Shown here piece after piece: positions 1 to 64,000 of a stretch of 64,000 nt of DNA. How positions within the stretch are numbered: position 1 is the first letter of the stretch; the number at the start of each line of letters is the position of its first letter. The notes beneath the pieces were generated by a model, which did no database searches, was not told where the DNA came from, and saw nothing but the letters and a program-made list of their open reading frames with translations. The position numbers and the translations under genes were made by a program. Source of the stretch: Candidatus Kaiserbacteria bacterium (GTDB lineage: Bacteria; Patescibacteriota; Minisyncoccia; Phycocordibacterales; UBA2100); assembly GCA_016214605.1 (NCBI GenBank), contig JACROD010000014.1:41074-105073 (forward strand), read 5' to 3'.

Positions 1-732
1 CTCGTACAACGTCTCACCAAATACACCAAGGGCACTTGGTCGGGATTCATGAATCGTCCGACCAATGTCGACATGAACAAAAAACTCGTCGTCTTCTCGG
101 TCCGAGACATGGAAGACGACCTTAAGCCTGCCGCCATGTACATCATCACCCACCACATCTGGAACACAGTGCGCAAAGAACTCCGTAAGCGCCTTCTCGT
201 GATCGACGAAGCGTGGTGGATGATGCGTTCCGAAGACACCGCGTCGTTCCTCTTCTCGATCGCCAAGCGCGGGCGCAAATACTACCTCGGTATCTCGACC
301 ATCACCCAGGACGTCTCCGACTTCTTGAACTCTCCCTACGGCATCCCGATGATCACTAACTCGTCGATCCAGCTCTTGTTGCGCCAATCGCCGACATCGG
401 TCGATCTCGTGCAAAGCACATTCAAACTTTCTGACGAAGAGAAATATCTCTTACTCGAATCGGACGTAGGGGAAGGGATCTTCTTCGCAGGGCTCAAGCA
501 TGTGGCACTCAAGGTGATCGCCTCATATACCGAGGACCAAATCATCACCTCAGATCCTTCTCAGATCCTTGCCATCAAAAAAGCAAAGCAGCAGCTTGCC
601 GCCGTGAACGAGGGTGGCCCAGAAGCCGAAGTGGCCGCTGCTAATGTGGTCGCAGAGCACGCCACTCCGGGCGCTGACACCGCAGGGGTCGGCGCAAGCA
701 CGATCAACAGTGGTGCCTTGAGAGAGGTATGA
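1..732 (+). CDS. VirB4/TrbE-like type IV secretion ATPase, C-terminal portion (5' end lies outside the window)
   Basis: reading frame is open from base 1 to the stop at 732; motifs LLVIDEAWWMM (Walker B-like DEAW) and KYYLGISTITQDVSDF typical of the VirB4/CagE C-terminal ATPase domain. Confidence 0.6.
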   Translation, partial: LVQRLTKYTKGTWSGFMNRPTNVDMNKKLVVFSVRDMEDDLKPAAMYIITHHIWNTVRKELRKRLLVIDEAWWMMRSEDTASFLFSIAKRGRKYYLGISTITQDVSDFLNSPYGIPMITNSSIQLLLRQSPTSVDLVQSTFKLSDEEKYLLLESDVGEGIFFAGLKHVALKVIASYTEDQIITSDPSQILAIKKAKQQLAAVNEGGPEAEVAAANVVAEHATPGADTAGVGASTINSGALREV

Positions 733-1079
733 CGAAAAGACGGATCAGTACATTGAGCGGTTTTCTGCTCTTTGCGTCCGCTCTCATTGTGGATGGGGTT
801 CAGGCATTGGTCGACCTCCTCGTCCTCATTCCCGGGATAGGTATCGTACTGGCTTTTGCTCTCGGCGTGGTCGTCGACGTATCTGCCTGTTTTCTCTTTG
901 GCTTCTGGTTCTCTCATTTGGGACTGCCCTTGCTGACGCGTTACCCACTTGGATTTCTCGGAACACTCGTCATTGAAAATATCCCCGGATTGAATTCACT
1001 CCCCACATGGACTCTTTTTGTGGCCAAGATCATTGCACAAGAGCGTATACGAGAGGGGACGTCTTCAGACGAGGTATAA
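729..1079 (+). CDS. small integral membrane protein (possible T4SS component)
   Basis: ATGA start/stop overlap with the upstream gene; 116 aa with about three hydrophobic helices. Confidence 0.35.
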   Translation: MTKRRISTLSGFLLFASALIVDGVQALVDLLVLIPGIGIVLAFALGVVVDVSACFLFGFWFSHLGLPLLTRYPLGFLGTLVIENIPGLNSLPTWTLFVAKIIAQERIREGTSSDEV

Positions 1080-1087
1080 TACTGTGT

Positions 1088-2143
1088 ATGGCAATAGTGC
1101 AAAAACATTTTCTTTTCACATTGTTTTTGTTGGCACTTCTACTCACCGCGCCCATGGCGTATGCGCAGTCCGGAGCCATCTTCGTTAGTCCCAACCCTGA
1201 GGCAGTGGCGACCATTATCATGATTCCAAAAAATCCATCGCCCGGAGACACCGTGCACCTTACCGTGACCGGCGGATCACTACTCGACCTCCAAAACAGC
1301 ACTATTACTTGGTTTCAAAATGGCAAGCTTATTTCTAAAGGAGTCGGGTATGCGAGTCTCGACATTACCACTGGCACTCTTGGATCAGAGGATGACGTGA
1401 ATGTACAAGTTGACTCTCCGGACGGCGCGACGGCCGCGAGCTCGATCTCGATCATCCCGACACACGTCGACCTGCTCCTCGATTCCGATTCGTATATTCC
1501 GCCCTTCTACCGGGGCAGAGCACTGCCCTCCGCCGGTACTCACATGCAAGCGCAAGCGTTGGTATATTTCAAACGGAGCGACGGATCATTCATACCACCA
1601 AATTCGATCATATATACGTGGAAGGTGAATGGGCAGGTCATCGGAAATGTCTCAGGGAAAGGGAGGCAAACGGCAGTTCTTCCTGCACCGGTATTATTCG
1701 GGACCAGCAACGTCTCTATCGAGGCCGTATCGACCGATAATCTTTTTACTGGATCGGCATCTACCAATATCTCGTCTGTCGAACCTATTCTCATGCTTTA
1801 CGAAGACCATCCACTTTTCGGCATACTCTTTCATCGTGCCATGGGGCAAACGACCACTATTCCAGATTCTGAAATGACGTTTGCCGCAGTGCCTTATTTT
1901 ACTCAAGTGAAAAATCCCAACGACCCACAACTGCGCTATCATTGGATGGTAAACGGAAACCTTATCGTTGCCGACACTAACCATCCGAGTGAGATCGTTA
2001 TCAACGCCGACAAATCCAATGGGGAAGCCGCTATCACGCTTGCACTCAACCATGCGAGTAATTTTTTAATGAACGCAAAAGGAAGTTGGGACGTTATATT
2101 CAAGGTATTTGATCAAACAAACGCTTTTTTCTCTAATTTTTAA
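1088..2143 (+). CDS. secreted hypothetical protein
   Basis: internal ATG of track ORF 1007..2143 that begins right after the 1079 stop; N-terminal signal peptide MAIVQKHFLFTLFLLALLLTAPMAYAQ. Confidence 0.5.
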   Translation: MAIVQKHFLFTLFLLALLLTAPMAYAQSGAIFVSPNPEAVATIIMIPKNPSPGDTVHLTVTGGSLLDLQNSTITWFQNGKLISKGVGYASLDITTGTLGSEDDVNVQVDSPDGATAASSISIIPTHVDLLLDSDSYIPPFYRGRALPSAGTHMQAQALVYFKRSDGSFIPPNSIIYTWKVNGQVIGNVSGKGRQTAVLPAPVLFGTSNVSIEAVSTDNLFTGSASTNISSVEPILMLYEDHPLFGILFHRAMGQTTTIPDSEMTFAAVPYFTQVKNPNDPQLRYHWMVNGNLIVADTNHPSEIVINADKSNGEAAITLALNHASNFLMNAKGSWDVIFKVFDQTNAFFSNF

Positions 2144-2149
2144 TCTCTT

Positions 2150-3397
2150 ATGCATGCCACACGACTTTTCCTACTCTATCTACTCGCTGTCGTTATCGTC
2201 ATAATCCTTGGCGGATTCGTTGGGTGGTACTTCTTTTTGCATATACCACAAACGAAAGAGGCTGTAGTCGACGCGGCACGAGGACTTAATTCTTCGATAA
2301 ACCCTTTCACGGGCGGAAGTACGCAGGACAATATTCGCGTAGAGGTCGCCGGCAACTCCACCAGCACGGCCGAAGTGCCGACATCTGCGCTATGGCAAGT
2401 AGATAAGACGCCCGTCGCTGGCATGAATTTTGTTAAACATGCGACTTCCACTTCTCTAGATTATATACAGCGCGCAAACGGATACGTCTTTCGGGCCGAT
2501 CCGAAAACAAAGACGGTCGTTCGCCTAACGGAAACCCTGACACCAAAGATTTATGAGGCCTTCGTGAGTTCCGACGGTGCCGTGATCGCCCGCTCTCTCG
2601 ATGATTCCGGGTCGATCACCACATTTATGGCGACCGTGGGAGCCACCACATCAAAAACAAGTACTTCTACCGAACAAAACACATTGAGAGGCTCTTATGT
2701 CGCCAAAAATATCTCTTCTGTGGTCCCAAGCCCTACGACACACTCCATCTTTTATACCATTCCCAATGACATTGGAGGGGTCGATGGATACACCGCCCTC
2801 TGGGACGGATCGAAACCAAAAAAGATCTTCATTTCGATCATTTCTCACTGGACACCTCTATGGCTTTCGGACGGACGCCTTATTATCACAGAAAACCCTG
2901 CCGATGATATGCCGGGCTATGCCTATAGTGTGAGTAACGATGGCACTATGACACTATTGGTCGGCAACGTCCCAGGACTCACATTCCTGCCACTCTCATC
3001 CTCAAAAGCGGTCATTTACGGAGCATCTGCAAACGGCGTACTTTCACTTTTTGCCCAAGGGGCTGCCAGCACTACCCCAAACACCCTCAATATTCAAACG
3101 GTCGCCGATAAATGCGTGTGGCTGGGAGGTAAAAGTCTCATCGCTTACTGCGCTGTTCCGACGACTCCTCCTACAGGAAAATTCCTTGATCAGTGGTACC
3201 GCGGAGTTATTCACACTTCTGATTCATGGTGGAAAGTAGACGTCCAAAACAGTGTTGCCCTAGAAATATATTCACCGAAGACGACGAATAACGTCGACCT
3301 CGACGTCGAACGCCCCACCATTGATCCGAGTGGAAATTATATTGCCTTTATCAACGCGTCCGACAAATCGCTTTGGATGCTTAATATACCCCAATAA
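2150..3397 (+). CDS. membrane-anchored extracellular hypothetical protein
   Basis: 415 aa ORF; one N-terminal TM helix (LFLLYLLAVVIVIILGGFVGWYFF) followed by a Ser/Thr-rich ectodomain. Confidence 0.5.
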   Translation: MHATRLFLLYLLAVVIVIILGGFVGWYFFLHIPQTKEAVVDAARGLNSSINPFTGGSTQDNIRVEVAGNSTSTAEVPTSALWQVDKTPVAGMNFVKHATSTSLDYIQRANGYVFRADPKTKTVVRLTETLTPKIYEAFVSSDGAVIARSLDDSGSITTFMATVGATTSKTSTSTEQNTLRGSYVAKNISSVVPSPTTHSIFYTIPNDIGGVDGYTALWDGSKPKKIFISIISHWTPLWLSDGRLIITENPADDMPGYAYSVSNDGTMTLLVGNVPGLTFLPLSSSKAVIYGASANGVLSLFAQGAASTTPNTLNIQTVADKCVWLGGKSLIAYCAVPTTPPTGKFLDQWYRGVIHTSDSWWKVDVQNSVALEIYSPKTTNNVDLDVERPTIDPSGNYIAFINASDKSLWMLNIPQ

Positions 3398-3400
3398 TCT

Positions 3401-3841
3401 ATGCGTTCAGTAATAAAAATAAAGTACTGTCTTCGTATTGGATTGTTCTTACTCAGTATTTTTGGGTTGTTTATTTTGACCGCCACACTGACCTTCGCAC
3501 AACAAACAACGGCCGGCACGTCAAACTTCGTACCCCTTGTCGATCTTCCATCGCAGTCGTCAAAGTTTGCTGGCTTTTATTCTGCGCAGAACCTCAGCGC
3601 ATTTCTCAACCGACTGTTCTTTTTTGCAATCTCGCTCGGTGGCATACTTGCGGTCGGACGACTGGTCTATGCAGGATGGCTTTACACGATGGGCGACATG
3701 GGGGGAAACATCAAAAAAGCGAAGGAGATCATCGGTAATGTTGTGATCGGCCTCCTTCTTCTTCTTTCAATCTGGCTGATCTTGAACCAAATAAATCCAG
3801 AGATCCTAAATCTGAGTATTTTACGTAATCTCGGCGGATGA
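3401..3841 (+). CDS. TrbC/VirB2-like pilin-like protein
   Basis: 146 aa; signal peptide plus two hydrophobic helices (FFFAISLGGILAVGRLVYAGWLY and VVIGLLLLLSIWLILNQI), the VirB2/TrbC architecture; follows the VirB4-like gene. Confidence 0.4.
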   Translation: MRSVIKIKYCLRIGLFLLSIFGLFILTATLTFAQQTTAGTSNFVPLVDLPSQSSKFAGFYSAQNLSAFLNRLFFFAISLGGILAVGRLVYAGWLYTMGDMGGNIKKAKEIIGNVVIGLLLLLSIWLILNQINPEILNLSILRNLGG

Positions 3842-3945
3842 GCTGGTACCGCCACCGGCGGCGGCGCATCAGGCAGCTTTTAGTAGATATTTGGAGCAGG
3901 CTGGGCCAGCATCCGGACCATAAGATTGATCGTTGTAATATTGTC

Positions 3946-4416
3946 TTATGCGGCGTATTTGATCACAACCCGTCTATTGCGCCCCTCACCTTGTGACTCG
4001 GTCTTTATGTTCGAGGCTTCGGCGAGTGTTGTGTGTACGATAAGGCGCTCATAGGCGCTCATAGGGGACAACTCGACATCATACTGGAACGAACGGGCCC
4101 GCTCGGCCATTATCAAAGCCTTCGACTGAAGGTCTTTGATCTGTTTGGTCCGGTGGTCATTGACATCAACCAGGAATAGGGGCTCGTTGCGCGTGGCGCC
4201 CTCCTGTGAACCAGCTTGTTTTTCGGCAATCTTTTTTACCAAAGAGTCGATCGCGTGGATCGTCTCGCTGTGAAATCCTATGAGAGATGCGCCGGAATCT
4301 TTCGTCACAATCGAATAGATCGTCTGTCCAGCAAGTTCGGTTTCAGTGACATCACGGTAATCAATACCGGCGGCATTAAGCAGATTCTTGACGATATCAA
4401 CGACATTGAGACTCAT
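3946..4416 (-). CDS. jag: Jag/KhpB R3H-domain RNA-binding protein
   Basis: 156 aa; position immediately downstream of yidC with overlapping stop/start; C-terminal R3H-like region (…RRVVIKYAA). Confidence 0.7.
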   Translation of the reverse strand: MSLNVVDIVKNLLNAAGIDYRDVTETELAGQTIYSIVTKDSGASLIGFHSETIHAIDSLVKKIAEKQAGSQEGATRNEPLFLVDVNDHRTKQIKDLQSKALIMAERARSFQYDVELSPMSAYERLIVHTTLAEASNIKTESQGEGRNRRVVIKYAA

Positions 4417-5183
4417 TGAGCCTTTTTATCATAAAAACGTCTCCCAGCCAAGTATTCTTGCGCGATCATAAAAAGATTACTCGTCACATAGTAGAGCGGA
4501 GCGGCGGCGGCGACCACATAGACCACAAAACCAATAACAAGAGGGAGCATGTAGCGCACCTGGAGGTCGAAGCTTTTAGCCATATCGTTTGAAAGAGACT
4601 CTTCTACAGCTGTTTTACCTGCCCGCGGCCCCATAGAGAGGCGAGAATATATCATTTGGGTCGCTACCGTGAGTATGGCAAGCACTATATTGTGTTTTGC
4701 GCCCACATCTATGACGCCCAAGAACATCATATTGACTGTTTCCGGACGCGGCACAAAACTATACAAAACGGCCTCATTGAGGTGCGGGAGCCCACCCATG
4801 GCAAATATCCAGTAGAGGGCGATCAAAATGGGTAACTGGACCAACATAAGCCCAAGGCCGGCAAAAGGGTGTATATCGTGCTCTTTATAGAAGGCAAAAA
4901 CAGCTTGGGTCTGTTCTGGGGAATTCTTTTTATATTTTTTCTTCAGCTCTTCCACTGCAGGAACGGCTTTTTTCATTGCGATCTGGGATTGGATAGCGCG
5001 TTTTGAAAGAGGGTAAACGACCAATCGTACCAAAATCGTCAATAAGACGATCGCGATACCTACATCATGGCTGGGGATATGGTCGACCAAAAAAATAAGC
5101 CCGTTGTAGAGAGGGTTATAGACCACTGCATGGAAGGTGCTCGATATCATAAGGGAATTGTAGCCTGGAAAGGTGTTTATCAA
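4413..5183 (-). CDS. yidC: membrane protein insertase YidC (short form)
   Basis: 256 aa multi-TM YidC/Oxa1-like sequence; conserved rnpA-yidC-jag order. Confidence 0.85.
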   Translation of the reverse strand: MINTFPGYNSLMISSTFHAVVYNPLYNGLIFLVDHIPSHDVGIAIVLLTILVRLVVYPLSKRAIQSQIAMKKAVPAVEELKKKYKKNSPEQTQAVFAFYKEHDIHPFAGLGLMLVQLPILIALYWIFAMGGLPHLNEAVLYSFVPRPETVNMMFLGVIDVGAKHNIVLAILTVATQMIYSRLSMGPRAGKTAVEESLSNDMAKSFDLQVRYMLPLVIGFVVYVVAAAAPLYYVTSNLFMIAQEYLAGRRFYDKKAQ

Positions 5184-5186
5184 AAG

Positions 5187-5528
5187 TTATTTTAAAATAC
5201 CATTTACCTTGAGTACCTGGGCCACATCTTCTGATAATTGCTCAAAAGTGGCTTTAGTACTCGATGAATTGGTATAAAAAGCCAGCGCCAGTGGTTGTTT
5301 GACCTGCGGCATGAGACCCTGCAAGACCGCTCGAAAACGACGCTTGATGAGATTGCGATCCACAGCCTTACGAGAGACTTTTTTGGAGACGATGCAGGCG
5401 GCTTTCGGGGGAGTGTCCACCGGAAGAGGAAAGATCGAAAGAGTAAAAAACACTCCGCGTACACGGCGTGTTTTTTGGCTTGAAAACAGCTTAAAATCGG
5501 CACGTGTGAGCCGAAATTTGGTAGGCAT
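5187..5528 (-). CDS. rnpA: ribonuclease P protein component
   Basis: internal ATG (MPTKFRLTRADF…) of track ORF 5187..5609; basic RnpA-like sequence; sits between rpmH and yidC. Confidence 0.75.
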   Translation of the reverse strand: MPTKFRLTRADFKLFSSQKTRRVRGVFFTLSIFPLPVDTPPKAACIVSKKVSRKAVDRNLIKRRFRAVLQGLMPQVKQPLALAFYTNSSSTKATFEQLSEDVAQVLKVNGILK

Positions 5529-5538
5529 TGGATGGCCG

Positions 5539-5673
5539 TTAGACAGTAAGTGCAGCGCGCCCCTTGCGGCGACGGCGAATAAGGACACGGGCGCCGGTCT
5601 TGGTAGCACTACGGACGAGAAATCCGTGTGTTTTGGCTCTTTTGCGCTTTTTTGGCTGGTATGTTCGCTTCAT
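5539..5673 (-). CDS. rpmH: 50S ribosomal protein L34
   Basis: not in the ORF track (44 aa); minus-strand translation [44 protein letters not shown]. Confidence 0.85.
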
Positions 5674-5708
5674 CGCGCCACTATAACCTTTCCACACCAA
5701 AACTCAAG

Positions 5709-5825
5709 GGCCACCAAATGAATTCGTTATTTTTTGTTCGAGGACCGAACCCGCAGGCTCGCGGAGCGGCCGTGAGGGCGCTCCGCGTTCCGCAGAACAA
5801 AAAATAACGAATTCATTTGGTGGCC
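5709..5825. repeat. 117-nt near-perfect palindrome (31-bp perfect arms, GC-rich 55-nt centre with inner 9-bp stem)
   Basis: ggccaccaaatgaattcgttattttttgttc at 5709-5739 is the exact reverse complement of 5795-5825; inner cgcggagcg/cgctccgcg. Confidence 0.85.
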
Positions 5826-5831
5826 TAACCA

Positions 5832-5902
5832 CTATCCACACCTTATCCACACCTTGTGAACATGTGGAGAAGAATACGTCTATCTTCTACTGTGTGAATA
5901 CG
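5832..5902 (+). promoter_or_regulatory. DnaA-box cluster and -10 element upstream of dnaA
   Basis: ctatccaca 5832-5840, ttatccaca 5843-5851 (perfect TTATCCACA), tgtggagaa 5863-5871; TATAAT at 5897-5902. Confidence 0.55.
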
Positions 5903-5935
5903 AGCGTATAATGAAGCCGTTAGTCGCGTGCACCT

Positions 5936-7288
5936 ATGATGGCAAACAGAGAACTCTGGCAGAACGCACTCGTACAGATCGAGCTTGGCACCTCTGAGAC
6001 GAGTTTCCGCACTTGGTTCCGCAACACCGACATCGCAAACAGGGAGGGGGGTGTCGTGCATGTGGCCGTCCCTTCCAAGATCGTCAAAGAGTGGTTGATG
6101 GACAAACACAACAAACTCATCCTCAAAGCGCTTCGCGGCCTTGATCCGACCATTCGGACGGTTGAATACACCATCCACAAATCCATCGCCCCCGTTGCCG
6201 ACCGAAAGGCTCCCCGTCCACAAGTCTCCGACAACGCCTCTCTGGACCTCAACAGCCTCTACATCGATAAACGAGACAATCTCAACCCACGGTACACCTT
6301 TGAGACCTTCGTTGTGGGACCCTTTAATCAACTCGCTCACGCAGCAGCCAAAGCTGTCCTTGACCGGCCCGGCCTTAGCTATAATCCGCTTTTTATTTAC
6401 GGATCGACCGGCCACGGAAAGACCCATTTGATCCAAGCGGTGGGTAATTATTTCAAAAAAGCCCACGCCAACAAAAAAGTCCTTTATGTGACTTCTGAGC
6501 GCTTTGCTATCGACTACATAAATGCGGTGCGTTCCGGCCACGCGAACAATTTTAAAGACCAATATCGGCAATACGATGTATTGATTATGGATGACGTCCA
6601 ATTCATTGCGAACACAGAAAAGACCCAAGAGGAACTTTTTCACCTTTTTAATGCGCTTCGCGACAACAATAAACAGATCGTCTTCTCGTCAGATAGGCAC
6701 CCCTCCTTACTTAACGGTTTTGAAGATCGTCTCAAGGGGCGTTTTGCCGGCGGTATGATCGCCGAGATCCCTGAACCGGACATAGAATCCCGTACTGCGA
6801 TCATTCGAGCAAAGATAGAACAGCATGGATTTTCGATCCCTGAGGATATTATTACCTACATAGCGGAAAATGTTCGCGGCAACATCAGAGAGTTGGAAGG
6901 TGTTCTTAATATGATCGTTTGTCGATCCCAACTGAAAGGAAAAGTGATCTCTCACGCGGATGTGCGCGCCCTCATTAAACACAACACGAAACCATCGAAG
7001 GGTGTTTCTGTGGAGGAAGTTGTTCGGCGTATCGCGCACTATTATGATATTGCCGAGAAAAGCATCTATGAAAAGACACGAAAAAAGGAGGTGGTGCGGC
7101 CCCGACAGGTGATTATGTATATTTTGCGTGAAGAATTTAACATCTCATACCCTTCGATAGGGGAGAAACTCGGGGGACGGGATCATACAACCGTGATTCA
7201 TTCGTGTGAGAAGATAAAAGAAGAGATGAAGACTAATAACTCCCTTGAGGCCGAAGTGGAGCATGTTCGATCCCTTATTCAGGTATAA
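5936..7288 (+). CDS. dnaA: chromosomal replication initiator DnaA
   Basis: 450 aa; Walker A GSTGHGKTHLIQA; AAA+ and C-terminal DNA-binding domain; followed by dnaN. Confidence 0.95.
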   Translation: MMANRELWQNALVQIELGTSETSFRTWFRNTDIANREGGVVHVAVPSKIVKEWLMDKHNKLILKALRGLDPTIRTVEYTIHKSIAPVADRKAPRPQVSDNASLDLNSLYIDKRDNLNPRYTFETFVVGPFNQLAHAAAKAVLDRPGLSYNPLFIYGSTGHGKTHLIQAVGNYFKKAHANKKVLYVTSERFAIDYINAVRSGHANNFKDQYRQYDVLIMDDVQFIANTEKTQEELFHLFNALRDNNKQIVFSSDRHPSLLNGFEDRLKGRFAGGMIAEIPEPDIESRTAIIRAKIEQHGFSIPEDIITYIAENVRGNIRELEGVLNMIVCRSQLKGKVISHADVRALIKHNTKPSKGVSVEEVVRRIAHYYDIAEKSIYEKTRKKEVVRPRQVIMYILREEFNISYPSIGEKLGGRDHTTVIHSCEKIKEEMKTNNSLEAEVEHVRSLIQV

Positions 7289-7525
7289 ATTGTGGATAAT
7301 CATGTGTATATGTGTATGAATAGTACGTTGAAAAGAGGTGCGGAGAGTAGAGGATATAGACAAGTGCTTACCCATACACTTCTTATACCCACATTAAATC
7401 ACCATTACGCACAAAGTTTTCAACAATCGGACATATGGAATAAATCCTTTCTTTTCAACAAAAAATTCAGTTTTCCCCATTATCCACACCACTAATAGAG
7501 TTAGTAAGTTTTTAAAAATTTTTCT
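7289..7525. promoter_or_regulatory. candidate oriC (dnaA-dnaN intergenic, AT-rich, DnaA boxes)
   Basis: perfect DnaA boxes tgtggataa 7291-7299 and ttatccaca 7480-7488 flanking an AT-rich stretch. Confidence 0.5.
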
Positions 7526-8629
7526 ATGAAGATCAGTACAAGAAAAGAATCGATTGTGCAGGCAGTACTTCTCTCTGAGAGAGTCACGGGGAAGAAGGAG
7601 TCTCTCCCTATTCTCTCCTGTATTCTGATCGATGCTCAAGAGAATGTGGTGGTGCGTGCGACCAATCTGGAGAGTGGTGTGGATGTGCGTGTACCGGCGG
7701 AGATCGAGGAGAAGGGCAGGGTGGCTGTCATGGCCTCAGTGCTCTCACAAACACTACGTTCTATAAATAGTGATACCGTTACTCTTAAGACCAATGACGA
7801 CGGTAATCTTGTTATTGAATCTCGCGGCACCAAGACGGTTATAAAAGCGATCCCTCATGATGAATTTCCGACACTTTCTCGCGATACTGGTGAAAAGAAA
7901 GGTGTAACGGTACTTCGTGACCGTTTTTTACGCGGTCTTCAGGCTGTTATCTATGCGGCCTCACCTTCCATGATCCGTCCGGAATTGGGGAGTGTGTATG
8001 TGTCTATAAAACAAGGAGTTATTGTGTGCGCAGCCACAGATTCATTTCGTTTGGCGGAAAAAACCATCCCTGGTGGGTCTAGGGAGGAGGTAGGGGACAT
8101 ACTAATACCACTCAAGCATGCACTCGAGCTCGTGCATATACTTGAGCGCCTCAATACAGAAAATATCGAGGTGCTCGTCGAAGAGACGGACCTCGATGTC
8201 CGGTCTGATAGTACACGATTTATTTCTCGTGTGGTTGATGGGACATTTCCCAACTACAAAGAGATTATTCCCAAAAAATTCACCACAGAAGCAACACTCC
8301 TCAAGAGTGACCTGTCGGAAATGCTCCGAAAGGCGCGTATATTTTCAGGCAACGACCAACATGTGGGACTCCATGTATATCCGGGGCGTAAGATATTTTC
8401 CGCCACAGCGCGCAGTAATGATGTGGGGGAAATGTCCGATTCTATAGATGCCGCTATCCAGGGAGAAGATATAGATATTAATTTTCACATCGGGTATCTC
8501 GGAGAGTGTCTCTCTTCAATCGAGTCGGACAGTATCACGCTTGGGTTTGGTGGTATCGGTAGGCCGATGGTGGTGCGCGGCGTGTCGGATGCCACATTCA
8601 CGTATTTGGTAATGCCGCTTAATCGCTAA
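7526..8629 (+). CDS. dnaN: DNA polymerase III beta sliding clamp
   Basis: 367 aa with beta-clamp three-domain pattern; directly after dnaA. Confidence 0.9.
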   Translation: MKISTRKESIVQAVLLSERVTGKKESLPILSCILIDAQENVVVRATNLESGVDVRVPAEIEEKGRVAVMASVLSQTLRSINSDTVTLKTNDDGNLVIESRGTKTVIKAIPHDEFPTLSRDTGEKKGVTVLRDRFLRGLQAVIYAASPSMIRPELGSVYVSIKQGVIVCAATDSFRLAEKTIPGGSREEVGDILIPLKHALELVHILERLNTENIEVLVEETDLDVRSDSTRFISRVVDGTFPNYKEIIPKKFTTEATLLKSDLSEMLRKARIFSGNDQHVGLHVYPGRKIFSATARSNDVGEMSDSIDAAIQGEDIDINFHIGYLGECLSSIESDSITLGFGGIGRPMVVRGVSDATFTYLVMPLNR

Positions 8630-8640
8630 TCTCTCCTGGT

Positions 8641-10860
8641 CTAGAACTGTGGAATGATTGTGTGTGATGAATCGGTATTTCCCGGAAGGGTGTTTATAGG
8701 GAATGTGGCAGTGGATGTGGCGTCTGTGGTGGAGGTACTTATAGTACCTCTGACCCAGAGTTGTACTGCATAATCCCAATAAGGAAACTGAGAATCACTG
8801 TAAGGATTTCCGGTTTGTGTATTGTGTGGGTTGTCTTTTTGTACCCAATATAAAATATCATGTACTCCTCGCGAGGGGTCGGTGTTCCAATTACCGCGCA
8901 AAACAGGCGGTAGGGAATCTTCGTCTGGATCGGGGGCCGGTGGGGTAAAACGATCACTCGGATACTTTTCGGCAGCATACACCATCACATCATGCCATGG
9001 TGGCGCTACGATGAATGCCGCTATCTTTTTTACCATAGGACTATTATCGTTGTTGCCGGCCCATGCGCCGATCGCAATAGACGGTGTGTAGCCGATGACC
9101 CAAGCGTCGCGAGAGTCGTTGGTTGTTCCCGTCTTATCGGCTACGTCCATACGATGGAAATTCAACGGACTATCAACGCCGAATTCGGGGGTGCGCGCCA
9201 CATTATCGGAAAGGACATCATTGATCTGTCGTGCGACCTGTGGATCAAGAACACGTGTCGAGTTGGCTGTGTATTTTTCGAGCACATGTCCGCGATTGTC
9301 CCGTACCTCAAGGATGCCTGTAGGTGGATTCTTCACCCCATCGTTGGCGAATACACCATATGCACTCGTCATATCAAGCAAGGTCACTTCGCCGCCGCCG
9401 AGCACCAAAGTGAGTCCGTATTGATTTGGGTCGCCAAGAGTCGTGATGCCGAGAGCTTCGGCGGTATCGATCGCGTTTTGTATCCCGACAAGATAAAGGG
9501 TTTTGATCGCGGGGATGTTTTGCGATTGGGCGAGTGCGTTACGTAGACTCATGGGCCCCTTGAAATTTCCATCGTAGTTTTGTGGCGAATAACAAGGTGG
9601 TTCACCGTTAGTCACATCTTCAACTTTACACGCGGTCGAGAATTGTGTTTGCAGGTCGAATACGACAGTGTTTGGGGTGTATCCTTTTGCGAAGGCTGCC
9701 GCGTACACAAATGGTTTAAACGATGACCCTGGTTGGCGATGGGCAACAGTAATATTTACTTGGCCGTCGATGTTGTCATTGAAGTACTCTTTGGAGCCGA
9801 CCATAGTGAGGATCTGTCCGGTCTTCGGATCGATCGCCACAAGGCCCATATTTGAGGCGTTGAAGTTGTTTTGCATGGCAGGTGCATATGATCGTATGAC
9901 CGATTCGGCCTTTTGTTGCAAATCATAATCAAGAGTGGTGATCACACGGAGTCCGTCGTTGTTTACCGCATCGACACCGTATTTTTTCTCAAGATACTCT
10001 CTCACAAAGAATACAAAATGCGGCGCTTTGATTCCGGCTTCTTTTTCACTCGTGAATTCGACCTTTTCACCTTTGGCGGCCCGGTATTCTTCTTCGGTTA
10101 TATAGCCTAAAACCTTCATTCTTTGGAGTACAAGATTTTTACGTATGTCGAGTGCGGCGCGGTTGTTGCCGTATGGTGAATAATAAGTGGGTGCCTGCGG
10201 GATCGCGGCTATATATGCTGCCTGTGCAAGATCGACATCTTTTGCGTCGAGACCGAAGAAGTATTGGGTCGCCTCCTGTACTCCATAGATTGTGCCGCCG
10301 TACGGGGATTCGTTGAGGTAGGCGCTGAGGATCTGTTCTTTTGAGTATGTGCGCGTGAGGCGTAGTGCAAGAATGATCTCTTGAAGTTTGCGAAGAATGG
10401 TTTTATTTTGGGACAAAAGGGCATTCTTGACGACCTGTTGAGTGATCGTCGAGCCGCCCTGCTCGTATGATCCACTGAACAAGTCCACCAGCATGGCGCG
10501 CGCAAACGAGAGGGGACGAAATCCGGCGTTGGTGTAAAAAGAGGAATCTTCGATCGACACAGTCGCTTTTTGAATATAAGGAGAAATATCTTCTATAGGG
10601 ACCGAGGTGCGGCGAACCGACCCGTGTACATCGTAGAGCACGATATTACCGGTACGATCGTATATTTTTGTCGATTCGGAGACCTGTCGCGCCTCGAAGT
10701 TGTCTATAGAGGGGATCGGCATGATAGCAGCCCACACAAGCATGACGCCGAAGAAAAAGAGAAATAACGCGAAACTTCCTATGATCGCGAGCTTGAGCCA
10801 CTGAAAAGCGTTATTTTGGGCCATTTTTTTAGCTGGTACAAATCGTCGTAATCTGTGCAT
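8641..10860 (-). CDS. class A penicillin-binding protein (glycosyltransferase + transpeptidase)
   Basis: 739 aa; N-terminal TM helix, GT51 motifs (EDSSFY, GGSTITQQ), transpeptidase SxxK (GSSFKPF). Confidence 0.85.
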   Translation of the reverse strand: MHRLRRFVPAKKMAQNNAFQWLKLAIIGSFALFLFFFGVMLVWAAIMPIPSIDNFEARQVSESTKIYDRTGNIVLYDVHGSVRRTSVPIEDISPYIQKATVSIEDSSFYTNAGFRPLSFARAMLVDLFSGSYEQGGSTITQQVVKNALLSQNKTILRKLQEIILALRLTRTYSKEQILSAYLNESPYGGTIYGVQEATQYFFGLDAKDVDLAQAAYIAAIPQAPTYYSPYGNNRAALDIRKNLVLQRMKVLGYITEEEYRAAKGEKVEFTSEKEAGIKAPHFVFFVREYLEKKYGVDAVNNDGLRVITTLDYDLQQKAESVIRSYAPAMQNNFNASNMGLVAIDPKTGQILTMVGSKEYFNDNIDGQVNITVAHRQPGSSFKPFVYAAAFAKGYTPNTVVFDLQTQFSTACKVEDVTNGEPPCYSPQNYDGNFKGPMSLRNALAQSQNIPAIKTLYLVGIQNAIDTAEALGITTLGDPNQYGLTLVLGGGEVTLLDMTSAYGVFANDGVKNPPTGILEVRDNRGHVLEKYTANSTRVLDPQVARQINDVLSDNVARTPEFGVDSPLNFHRMDVADKTGTTNDSRDAWVIGYTPSIAIGAWAGNNDNSPMVKKIAAFIVAPPWHDVMVYAAEKYPSDRFTPPAPDPDEDSLPPVLRGNWNTDPSRGVHDILYWVQKDNPHNTQTGNPYSDSQFPYWDYAVQLWVRGTISTSTTDATSTATFPINTLPGNTDSSHTIIPQF

Positions 10861-11115
10861 AACGTGTGGATATTGTACCGCTGATTTGGTGTTTTGGGCA
10901 ATGGGGCTTGTGAGTATGATCGGAAGTCTGCGGAGAATTTTGTTGCTGCGGAACTCGCTCTGGTGAGCTCAAACAGGTCGGTCACTCCTGTGCCCGACAC
11001 GGTAGTGAATGATTTGTATCTAATGTAGCATTACTTAACTCTAGTAAGAGTTGGACAAATTTGACTTGTCTTTATCACCAGTCCTCGCTGCCAAAATTCT
11101 CCGCGGACTTCCGAT

Positions 11116-11592
11116 CTACGTTGTTCGTGAGTGAGCTAAATGAGTCACTCCGACGGCGATCGCATCGTATTCATCATCATGTTTGATTTCTTTGTCTATT
11201 TTGAGCAATATTTTAAGCATTCGTGCCACTGTCGTTTTGTCGGCGCCCCCATATCCTGTTGATGCGTTCTTGATCTGTCCAGGGGTGTATTCAAAGACGG
11301 GGATATTGGCGAGTGCTGCAGTATTGAGTAGGGCACCGCGCACCTCAGCGACCTTCATGGCGGTCTTTTGGTTGTTTGTGAAGTAGAGTCGCTCCATCGC
11401 CACGTGGTCAGGGGTGTGCTCGCGCATGAGTCGCGCGCATCCGTCGGCGACTGCCGCGAGTCGGTCGGTAAACTCATCTTTGGGGGAGGTCTCGATACAG
11501 TCGGAATAGAGATATATCTCGCGACCATCCACCTTTTCCACAATAGCCACCCCGCAGCGGCCGTAGCCAGGATCAATTCCAAGGACTTTCAT
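11116..11592 (-). CDS. ruvC: Holliday junction resolvase RuvC
   Basis: 158 aa; MKVLGIDPGYGRCGVAI… RNase H-like fold with catalytic acidic residues. Confidence 0.9.
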   Translation of the reverse strand: MKVLGIDPGYGRCGVAIVEKVDGREIYLYSDCIETSPKDEFTDRLAAVADGCARLMREHTPDHVAMERLYFTNNQKTAMKVAEVRGALLNTAALANIPVFEYTPGQIKNASTGYGGADKTTVARMLKILLKIDKEIKHDDEYDAIAVGVTHLAHSRTT

Positions 11593-11661
11593 AGGGGAAT
11601 TGTAGCAGGGTATGGAATGTTAGGTCTCGCGGACGCAAACACCTTGTGATAATGTCAATTA

Positions 11662-13119
11662 ATGTTTGATCCAGTAAAATTACTCCAATTTGTTCTAGGT
11701 CTTCCAAAAGAGACTGAATATCTCGAATTTAAAGAGAATAATCTGAGTGAAAAGACATTGGGTGAACTGATTTCTGCGATATCGAACGCGGCGTGTTTGT
11801 GTGATGTTGAATATGGATATGTTGTGTACGGAATAGAAGATTCCACTCATACAGTAGTTGGTACAAAACTCAAACCAAGATCAATAAAGATAGGGGGTGA
11901 GGATATGGAGCTTTGGCTACAAAAAATGCTCGACCCGTCCATTAACTTTGAAATATTTGAACTTGATTTCAATGGGATGCCTGTGGTTATTTTTAAAATA
12001 CCAGCGGCAACAGAGCGGCCGTTACGATTTCAGAGCCAATCCTATATTCGAATAGGTAGTAATATGCGTAACCTAAAAGAATTTCCTGAAAAAGAAGCAA
12101 TTATTTGGAATAAAGCAAGAAATCGTTTTTTTGAAAAACTTGAAGCCATCCCAAATCTCTCGGAGGATGAGGTTTTAAAATTACTCGATTACCCAAGTTA
12201 TTTCAGACTTACAGACCAGTCATTACCAGGAAACCCAAGTGGGATATTAGATTTTCTAATTAAAGAAGGTTTTGTTAAGCAAGAAGACGGAACTGGATAT
12301 GCGGTTACAAATCTGGGGGCAATTTTATTTGCAAATGACCTGAGTCAATTTCCATCACTAAAAAGAAAGGCCGCTAGAGTTGTTGTTTATGAGGGGATGG
12401 ATAGGACGAAAACAGTAAAAGATCGTGAAGGTAAGCGTGGGTACGCGGTAGGGTTTGAAAATCTTATTGAGTTTATTAATGACCAACTTCCTTCTAATGA
12501 GGAGATTGAAAAAGCACTGCGTGTCCAAAGAAAGATGTATCCAGAAATAGCAATTCGCGAGCTCGTCGCGAACGCACTTATTCATCAGGATCTTACTGAG
12601 CGTGGTACAGGACCATCCTTCGAAATATTTAGTGATCGAATTGAAATTAGTAATCCCGGTAGGCCGCTCATTGAGGTGGATAGGTTCCTTGACCATAAGC
12701 CACAATCTCGTAATGAACAACTTGCAGCCTTTCTGCGGCGGATAGGTGTTTGCGAAGAGCGTGGGAGTGGGATTGATAAGGTCTTTAAATCTATCGAAGT
12801 GTTTCAGTTACCCGCACCTAAATTTGATGTCAATGATAAATACCTAAATGTGATACTTTTCGCTCCTCAAGATGTTAGAGAAATGAGCAAGGAAGATAGA
12901 ATTCGAGCATGTTTTCAGCATGCATGTCTTCGCCATGTCTCAAATGAAACCATGACAAATGCTTCATTAAGAGAAAGATTCAAACTCTCGGATAGTAAAA
13001 CTGATAGTGTCTTTGCATCCAATATTATATCTGAAGCGATTAAAGCTGGAAAAATTAAGTTATTAGGGGATGATCCAAACGCTAGAAAATCTGCAAAATA
13101 TGGCCCACCCTGGGCTTAA
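11662..13119 (+). CDS. Schlafen/AlbA_2-like divergent AAA ATPase with C-terminal HATPase_c_4-like domain (COG2865-type predicted regulator)
   Basis: 485 aa; clearly AT-rich compared with flanks; inserted on the opposite strand between ruvC and yebC. Confidence 0.55.
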   Translation: MFDPVKLLQFVLGLPKETEYLEFKENNLSEKTLGELISAISNAACLCDVEYGYVVYGIEDSTHTVVGTKLKPRSIKIGGEDMELWLQKMLDPSINFEIFELDFNGMPVVIFKIPAATERPLRFQSQSYIRIGSNMRNLKEFPEKEAIIWNKARNRFFEKLEAIPNLSEDEVLKLLDYPSYFRLTDQSLPGNPSGILDFLIKEGFVKQEDGTGYAVTNLGAILFANDLSQFPSLKRKAARVVVYEGMDRTKTVKDREGKRGYAVGFENLIEFINDQLPSNEEIEKALRVQRKMYPEIAIRELVANALIHQDLTERGTGPSFEIFSDRIEISNPGRPLIEVDRFLDHKPQSRNEQLAAFLRRIGVCEERGSGIDKVFKSIEVFQLPAPKFDVNDKYLNVILFAPQDVREMSKEDRIRACFQHACLRHVSNETMTNASLRERFKLSDSKTDSVFASNIISEAIKAGKIKLLGDDPNARKSAKYGPPWA

Positions 13120-13211
13120 TTTAAGTAATCTCTAAGGTAGAGTACTGGGCATTTTCCTTATTTATAGCCATATTTTATTTAATCTTAAAGTAGAGTGGTA
13201 TATCGGCGACA

Positions 13212-13751
13212 ATGTTCACTATGATCGAATACACCCATAAAATAAGCACTCGTGCGCGGGGGATGCGGATCTCTGTGGGGGTGGATGGGGGAGTAGTGGT
13301 CACTACGCCGCGGTTTGTGACCGTCGGCATGATCGATCGTTTTGTGACCAAACACACCGACTGGATATCGCGGCATGTGGCGCGGGCGCGGTTGCGCACG
13401 GTGATGCGGATACCACACAAGGATGTGGTAGTGATCAAGAAGCAGGCGCTCGAGCTCGCAGAAAGCCGCTGTGCGCATTTTGCAAGGCATTACGGCCTGG
13501 CATACAAAAGGATATCGATTCGTGCGCAGAAGTCACGGTGGGGGAGTTGTTCGGCGGCGGGGAACCTCAGCTTCAACTACAAGATCGCGATCATCCCGCG
13601 ACATTTGGCCGACTATGTCGTGGTGCATGAGATCTGCCACCTCGCGCACATGAACCATTCAAAAAAATTCTGGGATCTGGTCGCACAGACGATGCCGGAT
13701 CACCGCGAACTCCGCAAAGAGCTGCGCCGGATGCATGTGGTGGTCGACTGA
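13212..13751 (+). CDS. DUF45/YgjP-like zinc metallohydrolase (M48/WLM-like)
   Basis: 179 aa; HExxH motif HEICHLAHMNHSKKFW. Confidence 0.7.
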   Translation: MFTMIEYTHKISTRARGMRISVGVDGGVVVTTPRFVTVGMIDRFVTKHTDWISRHVARARLRTVMRIPHKDVVVIKKQALELAESRCAHFARHYGLAYKRISIRAQKSRWGSCSAAGNLSFNYKIAIIPRHLADYVVVHEICHLAHMNHSKKFWDLVAQTMPDHRELRKELRRMHVVVD

Positions 13752-13754
13752 TTG

Positions 13755-14288
13755 TTACTCCGCATTGGTGTACACTTCCTCGACATCATCATGATTGTCG
13801 AGCTCGTCCATTATTTTCATGAGCGCTTCGTTGTCGGTCTCAGAGAGGGGGACGGTGGTCTGTGCGTCATAAGTGCCGTCGGGTAGGCGCGCGAATGCCC
13901 ACGCGGCAGATCCCAGGCCAGCGAGTGCGAGGCCATTTTTTGTCAGAATATGCTTTACATCCTGTGCAGTGCGATTTCTATTATCAGTGAGTGCGCTGAT
14001 GATGATCGCGGCACCTCCCGGACCATAGGATTCGTAGACGACGGATTCCAAGGTGCCTGAGTCGGTCGATACGCCCTTGGCGACGGCGGCCATGATCTTG
14101 TCCTTAGGCATGTTGATCTGACGCGCCTTCTCGATGACACTGCGGAGACCTACCGCATTTACGTCACCCTTGGCGGCCTTGGATTCGACGATGATGCGGC
14201 GCGCGAGCTTGCCAAAAGCATTACTCTTGGCGGCATCCGCCGCACCCTTCTGCCTTTTTATCTGCGACCATTTGTTGTGCCCGGACAT
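13755..14288 (-). CDS. yebC: YebC/PmpR-family transcriptional regulator (short form)
   Basis: N-terminus MSGHNKWSQIKRQKGAADAAK typical of YebC; sits in ruv operon context. Confidence 0.75.
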   Translation of the reverse strand: MSGHNKWSQIKRQKGAADAAKSNAFGKLARRIIVESKAAKGDVNAVGLRSVIEKARQINMPKDKIMAAVAKGVSTDSGTLESVVYESYGPGGAAIIISALTDNRNRTAQDVKHILTKNGLALAGLGSAAWAFARLPDGTYDAQTTVPLSETDNEALMKIMDELDNHDDVEEVYTNAE

Positions 14289-14386
14289 AGGGATAGTAGT
14301 TAGCCACTAGGGTATAGGGATTAGTTGAGAAATGCAACTGTAAAAATTACACCACGTCTCAAAAATCCAAAACAATGCTTTTGATT

Positions 14387-15400
14387 TTAGATTAACGTTT
14401 TTTGCGAGCGTGGTGGCTCCACTCCGATATGCTCATAGCCCTTAGGGGTGACGATGCGGCCGCGCGGCGTTCTTTCTAAAAGTCCGGCTTGGATGAGGTA
14501 GGGTTCGTTGACCTCTTCGATCGTGGCCTCCTCCTCGGAGAGCGCGGCCGCTATGGTCTTGAGCCCGACCGGACCGCCGTTAAACTTCTCGGCGATCGTA
14601 CTGAGGATATCGCGGTCGGTTTGATTGAGTCCGATCTCGTCGATCTCAAGGAGCGCGAGCGCCTTTTTGATCGTCTTGATGTTGAGTGGCTCGCCCGAGA
14701 CCTCGGCAAAATCGCGTGCGCGCTTGAGGAGATAATTCGCCGTGCGCGGCGTCGCACGGCTGCGGCGCGCGATTTCCATTGAAGATTCTTCATCCACGGC
14801 GATATCAAGGATCTTTGCACTGCGGCGCAGTATCTCGGCGATCTCTTTGTCGCTGTAGTAGGCGAGGCGAAATGTCCCGCCGGAGAATCGACTGCGCAGT
14901 GGTGCGGAGAGGAGTGAGATGCGCGTGGTCGCTGCAATGAGGGTAAATGGTGGCAGCTCAAGCTGTACAGTGCGTGCGGCCGGCCCCTTACCGATCACAA
15001 TGTCGAGTACCCCGGCCTCCATGGCGGGATAGAGGACCTCCTCGATCATGCGATTGAGGCGGTGGATCTCATCGATAAAGAGTACGTCGCCGGGTGAAAG
15101 ATTGGTGAGGATCGATGCGAGGTCGCCGACACGCTCGATCGCGGGACCTGATGTGGAGCGGAGGGACGCACCGACTTCTTTGGATATGAGGTGGGCGAGC
15201 GTGGTCTTGCCGAGGCCCGGCGGACCATAGAGGAGGATATGCTCAGACTGTTGGGAGCGGCCTTTGGCGGCTTGCAGGAGGATGCGGAGGTTCTCTTTGA
15301 TGGTGGTTTGGCCGACGTACTCACCCCAGATCGAGGGCCGTAATGCTTGATCTAATGACCGTGGACTCTTGGAGGGTGGGGTATGGGGGGAGGGAACCAT
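14387..15400 (-). CDS. ruvB: Holliday junction branch-migration ATPase RuvB
   Basis: 337 aa; Walker A LLYGPPGLGKTTLA, RuvB-like AAA+. Confidence 0.95.
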   Translation of the reverse strand: MVPSPHTPPSKSPRSLDQALRPSIWGEYVGQTTIKENLRILLQAAKGRSQQSEHILLYGPPGLGKTTLAHLISKEVGASLRSTSGPAIERVGDLASILTNLSPGDVLFIDEIHRLNRMIEEVLYPAMEAGVLDIVIGKGPAARTVQLELPPFTLIAATTRISLLSAPLRSRFSGGTFRLAYYSDKEIAEILRRSAKILDIAVDEESSMEIARRSRATPRTANYLLKRARDFAEVSGEPLNIKTIKKALALLEIDEIGLNQTDRDILSTIAEKFNGGPVGLKTIAAALSEEEATIEEVNEPYLIQAGLLERTPRGRIVTPKGYEHIGVEPPRSQKTLI

Positions 15401-15488
15401 AAGAGAGAAAAAGGAGAAAAGCTATTGACTTTTCTATTTGGTATGATAAACTACTGCCTAGCTCACTAAAAACACAAAAAACGAAAAA

Positions 15489-15630
15489 ACAGGTGTGCGA
15501 TTCTCTCAACGATCGTGTCATCACCCAGGACGGCGGCAGTATGCCGCCCCGCGGAATTTTACTTCCCCTATCCTGAGGTCATGGCGCAGCTTTTCATGCA
15601 AAAGTGTCGTTGAGAGAATCGCGCACCTGT
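15489..15630. repeat. long-range inverted repeat (24-bp arms, one G-U-compatible mismatch, about 94-nt interior with inner hairpin)
   Basis: acaggtgtgcgattctctcaacga at 15489-15512 pairs with 15607-15630; flanked by A-run 5' and T-run 3'. Confidence 0.8.
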
Positions 15631-15696
15631 TTTAAAAAACAACTATCCACAAGATATCACCCAAGTGTGTGCGCTCAAAGTGATATTTATGGTGTG

Positions 15697-15864
15697 ATGG
15701 AGGAAGGGATGTTCTATATCTCGCTAGGGACAGCATTGTTGGGTGCCTATCTCGCAGGGATTTCTTACAGACAGAAAAAAGTGAATCCTTGGGTAGTGGG
15801 CATTGGACCCGTTTTGGTGTTTATCGGTAGTTTTGGAGCTAGTTTTTTTCGATACTCCTTCTAA
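15697..15864 (+). CDS. small membrane protein (55 aa)
   Basis: internal ATG of track ORF 15604..15864; two hydrophobic segments; followed by a strong terminator. Confidence 0.35.
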   Translation: MEEGMFYISLGTALLGAYLAGISYRQKKVNPWVVGIGPVLVFIGSFGASFFRYSF

Positions 15865-15869
15865 ATTGC

Positions 15870-15900
15870 AAGAGGACCCGTGTGGGTCCTCTTTTTTATT
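15870..15900 (+). terminator. rho-independent terminator
   Basis: aagaggaccc-gtgt-gggtcctctt followed by TTTTT. Confidence 0.65.
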
Positions 15901-16031
15901 TCGCTTCTACCCAAAGCGTATCATCACTGAGATCCACCATCCTATCTCAAACAAGTTTGCTGTTGATAGTGAGAGACGGGTCGGCTGCGCACATGATACA
16001 CTAGGACGACCTATCAATAGGAATCATATAT

Positions 16032-19000
16032 ATGCATACATATCTACGTGCCGGATTTTTTTTATCGATCCACACCCGGTTACTGCAAATAACCCTTTTA
16101 CTTCTCATATTTGCGGGCATGATACCGCAGCTCGCCTCGGCCGCTACGTTGCAGCCCGGTGTGGATTGTGCGACTGGCGCCGCTGCGCCCCAAGCGGAAT
16201 ACTCGCTCAATGTGTCAGCCTTGCCTCTCGGTGCGTATGCGGCAAATACGCTCTCGCCCGACTTCACCAATGCCGCCGGGTCGGTGCTCGCAAACTCCTT
16301 TTGGACAGCCTCATCGACCAAATATGCCGTGTCCGCCAATACGGCGCAGTCCATTCTCGCCTCGAAGTATTGCTCGCGCGATATGGAGGTCGAGACGTGG
16401 ATGCGCAAGGGATATGTGTTCCTGCGATTAACTCCCGAAGGAAAGGCAATCTACTTTAATATCGACTATGATAATAGTTATTTGGCGGTCGGTATTGCGA
16501 CGAGTACCAACGAAACTGCATACTACCCTGGTGCTACGCGCACGCTCTATTTAAACAGCAATCTCGTCGGCACGATTCCGGGTTTTAGTAAGACCGGCAC
16601 CGACAACCAACGCCTCACTTTCGGTGTCGAAGGGTTCGAAATCTATGCCAAGTTCAATGGGGTGGAATTCATGCGCATCAAGGATTTCCATCATATGGCA
16701 GCGGGACGCGTAGCCCTCAAGGCGCCAGCCAACTACGGGCTCCGCTCGACGACCGTGCGCAACTTTGCCGATAAGGCGATCTTGAGCGATCTTACGGCTG
16801 GCGTGTACGATCCGCGCGACTTCGGCTTCCGCTCCATTCAAACGACCGGTTCTATCAGTGCAGGCAGCAATACGCTCACACTCGCAGGCCCGACATCTTT
16901 TGCCGTCGGCGATTTTGTGATCGTCGAGATTGGCAAGGAGCCGGGTGCGGGCATGCGCGGCACCAAAGGAGTAGGCGGCACCTGGCCGGCAAAATCGTAC
17001 CCCAACCTCACCGCCATGCAGGCAGATACATCGCAGATCGACGGCCTGTATGCTTGGCGTGAAGATACCGGAGACGTCTATCGTTTTGCATCCGCAAACT
17101 CCTCGTGGGGAAGTGCGTATACGTGGTATACGGCGGGGACACCCGCATGGGGGCAAGACTATTATTCAAAAAAGTACTATCCCGCCAAAGCGGTACCGCG
17201 TGCACTACAGGCGCGTATCACGGCGGTGAGCAACAGCGGCGCTACACTCACTCTCGACAAGCCGGCTGTCGTGTCCGTCACGAGCGCGAGCGCATATCTT
17301 GATGTCGCCCCAATTCTTAATTTCCTGGTCGGTAGGGATATTTGGTACAAGTTTGGGGGAGTGGCCGGCGACTTGCGGTCCTTTACACCCCTCAATATGA
17401 AAGTGCCTATTCCCGCAGGATCCTATGCGGTTGGCGGAAGTATTCTCACGGGTAACGAACGTACGAACAACGTGCTTTATGGCCAAGGATCAACCACCTC
17501 CACGTTATTCAGCCCCAAGGGCGTGTCCTCCGCATCAATCTGGTTCAATGGTTCAAACAATATGCTGCGCGACCTACGTCTCGTCGGCAACTTCGGTGAC
17601 AATGGTTTTGGTCTTAATTGGGCGACAAGCATCATTCCATTTGGCTACGGCCCGTCCGGGCTCGAGGTGACGTATACAAGCACCGGTGCTGTCACAGAAA
17701 CGGTGATCACGCAGGGCTTTGGCTTTCCTATTGGCATCATGATGTCCGGGGGTAATCTCACAGTGCAGGATATCAAGGTAGACAATGTGTGGTGGGCGGC
17801 GGTAGGCGCCAACTACTGCAATACCTGCTGGGCGTATCGTGTCGACAGTACGGTAAAAGACCCGTTCCAGACCTACATTCAATGGCAATTCGAGTGGGGT
17901 GATTCGACTGGTGGTGGATGCGTCGATTGTACGGTCACGAGCCCTCAATGGATCATCCCCGGCTTTGCGATGGCAAAAAGCACTAATGTGCAGTTCATCA
18001 GGCCAAAAGGCATCAACGCTGTCTTTGACGCGAACTCTGTGGGCAACTTCCTCTTTCAAGATCCTGAGACGACCATCAAATCCATGAGTCAATTTTCCAC
18101 CAGTTCTTTCTCGGCTATGGGGTGGATCATGAACATCAACACGAATCTCGATAACGCGCTTCCGGTACAAGATCGCGACAAGCGTAGCGGTCCGGGCGGC
18201 AAGATCATCAATCCACGCTTCATTGTGCAGGGTCCGATCAATAGCAGCAACAACGGTCTCGGCGCGATCGTGATTAATAACTGGAATCCTAATGTAACAA
18301 TTGAGGGTGGCTACATCGAAGGCCCAAACTGGCAGTCGCCGAGCACTATCAATACGCCGGTGGGGGTCAATTCGCAAGGCACCAGCACGGTGATCAATGG
18401 TCTTCGTGTGGTAGGTACAGTGAACCCGGCGCTCGGTCCAAAAGGAAATGTGGCTTTGGGTAAGAACGGTATCATCCGAAACTGCATCGTCGACCTCATC
18501 TTCCTGAGTGGTACTGCCAGGAAAGAAAATTGCAAAACGAATGCCGAATACGGTGCGCTCGGTATTTCCACCGGCGCTGCGCTCTGGCCGCCGCGCACGA
18601 GCATTATCCTCCAGGGATCAATCACAAGTTCGGGCAGTACGTCGACCGTGCGAGGATTCGCGTATGGTACAACCACAAAATACATGGCGACGACCACAGA
18701 ATCGGGACTGTTCGGACCGGGATCGTTTAGCGTCACTGTGCCGAATATCGTATGTGCAACCACCTATCACGCTGCGGCCTATGCGCAAAACGCAGTCGGC
18801 ATGAATTATGGCAATGACATTACGTTCGCGAGTGATCCATGCACTCCTTCGGCAGCCGCCACGTCAAGCGGCCAGGTCCTCGGTGTCTCGATAACAGACA
18901 CATCACTGGTCGATACTTCTTGCAAGATTGATCGAATGCTTTCCCGGGGAACTCACGGACCGGCAGTGACATGCCTCCAAAAGACGCTTGTCGCGCAAAA

Positions 19001-19181
19001 ACTCCTCCTTGAGGATTCGGTGACGGGTTATTTTGGTCCCGGTACCGAGGAAGCGGTACGTCAGTTCCAAGCGTCGCGAGGAGTTGTCTCAAACGGTACA
19101 TCGGAAACCACCGGCTATGGGCGTGTGGGGCAACGTACACGCGCGCTTCTGGTGAGTCTGGGACAGATGCAGGTCCAATAG
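16032..19181 (+). CDS. large secreted protein (likely beta-helix) with C-terminal peptidoglycan-binding domain
   Basis: 1049 aa; signal peptide; C-terminal PG_binding_1-like segment (…YFGPGTEEAVRQFQASRGV…). Confidence 0.7.
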   Translation: MHTYLRAGFFLSIHTRLLQITLLLLIFAGMIPQLASAATLQPGVDCATGAAAPQAEYSLNVSALPLGAYAANTLSPDFTNAAGSVLANSFWTASSTKYAVSANTAQSILASKYCSRDMEVETWMRKGYVFLRLTPEGKAIYFNIDYDNSYLAVGIATSTNETAYYPGATRTLYLNSNLVGTIPGFSKTGTDNQRLTFGVEGFEIYAKFNGVEFMRIKDFHHMAAGRVALKAPANYGLRSTTVRNFADKAILSDLTAGVYDPRDFGFRSIQTTGSISAGSNTLTLAGPTSFAVGDFVIVEIGKEPGAGMRGTKGVGGTWPAKSYPNLTAMQADTSQIDGLYAWREDTGDVYRFASANSSWGSAYTWYTAGTPAWGQDYYSKKYYPAKAVPRALQARITAVSNSGATLTLDKPAVVSVTSASAYLDVAPILNFLVGRDIWYKFGGVAGDLRSFTPLNMKVPIPAGSYAVGGSILTGNERTNNVLYGQGSTTSTLFSPKGVSSASIWFNGSNNMLRDLRLVGNFGDNGFGLNWATSIIPFGYGPSGLEVTYTSTGAVTETVITQGFGFPIGIMMSGGNLTVQDIKVDNVWWAAVGANYCNTCWAYRVDSTVKDPFQTYIQWQFEWGDSTGGGCVDCTVTSPQWIIPGFAMAKSTNVQFIRPKGINAVFDANSVGNFLFQDPETTIKSMSQFSTSSFSAMGWIMNINTNLDNALPVQDRDKRSGPGGKIINPRFIVQGPINSSNNGLGAIVINNWNPNVTIEGGYIEGPNWQSPSTINTPVGVNSQGTSTVINGLRVVGTVNPALGPKGNVALGKNGIIRNCIVDLIFLSGTARKENCKTNAEYGALGISTGAALWPPRTSIILQGSITSSGSTSTVRGFAYGTTTKYMATTTESGLFGPGSFSVTVPNIVCATTYHAAAYAQNAVGMNYGNDITFASDPCTPSAAATSSGQVLGVSITDTSLVDTSCKIDRMLSRGTHGPAVTCLQKTLVAQKLLLEDSVTGYFGPGTEEAVRQFQASRGVVSNGTSETTGYGRVGQRTRALLVSLGQMQVQ

Positions 19182-19200
19182 TGAAGTATCTTACCGACGC

Positions 19201-19232
19201 AAACTGGCGCCTCTACAGGGCGCCAGTTTTTG
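19201..19232. terminator. terminator between convergent genes
   Basis: aaactggcgcc-tctacag-ggcgccagttt followed by TTTT. Confidence 0.5.
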
Positions 19233-19236
19233 CGCA

Positions 19237-20946
19237 TTATATAAACAGCGTGTCGTCATTGAGATCGACCATACGCCCGAGCTCGTCGAGCGAAGTAATC
19301 CCTTGCAATACTTTTACGATGCCGTCTTGCGCCATGCGGCGGATTTGTTGATGCTTGGCGGCGGCCCAGATGTCGCGATCAGAAGCGCCAGAGCGCACGG
19401 TCTCCTCGATCTGTTTGTCCATCAAGATCACCTCGACGACCGAGATGCGGCCCTTGTAGCCCAAGCCGCCACATTTTTCACAGCCTTTCGGGATCCACAT
19501 ATGTGTTTTGTTTTCAGGAAGTTCGTCCGCATGGGGGATATTGCTCAAAATCTTGTCGACGAGCTCTTTATTGGCACCCTCGATCGGCACTTCCTCATGA
19601 CAATATTTGCACAGGCGGCGCACGAGGCGCTGTGCCATCGCCACGGTGAGTGCGGCGCCGAGGATGTCGGGCGATACCCCCATGTCCATGAGGCGGGGGA
19701 AGGTGCCCGCAGCGTCGTTGGTGTGGAGTGTGGAGAAGACAAGGTGGCCGGTGAGTGAGGCATTGACTGCGGTCGACGCCACTTCGGCGTCACGGATCTC
19801 GCCGACCATGATGATGTCGGGGTCTTGGCGGAGGGTCGAGCGCAGACCCTGTGCAAAACTATAATCCTTGGACACTTGCGTCTGCACGATGCCGTTGAGG
19901 TGGTATTCGATCGGGTCTTCAATCGTGACGATCTTGATGCCAGCCTCATTAACCTTACTCAAAAATGCGTAGAGCGTCGTCGTCTTACCAGAGCCGGTTG
20001 GTCCGGTGTTGAGGATCATACCGTTGGGCTTCGCGATCTCATGATCGAAGATAGCCATGAGGTATTTGTCGAAGCCCAGCGCCTCAAGCGGCAGACCGAT
20101 CGTCGTCGGGTCCAAGATACGCATGACGATGGTCTCGGCATAGGCGCCGGGCAGTACCGAGAGGCGGATCTCGATCTCTTTTTCGTTGACCACGATCGAG
20201 AAGCGGCCGTCTTGCGCGGCATTTTTGATGTTGAGCTTGAGTCCCGAGAGGAGCTTGAGGCGGCTCGACACTAGTGCGTAGGTCGCGAAGTCGAACCGAG
20301 CCACGTCCATCAAGACGCCGTCGAGTCGGTAGCGCATGCGCACGTCGTCTTCTTGTGGCTCAAGGTGTACGTCGGACCCGCCGAGTGAGAGTGCGCCGGA
20401 CATAATGATCTCGAGGATGCGCGAGATGCGATGTGTGTCTTTGCTGTCGGAGCTCGTCTTGATCTCTACGCGCACGTCCTCCATTGTCTTGAGTTTTTGG
20501 AGCATTTGCTGGATGGTCTCGGTGGAGAGGGTAAGGACGCCGGCCTCGGTCTCGGTCGCGTAGGAGATGTCGTGATAGCGATCCCATGCGTGCTCAAGCG
20601 ACGCACGCGAAGCGATCAGACGCCGCACCGTGTAGCCGAGGCGCTCGACCTCGGCTATTTGCTGCAGCGAGTCGGTGCGCTCCGGGGCGCGCATGGCGAC
20701 GAAGATGTTTTTGTTGTTCTTTTGGAACGCCGCTATTTCGAGCTCCCGTGCGCGCGCTTCGGGGATGAGACGCAGAGCATCGGCGTTGATCGATTTGTTG
20801 GTGAGGTCGACATACTCGATGCCGTACTTGCCCGCGAGTATTTCGGCGAGCTGTTCTTCTTCGCGGCGGCGAAGCTCATCAAGGCGCTCCTCCTGTTTTT
20901 TTTCGTTAAACTCGGTGACCATGGGTCCTATTGTAACCCATTTCAT
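19237..20946 (-). CDS. pilB: type IV pilus assembly ATPase PilB/GspE family
   Basis: 569 aa; Walker A LNTGPTGSGKTTTL, GspE/PilB N- and C-domains with Zn-binding CxxC…CxxC. Confidence 0.85.
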   Translation of the reverse strand: MKWVTIGPMVTEFNEKKQEERLDELRRREEEQLAEILAGKYGIEYVDLTNKSINADALRLIPEARARELEIAAFQKNNKNIFVAMRAPERTDSLQQIAEVERLGYTVRRLIASRASLEHAWDRYHDISYATETEAGVLTLSTETIQQMLQKLKTMEDVRVEIKTSSDSKDTHRISRILEIIMSGALSLGGSDVHLEPQEDDVRMRYRLDGVLMDVARFDFATYALVSSRLKLLSGLKLNIKNAAQDGRFSIVVNEKEIEIRLSVLPGAYAETIVMRILDPTTIGLPLEALGFDKYLMAIFDHEIAKPNGMILNTGPTGSGKTTTLYAFLSKVNEAGIKIVTIEDPIEYHLNGIVQTQVSKDYSFAQGLRSTLRQDPDIIMVGEIRDAEVASTAVNASLTGHLVFSTLHTNDAAGTFPRLMDMGVSPDILGAALTVAMAQRLVRRLCKYCHEEVPIEGANKELVDKILSNIPHADELPENKTHMWIPKGCEKCGGLGYKGRISVVEVILMDKQIEETVRSGASDRDIWAAAKHQQIRRMAQDGIVKVLQGITSLDELGRMVDLNDDTLFI

Positions 20947-21009
20947 TCCCCAGTGTGCTATTCTGGATAGGTAATCGGATATTTTTATAATTTGTAAACA
21001 TCATTACCT

Positions 21010-21501
21010 ATGGAGGGCCCACATTTTTTTGGCAAAGGGAAGGGAAGGGTCGCTGACAATATTGCCAAAATAGTGGCGGCGGGAATAACGTTTGGCGCTG
21101 GTGGGGCGGAGGCAAAAAACATACAGCAGTATGCGAGCACCCCATCAACTTTTGAAGAAAACCTTATACGATCTACACAGGAGGAGATGAAACAAAATGA
21201 AGCCGCCGAAATAGAAGCGGTCAAGCTTCTCACTCGGATCTCTCAGAGGGAGGCCTTTGAAAGGGATTCAAATGGGGTTCCGTTACGACAAGGCGAACAT
21301 AATAAACAAGTATATGCTCGGATCAATGGCCAGATCAGAGTATACATTGAAAAATACCCGGCTTACTTGAACCCAACCCCCGCACAAAAACTATTGAATA
21401 CTATCTCTAATATAGATGGGTGGGTGGATGACGATGTACACGCTCACACGATCAATTTTATCAAGTTTATGGTCGTGGCGCATCCTTCTGTGGTCAAATG
21501 A
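21010..21501 (+). CDS. hypothetical protein
   Basis: 163 aa ORF; stop overlaps tsaE start (ATGA). Confidence 0.45.
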   Translation: MEGPHFFGKGKGRVADNIAKIVAAGITFGAGGAEAKNIQQYASTPSTFEENLIRSTQEEMKQNEAAEIEAVKLLTRISQREAFERDSNGVPLRQGEHNKQVYARINGQIRVYIEKYPAYLNPTPAQKLLNTISNIDGWVDDDVHAHTINFIKFMVVAHPSVVK

Positions 21502-22004
21502 AAACAAAGATCGCGGGTACGGATGCGATGGAGACCTTTGCGCGCGAATTCATCTCGCAGCTTTCTCCTGTTGCCGGCGGAGCGACGATCATCGCGCTCT
21601 CAGGCGACCTCGGTGCGGGCAAGACTACGCTCGCGCAGGGGATCGCGCGGGCGCTGGGGGTGGAGGAGGCGGTTACGAGTCCTACCTTTGTGCTGGAAAA
21701 GGTGTATGAGCTAGGTAATCCTAGTGCGGAGGCGGGAGCACTTTTTTCCGCTTCCGCCTATCGTTCGGGTCGGGAAAAAGTGCTCCCGCCTCCGCGCCCC
21801 TGGACACACCTCATCCACATCGATGCATACCGACTCGTAAGCGAACACGAGCTCGAAGTGCTCGGCTGGCACGAAATGGCGCAGAATCCCGGCAATCTGA
21901 TCGTGATCGAATGGCCAGAGATGGTCGCGGAACTTATTCCTGTGGATGCAATACGCATTACTTTCTCTGGTTCTGGAGAGGTGCGAGACATTTCCATCAA
22001 TTGA
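21498..22004 (+). CDS. tsaE: tRNA threonylcarbamoyladenosine biosynthesis protein TsaE
   Basis: P-loop ALSGDLGAGKTTLAQGIA and HIDAYRL motif typical of YjeE/TsaE. Confidence 0.8.
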   Translation: MKTKIAGTDAMETFAREFISQLSPVAGGATIIALSGDLGAGKTTLAQGIARALGVEEAVTSPTFVLEKVYELGNPSAEAGALFSASAYRSGREKVLPPPRPWTHLIHIDAYRLVSEHELEVLGWHEMAQNPGNLIVIEWPEMVAELIPVDAIRITFSGSGEVRDISIN

Positions 22005-22056
22005 CCTCTGTGTATGGTGTAGTTTCGTGATGAAAGACAAAAGCGGGAGATAGACC

Positions 22057-22635
22057 ATGTCCAGCACTATAACGTTTCCCGGAAAAAATCCCTTGGAGCA
22101 TGCGGGCGATGTAGACGTTCAGCCATATCCGGGGAAGTTTAGCGCATCAAATACATTTGCAATCGGTTCGATCATCGGGGGGATTCCGGTGGGTAATGTG
22201 AGTAGTGAATTTATGGCGCTGTTTTGTACTATTCCATTTGGAAAGCCGACGAAAAAACCGCTAGATTTTCCGGCGGCATCCATACCATATTGGAATCTCA
22301 CGCGCGCGACGCACGATTCCGACATCTTCCATATATGGATGGGTGGGAAAAATAGAGTGCATCACCTGGTGCGCGTCTTCCAAATCATGAGTCTGGGTAA
22401 AAAAGGTCCCTCGCTCATGAATGGACTTGCTAATATTGCGTTTGCCCCTCCGGTTTTCAGCGTAGAGCCGCGCACGATCTATTGGAGTGTATCCATGGGC
22501 ACATGGCATTTAGAAGCAATCCCTGGATCAGCCAGTAATCTGAGAACTACCAGACTACGATGTCGTCTACCGACCGGAGTACGTATATTTGGCGGTATTT
22601 GTGAAGAGACAGAACACGAACCATTAGCCTTCTGA
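22057..22635 (+). CDS. hypothetical protein
   Basis: 192 aa ORF fills the tsaE-polA gap; ends inside a rho-independent terminator. Confidence 0.35.
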   Translation: MSSTITFPGKNPLEHAGDVDVQPYPGKFSASNTFAIGSIIGGIPVGNVSSEFMALFCTIPFGKPTKKPLDFPAASIPYWNLTRATHDSDIFHIWMGGKNRVHHLVRVFQIMSLGKKGPSLMNGLANIAFAPPVFSVEPRTIYWSVSMGTWHLEAIPGSASNLRTTRLRCRLPTGVRIFGGICEETEHEPLAF

Positions 22636-22666
22636 TCCCCATGCGGGACCAGAAGGCTTTTTGTTT
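22626..22666 (+). terminator. rho-independent terminator
   Basis: agccttctg-15 nt loop-cagaaggct followed by TTTTGTTT. Confidence 0.5.
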
Positions 22667-22688
22667 ATTGTAGGAGTATACTGCACAC

Positions 22689-25121
22689 ATGACCAAGAAG
22701 GATAAAAAAGAGGGGGGAGAGCCGCGGCACCGTCTCGTACTCCTCGACACGCACGCGATCATTCATCGGGCGTATCATGCGATACCTGATCTCACGACCT
22801 CCAAGGGCGAGCCGTCGGGCGCGCTTTATGGGCTCGTCTCGATGCTTTTGCGGACAGTCAATGATCTCAAGCCGGATTACATCGTCGCGACGCGCGATCT
22901 GCCGGGCCCGACTCATCGGCACGAAAAGTTTGAAGCCTACAAAGGTACTCGCGCCAAGACCGAAGACGCACTGATCGCGCAGCTCGAGCGTGCGCCGATC
23001 GTGTTTGAGGCTTTTGGTATCCCTATGTATTCCGCCCCAGGTTATGAGGCAGATGATTGTATCGGCACTATAGTAGAGGACCTCAAGGCACATAATCATG
23101 TCGACACGATCATTGCATCGGGTGATATGGATACACTCCAGCTCGTCTCGCCGACGGTCGGCGTGTATACGATGCGCAAAGGGATCACTGATATCAAATT
23201 CTACGACAAAGATGAGGTGAAGGAGCGATATGGATTTGGGCCCGAGCATGTGGTGGATTACAAAGCATTGCGTGGCGACCCATCAGACAATATCCCCGGC
23301 GTCCCCGGTATCGGCGAGAAGACAGCGACCGATCTCATCAAGGCATTCGGCTCGCTCGAAGATATCTACAAAGCGATCGACAAGGACCCTGATCTACTCA
23401 TCAAAAAGGGTATCAAGCCGCGCATCGTACAGATGCTGATCGACGGCAAGGAAAGTGCGTACTTCTCCAAGGACCTGTCGACGATCCATACCGATGCACC
23501 AATCTCGTTCACACTGCCCGAGAAAAAGTGGGAGCTTGCGGATCATCTCGCGGGGATCGAGCGATTATGCGATGAACTCGAGTTTCGTTCGCTCAAGGAT
23601 CGTGTTCGTAAATTACTCAATGCCGACCACGCAGCTGAGGCGGGTGAAGCGGAGGCCGCAGCTCTACCGGATGTCGACAAGACCGCGCTTGCCGAAGTAT
23701 CGGTCGCGCTCTGGGTCTTGAATTCCGACATCGCGAACCCTTCGCTTGCAGACATTTTTGAATTCACGGGCGTGAATGATTTTGATGCGGCGCGCGAAAA
23801 AATATTTGCACTGCTCAAGGAGACTCCGGTGCTCGAAAAGGTATACAGCGAGATCGAAAAGCCGCTCATACCGATCGTGGAGCGGATGCATGTTGACGGG
23901 GTGATGATAGATGTGAAGTATCTCAAATCGCTCGCAAAGGAATACACGACCGGCCTCAAGGAGATCGAGAAGCGTATCTATGCGCACGCGGGACACGAAT
24001 TCAATATCAATTCACCCAAGCAACTCGGCGCCGTGCTCTATGACGAGCTCAATATTGGTGAAGGAGGCAAACAAAAGAAGACCGCAGGAGGTGCGCGCAC
24101 GACGCGCGAAGACGAGCTGGTGAAGCTCTCCGACCAGCATCCGATCATCGCTGATATCTTGGCACACCGCGAGCTCCAAAAACTCCTCTCTACCTATATA
24201 GACAAGATCCCCGACCTCGTCGAAAAGGATGGCCGTTTGCATGCCGAATTCTTGCAGGCGGGATCGGCGACCGGTCGTATGGCGAGCCAAAACCCCAATG
24301 TGCAAAATATCCCCATCAAGACCGAATACGGCCGCCGTATTCGCAGTGCCTTTGTCGCCGCGCCGGGATATGTACTCGCGGCGATCGACTACTCGCAGAT
24401 CGAATTGCGCATCGCGGCAGGGCTCTCGGGCGACGAAAAGCTTCTCAGGGTATTTAAAGAGGGGGGAGATATCCACACTGAGGTCGCGTCTTTTGTGTTT
24501 GGGGTGGAGAAAGATAAGGTAGATCGCGAAATGCGCCGCCGTGCCAAAGTGATCAACTTTGGCATTCTCTATGGTATGGGGGTCAATGCCTTGCGTGCGA
24601 ACCTGGGGCCTTCTGTGACGCGCGCAGAGGCGGCCGAGTACCTCGAAGATTATTTTAAGACCTTTTCCGGCGTCACCGCCTGGATCGAAAAGACCAAGGC
24701 ATTCGTCCACAAACACGGCTATGTCGAGACGCTCTACGGGCGCCGCCGCTATTTTCCCGGCATCAAATCAACCCTGCCCGGCATCGTCGCACAGGCCGAG
24801 CGTGCGGCGGTCAATGCACCGATGCAGGGGTCGCAAGCGGACATCATCAAGCTCGCTATGATTGAAGCCGACGCTATGATAGAGCGCGAGGGCTTGCGTG
24901 ACCGCGTGAAGTTATTGCTCCAGGTACACGACGAACTCATGTACGAAGTGGCCGAGAAAGATGTCGAGACCCTCGTCCCGCGCCTGCGCCAGGTAATGGA
25001 ATCGATCGTAGAGGGCGACATGCTTGCAGGTGTGCCGATCACCGCCGAGGCATCGATAGGGAAGAATTGGGGTGACATGCGAAAACTTGGAGCATCGCAA
25101 GGCCGGAACGCGGCGGCGTGA
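22689..25121 (+). CDS. polA: DNA polymerase I
   Basis: 810 aa; N-terminal 5'-3' exonuclease domain, C-terminal family A polymerase motifs (…DYSQIELR…, …VHDELMYE…). Confidence 0.95.
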   Translation: MTKKDKKEGGEPRHRLVLLDTHAIIHRAYHAIPDLTTSKGEPSGALYGLVSMLLRTVNDLKPDYIVATRDLPGPTHRHEKFEAYKGTRAKTEDALIAQLERAPIVFEAFGIPMYSAPGYEADDCIGTIVEDLKAHNHVDTIIASGDMDTLQLVSPTVGVYTMRKGITDIKFYDKDEVKERYGFGPEHVVDYKALRGDPSDNIPGVPGIGEKTATDLIKAFGSLEDIYKAIDKDPDLLIKKGIKPRIVQMLIDGKESAYFSKDLSTIHTDAPISFTLPEKKWELADHLAGIERLCDELEFRSLKDRVRKLLNADHAAEAGEAEAAALPDVDKTALAEVSVALWVLNSDIANPSLADIFEFTGVNDFDAAREKIFALLKETPVLEKVYSEIEKPLIPIVERMHVDGVMIDVKYLKSLAKEYTTGLKEIEKRIYAHAGHEFNINSPKQLGAVLYDELNIGEGGKQKKTAGGARTTREDELVKLSDQHPIIADILAHRELQKLLSTYIDKIPDLVEKDGRLHAEFLQAGSATGRMASQNPNVQNIPIKTEYGRRIRSAFVAAPGYVLAAIDYSQIELRIAAGLSGDEKLLRVFKEGGDIHTEVASFVFGVEKDKVDREMRRRAKVINFGILYGMGVNALRANLGPSVTRAEAAEYLEDYFKTFSGVTAWIEKTKAFVHKHGYVETLYGRRRYFPGIKSTLPGIVAQAERAAVNAPMQGSQADIIKLAMIEADAMIEREGLRDRVKLLLQVHDELMYEVAEKDVETLVPRLRQVMESIVEGDMLAGVPITAEASIGKNWGDMRKLGASQGRNAAA

Positions 25122-25244
25122 GTGGGCGTAGGTTTTTTTATAAGCAAAGCGAATTAGAAAACCAAGTGCAAAGCTTCGCGCAATTTTTCAGCAGAAAAAT
25201 ATGCGTGACAGATGAGGAAGGTGGGGAGGTAGCGGCACGCCGCC

Positions 25245-26738
25245 GTGATACTATATTTTCTAATGATTGAGATTATTGCGATAGTGATTGCGTATCCATC
25301 AGCCTTGTACACACTTCGATATGTACGGCGGTTTTATACGAATGGCCTAGGGGCTTTTCTCGGAGGCGCAGCTATTTTCTTAATCATCGAGACATCGTTC
25401 ACTTTTGTTCTTGGTTTTTTGTTGCCATTGATATTCAGTTCTCTGTTATCCGGACAGGAAAGTGATGTAATCGGTATCCTTACGGAAGTTTTTCTGCGAA
25501 TATTTGGGACTGCCATAATGACAGTGCCTACCATTCTTGCATTAGCGGTTGGTTATAAACATATGCAGGGTTGGGCAATATCGACCGTTGATGTTTCATC
25601 CGTACGGACACCACTAGACTCAACTCACCGTGTTAGCAATACAATATCGTTACCGATAATAAGTGGAATTATCTTGGTGTTTCTCACCATCTTACCGTGG
25701 TGGACGACTATAACCTTCACCACTGCTCCGTTATTGGCCTCGAGATTTCATCAGCCGCAATGGTGCCTATGGATGCCGGAAGTCGCTTTTGATTCGGGGC
25801 GGTGGCAAAATCTCGCACCCGGGGTAGCCTGTCTCAAGAGGGCTCAAACAGATGAAGAATACTACGCACGTTGCGATTTGATGCCGGAAGCTGTTCGCGA
25901 ACCCATCGCCAATATCGATGATGCAAACAGTCCCTACCAAGATTGCATAATGCACAATGTCCAAGTAACCACACGAAACGCGACATCTTCGATGTTGGGA
26001 GCCGTGTCGAGTGCCGCTGATACATGCGGCCAAATCAAAGACTTGGAACGTAGAGCCACTTGCCTCCTTCCGTACACAAATACTTCCGCCCAGGGCGTCA
26101 TGTGTGCTGCTGTTTTTAATTCACTCGATCAAGGTTTTTTTGATGGTATTGACGCGGTAATAATCGGCCGATGTCTCGACAAACAAACAGTGAACGAGAA
26201 AATGTTTGAAGGTCGTCCGATATGGTTCAACTTCCACGTGGCTTCGGGATACAAACTTGGTAATCACGTTTCCGTCAAGCGAGATGATATATTGCAATGG
26301 CTAAAGTCAATCAATGTAAATCCCAATGCACGAACAGCAACATCGGCGCGCGGTTCGGCAGACAAGAGTGTGGCAGGGCAAACATTTCTTCTGTATTTGC
26401 TTGATGCGGGTTTACAGAGTCAGATATGGCTTTTCGTAACTGCGGATGACATCAAAGCACTTATTTCTTTTGGTGTTGATCCTCGTATCAAAGATATATC
26501 CGGTTGGTCCGCGATGGATTATGCGATCAAGTGGGGCAATATTGATGCGGTAGAGGTACTCTTGCCGTACTTCAAGGGATATGCCCCAAGACAAGAAGCA
26601 GCAGATTTTTTTCTCAAAGAGATTTGTGATTATCAAGCTGACACCGGAAAATGTTTTTCGATTTGGGATACTGAACAAGCGGCTGCCGAACGTGCTCGTG
26701 TTGGTTTTCAAAAACTAGGATTTATCCAATTCAAATAA
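25245..26738 (+). CDS. multi-TM membrane protein with C-terminal ankyrin-like repeats
   Basis: 497 aa; relatively AT-rich; N-terminal 5-6 TM helices; C-terminal ankyrin-like segments. Confidence 0.45.
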   Translation: MILYFLMIEIIAIVIAYPSALYTLRYVRRFYTNGLGAFLGGAAIFLIIETSFTFVLGFLLPLIFSSLLSGQESDVIGILTEVFLRIFGTAIMTVPTILALAVGYKHMQGWAISTVDVSSVRTPLDSTHRVSNTISLPIISGIILVFLTILPWWTTITFTTAPLLASRFHQPQWCLWMPEVAFDSGRWQNLAPGVACLKRAQTDEEYYARCDLMPEAVREPIANIDDANSPYQDCIMHNVQVTTRNATSSMLGAVSSAADTCGQIKDLERRATCLLPYTNTSAQGVMCAAVFNSLDQGFFDGIDAVIIGRCLDKQTVNEKMFEGRPIWFNFHVASGYKLGNHVSVKRDDILQWLKSINVNPNARTATSARGSADKSVAGQTFLLYLLDAGLQSQIWLFVTADDIKALISFGVDPRIKDISGWSAMDYAIKWGNIDAVEVLLPYFKGYAPRQEAADFFLKEICDYQADTGKCFSIWDTEQAAAERARVGFQKLGFIQFK

Positions 26739-26775
26739 TGGATTGATCCTAGTCAGGGGTCTATAATGTCCGCAC

Positions 26776-27414
26776 ATGAAGACTTTTGCTTTTATTGATG
26801 CGTCCAATCTCTTTTATGGCGGCAGAAAATCGCTCGGGTGGAGTATTGATTATGAAAAATTACTCGCATACCTGAAGAAAAAATATGAGGTAGAAACTAT
26901 CTATTTTTTCGGCGGCGTAGAGATACATCGGTTTCCATTCGATTACCTTGCGCACGAGACGGTACCTGTACGACAGCTCGAGGAGTATTTGGCAGGGTTG
27001 ATCAAGGAAAAAGGCGATTACATGAGCGATGCGCAGATTATACTTCTGGAGCGGCATTTGCGGCGTGTTCGCTTTTACCGCAAACTCGAACAATTCGGCT
27101 ACATGCTCGTATTGAAACCGGTCAAAACCTACGATGAGGAGGGTAATCCGCGCCGCAAGGCCAACTGCGATGTGGACATGGCATACTGCCTTATGAGGGA
27201 ACTGAACAATTTCAATCGCGCGTTGGTGCTTTCCGGCGACGGCGATTTCTTGCCGGTGTTGAAATTTTTGCGAGCGAACGAGAAAGAGGTGCTGGTGATG
27301 GCGCGCGGGCACCGGACGGCAAAGGAAATCAAAAGATTTGCCGGGGATAGATTCATGGACTTCACACGCTTGCAACATAAACTGCAGCGCGATGAAGAAG
27401 AGGAACTATATTAA
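26776..27414 (+). CDS. NYN/LabA-like domain nuclease
   Basis: FAFIDASNLFYGG…, CDVDMA…, SGDGDF motifs of the NYN/PIN-like fold; preceded by TATAAT at about 26763. Confidence 0.65.
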   Translation: MKTFAFIDASNLFYGGRKSLGWSIDYEKLLAYLKKKYEVETIYFFGGVEIHRFPFDYLAHETVPVRQLEEYLAGLIKEKGDYMSDAQIILLERHLRRVRFYRKLEQFGYMLVLKPVKTYDEEGNPRRKANCDVDMAYCLMRELNNFNRALVLSGDGDFLPVLKFLRANEKEVLVMARGHRTAKEIKRFAGDRFMDFTRLQHKLQRDEEEELY

Positions 27415-27506
27415 ATTACAGCGGGCGGCACCTGCGAAAGATGCCGCCCAAGTCTGGTACGGTCATAGTAGACGATTAACAAAAAAAGTCAAGCACCATT
27501 ATACAC

Positions 27507-28157
27507 ATGCTCTATCTCTACACAGGTACCGACAGGATGAAGGCGCGTGCGGCGCTGGGTGCTGGGCGCGCCAAGCTCGCCCCTGGCGTGCCGGTTATCC
27601 ACATCACCGATATTCACACCACAGAGGACCTGGATGCCGCGCTTGCCGGGGGAGGGATGTTTGCAGGTGTGCGTGCAGTGGTGCTCGACGAGCTCTTTGA
27701 TCGCGAAGAAATGCGCGAGCGGATAGTAGGGCAGCTCGAGCGTATCGCATCGGCGAGTGATCACTTTTTTATATATGTGGAAAAGCTCGATGCGGCTACG
27801 CGCCGACAGATCGAAAAGCATACGACCAAGTCAGAGCAGTTCGATCTGCCAAAAAAGGCCGATAGATCAAGCTCAATATTTAACCTCGGTAATGCATTGC
27901 GCGCCCGCAACAAAAAAGATCTCTGGGTGAGCTATCAGCGCGAGCTCGCGAATGACGCGGCTCCTGAGGCGATCCATGGCGTGCTCTTTTGGGCGGCAAA
28001 GCAGATGCTCATGTCGGCACGATCTGAAGCGGAGGCAGTGCGCGGCAAGAAACTCATCGCTACACTCGCGGCACTGCCGCACGAGGCGCGACGGCAGGGA
28101 GTGGACCTGGAATATGCACTGGAGCGATTTGTGCTCTCCGGTGACGTGGTATCATGA
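27507..28157 (+). CDS. holA: DNA polymerase III delta subunit (short form)
   Basis: 216 aa; N-terminus MLYLYTGTD and overall HolA-like pattern. Confidence 0.5.
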   Translation: MLYLYTGTDRMKARAALGAGRAKLAPGVPVIHITDIHTTEDLDAALAGGGMFAGVRAVVLDELFDREEMRERIVGQLERIASASDHFFIYVEKLDAATRRQIEKHTTKSEQFDLPKKADRSSSIFNLGNALRARNKKDLWVSYQRELANDAAPEAIHGVLFWAAKQMLMSARSEAEAVRGKKLIATLAALPHEARRQGVDLEYALERFVLSGDVVS

Positions 28158-29698
28158 GAGGCATGAGACAAACGCAAGATAGCGTTTTCGCGTCCGCATC
28201 AACTGTCGGTATTTTTGTGCTCGTTTTTATTTTTGGGTTTCTTTTGTTGTCTAACCAAGCCTATGCGGCAAACAAGGAAGGTAATCAGCAATGTATGGGG
28301 GAGTGGGATGAGATGTGTATGTGTGGCACAAAAATGGATCCCATGACTGGTTCGTGTGTGCCTAGTGGCAACAAAAAAATGTGCCCCTGCAAAGACACAA
28401 CGAGCGGACAAACGACGAGTGGCGTATGTGTGCAACAAGGAAAATGCGAAGCCAAATCATCCGGCGGTCAGGGCGTCGACAGTATGCTCAGTCAGCTCGG
28501 GCAGATGCTCGGCAAGGCAATGGAAGCCCTCAAGGGAGGTGGTGGAGGGGGAGGAGGTGGCGGACAGCCGCCGCAAATGCCGCAGAGCGGAAGTGGTGGT
28601 GGCACGGGGACCGGTTCTCAGGCGTGTACTTCGTACTACCAAGTATCTACCCCCTCAAGCGACCCGTGTGCTTATTATGTCCCCAACATCGCCAACGACC
28701 TAAACAACACGGCCAGCGATCTTTCAGGCGCACTCAATGGCAACGGCACACTCCCACCCCCCGCTACTACCAATGGTGGTAATACAAACAACACTACAGG
28801 CGGGAGTACCTCAGGAGGAGGCACTACAAACAACACATCCACCGAGGACGCCGCTTCGCAAGCTGTCGTTGCACAGAAGGCGAACTCTATCCTTGGTTTC
28901 ATACTGAATCCGGCAAGTGTGTTTTTGGGCAGTACGACGCAACAGCAGACTGTAGTGAATGCGGATGGAACCGTGTCTACCAACACATCGTATTCGTTCT
29001 TCGGTCAGGGTGTTTCGCCGTCGGCCATCCCTGGATTAGGAGATTTTGCCTCTTTTGCGAACATTGCCAATATTATTTCCGGCGAAAACCAAGGAGGTCT
29101 GCAACTCGGCAATAACGGCGTGACCATCACGTCATCGAGTCGAGATGCGAATTCCAATACTGCCGTATCAGGTTTCTATGGTGCCGATACGATAGGTGGA
29201 GTAGGTGTGCAGGGTCTCGCCGCGTGGCTGTGCCGTACTCGGCCATGGGCAAGCAGTATTTTCTCAAAGATTGTATCGGTGTCCTATTTCGATAATCTTT
29301 GTACAAAAAATGGCTATCAAGTAGGTGGTGCGGCTCCGGTGCGGACGACTGCGCCGGTACTAACACAGACTGTTGTCCCTGCGAAAAAAAATACACCCGC
29401 GACAACGACTCAGAGTAATCCATCTACGAATCCGGCGGCGACTACTGTGCCACCGCATGTGCAGGTCTGGGCCGTTCCTGCGATCGTTTCGATCGGTTCG
29501 CGCACCTCGGTCTTTTGGAGTGCGCGTGGGGTGGAGAGCTGCATTGTGACAAGTCCTGACGGCAGCTTCCACCAATCATCGCTTTCGGGAGGGGCGTCGA
29601 CGGTGCCGCTCACCTCTGCGACGACCTACTCTATATCATGTCTCACCGCAGGCGGAACACCGGCCACCGACTACTTCACAGTCAAGATGGCGATATAG
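28154..29698 (+). CDS. secreted Cys-rich/Gly-rich surface protein with C-terminal Ig-like domain
   Basis: 514 aa; signal/TM anchor, Cys-rich N-region, poly-Gly tract; C-terminal domain shared with 35682..37859. Confidence 0.6.
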   Translation: MRGMRQTQDSVFASASTVGIFVLVFIFGFLLLSNQAYAANKEGNQQCMGEWDEMCMCGTKMDPMTGSCVPSGNKKMCPCKDTTSGQTTSGVCVQQGKCEAKSSGGQGVDSMLSQLGQMLGKAMEALKGGGGGGGGGGQPPQMPQSGSGGGTGTGSQACTSYYQVSTPSSDPCAYYVPNIANDLNNTASDLSGALNGNGTLPPPATTNGGNTNNTTGGSTSGGGTTNNTSTEDAASQAVVAQKANSILGFILNPASVFLGSTTQQQTVVNADGTVSTNTSYSFFGQGVSPSAIPGLGDFASFANIANIISGENQGGLQLGNNGVTITSSSRDANSNTAVSGFYGADTIGGVGVQGLAAWLCRTRPWASSIFSKIVSVSYFDNLCTKNGYQVGGAAPVRTTAPVLTQTVVPAKKNTPATTTQSNPSTNPAATTVPPHVQVWAVPAIVSIGSRTSVFWSARGVESCIVTSPDGSFHQSSLSGGASTVPLTSATTYSISCLTAGGTPATDYFTVKMAI

Positions 29699-29715
29699 TG
29701 GGTAAACTGGTTGCT

Positions 29716-30032
29716 CTTGTGGTCAGGGATAATTCGATCGCCGTCGCGATCGAATTTCCCCGACCCGGCCTCGCGGCTCGGCCTACTGGCCTCGCATCGC
29801 TCCGGCTCGCACTCGTAGACAAAAACAGCCCGCAAGTAGGTGTTTCCTTGTGGTCACAGATAATTCGTTTGCCGTCGCAAACGAATTTCCGCGAAGCTTT
29901 GCACTTGGTTTTCTAATTCGCTTCGCTCATAACAAAACCTACGCCCGCCTCGCGGTCTCGCCTACTGGCTCGACAACGCTCTGTCTCGCACATGTACACA
30001 AAAACAGTGCGCAGGCACTGTTTTTGGTCATG
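29716..30032. repeat. two tandem copies (A 29716-29846, B 29847-30032) of a hairpin-bearing repeat family located 3' of tRNA genes
   Basis: each copy begins cttgtggtcaNNgataa + 10-bp hairpin with loop ccgtcg, then conserved GC-rich core, then hairpin 2 plus T-run; third copy at 35384-35522. Confidence 0.8.
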
Positions 30033-30105
30033 TGCGCCCAGTTGGATTCGAACCAACGACCCACTCCTTAAAAGGGAGATGCTCTACCAACTGAGCTATG
30101 GGCGC
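30033..30105 (-). tRNA. tRNA-Lys (anticodon TTT)
   Basis: 73-nt cloverleaf; anticodon loop cttttaa; T-loop ttcgaat; CCA not encoded. Confidence 0.9.
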
Positions 30106-30168
30106 AATAGAGGACTGATACCCAACTATCTAGTTGGATTACACAGAATATAACAGTACAATACGAAA

Positions 30169-30696
30169 ATGTCACTCGATGATATGGAATGGCGCAAAAA
30201 GAATGAAGGGTTGAGTGGTTTCGAGCCGATCAATAGAATAGTGGCCGATGAAAAGAGGCGTCGCCTTTTTGAGCGTTTTTTAAACCTCAACAGCAAAGAC
30301 GATGGAATCGTCCAAAGCATCTACGGGCGGTATCAAGATAAAATACCGTTCACCGAAATACAAAATGCGTTCCTCAAAGATAAATATCCGGAGTTCCAGG
30401 AGCGCATGGACCTGATGAGAGAGGCAGAAAGGGAGCTGACCGAAGAAAATGTGAGAGATATGGGGGATATGATGCAGCATAATCTCTTCGGGGCGACACC
30501 AGAGCAGTTACAGGATTATCTAGAACATATGGCGATCGTGCGTCCTGATGCGCTACGTAAAGTGCTTGAGATCAAGCAGCAGATCAAAGAAGAAAACAAA
30601 GGGATCGTGCCGGTCGTAGGTGAGATCGCGATGGGTCTTGTGGCAGACCAGGCCAGTCTTTGGAAGGGTAGCGGGTGGGCGCACCTCAGAGCGTAA
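30169..30696 (+). CDS. hypothetical charged/helical protein
   Basis: 175 aa ORF starting downstream of tRNA-Lys. Confidence 0.4.
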   Translation: MSLDDMEWRKKNEGLSGFEPINRIVADEKRRRLFERFLNLNSKDDGIVQSIYGRYQDKIPFTEIQNAFLKDKYPEFQERMDLMREAERELTEENVRDMGDMMQHNLFGATPEQLQDYLEHMAIVRPDALRKVLEIKQQIKEENKGIVPVVGEIAMGLVADQASLWKGSGWAHLRA

Positions 30697-31063
30697 AAAG
30701 CCGAAGGAGAAAAAAGAACCGTCCAGTTTTGATCTTGGCGGCCGGCACACCGAGTATACCGACGTCGAGGCGGAACGATACAAAGACCCAAGAGATTTTT
30801 ACGATGAGGTCGAACGCCAACTTGAGAAATATAACGATAAAACGGAAGCATGGAGACTGATTGAAAATTTCCTTCCGCTGCATATCGAGCGTCAACGAGA
30901 CCGTGGACCAGCGCGTGCGCGGCTCCACGATCTCATCATCAAACAAGAAAACAAGGAAGAGGCGCTCAAGTTTTTGAAAGAAAAACTTGGTCTATCGGAT
31001 TCCACCGAAGAGGCGGACGCAGAGACAGGACAAAAAGAGAATGAAGATGAGGCCGCAGAGTAA
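30620..31063 (+). CDS. hypothetical acidic protein (possibly a frameshifted continuation of 30169..30696)
   Basis: +1 frame overlapping 77 nt with the upstream ORF; no ATG, track start is GTG. Confidence 0.3.
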   Translation: MRSRWVLWQTRPVFGRVAGGRTSERKKPKEKKEPSSFDLGGRHTEYTDVEAERYKDPRDFYDEVERQLEKYNDKTEAWRLIENFLPLHIERQRDRGPARARLHDLIIKQENKEEALKFLKEKLGLSDSTEEADAETGQKENEDEAAE

Positions 31064-31076
31064 AACAAAGGAGATC

Positions 31077-31490
31077 TTAGAGCGGCAGATCGAAAGCGAA
31101 GGTACCTGCACCGGAGATAATGAGTGATATGCAGATGACGAAGAGGAGTGTATAGGTGCCGCGCGAGAGGGGAATGATGGCAGTATAGCGATGGATTCCG
31201 ACGTAATGCTTCACAGCAAGCAGGGCACCGAAGATCGCGGCGACTTGGGTATAGAGCCCGACCGCAAGCAGGGCACCGATGAGTCCGGTAGCGAAGACGG
31301 AGATCCATACGAGCCACAGGGGCATGCGACCGATCATGGGAACATCACGTAATTCAGCGATCTTATGTCGATCGCGGGCGATAGAGTTGGCCATGTAGAG
31401 GAATGCGTAGCCAGCCGCTACACGTATGAGCGCGGTTGCAAACGGCGAGAGATATAAAAGGCCGGGGAATACGGAAAATACTTGGAACAT
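31077..31490 (-). CDS. DoxX-like small membrane protein
   Basis: 137 aa, four hydrophobic helices. Confidence 0.4.
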   Translation of the reverse strand: MFQVFSVFPGLLYLSPFATALIRVAAGYAFLYMANSIARDRHKIAELRDVPMIGRMPLWLVWISVFATGLIGALLAVGLYTQVAAIFGALLAVKHYVGIHRYTAIIPLSRGTYTLLFVICISLIISGAGTFAFDLPL

Positions 31491-31522
31491 GATGGTTAGT
31501 ATAGCACCTTTTATGGTAGTGT

Positions 31523-31996
31523 TTGTCCATGCAGACGGCGCTTTTGCTCCACAATATCCGCAGTGCCCACAATGTGGGTTCGATATTTCGTACAGCCGAT
31601 GCGGCGGGAGTATCGAGGATATATCTCAGCGGTTACACGCCGACGCCGGTAGACCGCTTCGGGCGCGCACAAAAAGAGATCGTAAAGACTGCGCTCGGTG
31701 CCGAGAAGGATGTCTCGTGGGAATATGCGGCGACCCCCGCGCCTTTTATAAGGCGTATGAAGAAGGAGGGGTGGCGGATCGTGGGGGTGGAGCAAGATGC
31801 GCGGGCGACCGATTATCGCGCACTCACGCTCGATCGTCCGACACTCTTCATTCTCGGCAACGAGGTGCGCGGCATCTCGCCCTCACTGCGCGGCCAGTGC
31901 GATGTTCTCACTGAAATACCGATGCATGGAAAAAAAGAATCTCTCAACGTCGCCGTAGCGGCGGGCATCGTGCTGTTTGCATCGGCGGGTTTTTAG
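31523..31996 (+). CDS. SpoU/TrmH-family RNA 2'-O-methyltransferase
   Basis: motifs LLLHNIRSAHNVGSIFRTADAAG, LFILGNEVRGIS, ESLNVAVAAGIVLF (SPOUT knot). Confidence 0.8.
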   Translation: MSMQTALLLHNIRSAHNVGSIFRTADAAGVSRIYLSGYTPTPVDRFGRAQKEIVKTALGAEKDVSWEYAATPAPFIRRMKKEGWRIVGVEQDARATDYRALTLDRPTLFILGNEVRGISPSLRGQCDVLTEIPMHGKKESLNVAVAAGIVLFASAGF

Positions 31997-32970
31997 TATG
32001 TCACCGCATCCACGGTGCGGCCTTTGGCGTCGAGAAGTCGGATGATGTCGTGTCGATCATCCCAGATGCTACGCTGAGCATTGATAAAGAGACGCCACGA
32101 ATTATGCAGAAAAGATGATTCGTTTTGATGGAGATGCACGCAGCCGTTGTAGGAGAACGTATTGGTCACATACGAGCGGCATGCGGGGGAAAGAGAGGTG
32201 GGCAGATCTTGAGGAAACTCGCATGAAGAAAGGTTGCGCACATAGTCGAGACAACTTGATCCGTAGGTGCGAAGGTTTTCTGGGGTCTCGGGAAACACTT
32301 TTGATGGGTCCGGACACACGGAAAAATCTAGGCTCGGATAAAATGCCTGCAGCTTGCCGAGGTAGCCGCTGCATATATTTTCATGGAATGACACGCCGAC
32401 TGGCGAGACGCCGGAAGTGATAATAGCAGTCGCTCCTGGTTCGAGGGTGACCGACCCAGTGCTATTGACCGCTCCTCCGATAAAGGCCGAAGCGGCTGGT
32501 GGCAGGTAGTAGCGTTCTCCTGAGACGGCGCTCTGCACTGACCATCCGGTGATGTCCACTGCACCTTCGTTGTCGCGAGATGCGGTGACGGCCACGTATT
32601 CTTTCGAAGGGTTGTTTTCTGTGGCACGACCTTCTTGAAGCGTTACTTGTGAGCGGTACGGCGACGGCATGCCGAAGTTTCGTGCTTGGTCGATCTGCTC
32701 TTGCGAGTATCCGGTGCCTCCCACCCCGCCGGAATTGTCGCTCGTGTATTGTGAAATATCTGCAGCTCCAGGAATGGAGACAGAGTCTTGCCATGGCAGC
32801 TTGATGCTGAAGAGTTTGGGTATGAGCGAGCCGTTGAGAAGGGAGGAGATGATGTCCGGTTGAGATTTTGCTGCACTGATAACCTTGGCCGGCCCGCCGC
32901 TGATCACCCAAAAGATGATCATGAGGAAGATGGCGGTGGCTACGAGGGCCGCGATGATCTTTCCAATCAT
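31993..32970 (-). CDS. membrane-anchored extracellular hypothetical protein
   Basis: 325 aa; N-terminal TM helix then Cys-containing ectodomain. Confidence 0.5.
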   Translation of the reverse strand: MIGKIIAALVATAIFLMIIFWVISGGPAKVISAAKSQPDIISSLLNGSLIPKLFSIKLPWQDSVSIPGAADISQYTSDNSGGVGGTGYSQEQIDQARNFGMPSPYRSQVTLQEGRATENNPSKEYVAVTASRDNEGAVDITGWSVQSAVSGERYYLPPAASAFIGGAVNSTGSVTLEPGATAIITSGVSPVGVSFHENICSGYLGKLQAFYPSLDFSVCPDPSKVFPETPENLRTYGSSCLDYVRNLSSCEFPQDLPTSLSPACRSYVTNTFSYNGCVHLHQNESSFLHNSWRLFINAQRSIWDDRHDIIRLLDAKGRTVDAVTY

Positions 32971-32978
32971 GAATCGTA

Positions 32979-34268
32979 TTATACCTTGTCGGTGGAAGAT
33001 GGCGACCTTTTTGCAAGGATCTTTTGTAGTTCTTCGCGCGCTACCGCCGCGTCGCTCCAGGGAATCTTAGAACCTTGCGGGCCGCAGATGCATGGGTCGG
33101 TTCCTTTGCCGGAAATAAGCACCGCGTCCCCTGTGCGGGCGAGTCGCAGCGCTGCTGCGATCGCCTCGCGTCGGTCCATAATAATCTCTGGCGTGCGTTT
33201 CATGCCGCGCGCGAGCTCATCGACGATCGATCGCGGATCCTCATCATACGGGTCTTCGTTGGTGAGGATCACTTGGTCGCATCGCTCGTCGGCGATTCTT
33301 CCCATGACAGGGCGTTTCCATAGGTCGCGGCCGCCGCCCGTCGACCCCAAGACGCAGATTTTTCGGTCAGGACCATATGCATCATAGAGGGCGGTGAGCG
33401 AATCCGGTGTGTGAGCATAGTCGACGACAACTATAAAATCTTGCCCTTCGTCGATTCGTTCGGCACGGCCGGGGATGGTGTGTAGGTTGTCGAGGGCGCG
33501 TGCGATCACAAGTGGTTTGACGCCCATTGCCTGTGCGAGTGTTGCAGCGGCGAGCGCATTTTTCAGAGAAAAGTCGCCGGGCAAGTGTATGTGGATGCCC
33601 ACATCAAAGAATCGGAACGATCCGCCGTTCTCGTCCGATGAGTGTACAGGGGTGGCAGAGAGCGAGAAGGGGAGGCGTGTCTCGACGGAGAGCATGAGGT
33701 AGCGAGACCCCTGTGCATCGTCGCTGTTGGCGACGACGATGCGCGGACGCTTGCTTGAGCGTGCGAGTTGGCGGCCGATCTCGAATTTTGCATCTGCGTA
33801 CGCATCGAATGATCCATGCGATTCGATGTGCTCGGGAGCGAGGTTGGTGAAAATGAGACCGTCGATTTCGATCGCGCGATGGCGGTATTGCCGCGCGCCT
33901 TCGGATGTCATTTCGATAATAGCAGCGGTGCATCCGCGCTGGACCGCATGCGCGAGAAACCGTTGGATGAAGAATCTTCCCGGCATGGACATGCGCATGA
34001 GGTTGGGCTTCGACGTGTCCGCGATCTTGATGCGTATCGAATTGAGTACGGCGGTCGTGTACCCGGCTTCTTCCAGGATGGCGTTGAGCATTTCGGTCGT
34101 ACTCGACTTGCCTTTGGTGCCGGTCACGGCGAATACGAGCAGTTTGCGCGAAGGATATCCGTATATAAAAGCGCCGATAGAGGGGGTCACAAAATGATAC
34201 ACGCGCTGCAATGGATCGAGTATGGAGGGCGGAATGATATTCACGATGGCGTGTTTAAGACGGTACAT
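32979..34268 (-). CDS. murE: UDP-N-acetylmuramoyl-tripeptide synthetase (Mur ligase, MurE-like)
   Basis: internal ATG (MYRLKHAIV…) of track ORF 32979..34400; Mur ligase P-loop VTGTKGKSSTTEM. Confidence 0.75.
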   Translation of the reverse strand: MYRLKHAIVNIIPPSILDPLQRVYHFVTPSIGAFIYGYPSRKLLVFAVTGTKGKSSTTEMLNAILEEAGYTTAVLNSIRIKIADTSKPNLMRMSMPGRFFIQRFLAHAVQRGCTAAIIEMTSEGARQYRHRAIEIDGLIFTNLAPEHIESHGSFDAYADAKFEIGRQLARSSKRPRIVVANSDDAQGSRYLMLSVETRLPFSLSATPVHSSDENGGSFRFFDVGIHIHLPGDFSLKNALAAATLAQAMGVKPLVIARALDNLHTIPGRAERIDEGQDFIVVVDYAHTPDSLTALYDAYGPDRKICVLGSTGGGRDLWKRPVMGRIADERCDQVILTNEDPYDEDPRSIVDELARGMKRTPEIIMDRREAIAAALRLARTGDAVLISGKGTDPCICGPQGSKIPWSDAAVAREELQKILAKRSPSSTDKV

Positions 34269-34275
34269 ATGGTAT

Positions 34276-34848
34276 TTATCGAGTACCCAAAAGTTTGAGC
34301 GCTTCGCGCAGGCGTTCGTTGCTGTTGGCGATATCGGCGGGGACTTTGCGCAGCGCTTCGCGCGCCTCTTGTGCGGAATATCCGAGCGCGCGCAGGGCAT
34401 CCAATGTATCGATGTCTCCCGAAAGTGCCTCCCCTGATCCGTCGATTCCGAGCCCGACCTTGTCGCGCAGTTCGAGCACGATCTTCTCGGCGGTCTTTTT
34501 GCCGATACCGGAGACCGAGGTGAGGTACCCGGCGTTGCCGCCTGAGATCGCGCTACGCAGCGTTTCGACTGATGCGATGTCGAGAATACTCAGGGCAGAC
34601 CGAGGGCCGATACCCGATACGGAGAGAAGGAGATTGAAAAAACGAAGCTCCTCTTCAAGGATGAAACCATACAGATCGAGGATATCTTCGCGCACCGCAA
34701 GGTGGGTCCAAAATGCGATCGAAGTGTCTGTCTTGAGGCTGGCGAGGGCTTCCTTGGTGGCAAAAACCTTATATCCGACCCCGCCCGCAAGAAGGATGCA
34801 GTAAGTGGGGCGTATGGCCCGAACGGTGCCCTCAATGTAGCCAATCAT
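34276..34848 (-). CDS. ruvA: Holliday junction DNA helicase RuvA
   Basis: internal ATG giving MIGYIEGTVRAI… (canonical RuvA N-terminus); C-terminal RuvB-interaction domain. Confidence 0.85.
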   Translation of the reverse strand: MIGYIEGTVRAIRPTYCILLAGGVGYKVFATKEALASLKTDTSIAFWTHLAVREDILDLYGFILEEELRFFNLLLSVSGIGPRSALSILDIASVETLRSAISGGNAGYLTSVSGIGKKTAEKIVLELRDKVGLGIDGSGEALSGDIDTLDALRALGYSAQEAREALRKVPADIANSNERLREALKLLGTR

Positions 34849-34893
34849 GAATACATCATACATCAATACGAGTGATTTTCTCGCCAGCACGTC

Positions 34894-34931
34894 ATACATG
34901 CATCCTATGCTATAGCATCGGATGCATGTAT
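34894..34931. promoter_or_regulatory. 38-bp palindrome in the ruvA / rpsT divergent promoter region (candidate operator)
   Basis: atacatgcatcc-tatgctatagca-tcggatgcatgtat; arms acatgcatcc/ggatgcatgt and atgcta/tagcat. Confidence 0.45.
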
Positions 34932-34999
34932 ATGTACTTCCTTTTGGTTTGTTTTGTGTCACTTGCAAAATACTTCGAAAGCCTGTACTATCCCACCCA

Positions 35000-35266
35000 A
35001 TGGCATACACAAAGAACGCCAAGAAAGCAAATCGCGTCAACAAGCGCCGACACGTCTTCAACACGCGCCACAAAAAGGCCGTAAAGGATGCGGTCAAGGA
35101 GACCGCTAAGCTCATGGTGGGCAAGAAGCCTGCTGATGCGGCGAAGTCGCTCCCAGGCCTCTACAAGGCGATTGATAAGGCGGCCAAACACGGCACCATC
35201 AAGAAAAATACGGCTGCGCGCATGAAGTCGCGTATCACCAAGCGACTTGTGGCAGCGACGAAATAA
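35000..35266 (+). CDS. rpsT: 30S ribosomal protein S20
   Basis: internal ATG giving MAYTKNAKKANRVNKRRHVFNTRHK…; Lys/Ala-rich S20 pattern. Confidence 0.8.
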   Translation: MAYTKNAKKANRVNKRRHVFNTRHKKAVKDAVKETAKLMVGKKPADAAKSLPGLYKAIDKAAKHGTIKKNTAARMKSRITKRLVAATK

Positions 35267-35287
35267 CCTTTTATCTAACAAAGAAAA

Positions 35288-35312
35288 GCCTCCCTTTCGG
35301 GAGTTTTTTTCT
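35288..35312 (+). terminator. rho-independent terminator after rpsT
   Basis: gcctccc-tttc-gggag followed by TTTTTTT. Confidence 0.6.
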
Positions 35313-35383
35313 TTGTAATCAGTAGGCGTATTTCCATGGGGTCGCGCGTACTCGCGCGACATCGCTCCGGCCGGTATATGTCT

Positions 35384-35522
35384 TTCATGTGGTCACGGAT
35401 AAATGAGTCGTCGTCACGACTCATTTTCCGCGACCCCGGCTCGCGGCTCGGCCTGCCGGCCTCGCAGCGCTGCGCCCGGCACATGCACCGAAAAACAGCA
35501 CGCAGGTGCTGTTTTTCTGTCA
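35384..35522. repeat. copy C of the tRNA-flank repeat family
   Basis: catgtggtcacggataa + hairpin aaatgagtcgt/acgactcattt, conserved ggctcgcggctcggcctgccggcctcgca core, hairpin aaaaacagcac-gcag-gtgctgttttt. Confidence 0.8.
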
Positions 35523-35594
35523 TGTGCCCCCGGCAGGAATCGAACCTGCATTACGAGCTCCGCAAGCTCGCGTTCTATCCATTAAACTACGGGA
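35523..35594 (-). tRNA. tRNA-Arg (anticodon GCG, unusual)
   Basis: 72-nt cloverleaf; anticodon arm cgagc-ttgcgga-gctcg; T-loop ttcgatt. Confidence 0.7.
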
Positions 35595-35681
35595 GCAATA
35601 CCCGACCATCCTTTAGAGGAAGGGATAGGGGACAATGTAGCACAGAATGATCGCTTTTCCACACTTTGTTCTAAAATAGCA

Positions 35682-37859
35682 TTGCGCTGTGTGCGTGCAG
35701 GGCACATCATAAAGGGCATGTCCTACCTCTTTGGGTCCGGTTCACGTCGCGGTCTTTCTACACAGACGGGATCGACCATTCTCGCAGCACTTCTCTTGGT
35801 CGCTGTCGCAGGTATCTTTTCTATGGTGCTCCACTACGGCAGTTCTCTCAATGATCGTTTAGCATACCAAACCCAAGGACTGACCGCGGCAGCGGACTAC
35901 TCTTCGCCGATTGCCCCTGCTCCCGCGCCGCTCAACCTCAGTTCATCCCAAGCCTCCGATCAGCCTACCAAGACGGAGACGACCCCGCCAAAAAAATGCA
36001 AAGATAACAAAGTAGATAGTGGCCAAATTAAAGGAGGATCAACCGGCGCCAATAGGGGGGCGATCCAATTTACCGCAGAGTGTCTCCCCGGATGTAAATA
36101 TAAAGTTTCTGTCAGTGGCGACTCATCTTCCGCTGAGGGCGAGTACCAAGCCACAAATCCAGAAGACGTTTCGGACTCGTCCAAACCTTGTACAGTGTGC
36201 GACTCAAACGGGTGTTACAGCCAAAAGATCGGCGCCGACGGCAAACCAGTCCCCGGAAGCACCATGCAGTGCGATTCAAGCGGCAATAACTGCAAACCGG
36301 TCGATCAGTCGACAGTGGGCAAATCGACAGCGACGGATCCTGCCGCTGCGCAACAGGCTTTGCAGGCTGCCGCGAAAGAGGTCGCAGCTCAAGCAAGTCT
36401 CGGTACGACAGCAGGTACTGCACAGGCGCAGGCAACAGCAGACGATTTCCTCACTAAGAATCCGGGGTTGGCAAAGGATTTTGGTGCCGCACTGGAACAA
36501 CAGAAAGCAAATATCCCAATCAACAGCGAAGAATCTGCATATCCCACGATCGATAACATACAACAAAAGATCGCGAGCCTTGCCGGGCCAGATGCGGGCG
36601 GAAGTACGCCAGCACCGAGCGGAGATTTTAAGGGTCAGCTCGTACCCATTGGCGCTGCTGCGGATGTTTGCCAAGGCGATACGAACTGCCTTTCAATGTT
36701 TACGCCCCAAGCAGCTCCTGGTGGTACACCGGCTCCGGCTCCGGGTACAACTCCTGCTCCAGGAGGTAATCAGCCACCCTGTCCATATGGCTACTGGATA
36801 GCGAGTACTGACCCCATCGACGTTAGGTGTAATACACAACCGAACACGAGTTTTGGCGACGGGCCCGGCGGTGGTGGTATGACCAGTGGCGTTATGTCAT
36901 TCTTGGGCGGTATGATGCGTGGTATGGGCTACGGAGGGATGGGTGGATACGGAGGTTATGGTGGCTATGGTGGAATGGGTGGGTATGGTGCCGGAGGATA
37001 CGGCGTCCCGCCGGGCAATACGATCCCGCAGGGAGCCGGGGCATGCAATACCCAATACATGTGCCAAGGTCAAACGCTCTTGTATCGCAACAATCAATGC
37101 GTCGATCAACCGATGCAGCAGTGCCCCTACGGATGCAATGGTAATCAATGCGCCCAACAAAACGGCCAACAACAGCAGCAGGGACAGTACGGGTATGGCA
37201 CCAACAACCAGCCGTGTATGCAGCCGCCGATGCGGCCGGATGCATCTACCTGCACTACTGGCACATGGAAAGCCACCTCTGCCACCAACAACGGCTGTAC
37301 TACGGGCTGGCAGTGTGTAGCAGACGGTGGTAGTACCAACACTGCCTCGCCGATTGCATCACTCTCATGCCAATCACAGGTTGCTGATGTGGGCTCTACC
37401 TTTGCGATCTCATACAGTTGCCAGCGTGCGGTCACTTCGCTCGGCGGAGGTTTCGATACGCAAGGACAGCTCACTGGTGGTGCTACGGTCACTATCGGGG
37501 ATCCTCCGGCCGGTACCAATACCGCCACCTATACGCTCGGTTGTCGCAATAGCGCGGGGCTCACCGTCGGCGCGCAATGCAGTGTGCAGATCAATAAGCC
37601 CTTGATCGCTCTTACAGTTAATCCTTCTTCGGTAGCGGTTGGCGCCACATCAACCGTTGGTTGGGTCACGAGTGGCATGCAGTCATGTGTTGTCTCGAGT
37701 CCCGATAACGCCATCTTCACTGCCCAAAATGCAAGCAGCACCAACGTCAACGGTGTGGCGGTGACCCCACACTTGACCGCAACGACCCATATTCAGCTCA
37801 ATTGTAGGACCTTTGGAGGCGGAATTCGTGCGACATCGACGACGATCTCGGTGCAATAA
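35682..37859 (+). CDS. large secreted Cys-rich protein with Gly/Tyr-rich low-complexity region and two C-terminal Ig-like domains
   Basis: 725 aa; TM/signal anchor; GYGGMGGYGGYGGYGGMGGYG tract; C-terminal domains similar to the 28154..29698 C-terminus. Confidence 0.65.
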   Translation: MRCVRAGHIIKGMSYLFGSGSRRGLSTQTGSTILAALLLVAVAGIFSMVLHYGSSLNDRLAYQTQGLTAAADYSSPIAPAPAPLNLSSSQASDQPTKTETTPPKKCKDNKVDSGQIKGGSTGANRGAIQFTAECLPGCKYKVSVSGDSSSAEGEYQATNPEDVSDSSKPCTVCDSNGCYSQKIGADGKPVPGSTMQCDSSGNNCKPVDQSTVGKSTATDPAAAQQALQAAAKEVAAQASLGTTAGTAQAQATADDFLTKNPGLAKDFGAALEQQKANIPINSEESAYPTIDNIQQKIASLAGPDAGGSTPAPSGDFKGQLVPIGAAADVCQGDTNCLSMFTPQAAPGGTPAPAPGTTPAPGGNQPPCPYGYWIASTDPIDVRCNTQPNTSFGDGPGGGGMTSGVMSFLGGMMRGMGYGGMGGYGGYGGYGGMGGYGAGGYGVPPGNTIPQGAGACNTQYMCQGQTLLYRNNQCVDQPMQQCPYGCNGNQCAQQNGQQQQQGQYGYGTNNQPCMQPPMRPDASTCTTGTWKATSATNNGCTTGWQCVADGGSTNTASPIASLSCQSQVADVGSTFAISYSCQRAVTSLGGGFDTQGQLTGGATVTIGDPPAGTNTATYTLGCRNSAGLTVGAQCSVQINKPLIALTVNPSSVAVGATSTVGWVTSGMQSCVVSSPDNAIFTAQNASSTNVNGVAVTPHLTATTHIQLNCRTFGGGIRATSTTISVQ

Positions 37860-37870
37860 ATAATAGTTGT

Positions 37871-37935
37871 TAGCCAATAGGGATTAGCCACTAGAGCAAC
37901 ACCTGTTTTCCCTAATGGCTACACCCTAGTCGCTA
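37871..37935. promoter_or_regulatory. four copies of TAGCCAMTAGGG-like motif in palindromic arrangement between convergent genes
   Basis: tagccaataggg 37871-37882, tagccactagag 37885-37896, ccctaatggcta 37910-37921, ccctagtcgcta 37924-37935. Confidence 0.5.
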
Positions 37936-37945
37936 CTAGCTATTT

Positions 37946-38416
37946 TCAGAATCCGATGAATTCGAGGATGCGGTGTGACCACGGCTCAAGCATATGTTTT
38001 TCGGTCGTACGTTCTTGTAGATATGCACGCACAAGCGCGGGATCGATGTGCTCGATCGGGATGATGAGATTAGGTGCAAACCACTTTGTCGTATCGACGA
38101 GCAGTATTGGTCGTCCGCTTGTCTCATCTTCCACCCAGAAGGAGAGTATCTCGTTGTATCGATGGAATATGTGTCCGGTGCGAATGCCGCGATCCGATAT
38201 CTCAAAAGAGACACTTTGCGGAGGAATGCGGGAGAGGAGCAGTGTCGTGAGTGTCGCCAAGATCATGATGATAGCGAAAAGTATATTATGCAAAAGCACG
38301 CTGATCACCACGACCGAGAGGGTGACGATGCCGAGCGCCCAATACCAATCGGCGGCGCGCTCGATGTGTTCGTGTTCGTATGCGGTCCAGCGAAGTACGA
38401 CAGATGTGTCGGTCAT
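37946..38416 (-). CDS. membrane hypothetical protein
   Basis: 156 aa, two central TM helices. Confidence 0.5.
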   Translation of the reverse strand: MTDTSVVLRWTAYEHEHIERAADWYWALGIVTLSVVVISVLLHNILFAIIMILATLTTLLLSRIPPQSVSFEISDRGIRTGHIFHRYNEILSFWVEDETSGRPILLVDTTKWFAPNLIIPIEHIDPALVRAYLQERTTEKHMLEPWSHRILEFIGF

Positions 38417-38481
38417 AAGTACATATATTGTAACATCGTAATTGCGAGTCTACGCAATAAACCGTGTGGTATAGTGGATGA

Positions 38482-38967
38482 ATGGGTGAGCGATATAAAA
38501 GAACGCCAAACACAAGCTGTCTCGTGTGTCAGGCGCCGATTTATCGGCGCCCCATTGAGCTTCGCAGAAAACAGAGAGTATTTTGCGGTTCGCGCTGCTA
38601 CGGACTTGCCTCAAGGAAGGAGACGCCGTGTGTTGTTTGTGGTGTTTTGATCCTCGCTCATAAGCGCGCCAAGACTTGCAGTAGAGTCTGCGCCAATACT
38701 CATAGGGCAGGTATTAAATATAAACTAAGTTTACCGAGAAAAGATAAAGTAAAAGACCAGAGAGCCTTGAAATTACGACTCATGGATCAGCGCGGGACAA
38801 AATGTGAGCGATGTGGTTACTCAAAGAAAGAGATCCTGCACGTGCATCATCGAGACCGAAACAGAAACAACAATGACCTGAGCAATCTTGCACTTATCTG
38901 CCCAAACTGCCATTATGAAGAGCATTATTTAGAAAATAGCTGGCTTAGTGGTAAGGTGGGGTTCTAG
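38482..38967 (+). CDS. HNH endonuclease with Zn-ribbon motifs
   Basis: HVHHRDRNRNNNDLSNLALICPNCH HNH motif; several CxxC pairs; stop 2 nt before tRNA-Ser. Confidence 0.7.
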   Translation: MGERYKRTPNTSCLVCQAPIYRRPIELRRKQRVFCGSRCYGLASRKETPCVVCGVLILAHKRAKTCSRVCANTHRAGIKYKLSLPRKDKVKDQRALKLRLMDQRGTKCERCGYSKKEILHVHHRDRNRNNNDLSNLALICPNCHYEEHYLENSWLSGKVGF

Positions 38968-38969
38968 AA

Positions 38970-39054
38970 GGAGGGGTCGGATAGTGGTTCATTCCAGCGC
39001 ACTTGAAATGCGCCATACCGCAAGGTATCGTGGGTTCGAATCCCACCCCCTCCG
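38970..39054 (+). tRNA. tRNA-Ser (anticodon TGA)
   Basis: 85 nt; anticodon arm gcgca-cttgaaa-tgcgc; long variable arm atacc-gca-ggtat; T-loop ttcgaat. Confidence 0.85.
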
Positions 39055-39073
39055 CAGAAAGGATTAGGAAGGT

Positions 39074-39553
39074 CTATTTTACTCGCGTGAGCCAAGTCCC
39101 GCAGATCAAAAGCAGTGTGGTGCAGAGGGCCGACAGTGCGCAGTACAGACAGATCGCGCCGATCAAGAATGCTTGGATCGACATAAACATGACCGACATG
39201 AGAAAGCCGACCAGTGTGAGCGCAAAGAGTGCGAGGATTTGTGTGCGCGAGACCGCGGCTTCAGTGTAGAGGTAGAGTGCGAAGAACATCACGACGAGAT
39301 AATACAGGACGCCAAAAAAAGCGAGCGGTATCGGCCCCACCATCGCATAGGGAGACGTGAGCACTGCTTCACAGCCATGGGTGATCGAGCAGGGGAGCGG
39401 GAGCTTGAAGTAGTGATCGGCGAGAAGGTACGCAGAATCGACGAAGCCGACGAAGCTCACGCCGGTGATCGCCGTGAGCAGCCTCAGGAGCGTTTTATTG
39501 CGCGCTGGTGCTTGAGGCGAGAGCGGCGTCGATGAGGGATTTGAATTCGTCAT
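39074..39553 (-). CDS. vitamin K epoxide reductase (VKOR)-family membrane protein
   Basis: CxxC in TM helix (ICLYCALSAL) and loop Cys pair (CSITHGC); 5' 58 nt overlap the dsbA-like gene, so the true start may be the internal GTG. Confidence 0.65.
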   Translation of the reverse strand: MTNSNPSSTPLSPQAPARNKTLLRLLTAITGVSFVGFVDSAYLLADHYFKLPLPCSITHGCEAVLTSPYAMVGPIPLAFFGVLYYLVVMFFALYLYTEAAVSRTQILALFALTLVGFLMSVMFMSIQAFLIGAICLYCALSALCTTLLLICGTWLTRVK

Positions 39554-40196
39554 ATCCTTTGGGGTTTTGGATCTGTGTGAGGTTGATAAAGAATGTCGGC
39601 GTGTGATCGACCTGTGCGGCGTTGGCCCCGGTCACGTCTTTTTGGATCTTGGCCTTTACAGTGTCCGACTTGAGGTCCGCATCGAATTTCTTTACATCCA
39701 AGCCGAGCGATGCTGCGTATTTGTCGAAGTACTCGGCGACCACCGAGCCGGTGGATACCTCGCTCCATTCGGCTTGTTTCTGGTACAAGAGATCGTGCAT
39801 CTCCCAATACTTGCTCTGCATCCCGGCAGCTTCTGCGGCCATAGATGCGGTCTCGGCATTTTTGTGTACTTGATAGAGGGGAAAGTTGCGGAAAACGAAC
39901 TGTACCCTACCGGCGTATTCGCTTTCGAGTCTCTCGACGATTGGCTCATACGCGCCGCATGCGGGGCACTGGAAGTCGCCGTACTCGATCACTGAGACGG
40001 TGGCTCCGAGGGGGCCTTTGGTATGATCGTCGGCGGTGATCGCAGAGGTCTGCGTGCCGGTAAATGGCCTGGCTTGCTGGGCGCTTTTGCCCGATGAGGC
40101 GACGCCTGCAAAGATCATAAGGGCGACAATAATAACCACAAAACCCGCACCGATAAATAATTCCTTGCGTCGAGAAGTGTCCATGGGGACCATCAT
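39495..40196 (-). CDS. DsbA-like thioredoxin-fold thiol:disulfide oxidoreductase
   Basis: TM anchor + CPAC active site (EYGDFQCPACGAY). Confidence 0.75.
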   Translation of the reverse strand: MMVPMDTSRRKELFIGAGFVVIIVALMIFAGVASSGKSAQQARPFTGTQTSAITADDHTKGPLGATVSVIEYGDFQCPACGAYEPIVERLESEYAGRVQFVFRNFPLYQVHKNAETASMAAEAAGMQSKYWEMHDLLYQKQAEWSEVSTGSVVAEYFDKYAASLGLDVKKFDADLKSDTVKAKIQKDVTGANAAQVDHTPTFFINLTQIQNPKGYDEFKSLIDAALASSTSAQ

Positions 40197-40214
40197 ACTG
40201 CCGACAGTAGGGAT

Positions 40215-40288
40215 TTGACAAATATTTTGCTTGTGATATTACTTCGATAGTCACGCGGTTTGACAGAAACAGATCTCGATATATTATG
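40215..40288 (+). promoter_or_regulatory. tandem sigma70-like promoters upstream of TA operon
   Basis: TTGACA(40215-40220)-16 nt-tgaTATTAC; and TTGACA(40260-40265)-16 nt-TATTAT(40282-40287), 6 nt before the ATG (leaderless). Confidence 0.4.
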
Positions 40289-40293
40289 GTGTT

Positions 40294-40518
40294 ATGAATA
40301 CGGTCACCCTACCGAAATATGAATATGAGACGCTTGCGTTTCAGGCAAAGGCATATCGCGCCATCGCGAGTGTCATAGCGGGGGCACAGGCGGAGCGGCC
40401 TATTGCGGAAGTGGTGGCGCGCTTCGCCAAGACAAAGAAATACTCAAAAGCCTTCTTGGCTGATCTGGAGGATGGGCTCGCTGATTTGCGAAAATCAAAA
40501 GCATGGAAATCAAAATAG
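40294..40518 (+). CDS. putative type II antitoxin
   Basis: 74 aa; 16-nt overlap with downstream toxin-like ORF. Confidence 0.4.
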   Translation: MNTVTLPKYEYETLAFQAKAYRAIASVIAGAQAERPIAEVVARFAKTKKYSKAFLADLEDGLADLRKSKAWKSK

Positions 40519-40748
40519 TCACGCCGAAAGTGTCGGCTTATATCCGCACTCACGAACTCGGAGACAAATGGGAAAAAGCGCGCGTCCTCTTTGAGGGGGA
40601 TATCCGTCATCCGTCTTTGCATACGGAGCTCATGGAGCCGAAAGACGAGATGATCTATTCATTTCGTGTAGACAAAAAGTACCGGGCGCTTTTTGTGATA
40701 AAAGATACCATTGCGCTTGTTTTCAGGATCACCAATCATTACCGGTAA
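40503..40748 (+). CDS. RelE/ParE/YoeB-superfamily toxin
   Basis: 81 aa; C-terminal …YRALFVIKDTIALVFRITNHY resembles YoeB/RelE C-terminus. Confidence 0.5.
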   Translation: MEIKIVTPKVSAYIRTHELGDKWEKARVLFEGDIRHPSLHTELMEPKDEMIYSFRVDKKYRALFVIKDTIALVFRITNHYR

Positions 40749-40768
40749 ATGTATCTCTGAGTTAGGGT

Positions 40769-41350
40769 ATGTCAGATTTATCGGAAAAAACAGATGAAGA
40801 GATCGCTTTGCGCGTGCAGGCGGGGGAAGAGGACGTTTATGGCGACCTCATCAGCCGCTATGAGGCCAAGCTCATGCGCTATGCGCGCAAATTCCTTTCC
40901 GACAAGGAGGATGCGACCGATATTGTACAGGATATTTTCATTAAGGCGTACGAAAATATCCAAAGCTTCGATGCGACGCGGCGGTTTTCCCCGTGGATCT
41001 ATCGCATCGCACACAACGAATTCGTGAACGCCCTGAAAAAGAAAGCGACGCGCCGCATCGTCTTTACGATCGACATGGACACGCTCTTTCCGCACCTTGC
41101 CTCGACCGAGACGGCCGACAGTGCGGCCCTGGAGCGGGACATGCGCGAGACTCTGGAAAAACACCTCAAACAGGTCTCAGTGAAATATAGGGAGCCGCTG
41201 GTCTTGTATTACCTAGAGAGCTTGGATTATAAGGAAATATCCGAGATCCTCCAGATCCCTGTCTCGACCGTCGGCGTGCGTCTGGCTCGCGGGCGGGCAA
41301 GTCTGCAAAAGATCGCGGCAGCACAGCCGGACAAACCACTCTATGAATAA
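40769..41350 (+). CDS. ECF-family RNA polymerase sigma factor
   Basis: sigma70 region 2 (…DIVQDIFIKAYENI…WIYRIAHNEFV…) and region 4 HTH (…YKEISEILQIPVSTVGVRLARGR…). Confidence 0.85.
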   Translation: MSDLSEKTDEEIALRVQAGEEDVYGDLISRYEAKLMRYARKFLSDKEDATDIVQDIFIKAYENIQSFDATRRFSPWIYRIAHNEFVNALKKKATRRIVFTIDMDTLFPHLASTETADSAALERDMRETLEKHLKQVSVKYREPLVLYYLESLDYKEISEILQIPVSTVGVRLARGRASLQKIAAAQPDKPLYE

Positions 41351-42305
41351 TACCCACACGCCACACACCCCAGATCCGGTACGCGATCGTGTCATGAGTA
41401 CGATCAAAATGGGCGAAGCCCGAATGAGGCCGCGCTGGCATTTTGTCCTGATATCGTCGATTTTTGCCGTTGTGGCATTTATACTCGTTCTCCTTCTTGT
41501 ATTTGCCATAAGTCTGTCGATATTTCTTCTGCGCGAAAGCGGGGTATGGTTTGCGACGAGTTTTGGCGTGCGTGGATGGTTTGCTCTGGTGAGCTCGATC
41601 CCTATATTCTATATCGTATTTGTCCTCTTTTTCATAGTGCTCCTCGAACTCGTGATACGCAGATACCCCCTGGTATATCGTTGGCCGCTCGCGGGATCGT
41701 TTCTTTTCGTTGCGGGTTTCATCGTACTCGGCGGCGCACTGCTCGCGCAAACCCCCTTACATCAGAGTCTTGCTTCGTATGCGCGGACGCATACATTGCC
41801 AGCTCCGCTTGATCTTCCGTATGGCCCGTCGGCACGCATCGCACTTCCTGCCTCTCTGTACGAGGGAGTCGTCGTCTCGAATAAAGATGGTGTGCTGGTG
41901 ATAGAACGCCAAGATGATGGCTTGACTAACAGCAGTGCGGCCGATCGTGCGACAGGCACCGCGATGGTCGCGACCTCGACACGGAAGTCTGCGGCGGATA
42001 ATTATGTAGATAAAGGTACGTCAGATACTGGTACGACGGTTCGCGCGGCACTTGACACCGTGATCCCTCAAAAGAAAGAAAGTGACACCGATCAAATGGA
42101 TAAGAAGCAGGGCGAAGATAAGCGGGAAGACGCACACGGAGAAGATCAGGGTCGCGGCAAGAAGCAGACGAGGGTCGTGGTTGATCCGCGAACGCGTTTG
42201 CCACAAGGAAAAAGCTTTAAAATCGGAACGAGGATTTTGGTCGAGGGGGATCGGGTTGGCACGGATACTGTAAAAGCTTTCGGTGTGCGCGACATCGATG
42301 ACTGA
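41343..42305 (+). CDS. anti-sigma-factor-like membrane protein
   Basis: ATGA overlap with the sigma gene; cytoplasmic N-region then four TM helices and an acidic C-terminal domain. Confidence 0.45.
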   Translation: MNNTHTPHTPDPVRDRVMSTIKMGEARMRPRWHFVLISSIFAVVAFILVLLLVFAISLSIFLLRESGVWFATSFGVRGWFALVSSIPIFYIVFVLFFIVLLELVIRRYPLVYRWPLAGSFLFVAGFIVLGGALLAQTPLHQSLASYARTHTLPAPLDLPYGPSARIALPASLYEGVVVSNKDGVLVIERQDDGLTNSSAADRATGTAMVATSTRKSAADNYVDKGTSDTGTTVRAALDTVIPQKKESDTDQMDKKQGEDKREDAHGEDQGRGKKQTRVVVDPRTRLPQGKSFKIGTRILVEGDRVGTDTVKAFGVRDIDD

Positions 42306-42366
42306 TCCGGAATGCCTGCGTACAGGTGCAAGTGAAATATATCCGAGCGAGAAGTGTATAATAGTA

Positions 42367-42410
42367 TGACAAACTCGCTTCCGACCCCGAAGCGAGTTTG
42401 TCATTTTTAG
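42367..42410 (+). terminator. rho-independent terminator
   Basis: perfect 15-bp stem tgacaaactcgcttc / gaagcgagtttgtca, loop cgacccc, then TTTTT. Confidence 0.65.
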
Positions 42411-42425
42411 TTTATACTTTCTCTC

Positions 42426-42839
42426 ATGAAGTATCTCGGGATTGATTATGGCGCGCGCAATATCGGTATTGCCATTTCCGACGCGGAGGGAATGCTCGCA
42501 TTTCCGCACCGCATCGTCCCCAACGATAAGAAGGCGCTCGCATACATCGTCGACCTCATAACAAAAGAGCAGATCGGGCGGATCATTATGGGTAACACGC
42601 GCGCCGACAATGGCGCCACTAATACGGTAACACCCGAGGCGGAACGGTTTGCGGATACGCTCTCGCGCAAGACCGACCTGCCGGTCGATCTTGCATCGGA
42701 AAGCTGGAGCTCGTACGAAGCAGCGCGTTATGCGCCGGGGGATACTCATGATGACTCTGTAGCAGCAGCGGTCATTCTGCAGCGGTTTATCGATATGAAT
42801 GCGCAAGATACCGAAATATCTCTGGATGAGTTAGAATAA
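42426..42839 (+). CDS. ruvX: RuvX/YqgF Holliday-junction-resolvase-like pre-16S rRNA nuclease
   Basis: MKYLGIDYGARNIGIAISD… RNase H-like YqgF pattern. Confidence 0.85.
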   Translation: MKYLGIDYGARNIGIAISDAEGMLAFPHRIVPNDKKALAYIVDLITKEQIGRIIMGNTRADNGATNTVTPEAERFADTLSRKTDLPVDLASESWSSYEAARYAPGDTHDDSVAAAVILQRFIDMNAQDTEISLDELE

Positions 42840-42844
42840 CGGCC

Positions 42845-43216
42845 ATGGAAGACATTACCTCGTCACAAGAACATAATCATGCGACTAACGCGATGATCTC
42901 ATACGAAGATTTTGCGAAACTCGATATCAGGATCGGTACGATCAAGGCTGTCGAGCGCGTGCCCGACACCGACAAACTGCTCAAGTGCACGATCGATTTT
43001 GGCGAGCTGGGGGAGCGGACGATCGTCTCGGGTATTGCAGAGTGGAAGACGCCTGAAGATATGGTCGGAAAACAGTGTCCGTATATCGTGAATCTCGCCC
43101 CGCGCATACTGCGCGGAGTAGAGAGTAGCGGCATGCTGCTCGCTCTTTCCGATGACGCGGGAATCGCTTTCTTGCATCCAGAGCGAGAGGTTTCTCCGGG
43201 GACACCGTTGAGCTGA
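42845..43216 (+). CDS. tRNA-binding protein (CsaA/Trbp111/EMAP-like OB fold)
   Basis: LDIRIGTIKAVERVPDTDKLLKCTIDFG…IVSGIAEW…GMLLA pattern. Confidence 0.7.
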   Translation: MEDITSSQEHNHATNAMISYEDFAKLDIRIGTIKAVERVPDTDKLLKCTIDFGELGERTIVSGIAEWKTPEDMVGKQCPYIVNLAPRILRGVESSGMLLALSDDAGIAFLHPEREVSPGTPLS

Positions 43217-43271
43217 TATATACACATAAAGGGGCCCGTCCGCATCTTCTTACGGGGTATACTGATAGAGT

Positions 43272-44399
43272 ATGAAGCTCTCCGATACGGCGGTGCCGCC
43301 AAAAAAGAAACATCCATTCGCTTCGATGATCGAGCGCGCCTTTCCACCGCCGGCCTCGCTTGACATGCAAGCGGTCGGGGTCGATATCTCGGACGCATCT
43401 ATACGTTGGGTTGTCCTTGAAGGAGAGCGTAGACATGCACGCGTAAGGCATTTTGGCGAACTTCCTCTCGATCCCGGGATCGTCGAGCAGGGGATGGTGC
43501 GCGATGTGCCTGCTTTGGCAAAGATCTTGCGAGAAATAAAAGGCCGACTCGGAGGTGTCGCGGCCGCGCATGCGGCACTTCCCGAGGAGAATGCCTATGT
43601 CTTTAGTATGCATGTGCCCGAAAAGCAGTCACGCGAAGAGGTGTTGCGGATGATCGAGTTTGAGTTTGCCGATCGTGTGCCAATCCTGCCCGCGTCCGCC
43701 GTTTATGATTTTGATGTGGTTACGGAACATGATGGTGACGAAGGGAGCGAGATTGCGATCTCGGTCTTTCCAAAAGAGGCTGCTGAAAAGTACGTTGCGG
43801 CCTTTTCCCAAGCGGGATTCGTGCTGCTTTCTCTTGAAGTCGAGGCGTGTTCGATCGCACGAGTGATCACGACGGATACTAAAGACGATTTCGTGACGTT
43901 GCTCGTGGACTTTGGGCGTACACGTACGGGTTTTGCGGTATTAAAACATGGGGTTCCCATATTTACGTCTACGGTAGAGATCGGAGGAGAAGGGGCGACT
44001 CAGGCGCTTGCAAAAGAACTCGGACTTTCTGCACAAGAGTTGGAGAAGTTTAAAGACGAAGAGGGTTTGCGCGCTAAGCCCGGTAGTCTCGGTCTTCAGG
44101 CCCTCTCGGGGACAGCCTCTGCTTTTGCCGATGAGGTCGCAAGACACTATCATTATTGGGATACTCGCCGCGACAAACAGACCGACCGCGCTACTCACGT
44201 GAGCCGTGTCGTCTTGGTGGGTGGCGGCGCCAATCTAAAAGGTCTCACTGACTACATTGCACGTCGTGTCCATGCGCGGACCGACCGCGGTGAGATATGG
44301 GGTAATGTGTGTCAATTCGAAGAATACATCCCGCCGATCGACTATCGCACCGCCCTGCAGTATGCGACTGCCGTCGGGCTTGCTCTTCGCGCCATTTGA
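43272..44399 (+). CDS. pilM: type IV pilus assembly protein PilM (actin-like ATPase)
   Basis: 375 aa; PilM/FtsA-like fold signatures (GVDISDASIRW…, …VVLVGGGANLKGL…). Confidence 0.7.
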   Translation: MKLSDTAVPPKKKHPFASMIERAFPPPASLDMQAVGVDISDASIRWVVLEGERRHARVRHFGELPLDPGIVEQGMVRDVPALAKILREIKGRLGGVAAAHAALPEENAYVFSMHVPEKQSREEVLRMIEFEFADRVPILPASAVYDFDVVTEHDGDEGSEIAISVFPKEAAEKYVAAFSQAGFVLLSLEVEACSIARVITTDTKDDFVTLLVDFGRTRTGFAVLKHGVPIFTSTVEIGGEGATQALAKELGLSAQELEKFKDEEGLRAKPGSLGLQALSGTASAFADEVARHYHYWDTRRDKQTDRATHVSRVVLVGGGANLKGLTDYIARRVHARTDRGEIWGNVCQFEEYIPPIDYRTALQYATAVGLALRAI

Positions 44400-44404
44400 T
44401 TATT

Positions 44405-44929
44405 ATGTCTAATCTTCTTCCAATACCAGCAATGCGAGAAATCGCACGCGCGCGCCGAGCGCATTTTCTGCTCGCGGCGTCGTTGTTCCTTTTAGGGGCG
44501 GGTATCGTGGCCGGGGTCATGCTCTTGCCGAGTTATTTGATCGTAGATAGATATCAATCTTCTCTTGAGGAAAGGATTGCGATATTGAGTGCGCCTGCAG
44601 CCGACAGTGCCGACAAAGAACTCATCAAACATATTCAGGAGCGGGTCGATCAGCTCAGGCCATTGATCGCTGCCACCTCCTCTCCGAGCGAGGCGATTGC
44701 GGCGGCACTCGCGTTGCGCCCCGCGGGGATCTCCATCGATCATATTAATTACACCATTGGCAAGACTGGCACTCTGCTGCTTTCGGGTTCTTCAGGTGCG
44801 GGAGATCAGGTAAGTCTGTATCAGCACGCCCTTGCCTCAAGCGACGACTTCGCGGGTGTATCGGTACCGGTGGGAGCACTCGCAGGAGTGGGTGACGGGC
44901 GTTTCAATATCACGATCGTCACAAAATAA
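44405..44929 (+). CDS. pilN: PilN-like pilus assembly protein
   Basis: internal ATG of track ORF 44309..44929, starting 6 nt after pilM stop; short cytoplasmic N-terminus, one TM helix, periplasmic domain. Confidence 0.5.
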   Translation: MSNLLPIPAMREIARARRAHFLLAASLFLLGAGIVAGVMLLPSYLIVDRYQSSLEERIAILSAPAADSADKELIKHIQERVDQLRPLIAATSSPSEAIAAALALRPAGISIDHINYTIGKTGTLLLSGSSGAGDQVSLYQHALASSDDFAGVSVPVGALAGVGDGRFNITIVTK

Positions 44930-44930
44930 T

Positions 44931-45488
44931 ATGAGCAAATCTACTTCGACATATGTTGCTTATGGAGCGTTTGTGGCGACGGTGTGCGTGTGGGCCGGAG
45001 TAGGATTCTTTGTGAATCATATCCAAGACAAGCGCATCGCCTATACTGCTCGAATGGCGGAAGCCGCACAGCAAGCCAATGTCGCGGCCGACGCGGCAAA
45101 GCTACGCATCCTTGCGAATAATAATAGCGAGCGCGCCGCGAAGCTCGATACGATCATGTCGTCCGACGTCCCGATGATCGTCGAAATGATCAAGTCAGTC
45201 GGTACGGTGGCTGGAGTGCCGGTGAAGATCAGTGGTGCCTTGCCGACCTCGGTACCCAAAAATCAAAAAGGCGTACAAGCGGTCGCTTTCATACTTGAAA
45301 GCACTGGCAGCTTCAGTGCGATGATGCGCGTGCTCGCTCTCTTTGAATCGCTCCCCCTCCCGTCGTCGATAGAGATCGTTGATTTGTCGCGGGAGGGTCA
45401 GGGGGCTGGGGTATCCTCGCACGTGTCTCAGTCGTGGCATTTAAACCTCAAGCTACGTGTCATCACGACCGCGACCGTGTCATCATAA
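44931..45488 (+). CDS. pilO: PilO-like pilus assembly protein
   Basis: internal ATG starting 2 nt after pilN stop; one TM helix + coiled-coil + C-terminal domain. Confidence 0.45.
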   Translation: MSKSTSTYVAYGAFVATVCVWAGVGFFVNHIQDKRIAYTARMAEAAQQANVAADAAKLRILANNNSERAAKLDTIMSSDVPMIVEMIKSVGTVAGVPVKISGALPTSVPKNQKGVQAVAFILESTGSFSAMMRVLALFESLPLPSSIEIVDLSREGQGAGVSSHVSQSWHLNLKLRVITTATVSS

Positions 45489-45496
45489 TACCTACT

Positions 45497-45820
45497 ATGA
45501 ACATCTTTCATCACATCAAACATCTACGCACCTATTCTTCCGAGCCGGAATATGCCCGCACGCTTTTTGTCTGGTACTGGCAGGTGCTCGTAGTGAGCAT
45601 GTTTGGCTTAGTGGTGTGTGTGTTTGTTTATGGGGGATGGCAGCTTTTTACCGTTATGAACGATGCCTCATCCGAACAGTCGAATACAACGATCGGCACA
45701 AAAAGCACTCCCATAAACTCTCTGCAGGTAGACATGGTCCTTCAGGGATTTGCAGAGCGACAGGCTCAGTTTGAAACCTACAAAGCGACCACGACCCGCA
45801 TCATCGACCCGAGTCTATAA
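45497..45820 (+). CDS. small membrane protein (pilus-cluster associated)
   Basis: 107 aa from internal ATG; one TM helix. Confidence 0.35.
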   Translation: MNIFHHIKHLRTYSSEPEYARTLFVWYWQVLVVSMFGLVVCVFVYGGWQLFTVMNDASSEQSNTTIGTKSTPINSLQVDMVLQGFAERQAQFETYKATTTRIIDPSL

Positions 45821-45869
45821 GGTAAGGTCGCGTTGACCGCAGCCCTCGGTGCGCATACGATAGGCAGAC

Positions 45870-45941
45870 GCCCTTGTAGTTCAATGGATAGAACACCGGA
45901 CTTCTAAGCCGGCTATGGAGGTTCGATTCCTCCCGAGGGCA
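45870..45941 (+). tRNA. tRNA-Arg (anticodon TCT)
   Basis: 72 nt; anticodon loop cttctaa; T arm ggagg-ttcgatt-cctcc. Confidence 0.85.
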
Positions 45942-46085
45942 CTACTTCGCTCCGAAGCTTCGCAACGGAGCTTCGAAGTGCACGGCACTACAAATACCCA
46001 TATTACGTTGTTACCCTACAAGCGAAGTAGCCCTTCGTAGCTCAGTAGAGCGAAGGAGGGCATATTTGTGGCACGTACAACCGTG

Positions 46086-46333
46086 TTTGACAAATAGGTA
46101 TCAAGTATGCTACACTATCCAGTAGTTAGAACCTTGAAACAGAGCCAAGAAAAAGGCCGAACTACATAGGTGTAACCTATGTAGTGAATGTGCCACAGCA
46201 GAAAGCGACTCTCAAGGAGCTACGGCTCCGAGGTGCCGAATTCAGCAGAATTCGGCCAAAACATGGGTACTTTTCTGCTGTGGCAAGCCTTGGATGGTCC
46301 AAGGAACCGGCAGTACAACAAAAGGAGCTGACC
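46086..46333 (+). promoter_or_regulatory. promoter (TTGACA-17-CTACACT) and about 210-nt highly structured 5' leader of the DGR target gene
   Basis: hairpins ctacatagg/cctatgtag (46162-46184), 12-bp ccacagcagaaa/tttctgctgtgg (46193-46204 with 46272-46283), gccgaattc/gaattcggc (46235-46256), ggagc/gctcc, ccttgg/ccaagg; SD AGGAG at 46323-46327. Confidence 0.45.
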
Positions 46334-46906
46334 ATGTCACAGGACATGCTCGGTGGCTCAGGTGAAGACCTCGGCCTCATTATCGACTTCACGCAGAAGT
46401 TGCGTCATGGGGGGAGTGATTTTCGCGAAGCGGCGAAAAAGTTTCTCCGCAAGACACTTGTTACTTTGACGCTCGGCGACGGGCAAACAAAGACGCAGTT
46501 GCTTGCCGCCTACAACTGGGTCAGTGATGTCGCCCGCGCGTTTGTCATGTCGGAGCAGTTCCGCATGGCCTTTGTGCGCGAAGACGCCGACCTCGAGTTC
46601 GTCGAAGGCAGTGATTTCGATCACGATCCGTCCTCGGAAGAAGTACTCACCGAGCTCAAAAGGCGCGGCCTCGAAGAGCCGACCGAGGAAGATGCTCTGC
46701 GTTACGGTGCCACTTGCCCCGAAGGCAAGGACAAGCGCGCAGTGGTCTTCTTGCACAAGGCGAATCTATGGCGTGACCCGGGCGGCCACCTGGGCGTGTT
46801 GGTCTTCGACTGGGGTGGTTCGAAGCGCTACCTGGGCTGCTACCGGTTCGACGACCCGTGGTATCGGCAGCGCTCTCGGTTCGCCGGGCGCCGTCCCCGC
46901 AAGTAG
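46334..46906 (+). CDS. DGR target protein with C-terminal variable repeat (C-type-lectin/FGE-like fold expected)
   Basis: ATG with AGGAG SD inside track ORF 46184..46906 (track start is GTG inside leader hairpins); C-terminal 45 aa encoded by VR. Confidence 0.7.
   Translation: MSQDMLGGSGEDLGLIIDFTQKLRHGGSDFREAAKKFLRKTLVTLTLGDGQTKTQLLAAYNWVSDVARAFVMSEQFRMAFVREDADLEFVEGSDFDHDPSSEEVLTELKRRGLEEPTEEDALRYGATCPEGKDKRAVVFLHKANLWRDPGGHLGVLVFDWGGSKRYLGCYRFDDPWYRQRSRFAGRRPRK
46768..46902 (+). repeat. DGR variable repeat (VR)
   Basis: 135 nt matching TR 47243-47377 with about 17 mismatches, every one at a position that is A in TR. Confidence 0.85.
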
Positions 46907-46990
46907 CGCTTGGCCCTCGCACCTGTGCACTTGCACTCGGGCTTTTGCTCTTTGTCCTCGCGTCAGAAATGATGCGAGGGCTTTTGTTTG
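46904..46990 (+). other. GC-rich hairpin/terminator immediately 3' of VR
   Basis: gccctcgca (46912-46920) pairs with tgcgagggc (46970-46978), then TTTTGTTT; inner gtgca-ct-tgcac hairpin. Confidence 0.5.
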
Positions 46991-47242
46991 GTATAGTGAG
47001 AACGGTAGTAGGCGAATCTGCCGCAGATCACGGTTTGTGGCGGCTGAATCCAGTATCCTTCAGTCCGGAGCCGCAGAGATTACGGTCGATGCGGGAGCGA
47101 CTGTCGATATTCAAAAAACGAAGATACTTGGCGTGCGATGTCAGGGCATTACGATGCCGAATACGATACAGCCCGGAGAGTATTCGATGGGTGGTGGTAT
47201 CCGAGAATATCGGATGACAGGCATGGACGCCATTGCACGCAA

Positions 47243-47377
47243 ATGGCGTGACCCGAACGGCAACCTGAACGTGTTGGTCTTCGACTGGGATGGTTCGAAG
47301 CGCAACCTGAACTACAACCGGTTCGACAACCCGTGGAATCGGCAGAACTATCGGTTCGCCGGGCGCCGTCCCCGCAA
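47243..47377 (+). repeat. DGR template repeat (TR), adenine-rich (AAC codons)
   Basis: frame encodes N-rich peptide NGNLNVLVFDWDGSKRNLNYNRFDNPWNRQNY…; identical 3' end ggttcgccgggcgccgtccccgcaa shared with VR (IMH-like). Confidence 0.85.
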
Positions 47378-47407
47378 CTCTCTTCATTTCCCGACATATT
47401 CTCAAAC

Positions 47408-47758
47408 TCAAGAATGTGTCGGGTTTTGTTTTGTCAGTTGCCCCTGCCAGCCTCCGAGCATTTTGCCGATTTCGTCGCATTGCAGAGAAAGCGCGGCATA
47501 TTTTTTGTTGTCGAGAGACTTGCTTTCCCAGAGGATGAGGAGCAGGAGCTTTATGGTATCGAATTTGCGTATTGCGGTGCGCAGGTACGGCAATTTCTCT
47601 TGTTTGGCCAAGAATGCGGCAGCCGAAACCATCTCCATCACTTCGACGAACAGCATATCTACTTTTGATCCGACAGTGTACTGATGCAGTTTGGGCAAGG
47701 TAGAATGATACTCATGCCACAACAAATAAGCCTGTTTGATCCGCTCCAGAAGGGGCAA
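47408..47758 (-). CDS. avd: accessory variability determinant (Avd, four-helix-bundle family)
   Basis: 116 aa; C-terminal CDEIGKMLGGWQGQLTKQN parallels Bordetella bAvd AEVGRILGSWIARVNRKGQ; track start is TTG. Confidence 0.65.
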   Translation of the reverse strand: MPLLERIKQAYLLWHEYHSTLPKLHQYTVGSKVDMLFVEVMEMVSAAAFLAKQEKLPYLRTAIRKFDTIKLLLLILWESKSLDNKKYAALSLQCDEIGKMLGGWQGQLTKQNPTHS

Positions 47759-47763
47759 GAGTC

Positions 47764-48837
47764 GTGCGGGGGGGGGGGTACGCCTCTAGGATTGTTTTCA
47801 CTCATACCTACGAGGATATCATCTCTGTAGAAAATCTCCTTGCCGCGTGGCAAGAGTTCGTCCGCGGCAAGCGCCAGAAGCGAGATGTGCAGGATTTCCA
47901 ACATCGCCTGATGGACAACATCCTCGCGCTCCATCGCGATTTGAAAAACAAAACGTACCGTCATGGCGCATACGAAGCCTTCAAGATCAATGACCCGAAG
48001 CCGCGCGACATACACAAGGCGACCGTGCGCGATCGGCTCCTGCACCATGCGCTCTATCGCCAGCTCTACCCCTTTTTCGACCGCACCTTTATCGCGGATT
48101 CGTATTCATGCAGAAAAGGTAAGGGGACGCACAAGGCGATGGATCGGTTTCGGTCATTTGCATACCAAGCGAGCAAGAATCATACGCGTACTGTCTGGGT
48201 GCTCAAATGCGACATCAGGAAGTTCTTCGCATCAATAGATCAAGCAATACTACTCAACATCGTCGAGAAATACATTCCCGACAAAGACATCAACTGGCTC
48301 ATCAGTGAGATCGTCGTGAGTTTCCAGACCCACACAACTATGCCTATAGGACGATCTGTGTGTATGGGGAGAAAAGGCCTGCCTGACCAGCAGGCAGGTT
48401 TGCCGCTCGGCAATCTCACCTCGCAACTGCTCGTGAACATCTATATGAACGAATTCGACCAGTTCGTGAAGCACAAGCTCAAAGTGAAACATTACGTGCG
48501 CTATGCCGATGATTTTGTGGTCCTTTCGCATGATCGCGCAGAGCTCGATCGGCTCCTTTCCAAGATCGAATCTTTTTTGCAAGATAAACTCAAATTACAA
48601 TTACATCCCGACAAGGTTTCGATCTCAACATTCGCCTCAGGAGTGGACTTCCTTGGATGGGTGCATTTTCCCGATCATCGCGTATTGCGGACGAGTACGA
48701 AACGACGGATGATGCGAGGTATTGTCGGACTGGAAAAAGATGATATGCGCGTACGGTCGTACCTCGGACTGCTTTTGCACGGAAATGCAGGAAGGCTTGC
48801 AGTATGTGTTGATTCTCTATGCACACCGCTTGCATAG
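47764..48837 (+). CDS. DGR reverse transcriptase
   Basis: 357 aa; RT motifs including YADDFVV (YxDD) and GLPLGNLTSQLL; N-terminal ENLLAAWQEFVRGKRQKRD typical of DGR RTs; track start GTG. Confidence 0.85.
   Translation: MRGGGYASRIVFTHTYEDIISVENLLAAWQEFVRGKRQKRDVQDFQHRLMDNILALHRDLKNKTYRHGAYEAFKINDPKPRDIHKATVRDRLLHHALYRQLYPFFDRTFIADSYSCRKGKGTHKAMDRFRSFAYQASKNHTRTVWVLKCDIRKFFASIDQAILLNIVEKYIPDKDINWLISEIVVSFQTHTTMPIGRSVCMGRKGLPDQQAGLPLGNLTSQLLVNIYMNEFDQFVKHKLKVKHYVRYADDFVVLSHDRAELDRLLSKIESFLQDKLKLQLHPDKVSISTFASGVDFLGWVHFPDHRVLRTSTKRRMMRGIVGLEKDDMRVRSYLGLLLHGNAGRLAVCVDSLCTPLA
47768..47778 (+). repeat. G11 homopolymer tract within codons 2-5 of the RT ORF
   Basis: gtg cgg ggg ggg ggg tac. Confidence 0.8.
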
Positions 48838-48867
48838 AGTGCGGGGAAACAATGCTATGCTTTCGTT

Positions 48868-49020
48868 ATGAAATTCATGCAATCCGGTATTTTGCCACTC
48901 ATCGGCGCGATGATCGTTTTTGGCGTATCGCTCTGGGATTCCGCAATGACACTCGAAGCCGCGCTCGGTGTCCTGATCTTCCTATCGCTTTATCTGTTCC
49001 TTTTCAACAAGACCGGATAG
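48868..49020 (+). CDS. small membrane protein (50 aa)
   Basis: MKFMQSGILPLIGAMIVFGVSLWDSAMTLEAALGVLIFLSLYLFLFNKTG, not in track. Confidence 0.25.
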   Translation: MKFMQSGILPLIGAMIVFGVSLWDSAMTLEAALGVLIFLSLYLFLFNKTG

Positions 49021-49216
49021 AGTTTTTTACTATTCCCCAAAACGGTGGGATCTGTGTGCATCCGGAAGAGGTCGCGCAACCAAAAAGCCTCTGGCGATAC
49101 GCAAAACCAATTGTCCACAAATTCTTGCGATTTTCATCTTAGAAGTGTATTATGATCGTGTGTCCGTGGGCGCAAGCCTATTTCGGATAAGGAATTCCAA
49201 AGCCGAGGCGGACACA

Positions 49217-49663
49217 TCAGGTACCCTCTACATCTGTTGTTGTAGGGGGTTTTTGATTTTCGCCCAATTTCATCACGCTCCAAAACTGGATTTGACCCTT
49301 GCCTACGCGTCGCAGGACAATGCGCAGTTTGGTGTTTTGTTTCCCGACAACGGCAACCAGAGTCCAATATTCAATCTCTGCGAATACCTTTTTCCTGCTA
49401 CCTCCTATGGGGGAATAACGGCGTTCATAATTGTCTACCTTTTTAGCGTTGTAGATCACGGGGCGTATCAAGGGCACAAGGCCAAGTTTATACATCGCCT
49501 CTTTTGGATTTCTTGGGGTATTGTCTACCTTGAAACGTAGGTGGTTAAATCCTGCCATTGTGAAAATCACATATTCCCTCAGTGCGGGGCAATACATGGG
49601 AGTAAAGGTCTTAAACATGGCCTTACGTTCAAGAAGAAGTATTACGAATGGACTTGCCGACAT
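49217..49663 (-). CDS. hypothetical protein (AT-rich locus)
   Basis: 148 aa ORF in an AT-rich segment between the DGR and the giant surface-protein gene. Confidence 0.3.
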   Translation of the reverse strand: MSASPFVILLLERKAMFKTFTPMYCPALREYVIFTMAGFNHLRFKVDNTPRNPKEAMYKLGLVPLIRPVIYNAKKVDNYERRYSPIGGSRKKVFAEIEYWTLVAVVGKQNTKLRIVLRRVGKGQIQFWSVMKLGENQKPPTTTDVEGT

Positions 49664-49702
49664 TCACCGATGTTATCACATGCCAAGTGCTGTTCATAAA
49701 TC

Positions 49703-52700
49703 ATGAGCGGTACGATTACTATTGCTATACTGATACTTGTTATTTTACTCGCCAACGATCTTACTATGAATCATTTCCGTATTGTGCGCTCCGCGGGGGC
49801 TTTTGTGACTGCTATTACTTTTATCTTCGCGCCAATTTCTCCCGCCCTCGCGCTTGGTGAACTGCCGACCGATGTCACGCCACCGATTATCTCTCTGGGT
49901 ACGGTCACTTCGATCGCCACGTCGTCTGCGACTATCACCTGGACGACGAACACGAATGCGGATACGCAAGTCCATTATGGGACGACATCGAGCTACGGTT
50001 CGAGCTCGTCGCTCGATTCGACCCTCGGCCTGACGCACTCGGTGACGCTTGCAAGCCTCTTGCCCAACATGACCTATCACTATCAGATAGCATCGCGCGA
50101 CGCATCTGGAAATCTGACTACTTCTTCCGATGCGACATTCACTACGAACTCATTGCCGGTCGTGGTCATTTCCGACACCACGCCGCCGTTGGTTTCAAAT
50201 ATCGTTGCTGCGACCGTTTCCTCCGTCGCCGAATCAATCGTGTGGACGACCAACGAATTCGCCACCTCGACTATCCGTTGGAGTACTGACACAAGCTACT
50301 CTTCGACGTTTCTCGTATCCGAAACGGCAGGCCCCACTCATGCCGGTGCCTTGGTCGGACTTTCGCCTTCGACCACATACCATTACTGCATCGACGCGAC
50401 CGACCTCGCGGGCAATACCACAAGCTCGTGCGGGCATACGTTTACTACCGCCGAGGCACCTCTCATTCCCGACACGATCGCGCCGGCCATTGTGGATGTC
50501 GCTTCTATGTCGCTTGAGCCGCATACTGCTACCGTGACGTGGACGACGGATGAGCTTGCGGTCTCGACGCTCGAATATGGCACGACGATGAGTTACGGCA
50601 CTTTGGCTACGCTTTCGGCAAGCGCGCTCCTTTCGCACGCGGCCGAGCTCACCGGCCTTACAGCAAACACCACGTATCACTATTGTCTCCACGCGACGGA
50701 TCTCGCGGGGAATATCACGAATTCTTGCGGCCACTCGTTTACCACGGCCGTTGTGGAGGTGATGCTCGACACGAACCCGCCGACCGTCTCGTCAGTTACT
50801 GTCGCGCCTATCACCACGACTTCGGCAACAATAGGGTGGACGACGGACGAGATCTCGGGTGGCTATGTGGAGTACGGCACGACCATCGGCTATGGCTCGG
50901 AGACCGTATTCGATACCAACCTCGCACTTACGCATGAAGCGACTCTTGCAGGACTAACACCCGACACCATCTATCACTACCGTGTCCACTCGCGCGACGA
51001 GGCGGGCAATACCGTGATAACTCCCGATGAGACATTTACGACCCCGCAAAGCGCCTCCGTTACCGCGGGGCAGGCCGCTTCGATACCGATTATCTCGACG
51101 CCTTCCGATACGACCCCGCCTTCGATACGCGAAGTGACTACGAGCTCCATCGGTTCGACCATTACGACGATAAACTGGACGACCAACGAGCTTGCCGTCT
51201 CGACCTTTGACTATGGCACGACACAAAGCCTCGGCTCCCACGCCGAGCTGTCCGGCAGTGGCTTGCTCACGCACGATGCGACCCTCGTGGGGCTTTCTCC
51301 GAGTACGACATACTACTATTGCATCCACGCGACCGATCTTGCGGGCAACGTCGCTGATTCCTGTGGCCATTCATTTGTCACCGGCGCACCTCCGCTCGTC
51401 CCCGACACGACCGCTCCGTCGGCTACCTCCGTCGTCGTTTCGTCGATTATCGCTGACTCCGCGTCGATTCATTGGACGAGCAGCGAGACGGCGGATTCGC
51501 AAGTGCAATACGGCACGACGATCAATTATGGAATGGAGACCCCCATAGAAGCGGAATCAAATTTTTCCGGTACTGCCTCACTGGCTAACCTTGCACTCAA
51601 TACGACGTATCATTTCCGCATCCGCTCATATGATTCGTCGGGGAATGTCGGGCTTTCGAGCGATTATACATTCACGACCGCCGCATCGTCGGGTTCATCT
51701 GGCACGTCCGCAAATGCGGCCCCCATTATCTCAGGGGTTGGCGCGGGTACGATCGGGGAAACGAGCGCGACGATCAATTGGACGACCGATGTGCCAGCCG
51801 ATTCGCTGCTCGAATATGGCAATAGCGAAAACCTCGGTTCCGGTGCGTCGTCCGCCACACTGACGACTTCGCATGCCATAACGCTCACGGGACTTTCGTC
51901 CGACACCAACTATCAATTCCGCGTCATTTCAAAACCGGCCGGCGGCGCTGCATTCCAGACGACCTCGCCAATGCATGAATTCACAACGCTTGCCGTACCC
52001 ATCATCGTCGATCCGGCAGCCAATATCACGTCTGTCTTGGCTCGAGTGGTCGGAAGCGACGCATCCGTATCATTCACTACTGATGAAATGACGACGGGAC
52101 AAATCGAATACGGACTGGATACTTCGTATGGTTCTGCCGTTGCTTGGAGCGAAGGGCGGGAAGCGGGCACGCTCTCGATCCCAGGATTGCAACCGGGGAC
52201 GTACCACTTCCGCGTGAAAGCGATCGATGTGGGCGACAACATTACGTATTCGGAAGACCACACGTTCATGATTGCCGGAAGCTCTTTCGCGACTTCCACA
52301 CAAGCGCAAACTCAAACTTCAGATGGCAGTTCTTCAAGTGTTGCGGCGCCCGCCTCCGCTGTGTCAAGTGCGGCTCTGGCGGGCAATGGCGGAGGCGGCA
52401 GTTTCGCACTCGCCGTCTCGACGCCGGTACCCAACGTCGTCACGGCGGAAGGTGTCGACTCGCAGATCGTGTTCGCGTGGAGGAATCCGGAGACTTCTAA
52501 TTTTGCCGGTACGGTCGTGCTTCGCAAAGCAGGCGGCTACCCAAGCGGTCCACATGACGGGACTGTGATCTACAATGGCTCGGCACAAACATTCACTGAT
52601 ACGTCTCTTACGAACGGGACGACCTACTATTACTCCCTGTATTCATACAATTCAACGAATCAGTATTCCAATCCGATACACGTATCGACTGCGCCGAAAG

Positions 52701-53245
52701 CGGGAGTGACTGAAGTGAAGATTGATAGAAACGTCGTCCTGGAAAACGCGCTTCCGGCGGAACACTTCATGGAGAATTTGAAACTCGGCGACCAGAATCT
52801 CGAAGTGGAACACTTGCAGCAAGTCTTGAACACTGTGAGTCTGCACCAGAGTCGCCTCACAACCGGTTATTTCGGTCCGCTCACACAGGCGGCACTCAAG
52901 AAATTCCAAGCCACGTATAATCTGCCCCAGACGGGAGTGACGGATCCGGCCACGCGTACAGTATTGGATTCGATCTCTCAAGGATGGATGGTTGAAGGCG
53001 CACCCACCGACATAGCGCTCTTGCAAAAAGATCTCAAGCGGGGCGATAGCGGCGATGATGTCGGCAATCTGCAGGAATTTCTGGCCTTCGAAGGAAGTTA
53101 TGACGAGGCGATCATCTCAAGTTATTTTGGCCTGCTTACTCATGGTGGCGTCAAAGACTTCCAGACAAGGTATGGCGTGACCCCCGTTTCCGGTATCGTC
53201 GGACCCAAGACGCGACACACGATACAGACAGTACTGGGACTCTAA
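49703..53245 (+). CDS. giant surface protein with about 9 fibronectin-III-like repeats and two C-terminal peptidoglycan-binding domains
   Basis: 1180 aa; signal peptide; repeated TPP…TWTT…YGTT…Y…THSVTL.GL.P.TTYHY…D.AGN modules; two PG_binding_1-like segments at the C-terminus. Confidence 0.75.
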   Translation: MSGTITIAILILVILLANDLTMNHFRIVRSAGAFVTAITFIFAPISPALALGELPTDVTPPIISLGTVTSIATSSATITWTTNTNADTQVHYGTTSSYGSSSSLDSTLGLTHSVTLASLLPNMTYHYQIASRDASGNLTTSSDATFTTNSLPVVVISDTTPPLVSNIVAATVSSVAESIVWTTNEFATSTIRWSTDTSYSSTFLVSETAGPTHAGALVGLSPSTTYHYCIDATDLAGNTTSSCGHTFTTAEAPLIPDTIAPAIVDVASMSLEPHTATVTWTTDELAVSTLEYGTTMSYGTLATLSASALLSHAAELTGLTANTTYHYCLHATDLAGNITNSCGHSFTTAVVEVMLDTNPPTVSSVTVAPITTTSATIGWTTDEISGGYVEYGTTIGYGSETVFDTNLALTHEATLAGLTPDTIYHYRVHSRDEAGNTVITPDETFTTPQSASVTAGQAASIPIISTPSDTTPPSIREVTTSSIGSTITTINWTTNELAVSTFDYGTTQSLGSHAELSGSGLLTHDATLVGLSPSTTYYYCIHATDLAGNVADSCGHSFVTGAPPLVPDTTAPSATSVVVSSIIADSASIHWTSSETADSQVQYGTTINYGMETPIEAESNFSGTASLANLALNTTYHFRIRSYDSSGNVGLSSDYTFTTAASSGSSGTSANAAPIISGVGAGTIGETSATINWTTDVPADSLLEYGNSENLGSGASSATLTTSHAITLTGLSSDTNYQFRVISKPAGGAAFQTTSPMHEFTTLAVPIIVDPAANITSVLARVVGSDASVSFTTDEMTTGQIEYGLDTSYGSAVAWSEGREAGTLSIPGLQPGTYHFRVKAIDVGDNITYSEDHTFMIAGSSFATSTQAQTQTSDGSSSSVAAPASAVSSAALAGNGGGGSFALAVSTPVPNVVTAEGVDSQIVFAWRNPETSNFAGTVVLRKAGGYPSGPHDGTVIYNGSAQTFTDTSLTNGTTYYYSLYSYNSTNQYSNPIHVSTAPKAGVTEVKIDRNVVLENALPAEHFMENLKLGDQNLEVEHLQQVLNTVSLHQSRLTTGYFGPLTQAALKKFQATYNLPQTGVTDPATRTVLDSISQGWMVEGAPTDIALLQKDLKRGDSGDDVGNLQEFLAFEGSYDEAIISSYFGLLTHGGVKDFQTRYGVTPVSGIVGPKTRHTIQTVLGL

Positions 53246-53298
53246 GGCTTTGATTCGCACCAACCTAACGAAATAAATGGTGGATCGTTGGGAGAATG

Positions 53299-53372
53299 TG
53301 CGCGGTGAGGGATTTGAACCCCCGACCATCGACGTGTAAAGTCGCCGCTCTACCGGCCTGAGCTAACCGCGC
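53299..53372 (-). tRNA. tRNA-Val (anticodon TAC)
   Basis: 74 nt; anticodon arm gcgac-tttacac-gtcga; T-loop ttcaaat. Confidence 0.85.
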
Positions 53373-53467
53373 GTCACTGCACTTTACCGCAGATCAAGGG
53401 AGATAACAAACAGCACCTGTGAATAATATCTCTTGCACATACCAGTCATGGGTTCTAAAATAGTTCA

Positions 53468-54172
53468 ATGCGCAAGCTTGAAAAGATTGAGGCGAGGAGA
53501 CTAAGAAAACAAGGAAAATCAATAAAAGAGATCGAACGACTTATTGGGGTCAGACGATCGAGTGTCAGTGTGTGGGTGAGGGACATCTCTCTCACTGCAG
53601 CACAAAAAAAGAGACTCGCGGGGCGCGGACACTCACTTGAGGTCTCTGAAAAGAGACGGCAAAGTCGTTTGTCGAATGAAACTAAAGTGCGGATGGAGTT
53701 TTTGCATGAGGGGCTCCGAGATATTGAAGTAATGCGAGAGATCGACCTTTTCGCGCTTGGTATGGGGCTCTATTGGGGCGAAGGATCAAAAACGAATCGA
53801 GGGGCCATCGAACTATCAAACACTGACCCACGAATCATTCAGATATATGTGATGTTTCTCACCAAAGTGTGCGGATTTTCAATGGAAAAGCTCCATGCGC
53901 ATATTGGACTGCACTCGCATCTCTCAATTACGAAAGCTGAACACTATTGGTCACGAATATCCGGTATCCCCCTCAGTCAATTTCAAAAGACCTCAATCCA
54001 ACACAGTATCAGTGGCAGGGGCGAAAGAGACCATCTTCCATTCGGGACATTTTCTGTCGGAGTTTACGATACGGCGGCAAGGCTTCGACTGGAGGGGTGG
54101 ACGCAAGGTATCTATAAAAAACTTTTTCCAAGCCAGAGCGCCCTCCATGACCTAACCAAATTGCGCGTATAA
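53468..54172 (+). CDS. LAGLIDADG-type homing-endonuclease-like protein with N-terminal HTH
   Basis: AT-rich; LFALGMGLYWGEGSK LAGLIDADG-like motif; N-terminal KSIKEIERLIGVRRSSVSVWVR HTH. Confidence 0.45.
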   Translation: MRKLEKIEARRLRKQGKSIKEIERLIGVRRSSVSVWVRDISLTAAQKKRLAGRGHSLEVSEKRRQSRLSNETKVRMEFLHEGLRDIEVMREIDLFALGMGLYWGEGSKTNRGAIELSNTDPRIIQIYVMFLTKVCGFSMEKLHAHIGLHSHLSITKAEHYWSRISGIPLSQFQKTSIQHSISGRGERDHLPFGTFSVGVYDTAARLRLEGWTQGIYKKLFPSQSALHDLTKLRV

Positions 54173-54219
54173 GGATATTTGTCTTTTGAAAGGCTTAATG
54201 CTATAGTGTCCGTCACTGT

Positions 54220-54678
54220 ATGGAAAACGTGATCAAGGTATCAGGAGTCGACATGGAGGCGCGCAAGGCGCTTGGTATTCGCGCAGGCGATACCGTCCGT
54301 GTATGGCAAAAGATCGAGGAAAAGGGCAAAATCCGCCTCCAGGCTTTTGAGGGCCTTGTCCTTGCGGTCAAGCATGGTTCTGAGGCTGGCGGCACCTTTA
54401 CGGTGCGTCGCGTGGCTTCCGGCGTCGGCGTCGAGAAGATCTTCCCGCTTTATTCTCCTATGATCGACAAGATCCAGATCATCAAGCGTGCGACCGTCCG
54501 TAGCTCCAAGCTCTACTACATCCGTGAAAAGGTTTCGCGCGAAGCCCGCCGTCTCTTGCGTCGTACGCGCATGATGGGACAGACCACATCCGACCTTGAA
54601 AAAGGGGAGGAGGTCCCTGTTGATGAATCCACCACCGAAGTCGAAGCAGGGTCGGTGGCCGAAGTCGCTGCTGAGTAA
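54220..54678 (+). CDS. rplS: 50S ribosomal protein L19 with acidic C-terminal extension
   Basis: …RAGDTVRVWQKIEEKGKIRLQAFEGLVLAVKH… L19 pattern. Confidence 0.8.
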   Translation: MENVIKVSGVDMEARKALGIRAGDTVRVWQKIEEKGKIRLQAFEGLVLAVKHGSEAGGTFTVRRVASGVGVEKIFPLYSPMIDKIQIIKRATVRSSKLYYIREKVSREARRLLRRTRMMGQTTSDLEKGEEVPVDESTTEVEAGSVAEVAAE

Positions 54679-54694
54679 GCAGAATAAAAATGGT

Positions 54695-55327
54695 TTAGGT
54701 TTTAGGTTTGTCAAGATCGTTAAGATCAAAACCAAGCGTGGGGAAAATAAGATTTCTTAGATGGATTCCTCCGACAAGAAACACTGTATCTAGATCAGCG
54801 CCAGCTTTAAACGCCCCTCTCTTTAATTCCTCCATTACCTCGGGGCAATGTGTAGGTATTTCCGCTACGGTATCCAAGACGGCTTTCTCGGCATCGTAAG
54901 GATTTGCAACGCCCTTTTTTCGAACAACTTCAAGTAACGTTTCCTTTTTGCTTTCAACAATCTCTTTAATGCCGCTGATATCAAGAATAGTCCTGCCACG
55001 ATCATTTAGTTGGCGCGGAGAGTGTGAGGGAGCAAACTTGTCCTTCCACAGAGTCTCTACGCGGTCTTCGACAACCATAAACCGTTCTCGAACATCTTTC
55101 AGGTCGGGGCTGATATTTTCGGTCAGCACCCTACTCACATTTTTTAAAGAATTTCTCAGTGTGCCCCAGGCGATGCCTGCACCGATTAGAATGACGGCAA
55201 GACCAAATAGGGCTTGCACGGTATCAATCTGGATTGTTGGCGGAATACCTTGTTGGGGCGTAGGAGCTAGTTGTACGGCGGAGGTTGTTTGTAAGATTTC
55301 CTGAGAATTTGTGAGTGAAGTAGCCAT
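54695..55327 (-). CDS. membrane-anchored hypothetical protein
   Basis: 210 aa; single TM helix (LFGLAVILIGAGIAW). Confidence 0.5.
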   Translation of the reverse strand: MATSLTNSQEILQTTSAVQLAPTPQQGIPPTIQIDTVQALFGLAVILIGAGIAWGTLRNSLKNVSRVLTENISPDLKDVRERFMVVEDRVETLWKDKFAPSHSPRQLNDRGRTILDISGIKEIVESKKETLLEVVRKKGVANPYDAEKAVLDTVAEIPTHCPEVMEELKRGAFKAGADLDTVFLVGGIHLRNLIFPTLGFDLNDLDKPKT

Positions 55328-55480
55328 ACGAGTATGTTTACATTTTATAACGGGATGGTCGTGAAGTATATGCGAAGATACTTACAACCGCAATCTGTAA
55401 AAGATTGAAAATAGAGGAATCCTTGCGTATACTAGGCGAACGTCTTTAGTATAGGTTTTTAGGACTATTGACAATAAACT

Positions 55481-55562
55481 GCCCGGGTGCTGAAATTGGT
55501 ATACAGGCATGCTTGAGGTGCATGTGTCGCAAGACGTGGAGGTTCAAGTCCTCTCCCGGGCA
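55481..55562 (+). tRNA. tRNA-Leu (anticodon GAG)
   Basis: 82 nt; anticodon arm catgc-ttgaggt-gcatg; long variable arm; followed by terminator-like hairpin and T-run. Confidence 0.85.
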
Positions 55563-55606
55563 CAAAACAAAAATCGTCGGATGCATCGCGTCCGGCGGTT
55601 TTTGTC
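55563..55606 (+). terminator. terminator after tRNA-Leu
   Basis: cgtcgga…tccggcg imperfect hairpin followed by GTTTTT. Confidence 0.4.
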
Positions 55607-55657
55607 TTTGTAGCCAATAGTGCGCTGGTGGGTAAGTGCCCTTGAAGAGAAAAATTA

Positions 55658-57169
55658 TTGGTATTCTGGAATGAATACCCTATGGATTTTATACCCACCG
55701 CATGGCTGGAGCGTCTGTCTGTTCGGGGCAAGCTCTCGATCATTATTGGCCTCATCGTGTTCTTGTTGTTGTTCGGTTTTGCCGAGTTCACTTTCGGCAT
55801 GAAGGTCATGTCCGGTATTCGCGCCTATGTAGGCGGCGAAGGGTTGTGGTCAAAGGCACAAAAAGCGGCGGTCAACGATCTCACCCGATACTCCGAATCG
55901 TTCGATGAGGCGGATTACCAGTCCTTCCTGGTGCTGTTGCACGTGCCCTTGGGAGATAAGCAAGCGCGTCTCGAATTGGATAAAGATCGCTGCGATATTA
56001 ATGTCGTGCACGAAGGGTTTTTGGCGGGCGGCAACAACAAGGAGGATCTGGATGATATGGTCTTTTTGTACCGACGATTTCGTTTCGTGAGCTATATGGA
56101 CAGTGCGATCCGTACGTGGACAGAGGGGGATGCGGAGATCGAGAGACTCCTCACGGTCGCGGCTCGAATGCATGCCGTCGTCTCGGCCTCCCATGGCCCC
56201 TTAGACCAGATCGCGCTCCAGCCGCAGATCGTGCCGCTCATGGAGCAAATACATACGATTGACCAAAAACTGACGGTCCTCGAAAATCGTTTTTCGGCGA
56301 CTTTGGGAGAAGGGTCGCGGTTCATACGGGATCTTTTGTTTTGGGTCACACTAGTGGGCACTTTGGTGTTCGGTACGCTTGCTCTCCTCATCGTGCTCTT
56401 CATCAGAAAGATGATCATCCAAGTGGATGCCGCAAAAAGCGAGTTTGTGTCACTGGCGTCGCATCAACTTCGGACTCCGGCTACCAACATGAAATGGTTT
56501 TTGGAGATGATCATCGGAGGAGATGCCGGACCACTCAATGCGAAGCAAAAAGAATATTTTGAGGAAGTTTCAGAAAACAACCAAAGGATGATCAGTCTGG
56601 TGAATATGCTCCTCAATATCGCGCGTATTGAGCTCGGTACCTTTAAACAATCGACGGAACAGATCCAGATCACCGAACTGATCAAGGAAGCGCTCAAAGA
56701 ATATCGTACGTTGATAGGGTTCAAGAGTCTCACTATACATGAAGTGTATGCTCCGGATCTCCCCGTGTCGCAGATCGATCCGAGACTCTGGTCGGTCGTC
56801 TTGCAAAATGTCATTTCAAACGCCGTCAAATATACCCCGTCGGGCGGTACGGTCACGATCGGTGTTTCGTTCAAAGAGAAGAACGAGACCTTTGGCGGGC
56901 GGATCATGCGCGACGATAGCATCATCGTCGTCATAACCGACACGGGCTACGGCATTCCGAAGGACCAACAGGACAAAGTCTTCACTCGGTTGTTTCGTGG
57001 AGACAACGTGAAGGAGAAGGACACGGACGGTACCGGGCTCGGGCTTTATCTCGTCAAACTGATCTTGGACCATCTGCGGGGCGATGTGTGGTTTGAATCG
57101 GAGGAAAATCACGGGTCGACATTTTACCTTGTGGTTCCTGTCAGTGGATCGATACGAAAAAAGAAATGA
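55658..57169 (+). CDS. sensor histidine kinase
   Basis: two TM helices; HisKA H-box SLASHQLRTPATNM; HATPase_c G-boxes (DTGYGIP, GTGLGLYLVK); TTG start in track. Confidence 0.85.
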   Translation: MVFWNEYPMDFIPTAWLERLSVRGKLSIIIGLIVFLLLFGFAEFTFGMKVMSGIRAYVGGEGLWSKAQKAAVNDLTRYSESFDEADYQSFLVLLHVPLGDKQARLELDKDRCDINVVHEGFLAGGNNKEDLDDMVFLYRRFRFVSYMDSAIRTWTEGDAEIERLLTVAARMHAVVSASHGPLDQIALQPQIVPLMEQIHTIDQKLTVLENRFSATLGEGSRFIRDLLFWVTLVGTLVFGTLALLIVLFIRKMIIQVDAAKSEFVSLASHQLRTPATNMKWFLEMIIGGDAGPLNAKQKEYFEEVSENNQRMISLVNMLLNIARIELGTFKQSTEQIQITELIKEALKEYRTLIGFKSLTIHEVYAPDLPVSQIDPRLWSVVLQNVISNAVKYTPSGGTVTIGVSFKEKNETFGGRIMRDDSIIVVITDTGYGIPKDQQDKVFTRLFRGDNVKEKDTDGTGLGLYLVKLILDHLRGDVWFESEENHGSTFYLVVPVSGSIRKKK

Positions 57170-57239
57170 TAGTTGGCTCCCGGGTTTAGTGCGTGGTACG
57201 GATATAGACGATTTTATTTTTAGTGCTACATTTGAACGT

Positions 57240-57656
57240 ATGGAAAACACCAAAAAGCCAAAGATTCTTATCATTGAGGTTATTGAGGATGAGACATCAC
57301 AGCGCAAGGCGCTTGCGGAAAAATTCACTCGCGAGGGATACCATGTACTGGAAGCCAAAGATGGAGAGGAGGGGCTGAAGATCGCCCTTGCCGAACATCC
57401 GGACATCATCCTCCTCGATCTCATGATGACGCAGATGGATGGTATGACGATGCTTAAAAAATTACGGCAGCAAAACTCTTGGGGCGAGTCCGTGCCGGTC
57501 ATTTTACTCACCAACTTGAGTGCCGACAACGACAAACTGATCCAAGGTGTAGCCGACACTTCGCCGGCCTATTACCTCATGAAGGCCGACTGGACGATCA
57601 ACGATGTAGTGGAGAAGGTGCGAGAGCGTTTGTCTCGGGAGGTACCGACCGCGTAG
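57240..57656 (+). CDS. single-domain response regulator (CheY-like receiver)
   Basis: internal ATG of track ORF 57084..57656; KILIIEVIEDE…DIILLDLMM…receiver motifs. Confidence 0.75.
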   Translation: MENTKKPKILIIEVIEDETSQRKALAEKFTREGYHVLEAKDGEEGLKIALAEHPDIILLDLMMTQMDGMTMLKKLRQQNSWGESVPVILLTNLSADNDKLIQGVADTSPAYYLMKADWTINDVVEKVRERLSREVPTA

Positions 57657-57713
57657 TACGGGGTAGGCTAGATGCAGGGCGCCGTATGGTGATTTGCTAC
57701 ACTATAAAAACAT

Positions 57714-58271
57714 ATGTCTTTTTTCACCGGCAAAGGAGATGGGGGGACGACGAAGCTTTTTGACTCGCCACAAGGGGTGAGAGTCTCCAAATCCTCACCG
57801 ATCTTCGAGTGTTTGGGTCAGCTCGACGAGCTCAATAGTATTACCGGGTGGTGTAAGGTCGCTTGTCCCGACGATCTCTCGATCGACGGACGCTTGGGCA
57901 AAGATATTCTTCGCGAAGTACAGAACCATCTTTTTACCATTCAGGCTGAGGTCGCTGGTGCGCCCAAGAGCGTGCCGCCCGAGAGTGTCGAAGAGGTGAG
58001 TGCACTCATCAAAAGCATCGAATCACAATTACCCGAGGTGAAGAGTTTTCTCGTGCCGGGTGGGACGGAATTCTCCGCGCGCCTCGATATCGCCCGGGCG
58101 ATATCGAGGCGCGCGGAGCGCCGACTCGTAATGCTTCACGAGTCGGGGGAGCGCGCCGTATCCGAGTCGAGCCGCGCGTATGCCAACAGACTCTCGTCAC
58201 TTTTTTATGCGTTCACACGATTTACAAATCATCATTTCAGCGTGATAGAATATCCGCCGGAGTATAAGTGA
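57714..58271 (+). CDS. PduO-type ATP:cob(I)alamin adenosyltransferase-family protein
   Basis: N-terminus MSFFTGKGDGGTTKLF characteristic of PduO/MMAB family. Confidence 0.7.
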   Translation: MSFFTGKGDGGTTKLFDSPQGVRVSKSSPIFECLGQLDELNSITGWCKVACPDDLSIDGRLGKDILREVQNHLFTIQAEVAGAPKSVPPESVEEVSALIKSIESQLPEVKSFLVPGGTEFSARLDIARAISRRAERRLVMLHESGERAVSESSRAYANRLSSLFYAFTRFTNHHFSVIEYPPEYK

Positions 58272-58315
58272 CGAGCAAGAAGCAGAGATAGTAGTACAAT
58301 GGATACAAGGCACTT

Positions 58316-59431
58316 TTGCCGCGTTCTATGGCATCGCGTTATTTTCCAAAAAGTATGCAAGAGCTCATGCTGTGGTATGAGCGGTATGTCTCGCCGGTCG
58401 CGCTCGTAACCGGCTTTTTGGCCGACAACTACATTTTACTCAAACGAGTCGACCTCTTGCAGACAAACCTCCTCCTTATTTTCTATCTTGTCGTGGCTGC
58501 ACTCGGCATCATCGTGATCCATTTCGTCGAATCAGGTCGCATGCGCGATCGTCGTGTCGTCAAGGCGCTCCCGCTCGTCCTTATCGCGATGCAGTTTGCG
58601 TTCGGCGGTCTCTTCAGCGGATACCTCTCGCTCTATGGACGCAGCGCGGCACTCCCCTTGAACTGGATATTCGTATTCATTCTCGCTGCGCTCGTGCTCG
58701 GTAATGAGCGTTTCATGCGGCTGTACTCCCGGTTTCTTTTCCAGATCGGCCTCTACTTCACGGTCTTATTCTCGTTCCTTATTTTCTTTTTACCCATTGT
58801 GACGCATCGTATCGGGCCGTTGATGTTCATGCTCAGTGGAGCCTTGAGCCTGTTCATGATCTCACTCTTTTTATGGATCCTCCGCCGTTTCGTGCCGGAA
58901 GTCGTGGATACAAACCTCCGTCGCACGACCGCGATCATTGTGGTGATTTATAGTCTGTTCAACATCCTATATTTCTTGAATCTGATCCCACCCTTGCCGC
59001 TTGCACTCAAAGACGCCGGCGTGTATCACGGCGTGGTGCGAACGCAGGCCGGCCAATACGAGTTGTCCGGGGAGCCGGTGCGATGGTATGAGCCATTCTT
59101 GCGCTACAATACGATCTACCATGCCGCTTCTGGAGAAGGGGTTTACGTGTTCAGTTCGATCTTTGCTCCCGCAGGGCTTTCGACGGTCATTCTGCATGAA
59201 TGGCAAAAGTATGATGACATATCGCAGCAGTGGATCTCGGCAGGTACGGTGCGTTTTCCTATCGTTGGTGGACGCGATGGCGGGTATCGCGGATATTCAT
59301 TCAAGTCGTCGCTGCTCCCCGGTAAATGGCGAGTGAATGTGATTACCGAATATGGCCAGTTGATTGGCAGGATCGCCTTTGAAATTGTGCCTACGACGGA
59401 CCCGGTCTCACTGGTCTCTGTGGCAAAGTGA
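58316..59431 (+). CDS. multi-TM membrane protein with C-terminal extracytoplasmic domain
   Basis: 371 aa; about 7 TM helices. Confidence 0.5.
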   Translation: MPRSMASRYFPKSMQELMLWYERYVSPVALVTGFLADNYILLKRVDLLQTNLLLIFYLVVAALGIIVIHFVESGRMRDRRVVKALPLVLIAMQFAFGGLFSGYLSLYGRSAALPLNWIFVFILAALVLGNERFMRLYSRFLFQIGLYFTVLFSFLIFFLPIVTHRIGPLMFMLSGALSLFMISLFLWILRRFVPEVVDTNLRRTTAIIVVIYSLFNILYFLNLIPPLPLALKDAGVYHGVVRTQAGQYELSGEPVRWYEPFLRYNTIYHAASGEGVYVFSSIFAPAGLSTVILHEWQKYDDISQQWISAGTVRFPIVGGRDGGYRGYSFKSSLLPGKWRVNVITEYGQLIGRIAFEIVPTTDPVSLVSVAK

Positions 59432-59550
59432 TTATCGGCGGATCTCATAAACACTCGCATTAAAGCCGTTTATTTGCTATAAAGACGAGTGACCTCATAA
59501 GTAAGTAGGTGATCCGGGGCCCTGTAGGGCTGCCGCAGAGGTATGAGAAT

Positions 59551-59624
59551 GGTGGTCGTAGCTCAATCGGTAGAGCTCCGGTTTGTGGTACCGGCGGTTG
59601 TGGGTTCGAGTCCCATCGACCACC
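59551..59624 (+). tRNA. tRNA-His (anticodon GTG) with encoded G-1
   Basis: extra 5' G pairing with discriminator C73; anticodon arm ccggt-ttgtggt-accgg. Confidence 0.85.
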
Positions 59625-59686
59625 CCGATGTGTTTTTGATCGAGATAGTGAGACGAGCAGTGTGGTGTCACTTGCGATGCTTTGAA

Positions 59687-60493
59687 CTAGGTACGAATGT
59701 CCGTGTTTTTGTAGTTAACCGGTTTGCCCTTATAGGTGGCGGAGAGAAAATTGACCATATAACGCCATGCGGTCCACACGATACCTTCCTCGCGTAGTCG
59801 GCGTCCACTTGTGTACATGGGGAGTCCAAATGTCCATTTTACGATGCCAACTTTGCTCATGCGGCGCGCGGTATCGGTGTCTTCGCCGAAGAATGCGATC
59901 GAGGTATCGAATCCACCGATCCGCTCAAGGGCCTCGCTGCGCAACACGAAATTGCCGCCTTGAAGCATTGCGCCCGTGTGTAATATGTATTGGTTGAGAA
60001 GATGCAAGAGATAACCCGAAACATAAAATATATGCACGAGTGCGCGTATGAAGATCGGCAAGTCTCGGTAGATATACGGACCGCTTACCGCGACGATCCG
60101 TTCGTCGCTTGCGAATAATGCAAATACGGTATCAATCCAGCCGGGCGGGAGAGAAGTATCCGCATCAATGTTGGCGATAAAGTCGCCGTTTGATGACACA
60201 AATCCTGCTTGCCGCGCAAAGGTCAGACCTTTGCGCGGCTCGTCGACCACGCGCACGCCGGGGTATCTCAGTGCGATGTCGCGCGTGCGATCAGTCGACG
60301 CATTGTTGACCACGATCACCTCGGCATCCTTTTCGGATCGTTTGATCTCCCTCAGTACAGATGCAAGGCATGCGCCGAGAAGTGCTTCTTCATTGTATGC
60401 CGGTATGACAAAACTGATCTTCACTTGGTCAGTATACGGCCAAAAGGTTCTGCTACAATGATGACATGCATATATTTGCCTATATCGCGGCAT
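59687..60493 (-). CDS. family 2 glycosyltransferase
   Basis: ISFVIPAYNEE…VIVVNNASTD…DADT motifs (GT-A DxD). Confidence 0.8.
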   Translation of the reverse strand: MPRYRQIYACHHCSRTFWPYTDQVKISFVIPAYNEEALLGACLASVLREIKRSEKDAEVIVVNNASTDRTRDIALRYPGVRVVDEPRKGLTFARQAGFVSSNGDFIANIDADTSLPPGWIDTVFALFASDERIVAVSGPYIYRDLPIFIRALVHIFYVSGYLLHLLNQYILHTGAMLQGGNFVLRSEALERIGGFDTSIAFFGEDTDTARRMSKVGIVKWTFGLPMYTSGRRLREEGIVWTAWRYMVNFLSATYKGKPVNYKNTDIRT

Positions 60494-60930
60494 TGCTATG
60501 GGTAGGTTTCTGTTTTGCCAAGGTCGAGATCGCGATCGAGGGTGGGCACGGGTGGGCGGAAAATCTTCCGACTTGGCGGTTGCCGGCCAAGAATTGGGCG
60601 TCGCTGCTTTTCTTCAGCGGCAGGCCGATGACGGGATATCACGTATGGATGGAAGTGTTTATTCTTTCGATCATGCACCTGACCTACCTCTTTGAGGTGC
60701 CGACATGGGGCATCGAGCTCCAAATACTCGCATTCTTTTGTTTTTTCTCGGTGCTCGAAGACTTCTTGTGGTTTGTGCTCAATCCGGCATTCGGATTGAG
60801 CAATTTTAGACCGGAAAAGATCTGGTGGCATCGCGAGCATTGGTGGGGAATCATGCCGCGGGATTACTACATCTTGACGACGATCGGTCTGATACTCTTC
60901 GCCTTGTCATATCACCCGCTCGCATTATAA
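60466..60930 (+). CDS. membrane hypothetical protein
   Basis: 154 aa, four hydrophobic helices, Trp-rich. Confidence 0.45.
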   Translation: MHIFAYIAALLWVGFCFAKVEIAIEGGHGWAENLPTWRLPAKNWASLLFFSGRPMTGYHVWMEVFILSIMHLTYLFEVPTWGIELQILAFFCFFSVLEDFLWFVLNPAFGLSNFRPEKIWWHREHWWGIMPRDYYILTTIGLILFALSYHPLAL

Positions 60931-60942
60931 AAAAGCACACGG

Positions 60943-61662
60943 CTATCGCACCGGGGTCCAGTCGTCGGCGAGGGGTTTGCGCAGGAAGGCGAGAGCGATG
61001 ACGTTGGTCGCCCAAATCCACCAGAGCTTGCGCCAGCCTATCGCGTGGGCGCGTCGTGCGCTGTGGTAGATCATGAGGTGCGGATCAAAATGCGTCTTGC
61101 CGATTCGCGAGAGACGAAGGAAAAAATCACCGTCCTCGCGCGTGATGAGGTCCTCACGCAAGCCGTTGACCCGATCAAAGGCGCTTCGACGGACGATCAT
61201 GATCTTGCCGCTCGCTTCGCCTTTATGCAGGAGGTTGTTTCGGATACGGAGAATGAAATTGAGTATTCCGAAGGAAGTACGGTCGCCCCAGGTCTCTATG
61301 GTCGGGTCGGCGCGCTGTGGTCCGGTGAGCGCCACAAGACGCGGTTCGTGTGCGAACCGCGCAAGTGCGTGTTCGAAAAAAGCGTTGGGGTGGGGGATAG
61401 CGACGGTTGCGTCGATAAAGACGAGAATGTCTCCCTGGGAGACGCGCGCGCCCGCATTGCGGGCGCGCGCCGGTGACTGCCTCGCATCGTTATCCGCAGT
61501 AATAGTGATATTGGCACACGTACGCGCTACCTCGACCGTTCGGTCGAGACTACGGTCGTCCGACACGATCACTTCGTGCGGTAAGCGCAGGCCGCGAAAT
61601 TGACATACGGTCGCCTCGATCGCGTGTTCTTCTTCGCGTGTGGGAATGATGATCGTGATCAT
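60943..61662 (-). CDS. family 2 glycosyltransferase
   Basis: MITIIIPTREEE…VIVSDDRSLD…FIDAT motifs. Confidence 0.8.
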   Translation of the reverse strand: MITIIIPTREEEHAIEATVCQFRGLRLPHEVIVSDDRSLDRTVEVARTCANITITADNDARQSPARARNAGARVSQGDILVFIDATVAIPHPNAFFEHALARFAHEPRLVALTGPQRADPTIETWGDRTSFGILNFILRIRNNLLHKGEASGKIMIVRRSAFDRVNGLREDLITREDGDFFLRLSRIGKTHFDPHLMIYHSARRAHAIGWRKLWWIWATNVIALAFLRKPLADDWTPVR

Positions 61663-61666
61663 AGAA

Positions 61667-62263
61667 TCACCAGTCGGATTCAGCGAGTCGTTGTGTCAGT
61701 AAGCGGAGTCCGAAGATGGACAGGATAAGTATGGCGATCACTGATGCCAGCTGCAGTTTGGGCGGGATGAGCTCGAGGACATTGCCGAAATAGAACCCGA
61801 TCCCGCACAAAAGGAACACCCACACGATACCACCGAAAAAGTTGATCGCCGCATATCGCGCGACCGGCACCCGCAGCATGCCGGCCGTCATGAGCGTGCC
61901 GACCGCGAGTCCAAGCCCCATGGTGAGTTTGGATATCACGAGTATCCAGGTGTGGTAGGTATGGAAACGTCGTTCGATCTTGGGCAATATCTCGGGTGAG
62001 ACGCCTACGAGCCAGCCCCAACGTACCATCATCGGTCGTGCGCCGAAGTAGCCGATGTAATACCATGTCATATCGGCAAAAAAGTCGGCGGAGAGAAGGA
62101 CGAAGTATGTGGGCCAAAAGTCGAGCTGATGCAGCTGGACGAGTACGCCGCCGGTCAGCATGACGATCGTCCCCTCGAAGTAACACCCCAACCAAAGCAG
62201 AACGTATTTGGAAGCGTCGATGAACGCGAGCACCTGCATCGCGATTTGAGAAACGGTATCCAT
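61667..62263 (-). CDS. DedA/TVP38-family membrane protein
   Basis: 198 aa; DedA-like motif region (…GYFGARPMMVRWG…) and multiple TM helices. Confidence 0.65.
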   Translation of the reverse strand: MDTVSQIAMQVLAFIDASKYVLLWLGCYFEGTIVMLTGGVLVQLHQLDFWPTYFVLLSADFFADMTWYYIGYFGARPMMVRWGWLVGVSPEILPKIERRFHTYHTWILVISKLTMGLGLAVGTLMTAGMLRVPVARYAAINFFGGIVWVFLLCGIGFYFGNVLELIPPKLQLASVIAILILSIFGLRLLTQRLAESDW

Positions 62264-62404
62264 CCTTCATAGTATACTGATAGATACCGATTACGCACCA
62301 TGAAGGCATACGACCAAACCATAGTTTCTTTGTCGTTTCCGCGGTGGCATACGATCATACGCCGCTATCGTACGTCTTTGGATCAAAAGGGATGTGCCAA
62401 GTCA

Positions 62405-62998
62405 ATGATGGGTTCGATCGCTGCGTTTATCGCAAGTGTCGCGATAATGGAAGTGGCGGTCGATTTTGCTACCGACCACGCGAGCAACGGAGTGTCTGAT
62501 ATCATCCTGTCCAACACCCCCATATTCGATGTCGGATACATCTACGTCTATGGATTCTGCTTCTTCCTGGCGTGTATTGCATTCATTTGTTTGACAAACC
62601 CGAAGCGCTTACCGTTCCTCCTATACTCAAGCGCACTTTTTATGGCTGTACGGGGAGTGTTTGTAATGATGACGCATCTCGGTCCTTTTACGCCGTATTT
62701 ACCGATCGATTTTGGGACGACCATCACGAGTATCTTTTATGGCAACGACTATTTCTTCTCAGGCCATACCGGAGCACCATTCTTGATAGCACTTATTTAC
62801 TGGAAGGAGAAGGCGGCGCGTTGGATCTTTCTTGCCTGGTCGGTGTTCTTCGGGGTGGTCGTACTGCTCGGACATTTACACTATACGATTGACGTGGCCT
62901 CGGCCTACTTCATCGCTTATGGTGTCTACCATATCGCATTGCACTGGTTTCCTCGCGAAAAAGCCTTTTTCGATATGTCGCACGCAGATGTACTATGA
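62405..62998 (+). CDS. PAP2-superfamily membrane phosphatase/phosphotransferase-like protein
   Basis: internal ATG of track ORF 62300..62998; PAP2 motifs SGHT and HYTIDV. Confidence 0.55.
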   Translation: MMGSIAAFIASVAIMEVAVDFATDHASNGVSDIILSNTPIFDVGYIYVYGFCFFLACIAFICLTNPKRLPFLLYSSALFMAVRGVFVMMTHLGPFTPYLPIDFGTTITSIFYGNDYFFSGHTGAPFLIALIYWKEKAARWIFLAWSVFFGVVVLLGHLHYTIDVASAYFIAYGVYHIALHWFPREKAFFDMSHADVL

Positions 62999-63510
62999 AT
63001 AGAATGATCAAACAAGAGATCAAAAAGACCGACGCACTTATCGAGCGAGACCTACATCTCGCGTTCATGATCGGTATTTTACTCAAGGGTCTCAATGCGG
63101 CCGTAGAGGTCTTACTCGGTCTTTTGCTTCTCTACACACATGTCGTGACCAATGTCATTCTCTCGCTCATGGATAAGGCGCTGGTAGAAGACCCGGACAA
63201 TTTCTTCGCTACACATCTCTACCAATACGCCGATCCGTCGCCGCAGGCGCAGTTCTATGGCGGCCTCTACCTCTTGAGTCACGGAGTCGTCAAAGTCTTG
63301 CTTGTCGGCGGCCTCTTGCGAAAGAAAATATGGGCGTATCCCGCGTCGATTGCAGTGCTCGCACTGTTCATGGTGTATCAATTGATTCGTTTCATCGAGA
63401 CACATTCGATCGCGATGCTTCTCCTCACACTGTTCGATGGTGCGCTCGTGTACCTTATTTGGCATGAGTATCGACGTGTCCGCGATAAGCACATCCGCAC
63501 CAAGGCCTGA
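62995..63510 (+). CDS. DUF2127-like membrane protein
   Basis: 171 aa, four TM helices; ATGA overlap with upstream gene. Confidence 0.45.
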   Translation: MNRMIKQEIKKTDALIERDLHLAFMIGILLKGLNAAVEVLLGLLLLYTHVVTNVILSLMDKALVEDPDNFFATHLYQYADPSPQAQFYGGLYLLSHGVVKVLLVGGLLRKKIWAYPASIAVLALFMVYQLIRFIETHSIAMLLLTLFDGALVYLIWHEYRRVRDKHIRTKA

Positions 63511-63536
63511 GCGCGTACCATGATATAATTCATCAT

Positions 63537-63743
63537 ATGGAGGACCAAGGATTCAATCGCCGGATGGACGAAATGGAGAAGAAGCTTGACGCGGTCTACG
63601 AATCTTCCGAAAAAATGCGCAAGTTTTTCCTCTGGACGGTGATCGCGGGAGTCGTGGCTTTCGTCTTGCCGCTCATCGGAATCTTCTTTGCGATCCCGTC
63701 GTTCATTTCCACTTACAGCAACATCTCAAATATCGGTATGTAG
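63537..63743 (+). CDS. small membrane protein
   Basis: 68 aa; C-terminal TM helix. Confidence 0.3.
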   Translation: MEDQGFNRRMDEMEKKLDAVYESSEKMRKFFLWTVIAGVVAFVLPLIGIFFAIPSFISTYSNISNIGM

Positions 63744-63788
63744 GACACACAGTTGCTTATCATTTTATAAACCATAATTTTCTATCAT

Positions 63789-64000
63789 ATGGACACAGAA
63801 AAAAAGGAAATACACATCATGCCGCCGGAGCTGATCGTGAAGGCCGTCGCACTCGCGCTCGGCATGCTCGCGTTGTTCCTTCTCGTAGTTACAGTGAGCG
63901 AATTACGCAGCTTCAAGTACATTGGTGCGGGTATTAGCCCGACCAACACCATTGTCGTTTCCGGACAAGGCGAGGTCTTTGCGGTTCCGGATACCGGCGA
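63789..64000 (+). CDS. SIMPL/DUF541 (YggE-like) protein, N-terminal part (3' end outside window)
   Basis: not in track; MDTEKKEIHIMPPELIVKAVALALGMLALFLLVV… then …ISPTNTIVVSGQGEVFAVPD typical of SIMPL domain start. Confidence 0.5.
   Translation, partial: MDTEKKEIHIMPPELIVKAVALALGMLALFLLVVTVSELRSFKYIGAGISPTNTIVVSGQGEVFAVPDTG

Follow-up and report, generated by a model that had tools for sequence, protein, structure and literature searches.

Upstream of ruvB in the genome of a Candidatus Kaiserbacteria bacterium lies a long inverted repeat, followed by a small open reading frame (ORF), and the locus raises the question of whether such a repeat is an accident of sequence, a terminator, the remnant of a mobile element or a functional RNA. 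We addressed it in a 64,000-nucleotide stretch of contig JACROD010000014.1, hereafter the window, and in related loci. A repeat search delimits two arms of 27 nt (15486-15512 and 15607-15633) that are 96% complementary and spaced by 94 nt, and direct reading of the sequence adds a 28th pair, U15513·G15606. The sole mismatch within the arms, T15495 against G15624, is a U·G pair if the plus strand is read and C·A if the minus strand is. An earlier note, made from this DNA alone, had described a near-perfect stem with one G-U-compatible mismatch, extendable to about 28 bp and enclosing a 94-nt interior with its own hairpin; that description holds, as the stem reaches 28 pairs with one wobble mismatch and the interior is branched and contains the hairpin GGCGGCA-GUA-UGCCGCC at 15532-15548. 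The placement given there is equally accurate: the repeat lies between the start of ruvB (14387-15400, minus strand; Pfam RuvB_N, AAA lid and RuvB_C) and a plus-strand ORF for a small hydrophobic protein of 55 aa (15697-15864), behind which a terminator scan places an intrinsic terminator (15870-15900, hairpin 15870-15893).

On the plus strand, the minimum free energy of the fold is -84 kcal/mol, against -40.3 +/- 4.1 for shuffled sequences (z = -10.8; none of 200 shuffles as good), and on the minus strand it is -79.4 (z = -8.5). Counting inverted repeats of 18 nt or longer within 400 nt, the 64 kb contain 12, and the ruvB-side repeat is the second longest. The element is no product of chance and probably no ordinary terminator. 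Other long palindromes occur in the window, one of them within the tsaE coding sequence. The rpmH/dnaA hairpin at 5709-5825, which had been likened to the present one, behaves likewise in being positionally conserved in relatives; the likeness goes no further, since the two have no common sequence and are separate elements.

Homologues were collected from the RuvB-anchored loci of species-representative genomes and by scanning metagenome contigs with a degenerate core pattern (CGAT.GT..C....CC.AGGAC-N12-42-ATCC...GGTC). The scan returned 33 loci, mostly from groundwater metagenomes, of which 28 were genuine, and about 26 distinct homologues were obtained in all from Kaiserbacteria-like genomes and groundwater metagenomes; the Rifle and Hainich sites are among those with close homologues. 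The RuvB-anchored retrieval places the window in the CPR/Patescibacteria. The nearest species-representative relative is a Candidatus Kaiserbacteria MAG (L002; RuvB 83% identical), in which BLASTN finds an element of 72% identity just upstream of ruvB. Further related MAGs have RuvB identities of 66-81% (L001 and L003-L006, with L003-L006 at 66-72%) and 60% (L008), and the RuvB of locus L105 is 98% identical to that of the window. L001 and L002 carry common interior motifs inside unlike outer stems.

Twenty-one distinct, well-aligned sequences make up alignments A1 and A2, and the covariance model R1 was built from the 21 sequences of A2, the window among them. R1 finds a single match in the window (126.6 bits, E = 1.7e-26, the window being one of the model's own sequences) and exactly one match per homologous locus, always at the ruvB site. 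With filters off, it reaches the syntenic sites of L006 (E = 1.4e-6) and L004 (E = 0.0016) and recovers L005 and L003 weakly; the scores of L003, L005 and L008 are not significant, and these three are counted as members for their synteny, their architecture and some short motifs. At the corresponding site, L003-L006 and L008 have an RNA that is built alike, with a closing stem of 19-30 bp, an arm of the form AGGACG...CUAUCCU (degenerate in L006 and L008) and a hairpin of the CUUU...AAAG type. Some distant members add a fourth small hairpin, giving a four-way junction in L003-L005. R1 aligns only the stems of the distant homologues, which therefore bring no better pair counts for the inner helices. 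No match to R1 was found in 70 non-CPR ruvB loci (1.17 Mb), and none to the core pattern in viral contigs. As far as sampled, the family is confined to Kaiserbacteria-like Parcubacteria (CPR/Patescibacteria).

The evidence that the repeat works as RNA comes from the way its arms have changed. Over the 21 sequences, RNAalifold predicts 40 pairs, 22 of them with compensatory double changes. In the structure that we define (helices P1, P2, P2b/c and P4), 92.5% of cells are paired, a share that drops to 38-44% once the partner column is shifted by 1-3 positions, cell counts that are inflated by kinship since all members come from one clade; 21 pairs are changed on both sides, and none of 500 shuffles matches the observed covariation score. 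The closing stem P1 (15486-15513 with 15606-15633, the 3' strand ending in UUUU), on which repeat search, fold and covariation agree, contributes most: 19 of its 24 pairs carry changes on both sides. At least four unrelated versions of P1 exist, one in the window, L105 and L107, one in L001, L085 and L091, one in the L002 group and one in L087, L092, L101, L103, L108 and L112. Together with the wobble pairs and the orientation of the promoter described below, this covariation bears out the proposal that the repeat is a functional structure at the RNA level and that the plus strand is the relevant one.

P1 measures 26-30 bp, with small lineage-specific internal loops, and closes a three-way junction. 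Separated from it by 1-2 nt, the first arm runs through P2, a loop of 4 x 3 nt, P2b (CC/GG), a loop of 1 x 2 nt and P2c (AGGA/UCCU) to the apical hairpin or hairpins. In the window, minimum-energy fold and alignments place the 5' strands of P2 (GUGUC), the loop AUCA, P2b (CC) and P2c (AGGA) at 15515-15530, a segment bearing the invariant motif CC.AGGAC, while the 3' strands of P2c, P2b and P2, with the invariant motif AUCCU..GGUC, lie at 15570-15587 by fold, alignment and covariation. P2 comprises 5 bp with a conserved G-C/U·G step and is 99% paired; one of its pairs, 30:100, covaries between A-U, G-C and G·U. The arm is capped by one or two variable G+C-rich hairpins, some with UUCG or CUUG tetraloops; the fold of the window has two (15532-15566), P3a at 15532-15548 and P3b at 15553-15566. 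Read from the alignment, P3b changes from GGAA/UUCC to GGCC/GGCC in L108 and to GCAGU/ACUGC in L107. The second arm is the short hairpin P4 (CUUUU-CAUGC-AAAAG at 15589-15605, by fold, alignment and covariation), whose CUUU/AAAG is invariant in the close set, whose fifth pair covaries between U-A and C-G, and whose equivalents are found in L003-L006.

Around the junction the close set hardly changes. The core CC.AGGACG / AUCCU..GGUC / CUUU..AAAG shows no variation there, and the junction-side invariants extend to CGAU.GU..C.U..CC.AGGACG, (C/U)AUCCU..GGUC, G..GCA.CUUU and AAAG..UCG. About half of the invariant junction positions were fixed by the search pattern, an ascertainment effect that also accounts in part for the constancy of P2b, P2c and most of P4; positions that were free to vary and are nonetheless invariant include T46, G57, T99, G109, C112-A113, CTTT, AAAG and TCG in alignment numbering. 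Optional modules are present in some lineages, namely extra 5' hairpins and, in the stretch from P1 to the 3' hairpin, a further hairpin that contains tandem G·A pairs (CCCUGAGCG...CGAAGGG); a structured RNA with a function would be expected to have such modules. Short 5'-3' complementarities beyond P1 (UGAC/GUCA and AGUA/UACU) are suggestive and too short to call; UGAC/GUCA persists despite an insertion in L002, and L083 has AGAC/GUCU.

Which strand is read can be told from three features that agree, the promoter, the fixed wobble pairs and the 3' hairpin, so the RNA is assigned to the plus strand, transcribed away from ruvB. A promoter of the form TTGAC(A/T)-N16/17-TG.TA(C/T)ACT lies 35-140 nt 5' of P1 in every lineage, L003-L006 and L008 included, and the relative position of the -35 hexamer TTGAC(A/T) is constant throughout the homologues. 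In the window, a consensus scan finds TTGACT at 15425-15430 and, after a 16-nt spacer, the extended -10 element TGaTAAACT at 15444-15452, which aligns with the homologues' TG.TA(C/T)ACT. A conserved Y-A-G trinucleotide 7-8 nt past the -10 is likely the transcription start, near 15460 in the window, where the alignment of promoter regions predicts the start and a short A-rich leader (15459-15485). This leader varies among homologues in sequence and in length (17-140 nt). An ACTG-N5-CAGT palindrome near the start, considered as an operator, occurs in some lineages, is not conserved and was set aside. Wobbles in the alignment favour the plus strand, with 52 G·U and U·G pairs against 26 A·C and C·A; among the 21 sequences, 20 retain U29·G101 and 12 retain U26·G122, and L003 and L004 have several further G·U pairs in P1 on that strand.

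The 3' end would be set either by the U-run after P1 or by a further hairpin. A U-run directly follows P1 in the window, L001, L003, L004 and L005, and the L002 group is without it. In 12 sequences (the L002 and L087-L112 groups), a linker of the form ..AACUAC..CACGAUAGCAC precedes a 3' hairpin in which 4 of 10 pairs covary and the share of paired cells is 92.5%, falling to 26-44% on sliding, and which is followed by the U-tract UUUUGUGGU. The window lineage has a different hairpin at that position: its linker AAAAAACAACUAUCCAC (15634-15650), equivalent to ..AACUACUUCCAC(GAUAGCAC) in the homologues, leads into the hairpin GAUAUCAC...GUGAUAU with a U-rich tail (15651-15692; fold of 15459-15700), likely the 3' end of a longer form, the tail being weak in the window. 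The transcript is accordingly predicted at about 175 nt (to about 15634) or about 235 nt (to about 15690). The linker contains the 8-mer TATCCACA, a candidate DnaA box at 15644; it is perfect in the window only, the relatives having CUUCCACGAUA, and it is therefore read as RNA linker and not as a DnaA site. The window holds eight copies of TATCCACA against 1.5 expected, an excess that comes from the dnaA region.

Two readings of the opposite strand are not supported. The stem had been proposed to act on the minus strand as a giant terminator, because the A-run 5' of it becomes a T-run after it when read on that strand; this A-run is present in the window lineage only, no gene reads into the stem in the window, and the conserved U·G pairs would be C·A on that strand. 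We reject a role as the 5' untranslated region of ruvB on the minus strand because of the wobbles, the direction of the promoter and the arrangement in L008: there, by eye, P1 is about 10 nt away from the hairpin flanked by U-runs, so that a ruvB promoter could not be accommodated on the far side of the element.

An element with this structure and covariation, a defined strand, promoter and terminator signals, one copy per locus, linkage to ruvB and independence of the downstream gene is, in our judgement, probably a stand-alone structured non-coding RNA gene on the plus strand, of which the inverted repeat is the closing stem P1; this estimate already blends in the mechanism that we propose for it. 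A near-consensus, sigma-70-type promoter (15425-15452) would fire away from ruvB from a start near 15460, and the transcript would stop at about 15634, at the U-run, or at about 15690, at the 3' hairpin. Its stem of 26-30 bp would present a three-way junction (four-way in some lineages) made of a long arm with invariant loops and P4, and the invariant junction and loops would form a platform for the specific binding of a partner, most likely a protein, through which the RNA would act in trans within an RNA-protein particle. P1 itself may protect against nucleases or serve as a processing stem of the RNase III type, as in rRNA precursors. The RNA is thus probably protein-binding, with a protective or processing stem, and to the specific combination of scaffold and processing stem we would give somewhat less than even odds. 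A bolder version, in which the RNA belongs to a housekeeping ribonucleoprotein of a large CPR clade and has gone unrecognised, being either a functional analogue of 6S RNA or a partner of RuvABC/YebC, is rather unlikely; as a 6S analogue, it would replace a ubiquitous RNA that is not detected in these reduced genomes.

The linkage to ruvB invites another explanation. In every related locus with enough flank (30 loci), the RNA lies 80-250 nt upstream of ruvB in divergent orientation, over RuvB identities of 60-98%, and the relatives have their genes in the order ruvB-yebC-ruvC-PBP...dnaA. In the window, the ruvB ATG is just 24 nt away from the RNA's -35 hexamer, in most lineages a TATAAT or TATCAT within the spacer of the RNA promoter is a possible ruvB -10 on the opposite strand, and in L004 the ruvB ATG overlaps the -35 hexamer of the RNA (ATGTCAAG). 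By contrast, the far flank is unconserved: a T2SSE/PilB-type ATPase gene (Pfam) in the window lineage, with a similar gene end recognised by eye in L001, L085, L087, L108 and L008, and, in the L002 group, a gene that by eye resembles one for a response regulator. Both kinds of gene lie on the ruvB strand and hence converge with the RNA. The absolute linkage could point to a role in cis instead, and the strongest rival explanation takes the element as a cis partner of ruvB, whose divergent promoter or transcript sets or insulates the expression of ruvB-yebC-ruvC through promoter competition, supercoiling coupling or a block to transcripts that run on from the upstream gene of the same strand; the RNA itself would then be of secondary importance. 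This explanation is favoured by a linkage that persists while all other neighbours change, by the opposite-strand -10-like hexamers and the overlap in L004, and by the orientation of the gene beyond the RNA, mostly on the ruvB strand, from which transcripts would otherwise enter ruvB. Promoter coupling, however, needs no invariant junction core, no covarying helices, no optional modules and no dedicated covarying terminator, and the promoter matches on the ruvB strand are weak (at most 8-9 of 12 positions), so that we regard this explanation as improbable, if the best of the alternatives. The fixed adjacency is best explained by a shared promoter region and not by base-pairing with ruvB mRNA. 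Nothing indicates that the RNA overlaps the coding region of ruvB in antisense; judging from the arrangement of promoter motifs, ruvB and the RNA gene would share a compact back-to-back promoter region, which alone could lock the two genes together. The RNA may also have a functional link with the ruvB-yebC-ruvC module.

Next comes the possibility that the RNA is a very divergent relative of 6S RNA (SsrS), binding RNA polymerase holoenzyme with P1 as a mimic of the downstream duplex and the junction as a collapsed bubble, an analogy that we consider very improbable. Like 6S RNA, it would be rod-shaped with paired ends, it has a strong promoter and, 3' of the central region, a small hairpin, and its expected size (175-235 nt) is similar. 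Firmicute 6S genes are syntenic with rarA, which encodes a RuvB-related AAA+ recombination ATPase (PMC8414754), a parallel only and not a sign of homology. What separates the two is the centre of the molecule. A 6S bubble would be single-stranded over some 10 nt or more per strand, whereas the largest internal loop here is 4 x 3 nt, the gap between P1 and P2 is 1-2 nt, P2 is conserved and covarying, and in place of an open bubble stands a base-paired, covarying three-way junction; the Rfam 6S models, searched at E <= 10 against the window, L002 and L108, gave no match.

A third explanation makes the RNA the servant of the gene behind it. The earlier note had suggested a riboswitch-like leader, and a leader, an attenuator or a type I toxin-antitoxin RNA for the ORF at 15697-15864 (55 aa, or 51 aa from an ATG at 15709 behind GGAGG) are forms of the same idea. 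In three cases, the window, L105 and L107, the RNA does have close behind it a small ORF preceded by a ribosome-binding site, and in the window the 3' hairpin has a weak U-tail and an outer strand that overlaps the ribosome-binding region of the ORF. Against this, the ORF, which has no match in Pfam, is confined to the window lineage, and for this reason the RNA is not its leader. The ORF is unconserved even among genomes at 98% and 90% RuvB identity, the nucleotide similarity of L105 to the window stopping at 15712, where a different hydrophobic ORF takes over, and the ORF of L107 being interrupted. In all other lineages the RNA is kept and no downstream ORF is present on that strand; the genes found there vary from lineage to lineage and most are convergent with the RNA, in place of the one gene class on the same strand that a cis-regulatory leader would precede, and 12 sequences give the RNA its own covarying terminator hairpin. 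For a type I toxin-antitoxin pair, RNA and ORF are moreover on the same strand, and most lineages that bear the RNA are without the ORF. As a general function this reading is contradicted and hardly credible; it could at most apply as a lineage-specific add-on.

Least credible of all, with barely any probability left to it, is a MITE, another selfish palindrome or a DNA-level cruciform devoid of RNA function: the near-perfect terminal inverted repeats over some 150 bp, the other palindromes of the window, that within tsaE included, and the fact that DNA-level processes can in principle maintain long perfect palindromes would suit it, but the element is present as a single copy in the 64-kb window and at each locus, at the same site in all relatives and in all 30 related loci with flank, hence without presence/absence polymorphism, shows no target-site duplication (the flanking AAAA/TTTT extend the inverted repeat and form no direct repeat), has a core pattern absent from viral contigs, and combines arms that change compensatorily with a conserved interior, strand-specific wobbles and a promoter and terminator of its own. 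The mobile-element reading is rejected on the copy number of one, the constant position and the covariation.

Genomes of CPR/Patescibacteria are tiny and contain very little non-coding DNA. An elaborate, strongly promoted RNA conserved at one locus of such minimal genomes is therefore likely important to the biology of these uncultivated bacteria, for which, to our knowledge, almost no lineage-specific RNAs have been described. The stand-alone RNA gene proposed here offers an entry point to the RNAs of the CPR, with a covariance model, a core that is defined and a gene that can be tested, and a clean example of a conserved back-to-back promoter joining an RNA gene and ruvB. It also calls for caution in annotation, as long perfect palindromes in these genomes may be closing stems of real RNAs and not mobile-element debris. 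New orphan RNA families turn up regularly; this one stands out by the minimal genomes in which it occurs, its strong covariation and its unusual fixed pairing with ruvB.

Comparison with known RNAs leaves the element without a family. Rfam 15 at gathering thresholds finds only tRNAs elsewhere in the window and nothing at the element, and its 4227 models searched at E <= 10 against the window, L002 and L108 give no match at the element; the covariance search that the earlier note had asked for thus finds no Rfam 15 family, and the element's own model finds homologues in related loci. A weak match to the Rfam L20 leader corresponds to the terminator of the small ORF. Full-text searches of the literature on structured RNAs of CPR/Patescibacteria or on RNAs linked to ruvB gave no description of the element. 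By eye, against consensus motifs, 5S rRNA, tRNA-like structures, hammerheads and K-turns do not fit, and the neighbours (RuvB, YebC, T2SSE ATPase and peptidoglycan-binding protein; Pfam) include no reverse transcriptase of the kind expected beside a retron.

Several families resemble the element in part. With SRP RNA (4.5S, or the S domain of helices 5, 6 and 8) it has in common a long helix, a conserved apical domain with internal loops and a single-copy gene with a housekeeping-looking promoter; it differs by lacking the GNRA tetraloop of helix 8 and its symmetric and asymmetric loop motifs and by another branch order, its apical loops are variable, and no Rfam SRP model matches. The end-paired long stem with a branched, cloverleaf-like module recalls Y RNAs of the Rsr/Ro-associated YrlA type, whereas no T-loop-like conserved loop and no Rfam Y RNA match are found here, and no rsr (Ro) gene occurs among the ten window ORFs scanned in Pfam. 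The RNase III stems of rRNA precursors are likewise perfect duplexes, of at least 22 bp, that flank a functional RNA behind a strong promoter, but the RNA enclosed here is about 95 nt long and is not rRNA (no Rfam 5S match). Orphan structured RNA families known from comparative genomics, such as the raiA-motif and OLE RNAs, are akin in kind, being stand-alone genes whose conserved fold is complex, with junction and loop nucleotides that do not vary and peripheral hairpins that do, restricted to one clade and of a function that cannot be deduced from their neighbours; the present RNA departs from them by its near-perfect closing stem of 26-30 bp, its absolute divergent linkage to ruvB and the absence of an Rfam match. 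Since comparisons with known families fail, we class it among the stand-alone structured RNAs of bacteria as a new family, the ruvB-divergent RNA, which is recognised by its long P1, its core motifs, its orientation opposite to ruvB and its own promoter, all of which the window element possesses.

The RNA gene has two variants among the related loci. In L102 (6092-6231), the promoter runs straight into the end of the long closing stem P1, so that the 5' strand of the stem is deleted and its 3' strand is intact. At L001 (about 7600-7830), the 3' hairpin contains an insertion of ~110 nt relative to L085, and a repeated CCGT(T/C)AGAAATTGC borders this insertion. Four further loci (L098, L087, L108 and L101) carry an optional hairpin module in the interval between P1 and the 3' hairpin. 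This module has the conserved motif CCCUGAGCG...CGAAGGG, in which tandem sheared G·A pairs are possible, and may be a protein-binding motif.

At the related locus L004 (about 9950-9960), the start codon of ruvB overlaps the RNA promoter's -35 hexamer (cTTGACAt / aTGTCAAg), which implies that the ruvB mRNA is leaderless or nearly so and the divergent promoters tightly interlocked. On the other side, the 3' flank of the RNA looks like a variable spot, because the window contains a ~3.3-kb insertion (15940-19241) relative to the close relatives L105 and L107. The T2SSE ATPase gene lies at 19237-20946 on the minus strand, and an imperfect 28-nt duplicate of its 3' end is left at 15913-15940. The insertion encodes a 1049-aa protein with a C-terminal PG_binding_1 domain.

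Three other segments of the window resemble insertions. Between yebC and ruvC, two plus-strand genes (11662-13751) encode a Schlafen AlbA_2/HATPase_c_4 protein and a YgjP-like metallopeptidase; the yebC-ruvC gap is far smaller in relatives, about 150 bp in the Kaiserbacteria MAG L002, and the segment probably represents an inserted island carrying a defence-like gene. Upstream of a gene for a 739-aa PBP-like protein lies an inverted repeat (10918-11116; 25-bp arms, 149-nt interior) that starts at the final nucleotide of the ruvC ORF (11116-11592, minus strand). Since the ruvC-PBP spacer of relatives is short and without inverted repeat, this element looks like a lineage-specific insertion. Finally, a palindrome with 25-bp arms and a 20-nt loop (21726-21795) lies inside the tsaE ORF (21498-22004), along which the Pfam TsaE match falls in two stretches, thereby suggesting an in-frame palindromic insertion within a coding gene.

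The long perfect hairpin between rpmH and dnaA (5709-5825; 31-bp arms) has counterparts in L002 (18169-18279) and in the related loci L084 (2054-2154) and L111 (1923-2050). Its position is kept and the arm sequences differ; the interior measures 55 nt in the window, L002 and L084, and 84 nt in L111. The wobble pair of L002 fits the rpmH strand, as does one of two mismatches in L111, and a promoter-like TTCACA-N18-GATAGT, recognized by eye, is oriented along this strand. DnaA boxes adjoin the hairpin, which may be a leader RNA of rpmH-rnpA or else an element associated with the origin. TATCCACA is over-represented in the window, with eight copies where 1.5 would be expected. Four of these are distributed over the two flanks of dnaA (5833-5851, 7291-7298 and 7481-7488), probably marking oriC.

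Follow-up and report, generated by a model that had tools for sequence, protein, structure and literature searches.

Genes and features at the locus

The analysed window is a 64 kb stretch from a Candidatus Kaiserbacteria MAG. It carries two genes for Cys- and Gly-rich proteins on the plus strand, ORF1 (28154..29698, 514 aa) and ORF2 (35682..37859, 725 aa from a TTG). Both are real, and both products have an N-terminal hydrophobic helix and Gly-rich tracts, with 14 Cys residues in ORF1 and 29 in ORF2, in keeping with the TM/signal anchor and composition that the original prediction had described. ORF1 belongs to a family of Cys-rich, predicted exported proteins that is conserved in Kaiserbacteria/Paceibacterota; its NCBI annotation is a shorter form of 459 aa (HZC00_01850), and the alignment of full-length homologues favours the long start with its signal-like N-terminus. 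ORF2 is Cys/Gly/Tyr-rich and predicted to be exported or anchored, and its true start is probably the ATG at 35718 (713 aa, HZC00_01905).

One conserved architecture is common to the 102 homologues of ORF1. Its N-terminal part has a Cys-rich beta domain (aa 41-100; 28274..28453; AF2 pLDDT 77-93) whose Cys47, 79, 92 and 98 are conserved in the homologue alignment. A family-defining core (aa ~312-392; 29087..29329) stands out by its invariant alignment columns, with the motif GATI..NTxVAGFYG..LCxxRPWA..FFDSLCxxRGYQVG, and corresponds to the ~40% of the query covered by 102/102 homologues; the whole-protein AF2 model is poor overall (mean pLDDT 58.7). The C-terminus is an Ig/PKD-like beta sandwich (aa 434-514; 29453..29695) with conserved Cys463/Cys496, for which Foldseek returned the ColG PKD-like domain 4tn9 (TM 0.65) and the alpha-2-macroglobulin MG domain 2p9r (E 7e-4).

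Two tRNA genes lie on the minus strand, tRNA-Lys(UUU) (30032..30105) downstream of ORF1 and tRNA-Arg(GCG) (35524..35596) between rpsT and ORF2, each at a syntenic position conserved beside the respective orthologues. The Kaiserbacteria gene order is kept in both parts, T2SSE-tsaE-polA-holA-ORF1-tRNA-Lys and SpoU-LTD-Mur ligase-ruvA-rpsT-tRNA-Arg-ORF2-156aa-tRNA-Ser-VKOR-DsbA-sigma. On the 3' side of ORF2 lie the 156-aa gene, an HNH gene and tRNA-Ser.

The shared C-terminal domain is a widespread module

Alignment of the two C-termini bore out their homology over ~75-80 aa (31% identity, BLASTP E 8e-8), and phmmer recovered it among all six-frame ORFs of the window (E 4e-7). The longer protein had been said to carry the domain twice: AF2 places two tandem beta sandwiches in ORF2, at aa 558-638 and 641-724 (pLDDT 80-92), and Foldseek on this C-terminal part gave tandem Ig-like matches. 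The first sandwich (37353..37595, pLDDT ~80-88) has no significant sequence match to the domain (domain E 1.3-4.3 by phmmer and HMM), and the second (aa 641-725; 37602..37856) is the one homologous to the ORF1 C-terminus. Structure prediction supports an Ig/PKD-like beta sandwich as the shared domain.

Paralogy of the two genes did not hold up. When the ORF1 and ORF2 families were compared with hhalign, the C-terminal domain alone aligned (E 1.2e-5), and outside this ~80-aa module the two families have no detectable similarity. Nor is there a locally expanding family, as the domain HMM detects no additional copy across the 64 kb. A wider domain search gave 6085 cluster representatives at E<=1e-3; many of these proteins have 5-25 copies, and multi-copy giants head the match list. 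The sandwich is a promiscuous repeat module that recurs in surface proteins of the Patescibacteria type.

The domain resembles PKD-like and bacterial Ig-like (Big) repeats of surface proteins, among them the PKD-like domain of ColG collagenase (4tn9) and the Ig-like arrays in GhpA, the grappling-hook protein of Aureispira (9flx), in being an ~80-aa beta sandwich at the C-terminus of exported proteins and in occurring as single copies or long tandem arrays. Unlike PKD and Big domains, it matches no Pfam PKD or Big model and has its own conserved Cys pair and W..SC..SPDG-type motif, and searches turned up no known relatives for the N-terminal and core regions of either protein. Searches of Pfam, NCBIfam and PDB sequences with the two proteins gave no match.

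Conserved synteny argues against local duplication

Five further contigs of the Kaiserbacteria type keep ORF1, ORF2, tRNA-Lys, tRNA-Arg and VKOR/DsbA at the same syntenic positions. One of them is a complete genome, CP066682, in which the positional orthologue of ORF2 is 50% identical over 282 aa. The gene and tRNA arrangement at ORF1 and ORF2 is ancestral and not a local duplication.

The original prediction amounts to a model in which a recent local duplication of a module of surface-protein gene, repeat and tRNA is expanding an adhesin family. The common C-terminal domain and the presence of a repeat and a tRNA near both genes speak for this model, but the ~80-aa domain is all that the proteins share, the tRNAs differ (Lys versus Arg), the gene-tRNA pairs keep their synteny in other genomes whether or not the repeat is there, and a third copy is absent from the window. 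The geometry also differs: repeat and tRNA follow ORF1 on its 3' side, as claimed, but precede ORF2 on its 5' side, and a CM scan of the window finds no repeat downstream of ORF2. Synteny and the lack of full-length homology therefore refute the model, which we regard as extremely unlikely. Of the observations behind it, the ORFs, the shared domain and the repeat stand and the arrangement does not; of its interpretation, the exported, disulfide-rich look of both products, ending in an Ig-like domain, and the nearby VKOR-DsbA pair survive, and paralogy, expansion and duplicated context do not.

That pair, on the minus strand at 39074-40196, lies 1.2-2.3 kb away and comprises VKOR (39074..39553, Pfam E 3e-25) and a DsbA-like thioredoxin (39495..40196, Pfam E 6e-31). 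It is syntenic in two of the related loci (L005 and L006), and its nearness is part of a long conserved gene block rather than a specific linkage. Dependence of ORF1 and ORF2 on it is plausible, and their extracytoplasmic disulfides would come from a VKOR/DsbA-type system. Both proteins are vertically inherited, specific to the Kaiserbacteria lineage and predicted to be exported. Each combines an N-terminal helix, as signal or anchor, with Cys-rich modules, Gly-rich linkers and, at its end, the Ig/PKD-like sandwich with a conserved Cys pair; they are most likely cell-envelope or contact proteins.

A structured element lies 3' of two tRNA genes

The repeat is ~120 nt long, with three copies in the window (29712-29828, 29843-29985 and 35382-35498) that are 76-82% identical. 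It lies 3' of each of the two tRNAs on the same strand and belongs to them, not to the protein genes. Behind tRNA-Lys, an H0 hairpin (30000..30025, minus strand) consists of an A-run, a stem, a CUGC loop, the second stem strand and a U-run, and its stem, when extended, pairs with the 3' end of this tRNA. Copy B (29843..29985, minus strand) is the first unit after it and is disrupted: P3 is intact, an insert of ~48 nt splits off P2 (29947-29985), and the CM finds two matches (50 and 23 bits). Copy A (29712..29828, minus strand), the second unit, is a complete three-way junction of P1, P2 and P3 (CM R1 113 bits, E 6e-35; fold z -5.1 on the minus strand). Behind tRNA-Arg, an H0 hairpin with the CUGC loop (35491..35516, minus strand) leads into the complete copy C (35382..35498, minus strand; CM R1 107 bits, E 9e-33; fold z -7.9), whose three-way junction proper spans ~35386-35486. 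A truncated remnant, the P2 hairpin alone, adjoins it at 35340..35380 on the minus strand (partial nhmmer match, sequence inspection). A variant copy with no adjoining tRNA lies just after polA (25126..25218, plus strand; CM R1 21 bits, E 4e-5) and carries the copy B insert at 25126-25180. A terminator-like U-run hairpin placed before a three-way junction is odd for a co-transcribed RNA.

The element proper is strongly structured, ~105 nt long, and forms a three-way junction on the tRNA strand, ~20 nt past the tRNA end and behind H0. Read along that strand, a unit runs from the tRNA through a few trailer bases (X), H0 with its CUGC loop and U-run, and X' to the junction, followed by a P2 hairpin with a GA-rich internal loop, a long P3 (GGUCGCG..GACG..YGUGACC) and a second copy of X. 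X' is complementary to the 3' end of the tRNA together with the trailer, and it can pair with either the tRNA end or the downstream X; the latter helix, P1, closes the three-way junction.

RNAalifold gave 31 pairs, 22 of them compensatory. With P1 included, 39 pairs were supported, at 89.4% paired versus 70.0% in shuffled alignments (0/500) and 33-43% in slid controls, and with 725 double-change cells versus 245 shuffled (0/500). Across phyla, 29 pairs covary. The strand of the element is fixed by G-U/G-C alternation (50/39). The GACG and CAGCAG loops and the junctions are conserved in sequence across CPR phyla, the invariant P3 positions being partly imposed by the search pattern, and by sequence reading the basal 7 bp of P3 together with A-C(A) look like an acceptor stem and its discriminator. 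Such cross-phylum conservation of loops and junctions would also suit an RNA that benefits the host, as opposed to a selfish element.

A rival explanation is that the repeat is just a set of reiterated intrinsic terminators or a REP-like palindrome, kept because convergent genes meet there. H0 is indeed a canonical A-run/stem/U-run hairpin, the window elements lie between convergent genes (ORF1 versus tRNA-Lys, rpsT versus tRNA-Arg), and the terminator that rpsT has of its own at 35290-35303 is counted in its favour. The conserved part is, however, a 105-nt three-way junction without a U-run, its loops, junctions and covarying pairs are kept across phyla, and terminators of element-free tRNAs have no three-way junction. 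We consider this explanation quite improbable.

The element is CPR-wide and linked to tRNA 3' ends

A sequence-pattern scan matched at least 116 stretches, at least 115 of them from CPR, and a CM search gave 143 matches in 100 loci, tandem arrays among them. A tRNA lay within 400 nt on the 5' side of 85/119 copies, co-oriented in 83/85, at a fixed spacing (mode 84-92 nt) and with at least 14 amino-acid identities represented; 19 copies sit between two co-oriented tRNAs. Complementarity of X' and the junction to the cognate tRNA end exceeded that in partner shuffles (0/2000 and 0/5000), and for the junction it was significant but not perfect, at 1.4 of 2 positions against 1.07 in shuffles. The CUGC-loop H0 goes with the element, being enriched at 33/69 versus 13/160.

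The 3' flank of the element copies the tRNA either from A73 on or, over as much as 26 nt, from the T loop. About 17/87 copies have a direct repeat of the tRNA from T loop to 3' end (8-26 nt), and the others repeat it from the discriminator onward; class A flank repeats are short (3-13 nt). Occupancy of orthologous tRNAs is patchy: the element is present in the window and in L006, degenerate in L005 and missing from L003 and L004. In the window itself it accompanies 2/7 tRNAs, with fragments and one disrupted copy.

An alternative is a host-functional tRNA-trailer RNA that is not mobile. It would be co-transcribed, released by RNase Z/P-type processing, and would act on the cognate tRNA through the complementary junction, either as a decoy or in 3' maturation, CCA addition or quality control; or else it would serve to stabilise tRNA transcripts or to terminate them. 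The shared strand and fixed spacing, the copies between co-oriented tRNAs, the strand-specific G-U pairs, the conserved loops and junctions, the complementarity specific to the upstream tRNA and the acceptor-like base of P3 are consistent with such an RNA. Against it stand the few occupied tRNAs in the window, the absence of the element at orthologous tRNAs of relatives, the tandem arrays, fragments and copies without an adjoining tRNA, the flank that duplicates as much as 26 nt from the 3' end of the tRNA, and the terminator-like hairpin ahead of the element. We hold this reading possible but doubtful.

Retron msr-msd RNAs have an architecture like that of P1, P2 and P3. The three-way junction might accordingly be a retron-like or other RT template RNA, used in trans by an RT encoded elsewhere, with a closing helix (P1), a short recognition hairpin with a conserved loop (P2) and a long, variable template hairpin (P3), and with X' recalling a primer-binding site. 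Yet no protein gene is enriched beside the element within 8-kb loci, and no RT, integrase or enzyme candidate was found there; the element, unlike retrons, is multi-copy, tandem and tRNA-linked, and Rfam has no match to it. We hold the template reading very unlikely.

Relation to known systems and proposed mechanism

Like REP/BIME, Correia, RUP and ERIC repeats, the element is short, non-coding, multi-copy, intergenic and sometimes tandem, has no gene of its own and forms hairpins with compensatory changes. Unlike them, it is larger, has a three-way junction instead of a single palindrome, is conserved across many phylum-level CPR lineages, is linked to tRNA 3' ends, on the tRNA strand and at a fixed distance, and carries the complement of its particular tRNA. 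With tRNA-gene integrative elements and their gene-less derivatives (attL/attR, cis-mobilisable) it shares a flank that repeats the tRNA 3' segment and a tRNA that stays intact; the starts of its flank repeats correspond to the classical integrase sublocations in tRNA genes that Williams reportedly described in 2002. It differs from integrative elements in its unit of just 130-200 nt, the lack of a nearby integrase and the many tRNA identities served, and from att sites in carrying an inverted target copy and a covarying secondary structure, neither of which an att site requires. Like the ncRNAs that tRNA-processing enzymes make from tRNA-linked transcripts (plant tRNA-snoRNA dicistrons, mascRNA/MALAT1, 3'ETS-leuZ), it sits immediately 3' of a tRNA and on its strand, and RNase Z or RNase P could release a structured RNA; unlike those, it is repeated, patchy and flanked by target duplications.

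The best explanation as a whole, which we think probable, is that two separate things, the proteins and a tRNA-flank element, had been merged into one. The observed structure, distribution, tRNA linkage and flank duplication are read as those of a non-coding element that depends on its structure and is bound up with the 3' ends of tRNA genes. Its mobility mechanism, its transcription and any cellular role are inferred. The element would most likely be non-autonomous and depend on a folded single-stranded form. It would spread among tRNA gene 3' ends, duplicate there in tandem, and bring a replacement tRNA 3' segment or trailer together with the hairpin. It would be transcribed together with its tRNA, and a trans-acting factor whose gene does not lie beside it would take hold of it by the conserved junction and loops. 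Missing from the RNA-family catalogue though CPR-wide, the repeat in this window is a local sample of a non-coding element attached to tRNA gene 3' ends across the CPR.

ORF1 and ORF2 encode cysteine-rich, probably exported proteins

Both open reading frames named in the original prediction, ORF1 (28154..29698, plus strand, 514 aa) and ORF2 (35682..37859, plus strand, 725 aa), exist, and both products carry an N-terminal hydrophobic helix (aa 9-32 of ORF1 in the AF2 model), numerous cysteines (14 in ORF1, 29 in ORF2) and abundant glycine (13.6% and 13.9%, respectively). Their top database matches are hypothetical proteins of a Candidatus Kaiserbacteria MAG, HZC00_01850 for ORF1 and HZC00_01905 for ORF2. 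The long start of ORF1 is backed by its homologues, because these align across the signal-like N-terminus; the NCBI call (459 aa) begins about 55 codons late and drops this conserved segment (window 28154-28318). For ORF2, homologues and the NCBI call point to the ATG at 35718 as the start.

The ORF1 family comprises at least 102 proteins from Kaiserbacteria, Paceibacterota and Minisyncoccia with one common architecture: a signal helix, a Cys-rich domain, a helix with poly-Gly, the motif CTxYYQVxxPSSDPCAYYVP, a variable low-complexity stretch into which a few homologues have separate, true PKD domains inserted, an invariant core (..NTxVAGFYG..LCxxRPWA..FFDSLCxxRGYQVG), and a Pro/Thr linker leading to the Ig-like end. 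Few relatives of ORF2 are detectable; the gene at the same position in the complete genome CP066682 shares 50% identity with it over the C-terminal 282 aa. Searches of Pfam, NCBIfam and PDB sequences returned no relative of either protein, and no Pfam family matched at E ≤ 0.1, including PKD (PF00801, PF18911) and other curated Ig-like families. The full-length AF2 model of ORF1 (mean pLDDT 58.7) is too poor for classing the core or the N-terminal domains. The QxG-hydrophobic N-terminal helix of ORF2 is reminiscent of type IV pilin or PilX-like proteins; this assignment was rejected, as ORF2 has no Pfam or NCBIfam match (N_methyl, PilX_N) and no Glu at +5 in GSTILAALLLV.

A reasonable reading is that ORF1 and ORF2 are exported, disulfide-bonded envelope or contact proteins. 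The neighbouring VKOR and DsbA, on which the original prediction had made them dependent, could serve them; their nearness is part of a long conserved gene block and proves nothing. A further candidate envelope protein is encoded at 31993-32970 (minus strand): an exported lamin-tail protein (Pfam LTD, E 1.5e-9) with a Cys-rich C-terminal half, kept in the same syntenic block of all related contigs.

The shared C-terminal domain is a promiscuous module, not a sign of local duplication

The proposed homology of the two C-termini was confirmed by significant alignments: 31% identity over 74 residues (BLASTP E 8e-8), a phmmer E of 4e-7 when the 909 six-frame ORFs of the window were all searched, and an hhalign E of 1.2e-5 between the two families over 79 C-terminal columns. 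In the AF2 model of ORF1, aa 431-514 form a beta sandwich, which Foldseek matched to 4tn9 (TM 0.65, rmsd 3.1 over 87 columns) and 2p9r (E 7e-4), a grouping with PKD-like and macroglobulin-type Ig folds at the level of predicted structure. The model of ORF2 aa 440-725 contains tandem sandwiches at aa 558-638 and 641-724 (pLDDT 80-92), with best Foldseek matches to tandem Ig-like arrays (E 4e-7; GhpA, Fn3-like CbhA modules). As modelled, the C-termini of ORF1 and ORF2 accordingly belong to the Ig-like/PKD-like beta-sandwich fold. The claim that ORF2 carries the domain twice is likewise borne out by the predicted structure; the first copy is not significant by sequence, and self-BLAST of ORF2 returned no internal domain repeat.

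Homology ends with this domain. No other region aligned in hhalign, and the two proteins share no homology elsewhere, which argues against a paralogous pair. A profile of the domain (83 positions), searched with an alignment from which L004-derived rows had been left out, matched 6085 of 1.84 billion cluster representatives at E ≤ 1e-3, with 5-25 domain copies in each of the top matches; the domain is therefore a promiscuous module and not a marker of paralogy. One named carrier belongs to the Patescibacteria group. Pfam holds no model of the domain, and the multi-copy relatives are likewise without PKD or Ig-like family matches.

Gene order leads to the same conclusion. The related contigs L001, L003, L004, L005, L006 and L007 have one gene order in common with the window. 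It runs T2SSE, tsaE, polA, holA, ORF1 and minus-strand tRNA-Lys, passes to DoxX, SpoU, the LTD protein, Mur ligase, ruvA, rpsT, minus-strand tRNA-Arg-gcg and ORF2, and continues with a 156-aa protein, tRNA-Ser, VKOR, DsbA, a sigma factor and ruvX. ORF1, ORF2 and both tRNAs are therefore ancestral neighbours, with no local duplication. A locally expanding family is also contradicted by the domain HMM, which finds ORF1 and ORF2 as sole carriers within the 64-kb window, both at conserved syntenic positions. The further claim that each gene is followed by the same repeat plus a tRNA holds for ORF1 and fails for ORF2, where the repeat-tRNA block lies upstream of the gene and is bordered on its other side by rpsT with a terminator of its own. 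The recurrence of this pair beside both genes is a coincidence of ancestral synteny and of an element that prefers tRNA flanks. The protein finding is real and ordinary, and its evolutionary reading is wrong: Ig-like ends in common and nearby tRNAs do not signal a growing adhesin family. The element itself is the part that matters more.

Element copies in the window and at orthologous sites

Three copies of the element, a three-way junction of helices P1, P2 and P3, lie on the minus strand 3' of minus-strand tRNA genes, at 29712-29828 (copy A), 29843-29985 (copy B) and 35382-35498 (copy C), together with a remnant consisting of P2 only at 35340-35380. tRNA-Lys is followed by the hairpin H0 and two units that reach the ORF1 stop, and tRNA-Arg by H0 and one unit. 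The copies are 76-82% identical to each other. All three have a distal stem of 11 bp (AATTCGATCGC, AATTCGTTTGC and AAATGAGTCGT with the respective complements), whose pairing is preserved by multiple compensatory changes. On the minus strand, copies A and C fold far more stably than shuffled sequences (z -5.1 and -7.9), and R1, a covariance model of the element, scores copies A, C and B at 113, 107 and 50 bits, respectively. Copy B has lost P2 to an insert of about 48 nt, which recurs with a variant P3 just after polA.

This variant copy (25126-25218, plus strand), which has the approximately 48-nt segment in common with the copy B insert (29890-29944), forms the left edge of a two-gene insertion encoding an ankyrin-repeat membrane protein (25245-26738) and an NYN-domain protein (26776-27414); in L001, L003 and L004, holA follows polA directly and these genes are missing. 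Spurious ORFs (29638-29916, 29850-30071, 35336-35650 and 35403-35585) overlap the element copies and tRNAs. Orthologues of the rpsT/tRNA-Arg spacer hold two tandem copies in L006, one degenerate copy in L005 and none in L003 and L004.

The element is a conserved three-way junction of CPR genomes

A fixed-geometry pattern built from the P3 hairpin was scanned against a species-representative genome collection. It matched at least 116 stretches, against an estimated 5 or so expected by chance, and all but one lie in Patescibacteria (Saccharibacteria; Paceibacterota, among them Kaiser-, Taylor-, Nomura-, Lloyd-, Campbell- and Zambryskibacteria; and Moraniibacteriota); the exception, in Verrucomicrobiota, is a chance match. 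As far as the P3 pattern could see, the element is restricted to these CPR lineages.

Alignment of 90 copies yielded a strongly covarying three-way junction of about 105 nt, closed by P1. P2 consists of G-N-C / GGAG / CNN-AUG / a variable stem / a CAGCAG-type loop, with a GA-rich internal loop; P3 consists of GGUCGCG, R-AAAUU, a variable stem and a GACG loop, and it contains a bulged A and a G-U pair. The search pattern itself imposed the invariance that the alignment shows at GGGTCG, GACG, TAT and TGACCA. Across the 39 pairs of the element, 89.4% of cells are paired vs 70.0% in shuffles (0/500) and 33-43% in slid registers, and double-change cells number 725 vs 245 in shuffles (0/500). One P3 pair alternates between G-U (50) and G-C (39) and would be A-C on the opposite strand; the folding strand is therefore the tRNA strand. 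With the covariance model derived from this alignment, 143 copies were detected across 100 loci, some of them in arrays of 2-5 units.

In Rfam 15, only tRNAs reached the gathering threshold in the window region and 16 CPR loci; with lax filters and inputs of 200-250 nt, the best scores, 12-22 bits, fell short of the gathering scores of 37-100. The searchable literature, which takes in few subscription journals, yielded no account of the element, and neither did a recent study of tRNA introns in Patescibacteria. To judge from Rfam 15 and this literature, the element is undescribed. Identity as a CRISPR, TIGR array, integron attC site or group II intron fragment was rejected, as was identity as a hammerhead or other known ribozyme, as SRP, 6S or RNase P RNA, or as a box C/D RNA: the sequence fits none of these, and Rfam returned none.

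The element is coupled to tRNA 3' ends

A tRNA lies within 400 nt on the 5' side of 85 of 119 copies (116 loci), on the same strand in 83 of the 85, and 56 copies cluster at a spacing of 84-92 nt between tRNA end and P3 core. The linked tRNAs are those for Arg, Lys, Val, Ile, Leu, Ala, Glu, Asp, Tyr, Cys, His, Phe, Met and Ser. For 19 copies a second co-oriented tRNA follows within 400 nt downstream, at times merely 8-35 nt away. The element is very probably transcribed together with its tRNA.

The coupling extends to base complementarity. The 5' strand of P1 and the next junction nucleotides are complementary to the trailer and last acceptor nucleotides of the upstream tRNA (GCGCAC/GUGCG, GGUCAC/GUGAC, GUCCAC/GUGGA and GGACAC/GUGUC, for example; in the window, GUGCG after tRNA-Lys and GUGCC after tRNA-Arg). 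Shuffling of tRNA-element partners never reached the observed complementarity (0/2000, 0/5000), and the effect is moderate. The main rival to a mobile element, a host-functional tRNA-trailer RNA, would explain this tRNA-complementary junction as well as the conservation of loops across phyla; it accounts less well for the patchiness of the copies, their fragments and the duplications in their flanks. The latter take two forms. Beyond the conserved ..UGACC, the 3' flank repeats the tRNA, in most copies (class A) from A73-C74 plus the trailer (ACATGAcAGA vs ACATGAaAGA in the window); in about 17 of 87 copies (class B), it repeats the tRNA from the T loop to the 3' end over 8-26 nt (L008, 26 nt; L104, 20; L100 and L081, 19 each; L060 and L077, 18 each).

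Between tRNA and junction lies H0, a hairpin with an A-run, a stem and a U-run, whose loop is CUGC in 33 of 69 element-bearing tRNAs vs 13 of 160 others. The window copies of H0 (30000-30025 and 35491-35516) appear terminator-like by eye, with an 11-bp stem, and were not listed by a consensus scanner; the three-way junction itself has no U-run. A terminator-like hairpin ahead of the junction is accounted for by neither the mobile-element nor the tRNA-trailer-RNA reading. Terminator hairpins able to pair with the 3' end of the preceding tRNA are also seen where the element is absent, for example at tRNA-Leu in the window and in L007.

Several other features were observed at tRNA sites. In one Taylorbacteria MAG, near-identical units of trailer, H0 and element stand two and three in tandem (L034 7636-7884 and L056 3951-4337) after the tRNA-Lys(UUU) and tRNA-Lys(CUU) of the same genome. 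This points to recent spread, or to gene conversion, between tRNA genes with a common 3' end. After the tRNA-Lys downstream of the ORF1 orthologue, L007 carries a different, shorter element (6106-6271, minus strand): an H0-type hairpin, a T-arm-complementary segment and a hairpin ending ..GCGTGGTCC, after which 19 nt of the tRNA-Lys 3' end recur as a direct repeat (CGAATCCAACTGGGCGCAC). R1 did not detect it, and the family is therefore probably broader than the pattern-defined set. A second, unrelated trailer motif (TACTTCGC..CTTCG.AGTGCACGGCAC) follows tRNA-Arg-tct in the window (45943-46060), where a tRNA-5'-like fragment (GCCCTTCGTAGCTCAGTAGAGCGAAGG) comes next, and tRNA-Lys in L001 (9700-9895). 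A small HNH endonuclease gene (38482-38967, plus strand; Pfam HNH E 7.5e-7), missing from the same position in L005, L006 and L004, ends 3 nt before tRNA-Ser (38970-39055), and in L004 a LAGLIDADG gene separates the ORF1 orthologue from tRNA-Lys; these tRNA sites also seem to collect genes of the homing-endonuclease type.

Comparison with known mobile elements and proposed mechanism

The comparison with MITE/REP-type repeats gives a mixed picture: P1 acts as terminal inverted repeats, flank repeats are present and L034/L056 hold near-identical copies; the window copies are only 76-82% identical, and no transposase was identified. As in tRNA-gene integrative elements, the tRNA 3' segment recurs as direct repeats on either side of the copies, in the manner of attL and attR; the element differs from them in the lack of an integrase and in a unit of only 130-200 nt. 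A serine-recombinase-like ORF lies near the element in just 4 of 115 loci, and among the neighbouring ORFs of these 115 loci no family is enriched. Retrons differ as well: no RT adjoins the window copies, and RT is not enriched in the loci. A phage origin was rejected, the P3 pattern having only 2 matches among 2.9 million viral contigs; these lie in IMG/VR contigs of 132 kb and 53 kb (L124 1188-1235 and L125 2086-2133), which may be CPR phages or misbinned CPR DNA, or the matches may be due to chance.

On sequence evidence, the observations fit best with an element that has no genes of its own, resides at the 3' ends of tRNAs and would need its folded single strand. The basis for this reading is its structure, tRNA coupling, complementarity, flank duplication, arrays, fragments and patchy orthologous sites. 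Such an element would enter a tRNA gene at one of the classical integration sublocations, the discriminator or the T loop, and would restore the tRNA end plus a hairpin. It would also re-create a target-like site (the P3 end plus A-C), and we propose that tandem growth is thereby explained.

More tentatively, the three-way junction might be an undescribed element specific to CPR, made of RNA or single-stranded DNA, that would recognise the tRNA 3' end by base pairing, a possibility that we consider rather doubtful. A guide-like segment, the P1 5' strand plus junction, would be complementary to its own tRNA at the discriminator, the trailer and the 3' strand of the acceptor, and every copy would also bear a decoy copy of that tRNA segment.

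Implications for CPR biology

ORF1 and ORF2 are conserved lineage-specific putative envelope proteins of an episymbiotic lineage, candidates for studies of cell contact and nothing exceptional. The element has a direct impact on annotation: its units yield spurious ORFs and misplaced gene starts near tRNAs. CPR bacteria have tiny genomes with little non-coding DNA, and a repeated unit kept at many of their tRNA genes calls for explanation. Whether a new type of mobile element or a tRNA-linked RNA, it is directly testable in cultivated Saccharibacteria. If the base-pairing reading is true, the element would be either a mobile element that targets tRNAs and selects them through nucleic-acid pairing, or a cofactor dedicated to an individual tRNA that serves the processing or surveillance of its 3' end in bacteria whose RNA-processing machinery is minimal.

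Follow-up and report, generated by a model that had tools for sequence, protein, structure and literature searches.

We find a gene-less repeat directly behind tRNA genes of Patescibacteria-type assemblies, and its core is a structured RNA or single-strand element under selection, with compensatory changes well above controls. Our window was a 64,000-nucleotide (nt) stretch of Candidatus Kaiserbacteria bacterium DNA (contig JACROD010000014.1, positions 41,074 to 105,073), in which an original prediction, made from the sequence alone, had placed three hairpin-bearing units. All three were confirmed: copy A at 29716-29846, copy B at 29847-30032 and copy C at 35384-35522. We read them as copies of a Patescibacteria-wide, gene-less, structured tRNA-tail repeat that is non-autonomous and mobile or recombining, of the REP/MITE/attC kind. 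This is the interpretation that we favor, with somewhat less than even confidence.

Within the window, the motif GTGGTCA-NN-GATAA-N9-CGTC-N9-TT occurs in A, B and C only, with three mismatches tolerated and a chance expectation of 0.02. Copies A and C form a gap-free alignment of 123 nt with 76% identity. The two adjoining minus-strand tRNAs of the original prediction are present: tRNA-Lys(ttt) beside B and tRNA-Arg(gcg) beside C. All features of the copies described below lie on the minus strand. tRNA-Lys(ttt) (30032-30105; ARAGORN; Rfam tRNA, 73.9 bits) has a promoter-like site upstream on the same strand (30175-30147). Behind it, copy B begins with hairpin T (29987-30032), which is terminator-like (A5, GC stem, loop CUGC, U5) and has an outer stem, CAUG.../...CAUGUGCG, that extends into the tRNA 3' end; the last 4 nt of the tRNA (CGCA) and the next C pair with the far arm. 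Hairpin P2 follows (29947-29985; covariance-model (CM) match 29941-29991), comprising a base GNC/GN'C, an internal loop, GCG/CGC, a 2-nt bulge, a distal stem and the loop AGUA. Alignment places a 49-nt insertion (29895-29943), folding into an additional hairpin, between P2 and the base of P3. The core of L016 has a homologous insert at the same point, with a compensated stem (GGUUUU/AAAACC versus GAUCUUCU/AGAAGAUC). Copy B ends with hairpin P3, with its loop GACG, bulged A and G·U pairs, and the terminal CAC (29850-29894; CM match 29850-29928, 45 bits). Copy A is the distal member of this tandem pair behind tRNA-Lys. It consists of a degenerate T-hairpin remnant (29808-29849), which retains the 3' arm and U-run and has a decayed 5' arm, and an intact core (29719-29812; P2 29768-29806, P3 29721-29765) that the CM matches with 98.4 bits (E 1e-20, CM E-values being rough). 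The fold z-score of copy A is -5.4 on the minus strand versus -2.5 on the plus strand.

Copy C lies behind tRNA-Arg(gcg) (35524-35596; ARAGORN; Rfam tRNA), whose 3' end, GGCA(C), pairs with UGCC of the copy C hairpin T (35478-35524; inner terminator-like hairpin 35491-35516). Its core is a three-way junction (35389-35482; CM match 91 bits) made up of P1 (CAUGUG/CACAUG), P2 (35438-35476) and P3 (35391-35435), and P1 is closed in the minimum-free-energy fold (z-score -6.9). A 7-nt direct repeat (TCATGTG on the plus strand, CACAUGA in tRNA sense) brackets T and core together, with its proximal copy at 35518-35524 and its distal copy at 35385-35391. Distal to C is a decayed further copy (35338-35370; repeat family D4; weak CM match 35328-35377, 15 bits), of which only the P2-like hairpin is left (GGAGCGAUG-stem-AGUA-stem). 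The CM (R1) thus scores A at 98 bits and C at 91 bits on the minus strand, splits B at its insertion, and finds nothing else convincing in the window. We rejected its weak match at 21704-21818 as an unrelated 21-bp hairpin: a perfect palindrome (GCGGAGGCGGGAGCACTTTTT...AAAAAGTGCTCCCGCCTCCGC; 21722-21800) inside overlapping open reading frames (ORFs), with a weak and spurious score.

The stems of the three copies behave as the original prediction had described. The first hairpin has a perfect stem of 11 bp with loop CGTC, and its stem differences (two for A versus B, five for A versus C) are all compensated. The second hairpin and T-run, with the ca/tg compensation, are present in B and C and degenerate in A. 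What had been called a GC-rich core is in fact hairpin P2, with conserved internal loops. The full unit is hairpin T of the tRNA followed by the core of ~95 nt, which folds as a three-way junction of P1, P2 and P3.

Covariation across homologous copies is overwhelming. When 46 single copies were first aligned in tRNA sense, three hairpins emerged, and 37 of 47 predicted pairs had compensatory changes. The core was then separated from T, and an explicit structure was tested against shuffled and slid controls. Among 41 copies, 96.1% of pair cells were paired (78.1% in shuffles, 35 to 50% in slid controls), and 250 cells were doubly changed versus 72 in shuffles. R1 was built from this 41-sequence core alignment. 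In 112 CM copies, 95.7% of pair cells were paired (32 to 48% in slid controls), and all 34 pairs showed double changes. The covariation score was 0.51, compared with 0.15 for shuffles and at most 0.09 for slid controls, and doubly changed cells numbered 742 versus 194. Both stems are therefore selected for pairing, as had been predicted. Further copies might have lacked stem covariation; the opposite was seen, with ~110 copies strongly covarying.

P1 was revealed by copies that had not been picked with the search motif. It joins the first and last three bases of the core, which covary (GUG/CAC, UCG/CGA, GCG/CGC, GAA/UUC and UUG/CAA), and the core is therefore a closed three-way junction. Because the seed copies were picked by a fixed motif, P3 seems more conserved in sequence than it is. 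In copies not selected by motif, the conserved bases are GNC-GGAG, CGAG-N-CGGGGUCG and UGACC, which form the parts of P2 and P3 nearest the junction; the junction sequences GNCGGAG and CGAGNCGGGGUCG...UGACC are kept even there. Conservation also extends to non-canonical features. The internal loop GGA/GA is found in 33 of 41 copies, the AU bulge in ~36 of 41 and tandem G·A pairs (GA/GA) in 15 of 41. The bulged A, an invariant G·U, a GC/GU site (21/20) and the GACG loop are further examples.

In hairpin T, a GC stem with a loop, in many cases CUGC, is flanked by an A-run and a U-run. In B and C, the layout of an intrinsic terminator (A5-stem-loop-stem-U5) can be read from the sequence; a simple terminator scanner passed over these hairpins, as A-run and U-run pair with each other within a longer stem. 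The stem continues outward past the U-run, and its far arm, X', is complementary to the last four to five tRNA bases (X1). In core P1, the same X' pairs with X2, a short direct repeat of the tRNA end (CAC plus 2 to 7 nt). Family-wide, tRNA positions 70 to 72 covary with the far arm of T, with pairs CG18/GC14/UA9/AU4 and GC33/UA7/CG4 between positions 70-71 and X'. Long T-type hairpins are found at 86% of tRNAs with a core versus 37% of those without, and also at empty orthologous sites. We take T to be the tRNA's own terminator-like hairpin because it is also present at coreless tRNAs and empty sites; the core is best seen as an added module that starts exactly at the foot of T. Like intrinsic terminators, T has a GC-rich stem between A-run and U-run directly behind the tRNA, with or without a core. 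Unlike them, its stem continues beyond the U-run and pairs with the last tRNA bases, and P2 and P3 lack a U-run and have conserved internal loops. The suggestion of a terminator thus holds for the second hairpin, which is terminator-like and bidirectional, but not for the rest of the element. Terminator hairpins of coreless tRNAs often reach beyond the U-run as well, pairing with the last 4 to 22 bases of the tRNA. Long palindromes enclosing a tRNA 3' end were observed at many loci, for example at tRNA-Ser(tga) in L009, tRNA-Tyr in L023, tRNA-Arg in L136 and tRNA-Leu in the window (55564-55620).

The element folds on the tRNA strand. On that strand, the core has 74 G·U versus 7 A·C pairs (13 versus 7 without two special sites), and its frequent mismatches are G·A, not C·U. 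Minus-strand folds are more stable than plus-strand folds (-66.9 versus -50.9 kcal/mol for A; -78.5 versus -69.9 kcal/mol for C). Upstream of A and C, the plus strand shows no promoter-like site; tRNA-Lys, in contrast, has one. The G·U and G·A bias, the stabler minus-strand folds and the promoter pattern together identify the folding strand as that of the tRNA, either as RNA or as single-stranded DNA. This runs against the plus-strand reading implied by the original prediction.

An exact-pattern scan of one genome per species yielded 85 stretches. Of these, ~80 exact-motif matches had a paired stem, and nearly all were in Patescibacteria-type assemblies (labeled Patescibacteria, Paceibacterota, Parcubacteria, Nomurabacteria, Kaiserbacteria or similar); most sequences are metagenome-assembled genomes. 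Six matches in other phyla were discarded as chance, their 'stems' being unpaired. In nearly every real match, the motif starts 111 to 139 nt (mostly 131 to 139) from the 3' end of an opposite-strand tRNA. Seen from the tRNA strand, the element thus comes directly after the tRNA. Larger distances reflect tandem copies or insertions. The CM returned 142 matches in 79 related loci. Of these, 79 stood directly behind a tRNA on the same strand, 37 followed another copy in tandem, and most of the others were at locus edges. Many isotypes carry the element (Lys, Arg, Glu, Tyr, Ala, Val, Ile, Leu, Trp, Gly, Pro and His), and in some contigs up to half of the tRNA genes have one behind them. It was never found behind tRNA-Ser (0 of 11) or tRNA-Cys (0 of 8). 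Many contigs start or end in or beside an element (L002, L003, L014, L039, L046, L055, L066, L067 and L079), which suggests that near-identical copies break short-read assemblies.

The element is apparently undescribed. In Rfam 15, only tRNAs passed the gathering threshold in the window and in the related loci alike; with E up to 10 at the two loci of the window, the best non-tRNA match was an SAH riboswitch, at 18 bits versus a gathering score of 37. Our literature search found no description of the element, the nearest being group I introns in Patescibacteria tRNA genes (PMC13011429) and REPs (PMC3733652). Several other identities were considered and rejected. A phage origin is ruled against by an exact-motif scan of viral contigs, which gave zero matches. 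A tRNA-like or tmRNA-like gene does not fit, as ARAGORN reports only seven tRNAs in the window. A small protein gene was suggested by minus-strand ORFs that begin ATGAC after both tRNAs; their frames and stops differ between B and C. A group II intron remnant came to mind from the GUGYG-like 5' start and a hairpin with AGC and a bulge; against it stand the much too small size of the unit, a bulge on the wrong strand and the absence of any Rfam match.

Presence of the core is patchy. To sample without bias, we took 80 metagenome loci for which the sole selection was a Mur-ligase gene with the synteny of the window (tRNA-Ser ... tRNA-Arg ... Mur ligase ... tRNA-Lys). Its 144 tRNAs gave 12 core matches. 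A core was found at 6 of 49 tRNA-Lys(ttt), at 0 of 25 tRNA-Ser and at 1 of 44 tRNA-Arg(gcg), where a second, divergent copy was visible by eye. It is from these low counts at orthologous tRNA sites that we conclude patchiness. Tandem arrays are frequent (24 found), and the window itself holds decayed copies (the T hairpin of A and the fragment at 35338-35370). In the arrays, the copy next to the tRNA scored best in 9 of 24; it is not systematically the best preserved, and we therefore rejected the idea that the newest copy sits next to the tRNA. Identical variable ('free') stems recur in separate assemblies behind tRNAs of unlike isotype; L010 (Lys) and L060 (Arg), for instance, have the whole core and the inner T hairpin in common.

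Short direct repeats bound the units. The bases after the tRNA CAC match those after the terminal CAC of the element more often than when shuffled (88 versus 67 over 3 nt, P < 0.0002), and the direct repeats of the window copies measure 3 to 7 nt. Relatives with P1 = UCG/CGA are located 60 to 120 nt behind tRNA-Pro, Gly, Lys, Leu or Val. After them comes a 15- to 18-nt direct repeat of the tRNA 3' part, to which their 5' flank is complementary. A second small tRNA-linked family was observed at the 3' flanks of tRNA-Lys, Arg and Leu (L160, L146, L157, L142, L153 and L063) and inside the cores of L012, L067 and L078. Its 3' motif is GGUGUACUGA-stem-UGUAA-stem-CGA(U); behind this, the 3' strands of the tRNA T-stem and acceptor stem are directly repeated. 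The family has no Rfam match. Elsewhere in the window, behind tRNA-Arg(tct) (45943-46075), a long hairpin precedes a tRNA-like remnant of 33 nt (GCCCTTCGTAGCTCAGTAGAGCGAAGGAGGGCA) in which the 5' start and 3' end of this tRNA recur. The window also contains six copies of a 43-nt segment at a spacing of ~300 nt (49940-51821; TGGACGAC...TATGGCA), which are probably a tandemly repeated protein domain.

Cores are themselves sites of insertion. In L041, an IS110-family insertion sequence (1700-3020; transposase ORF 1895-2848, plus strand; Pfam DEDD_Tnp_IS110 and Transposase_20) lies within one copy of a four-copy array behind tRNA-Ala, precisely between P2 (...CGCGAGACC) and P3 (GGGGTCGCGG...). This core thus served as a target for IS110, much as REPs do. 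Insertions recur where P2 meets the P3 base, a point taken by this IS110, by the copy B insert and by other small insertions. We also observed a recurrent pairing (L011, L032, L053, L072, L080 and others) in which a 'mini' core of ~70 nt, with a short P2 (CGACGG), a short P3 and the loop AGCA, sits beside the tRNA and a full core lies directly behind it.

No protein family travels with the element. All-against-all ORF clustering of the 79 loci (8- to 13-kb pieces) returned housekeeping families only, and a linked integrase, transposase or reverse transcriptase was accordingly rejected. The L041 transposase was likewise rejected as a linked gene, because it is inserted into a core copy and not flanked by core. 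The original prediction had each locus follow one of a set of paralogous Cys/Gly-rich secreted-protein genes. This was not confirmed: A and B follow a 514-amino acid (aa) ORF with no Pfam match, and C sits behind rpsT (ribosomal protein S20). The 725-aa ORF is on the other side of tRNA-Arg from C and has only a C-terminal domain in common with the 514-aa ORF (31% identity over 74 aa). The order tRNA-Arg, element, rpsT was found repeatedly in several genomes, so some copies are old and stable. Downstream genes show no orientation bias (29 convergent, 32 co-directional), and a role tied to convergent genes was rejected.

The element resembles four known systems in different respects and does not clearly fit the definition of any. 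REP, REPIN and BIME sequences are gene-less, multi-copy imperfect palindromes downstream of genes, often tandem or clustered, and are thought to work as RNA or DNA hairpins mobilized in trans; REPs are insertion targets of IS110-family elements, and are single hairpins of 20 to 40 nt, with an unpaired GTAG/CGTC tag at the foot, behind many kinds of gene (PMC3733652). The present element is likewise gene-less, multi-copy, tandem and hit by an IS110. Unlike a REP, it is a three-way junction of ~95 nt plus a terminator hairpin, strictly at tRNA 3' ends, and its CGTC/GACG is the loop of P3 (CGTC on the plus strand) and not a tag at the foot. Bacterial miniature elements (MITEs) such as Correia of Neisseria and ERIC are non-autonomous repeats of 100 to 150 nt that fold when transcribed, have short flanking duplications and are patchy among strains; their long terminal inverted repeats derive from a parent insertion sequence. 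Size, folding, short direct repeats and patchiness are all shared with MITEs, and the direct repeat of CAC plus 2 to 7 nt is significant. The terminal inverted repeat (GUG...CAC), however, is just 3 to 6 nt, ~6 nt at most, and orientation to the tRNA is fixed. We found no parent insertion sequence, the IS110 of L041 sitting within a core.

Integron attC sites and the attP site of CTX phage are folded single-strand recombination sites with conserved structure, variable sequence, and conserved extrahelical bases or mismatches. They fold on one strand specifically, have core repeats at unit boundaries and build arrays at one fixed site, and two short inverted boxes, of which one is the crossover site, pair to form their outer helix. 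Conserved structure, conserved extrahelical bases and mismatches, a strand-specific fold, short boundary repeats, arrays beside one site and an outer helix of two short inverted boxes are all features of the present element. Its terminal boxes are GUG(N)/CAC, however, with GTTRRRY/RYYYAAC boxes absent by inspection. It also has no gene cassettes, neither attI nor an integron integrase is seen beside it, its fixed site is the end of a tRNA gene, and recombination is here a proposal. Integrative elements that target tRNAs have att sites at tRNA 3' ends, are bounded by direct repeats of the tRNA 3' segment and carry an integrase. The relatives with 15- to 18-nt repeats of the tRNA 3' part, which keep the tRNA intact, resemble these. 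In contrast, the present units are 130 to 200 nt long with no integrase or other ORF, the repeats of the window copies are 3 to 7 nt, and the same core stands behind at least 12 tRNA isotypes.

We infer that mobility is the cause of this pattern, and that a trans-acting recombinase or transposase uses a single-strand substrate. Under this favored reading, the element would be copied into position right behind tRNA genes; in relatives, it would enter the T-loop and duplicate the 3' part of the tRNA. A putative trans-acting enzyme would recognize the element in single-stranded, folded form, whether as DNA of the tRNA-sense strand or as tRNA read-through RNA, with the built-in complement of the tRNA end spanning the junction. 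The unit would be tolerated because it brings or abuts a terminator and leaves the tRNA intact. Since the ORF clustering of the 79 loci identified no recombinase or transposase, the mobilizing activity is hypothetical. Neither an excised form nor an insertion polymorphism between strains was seen.

The patchiness could alternatively reflect frequent loss of an old host element. A serious rival, though to our minds a less likely one, is that the core is a host cis-acting RNA, part of the tRNA 3' trailer or of a tRNA-operon spacer. X' would then alternate between the tRNA's own 3' end, giving the long T stem, and X2, which closes P1 and frees the acceptor stem. By binding an RNase or some other protein, for example, the folded junction would steer how read-through RNA is processed, degraded or insulated. 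Consistent with this, both pairings (X1:X' and X':X2) are supported, the element always stands in tRNA sense immediately after the tRNA, copies lie between tRNAs of one operon, and G·U far exceeds A·C, with tandem G·A pairs, on the tRNA strand. The conserved non-canonical features would be erased by neutral palindrome 'correction'. Strand bias, conserved non-canonical pairs and tRNA-operon location (L068, L045) suit a functional RNA equally well. On the other hand, most orthologous tRNA-Lys and tRNA-Arg sites of relatives are without a core, and it is common for copies to be degenerate, arrayed in tandem or interrupted by nested insertions. Copying between loci is indicated by variable stems that are identical behind unrelated tRNAs. 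Most tRNA transcripts may stop ahead of the core, given a terminator-like T, and the downstream genes again show no convergent bias.

A bolder version of either idea seems unlikely to us. The element may be a pairing-guided insertion system acting on single-stranded DNA or RNA, in which X' names the target at the tRNA 3' end or T-loop, or it may be a new catalytic or processing RNA of the tRNA 3' end; the junction would be its active or protein-recognition center.

Ordinary terminators together with neutral palindromes, the stems of which are kept by template-switch (quasipalindrome) correction during replication and not by function, are an improbable account of the whole. Neutral maintenance accounts for T, a canonical hairpin of A-run, GC stem and U-run in which G·U and A·C are balanced, and it agrees with the long T hairpins into the tRNA end at 37% of coreless tRNAs and with inverted copies of the tRNA end of up to 22 nt. 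It fits the core poorly. The imperfections of the core listed above are kept across many assemblies, its junction sequences are conserved also in copies not chosen by motif, and its strand asymmetry of 74 versus 7 is unexpected for a neutral DNA palindrome.

We give very little credence to a plus-strand small RNA that is convergent with the tRNA and has T as its own intrinsic terminator, the orientation of the original prediction. Structure followed by a hairpin and U-run is the usual small-RNA layout, and T has a U-run in the plus direction too. On the plus strand, however, A·C mismatches stand in place of the conserved G·U pairs and U·C/C·U in place of the tandem G·A pairs, the folds are weaker, and A and C have no upstream promoter-like site; the outer T stem also extends beyond the U-run, and some tandem copies have no T between them. 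Small ribozymes in general have a small junction with conserved junction nucleotides and variable stems, and are multi-copy and repeat-associated. A new self-cleaving or otherwise catalytic RNA, cleaving read-through or operon transcripts where the tRNA ends and having its site in P1 or T by the junction, would share these traits and would have a substrate helix that includes the tRNA 3' end, but it is highly improbable given that there is no Rfam ribozyme match with E up to 10 and that the conserved bases lie mostly within helices and not in junction strands.

Patescibacteria, which account for a large part of bacterial diversity and have tiny genomes, have hardly been studied by experiment. 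The element described here is either a new class of small mobile DNA that is specific to tRNA genes, possibly with pairing-guided targeting, or a new RNA with a part in the processing of tRNA transcripts. It probably explains contig breaks beside tRNAs in Patescibacteria assemblies, and the covariance model is ready for use in annotation. Either way, the element offers a testable handle on tRNA gene expression and genome plasticity in Patescibacteria.
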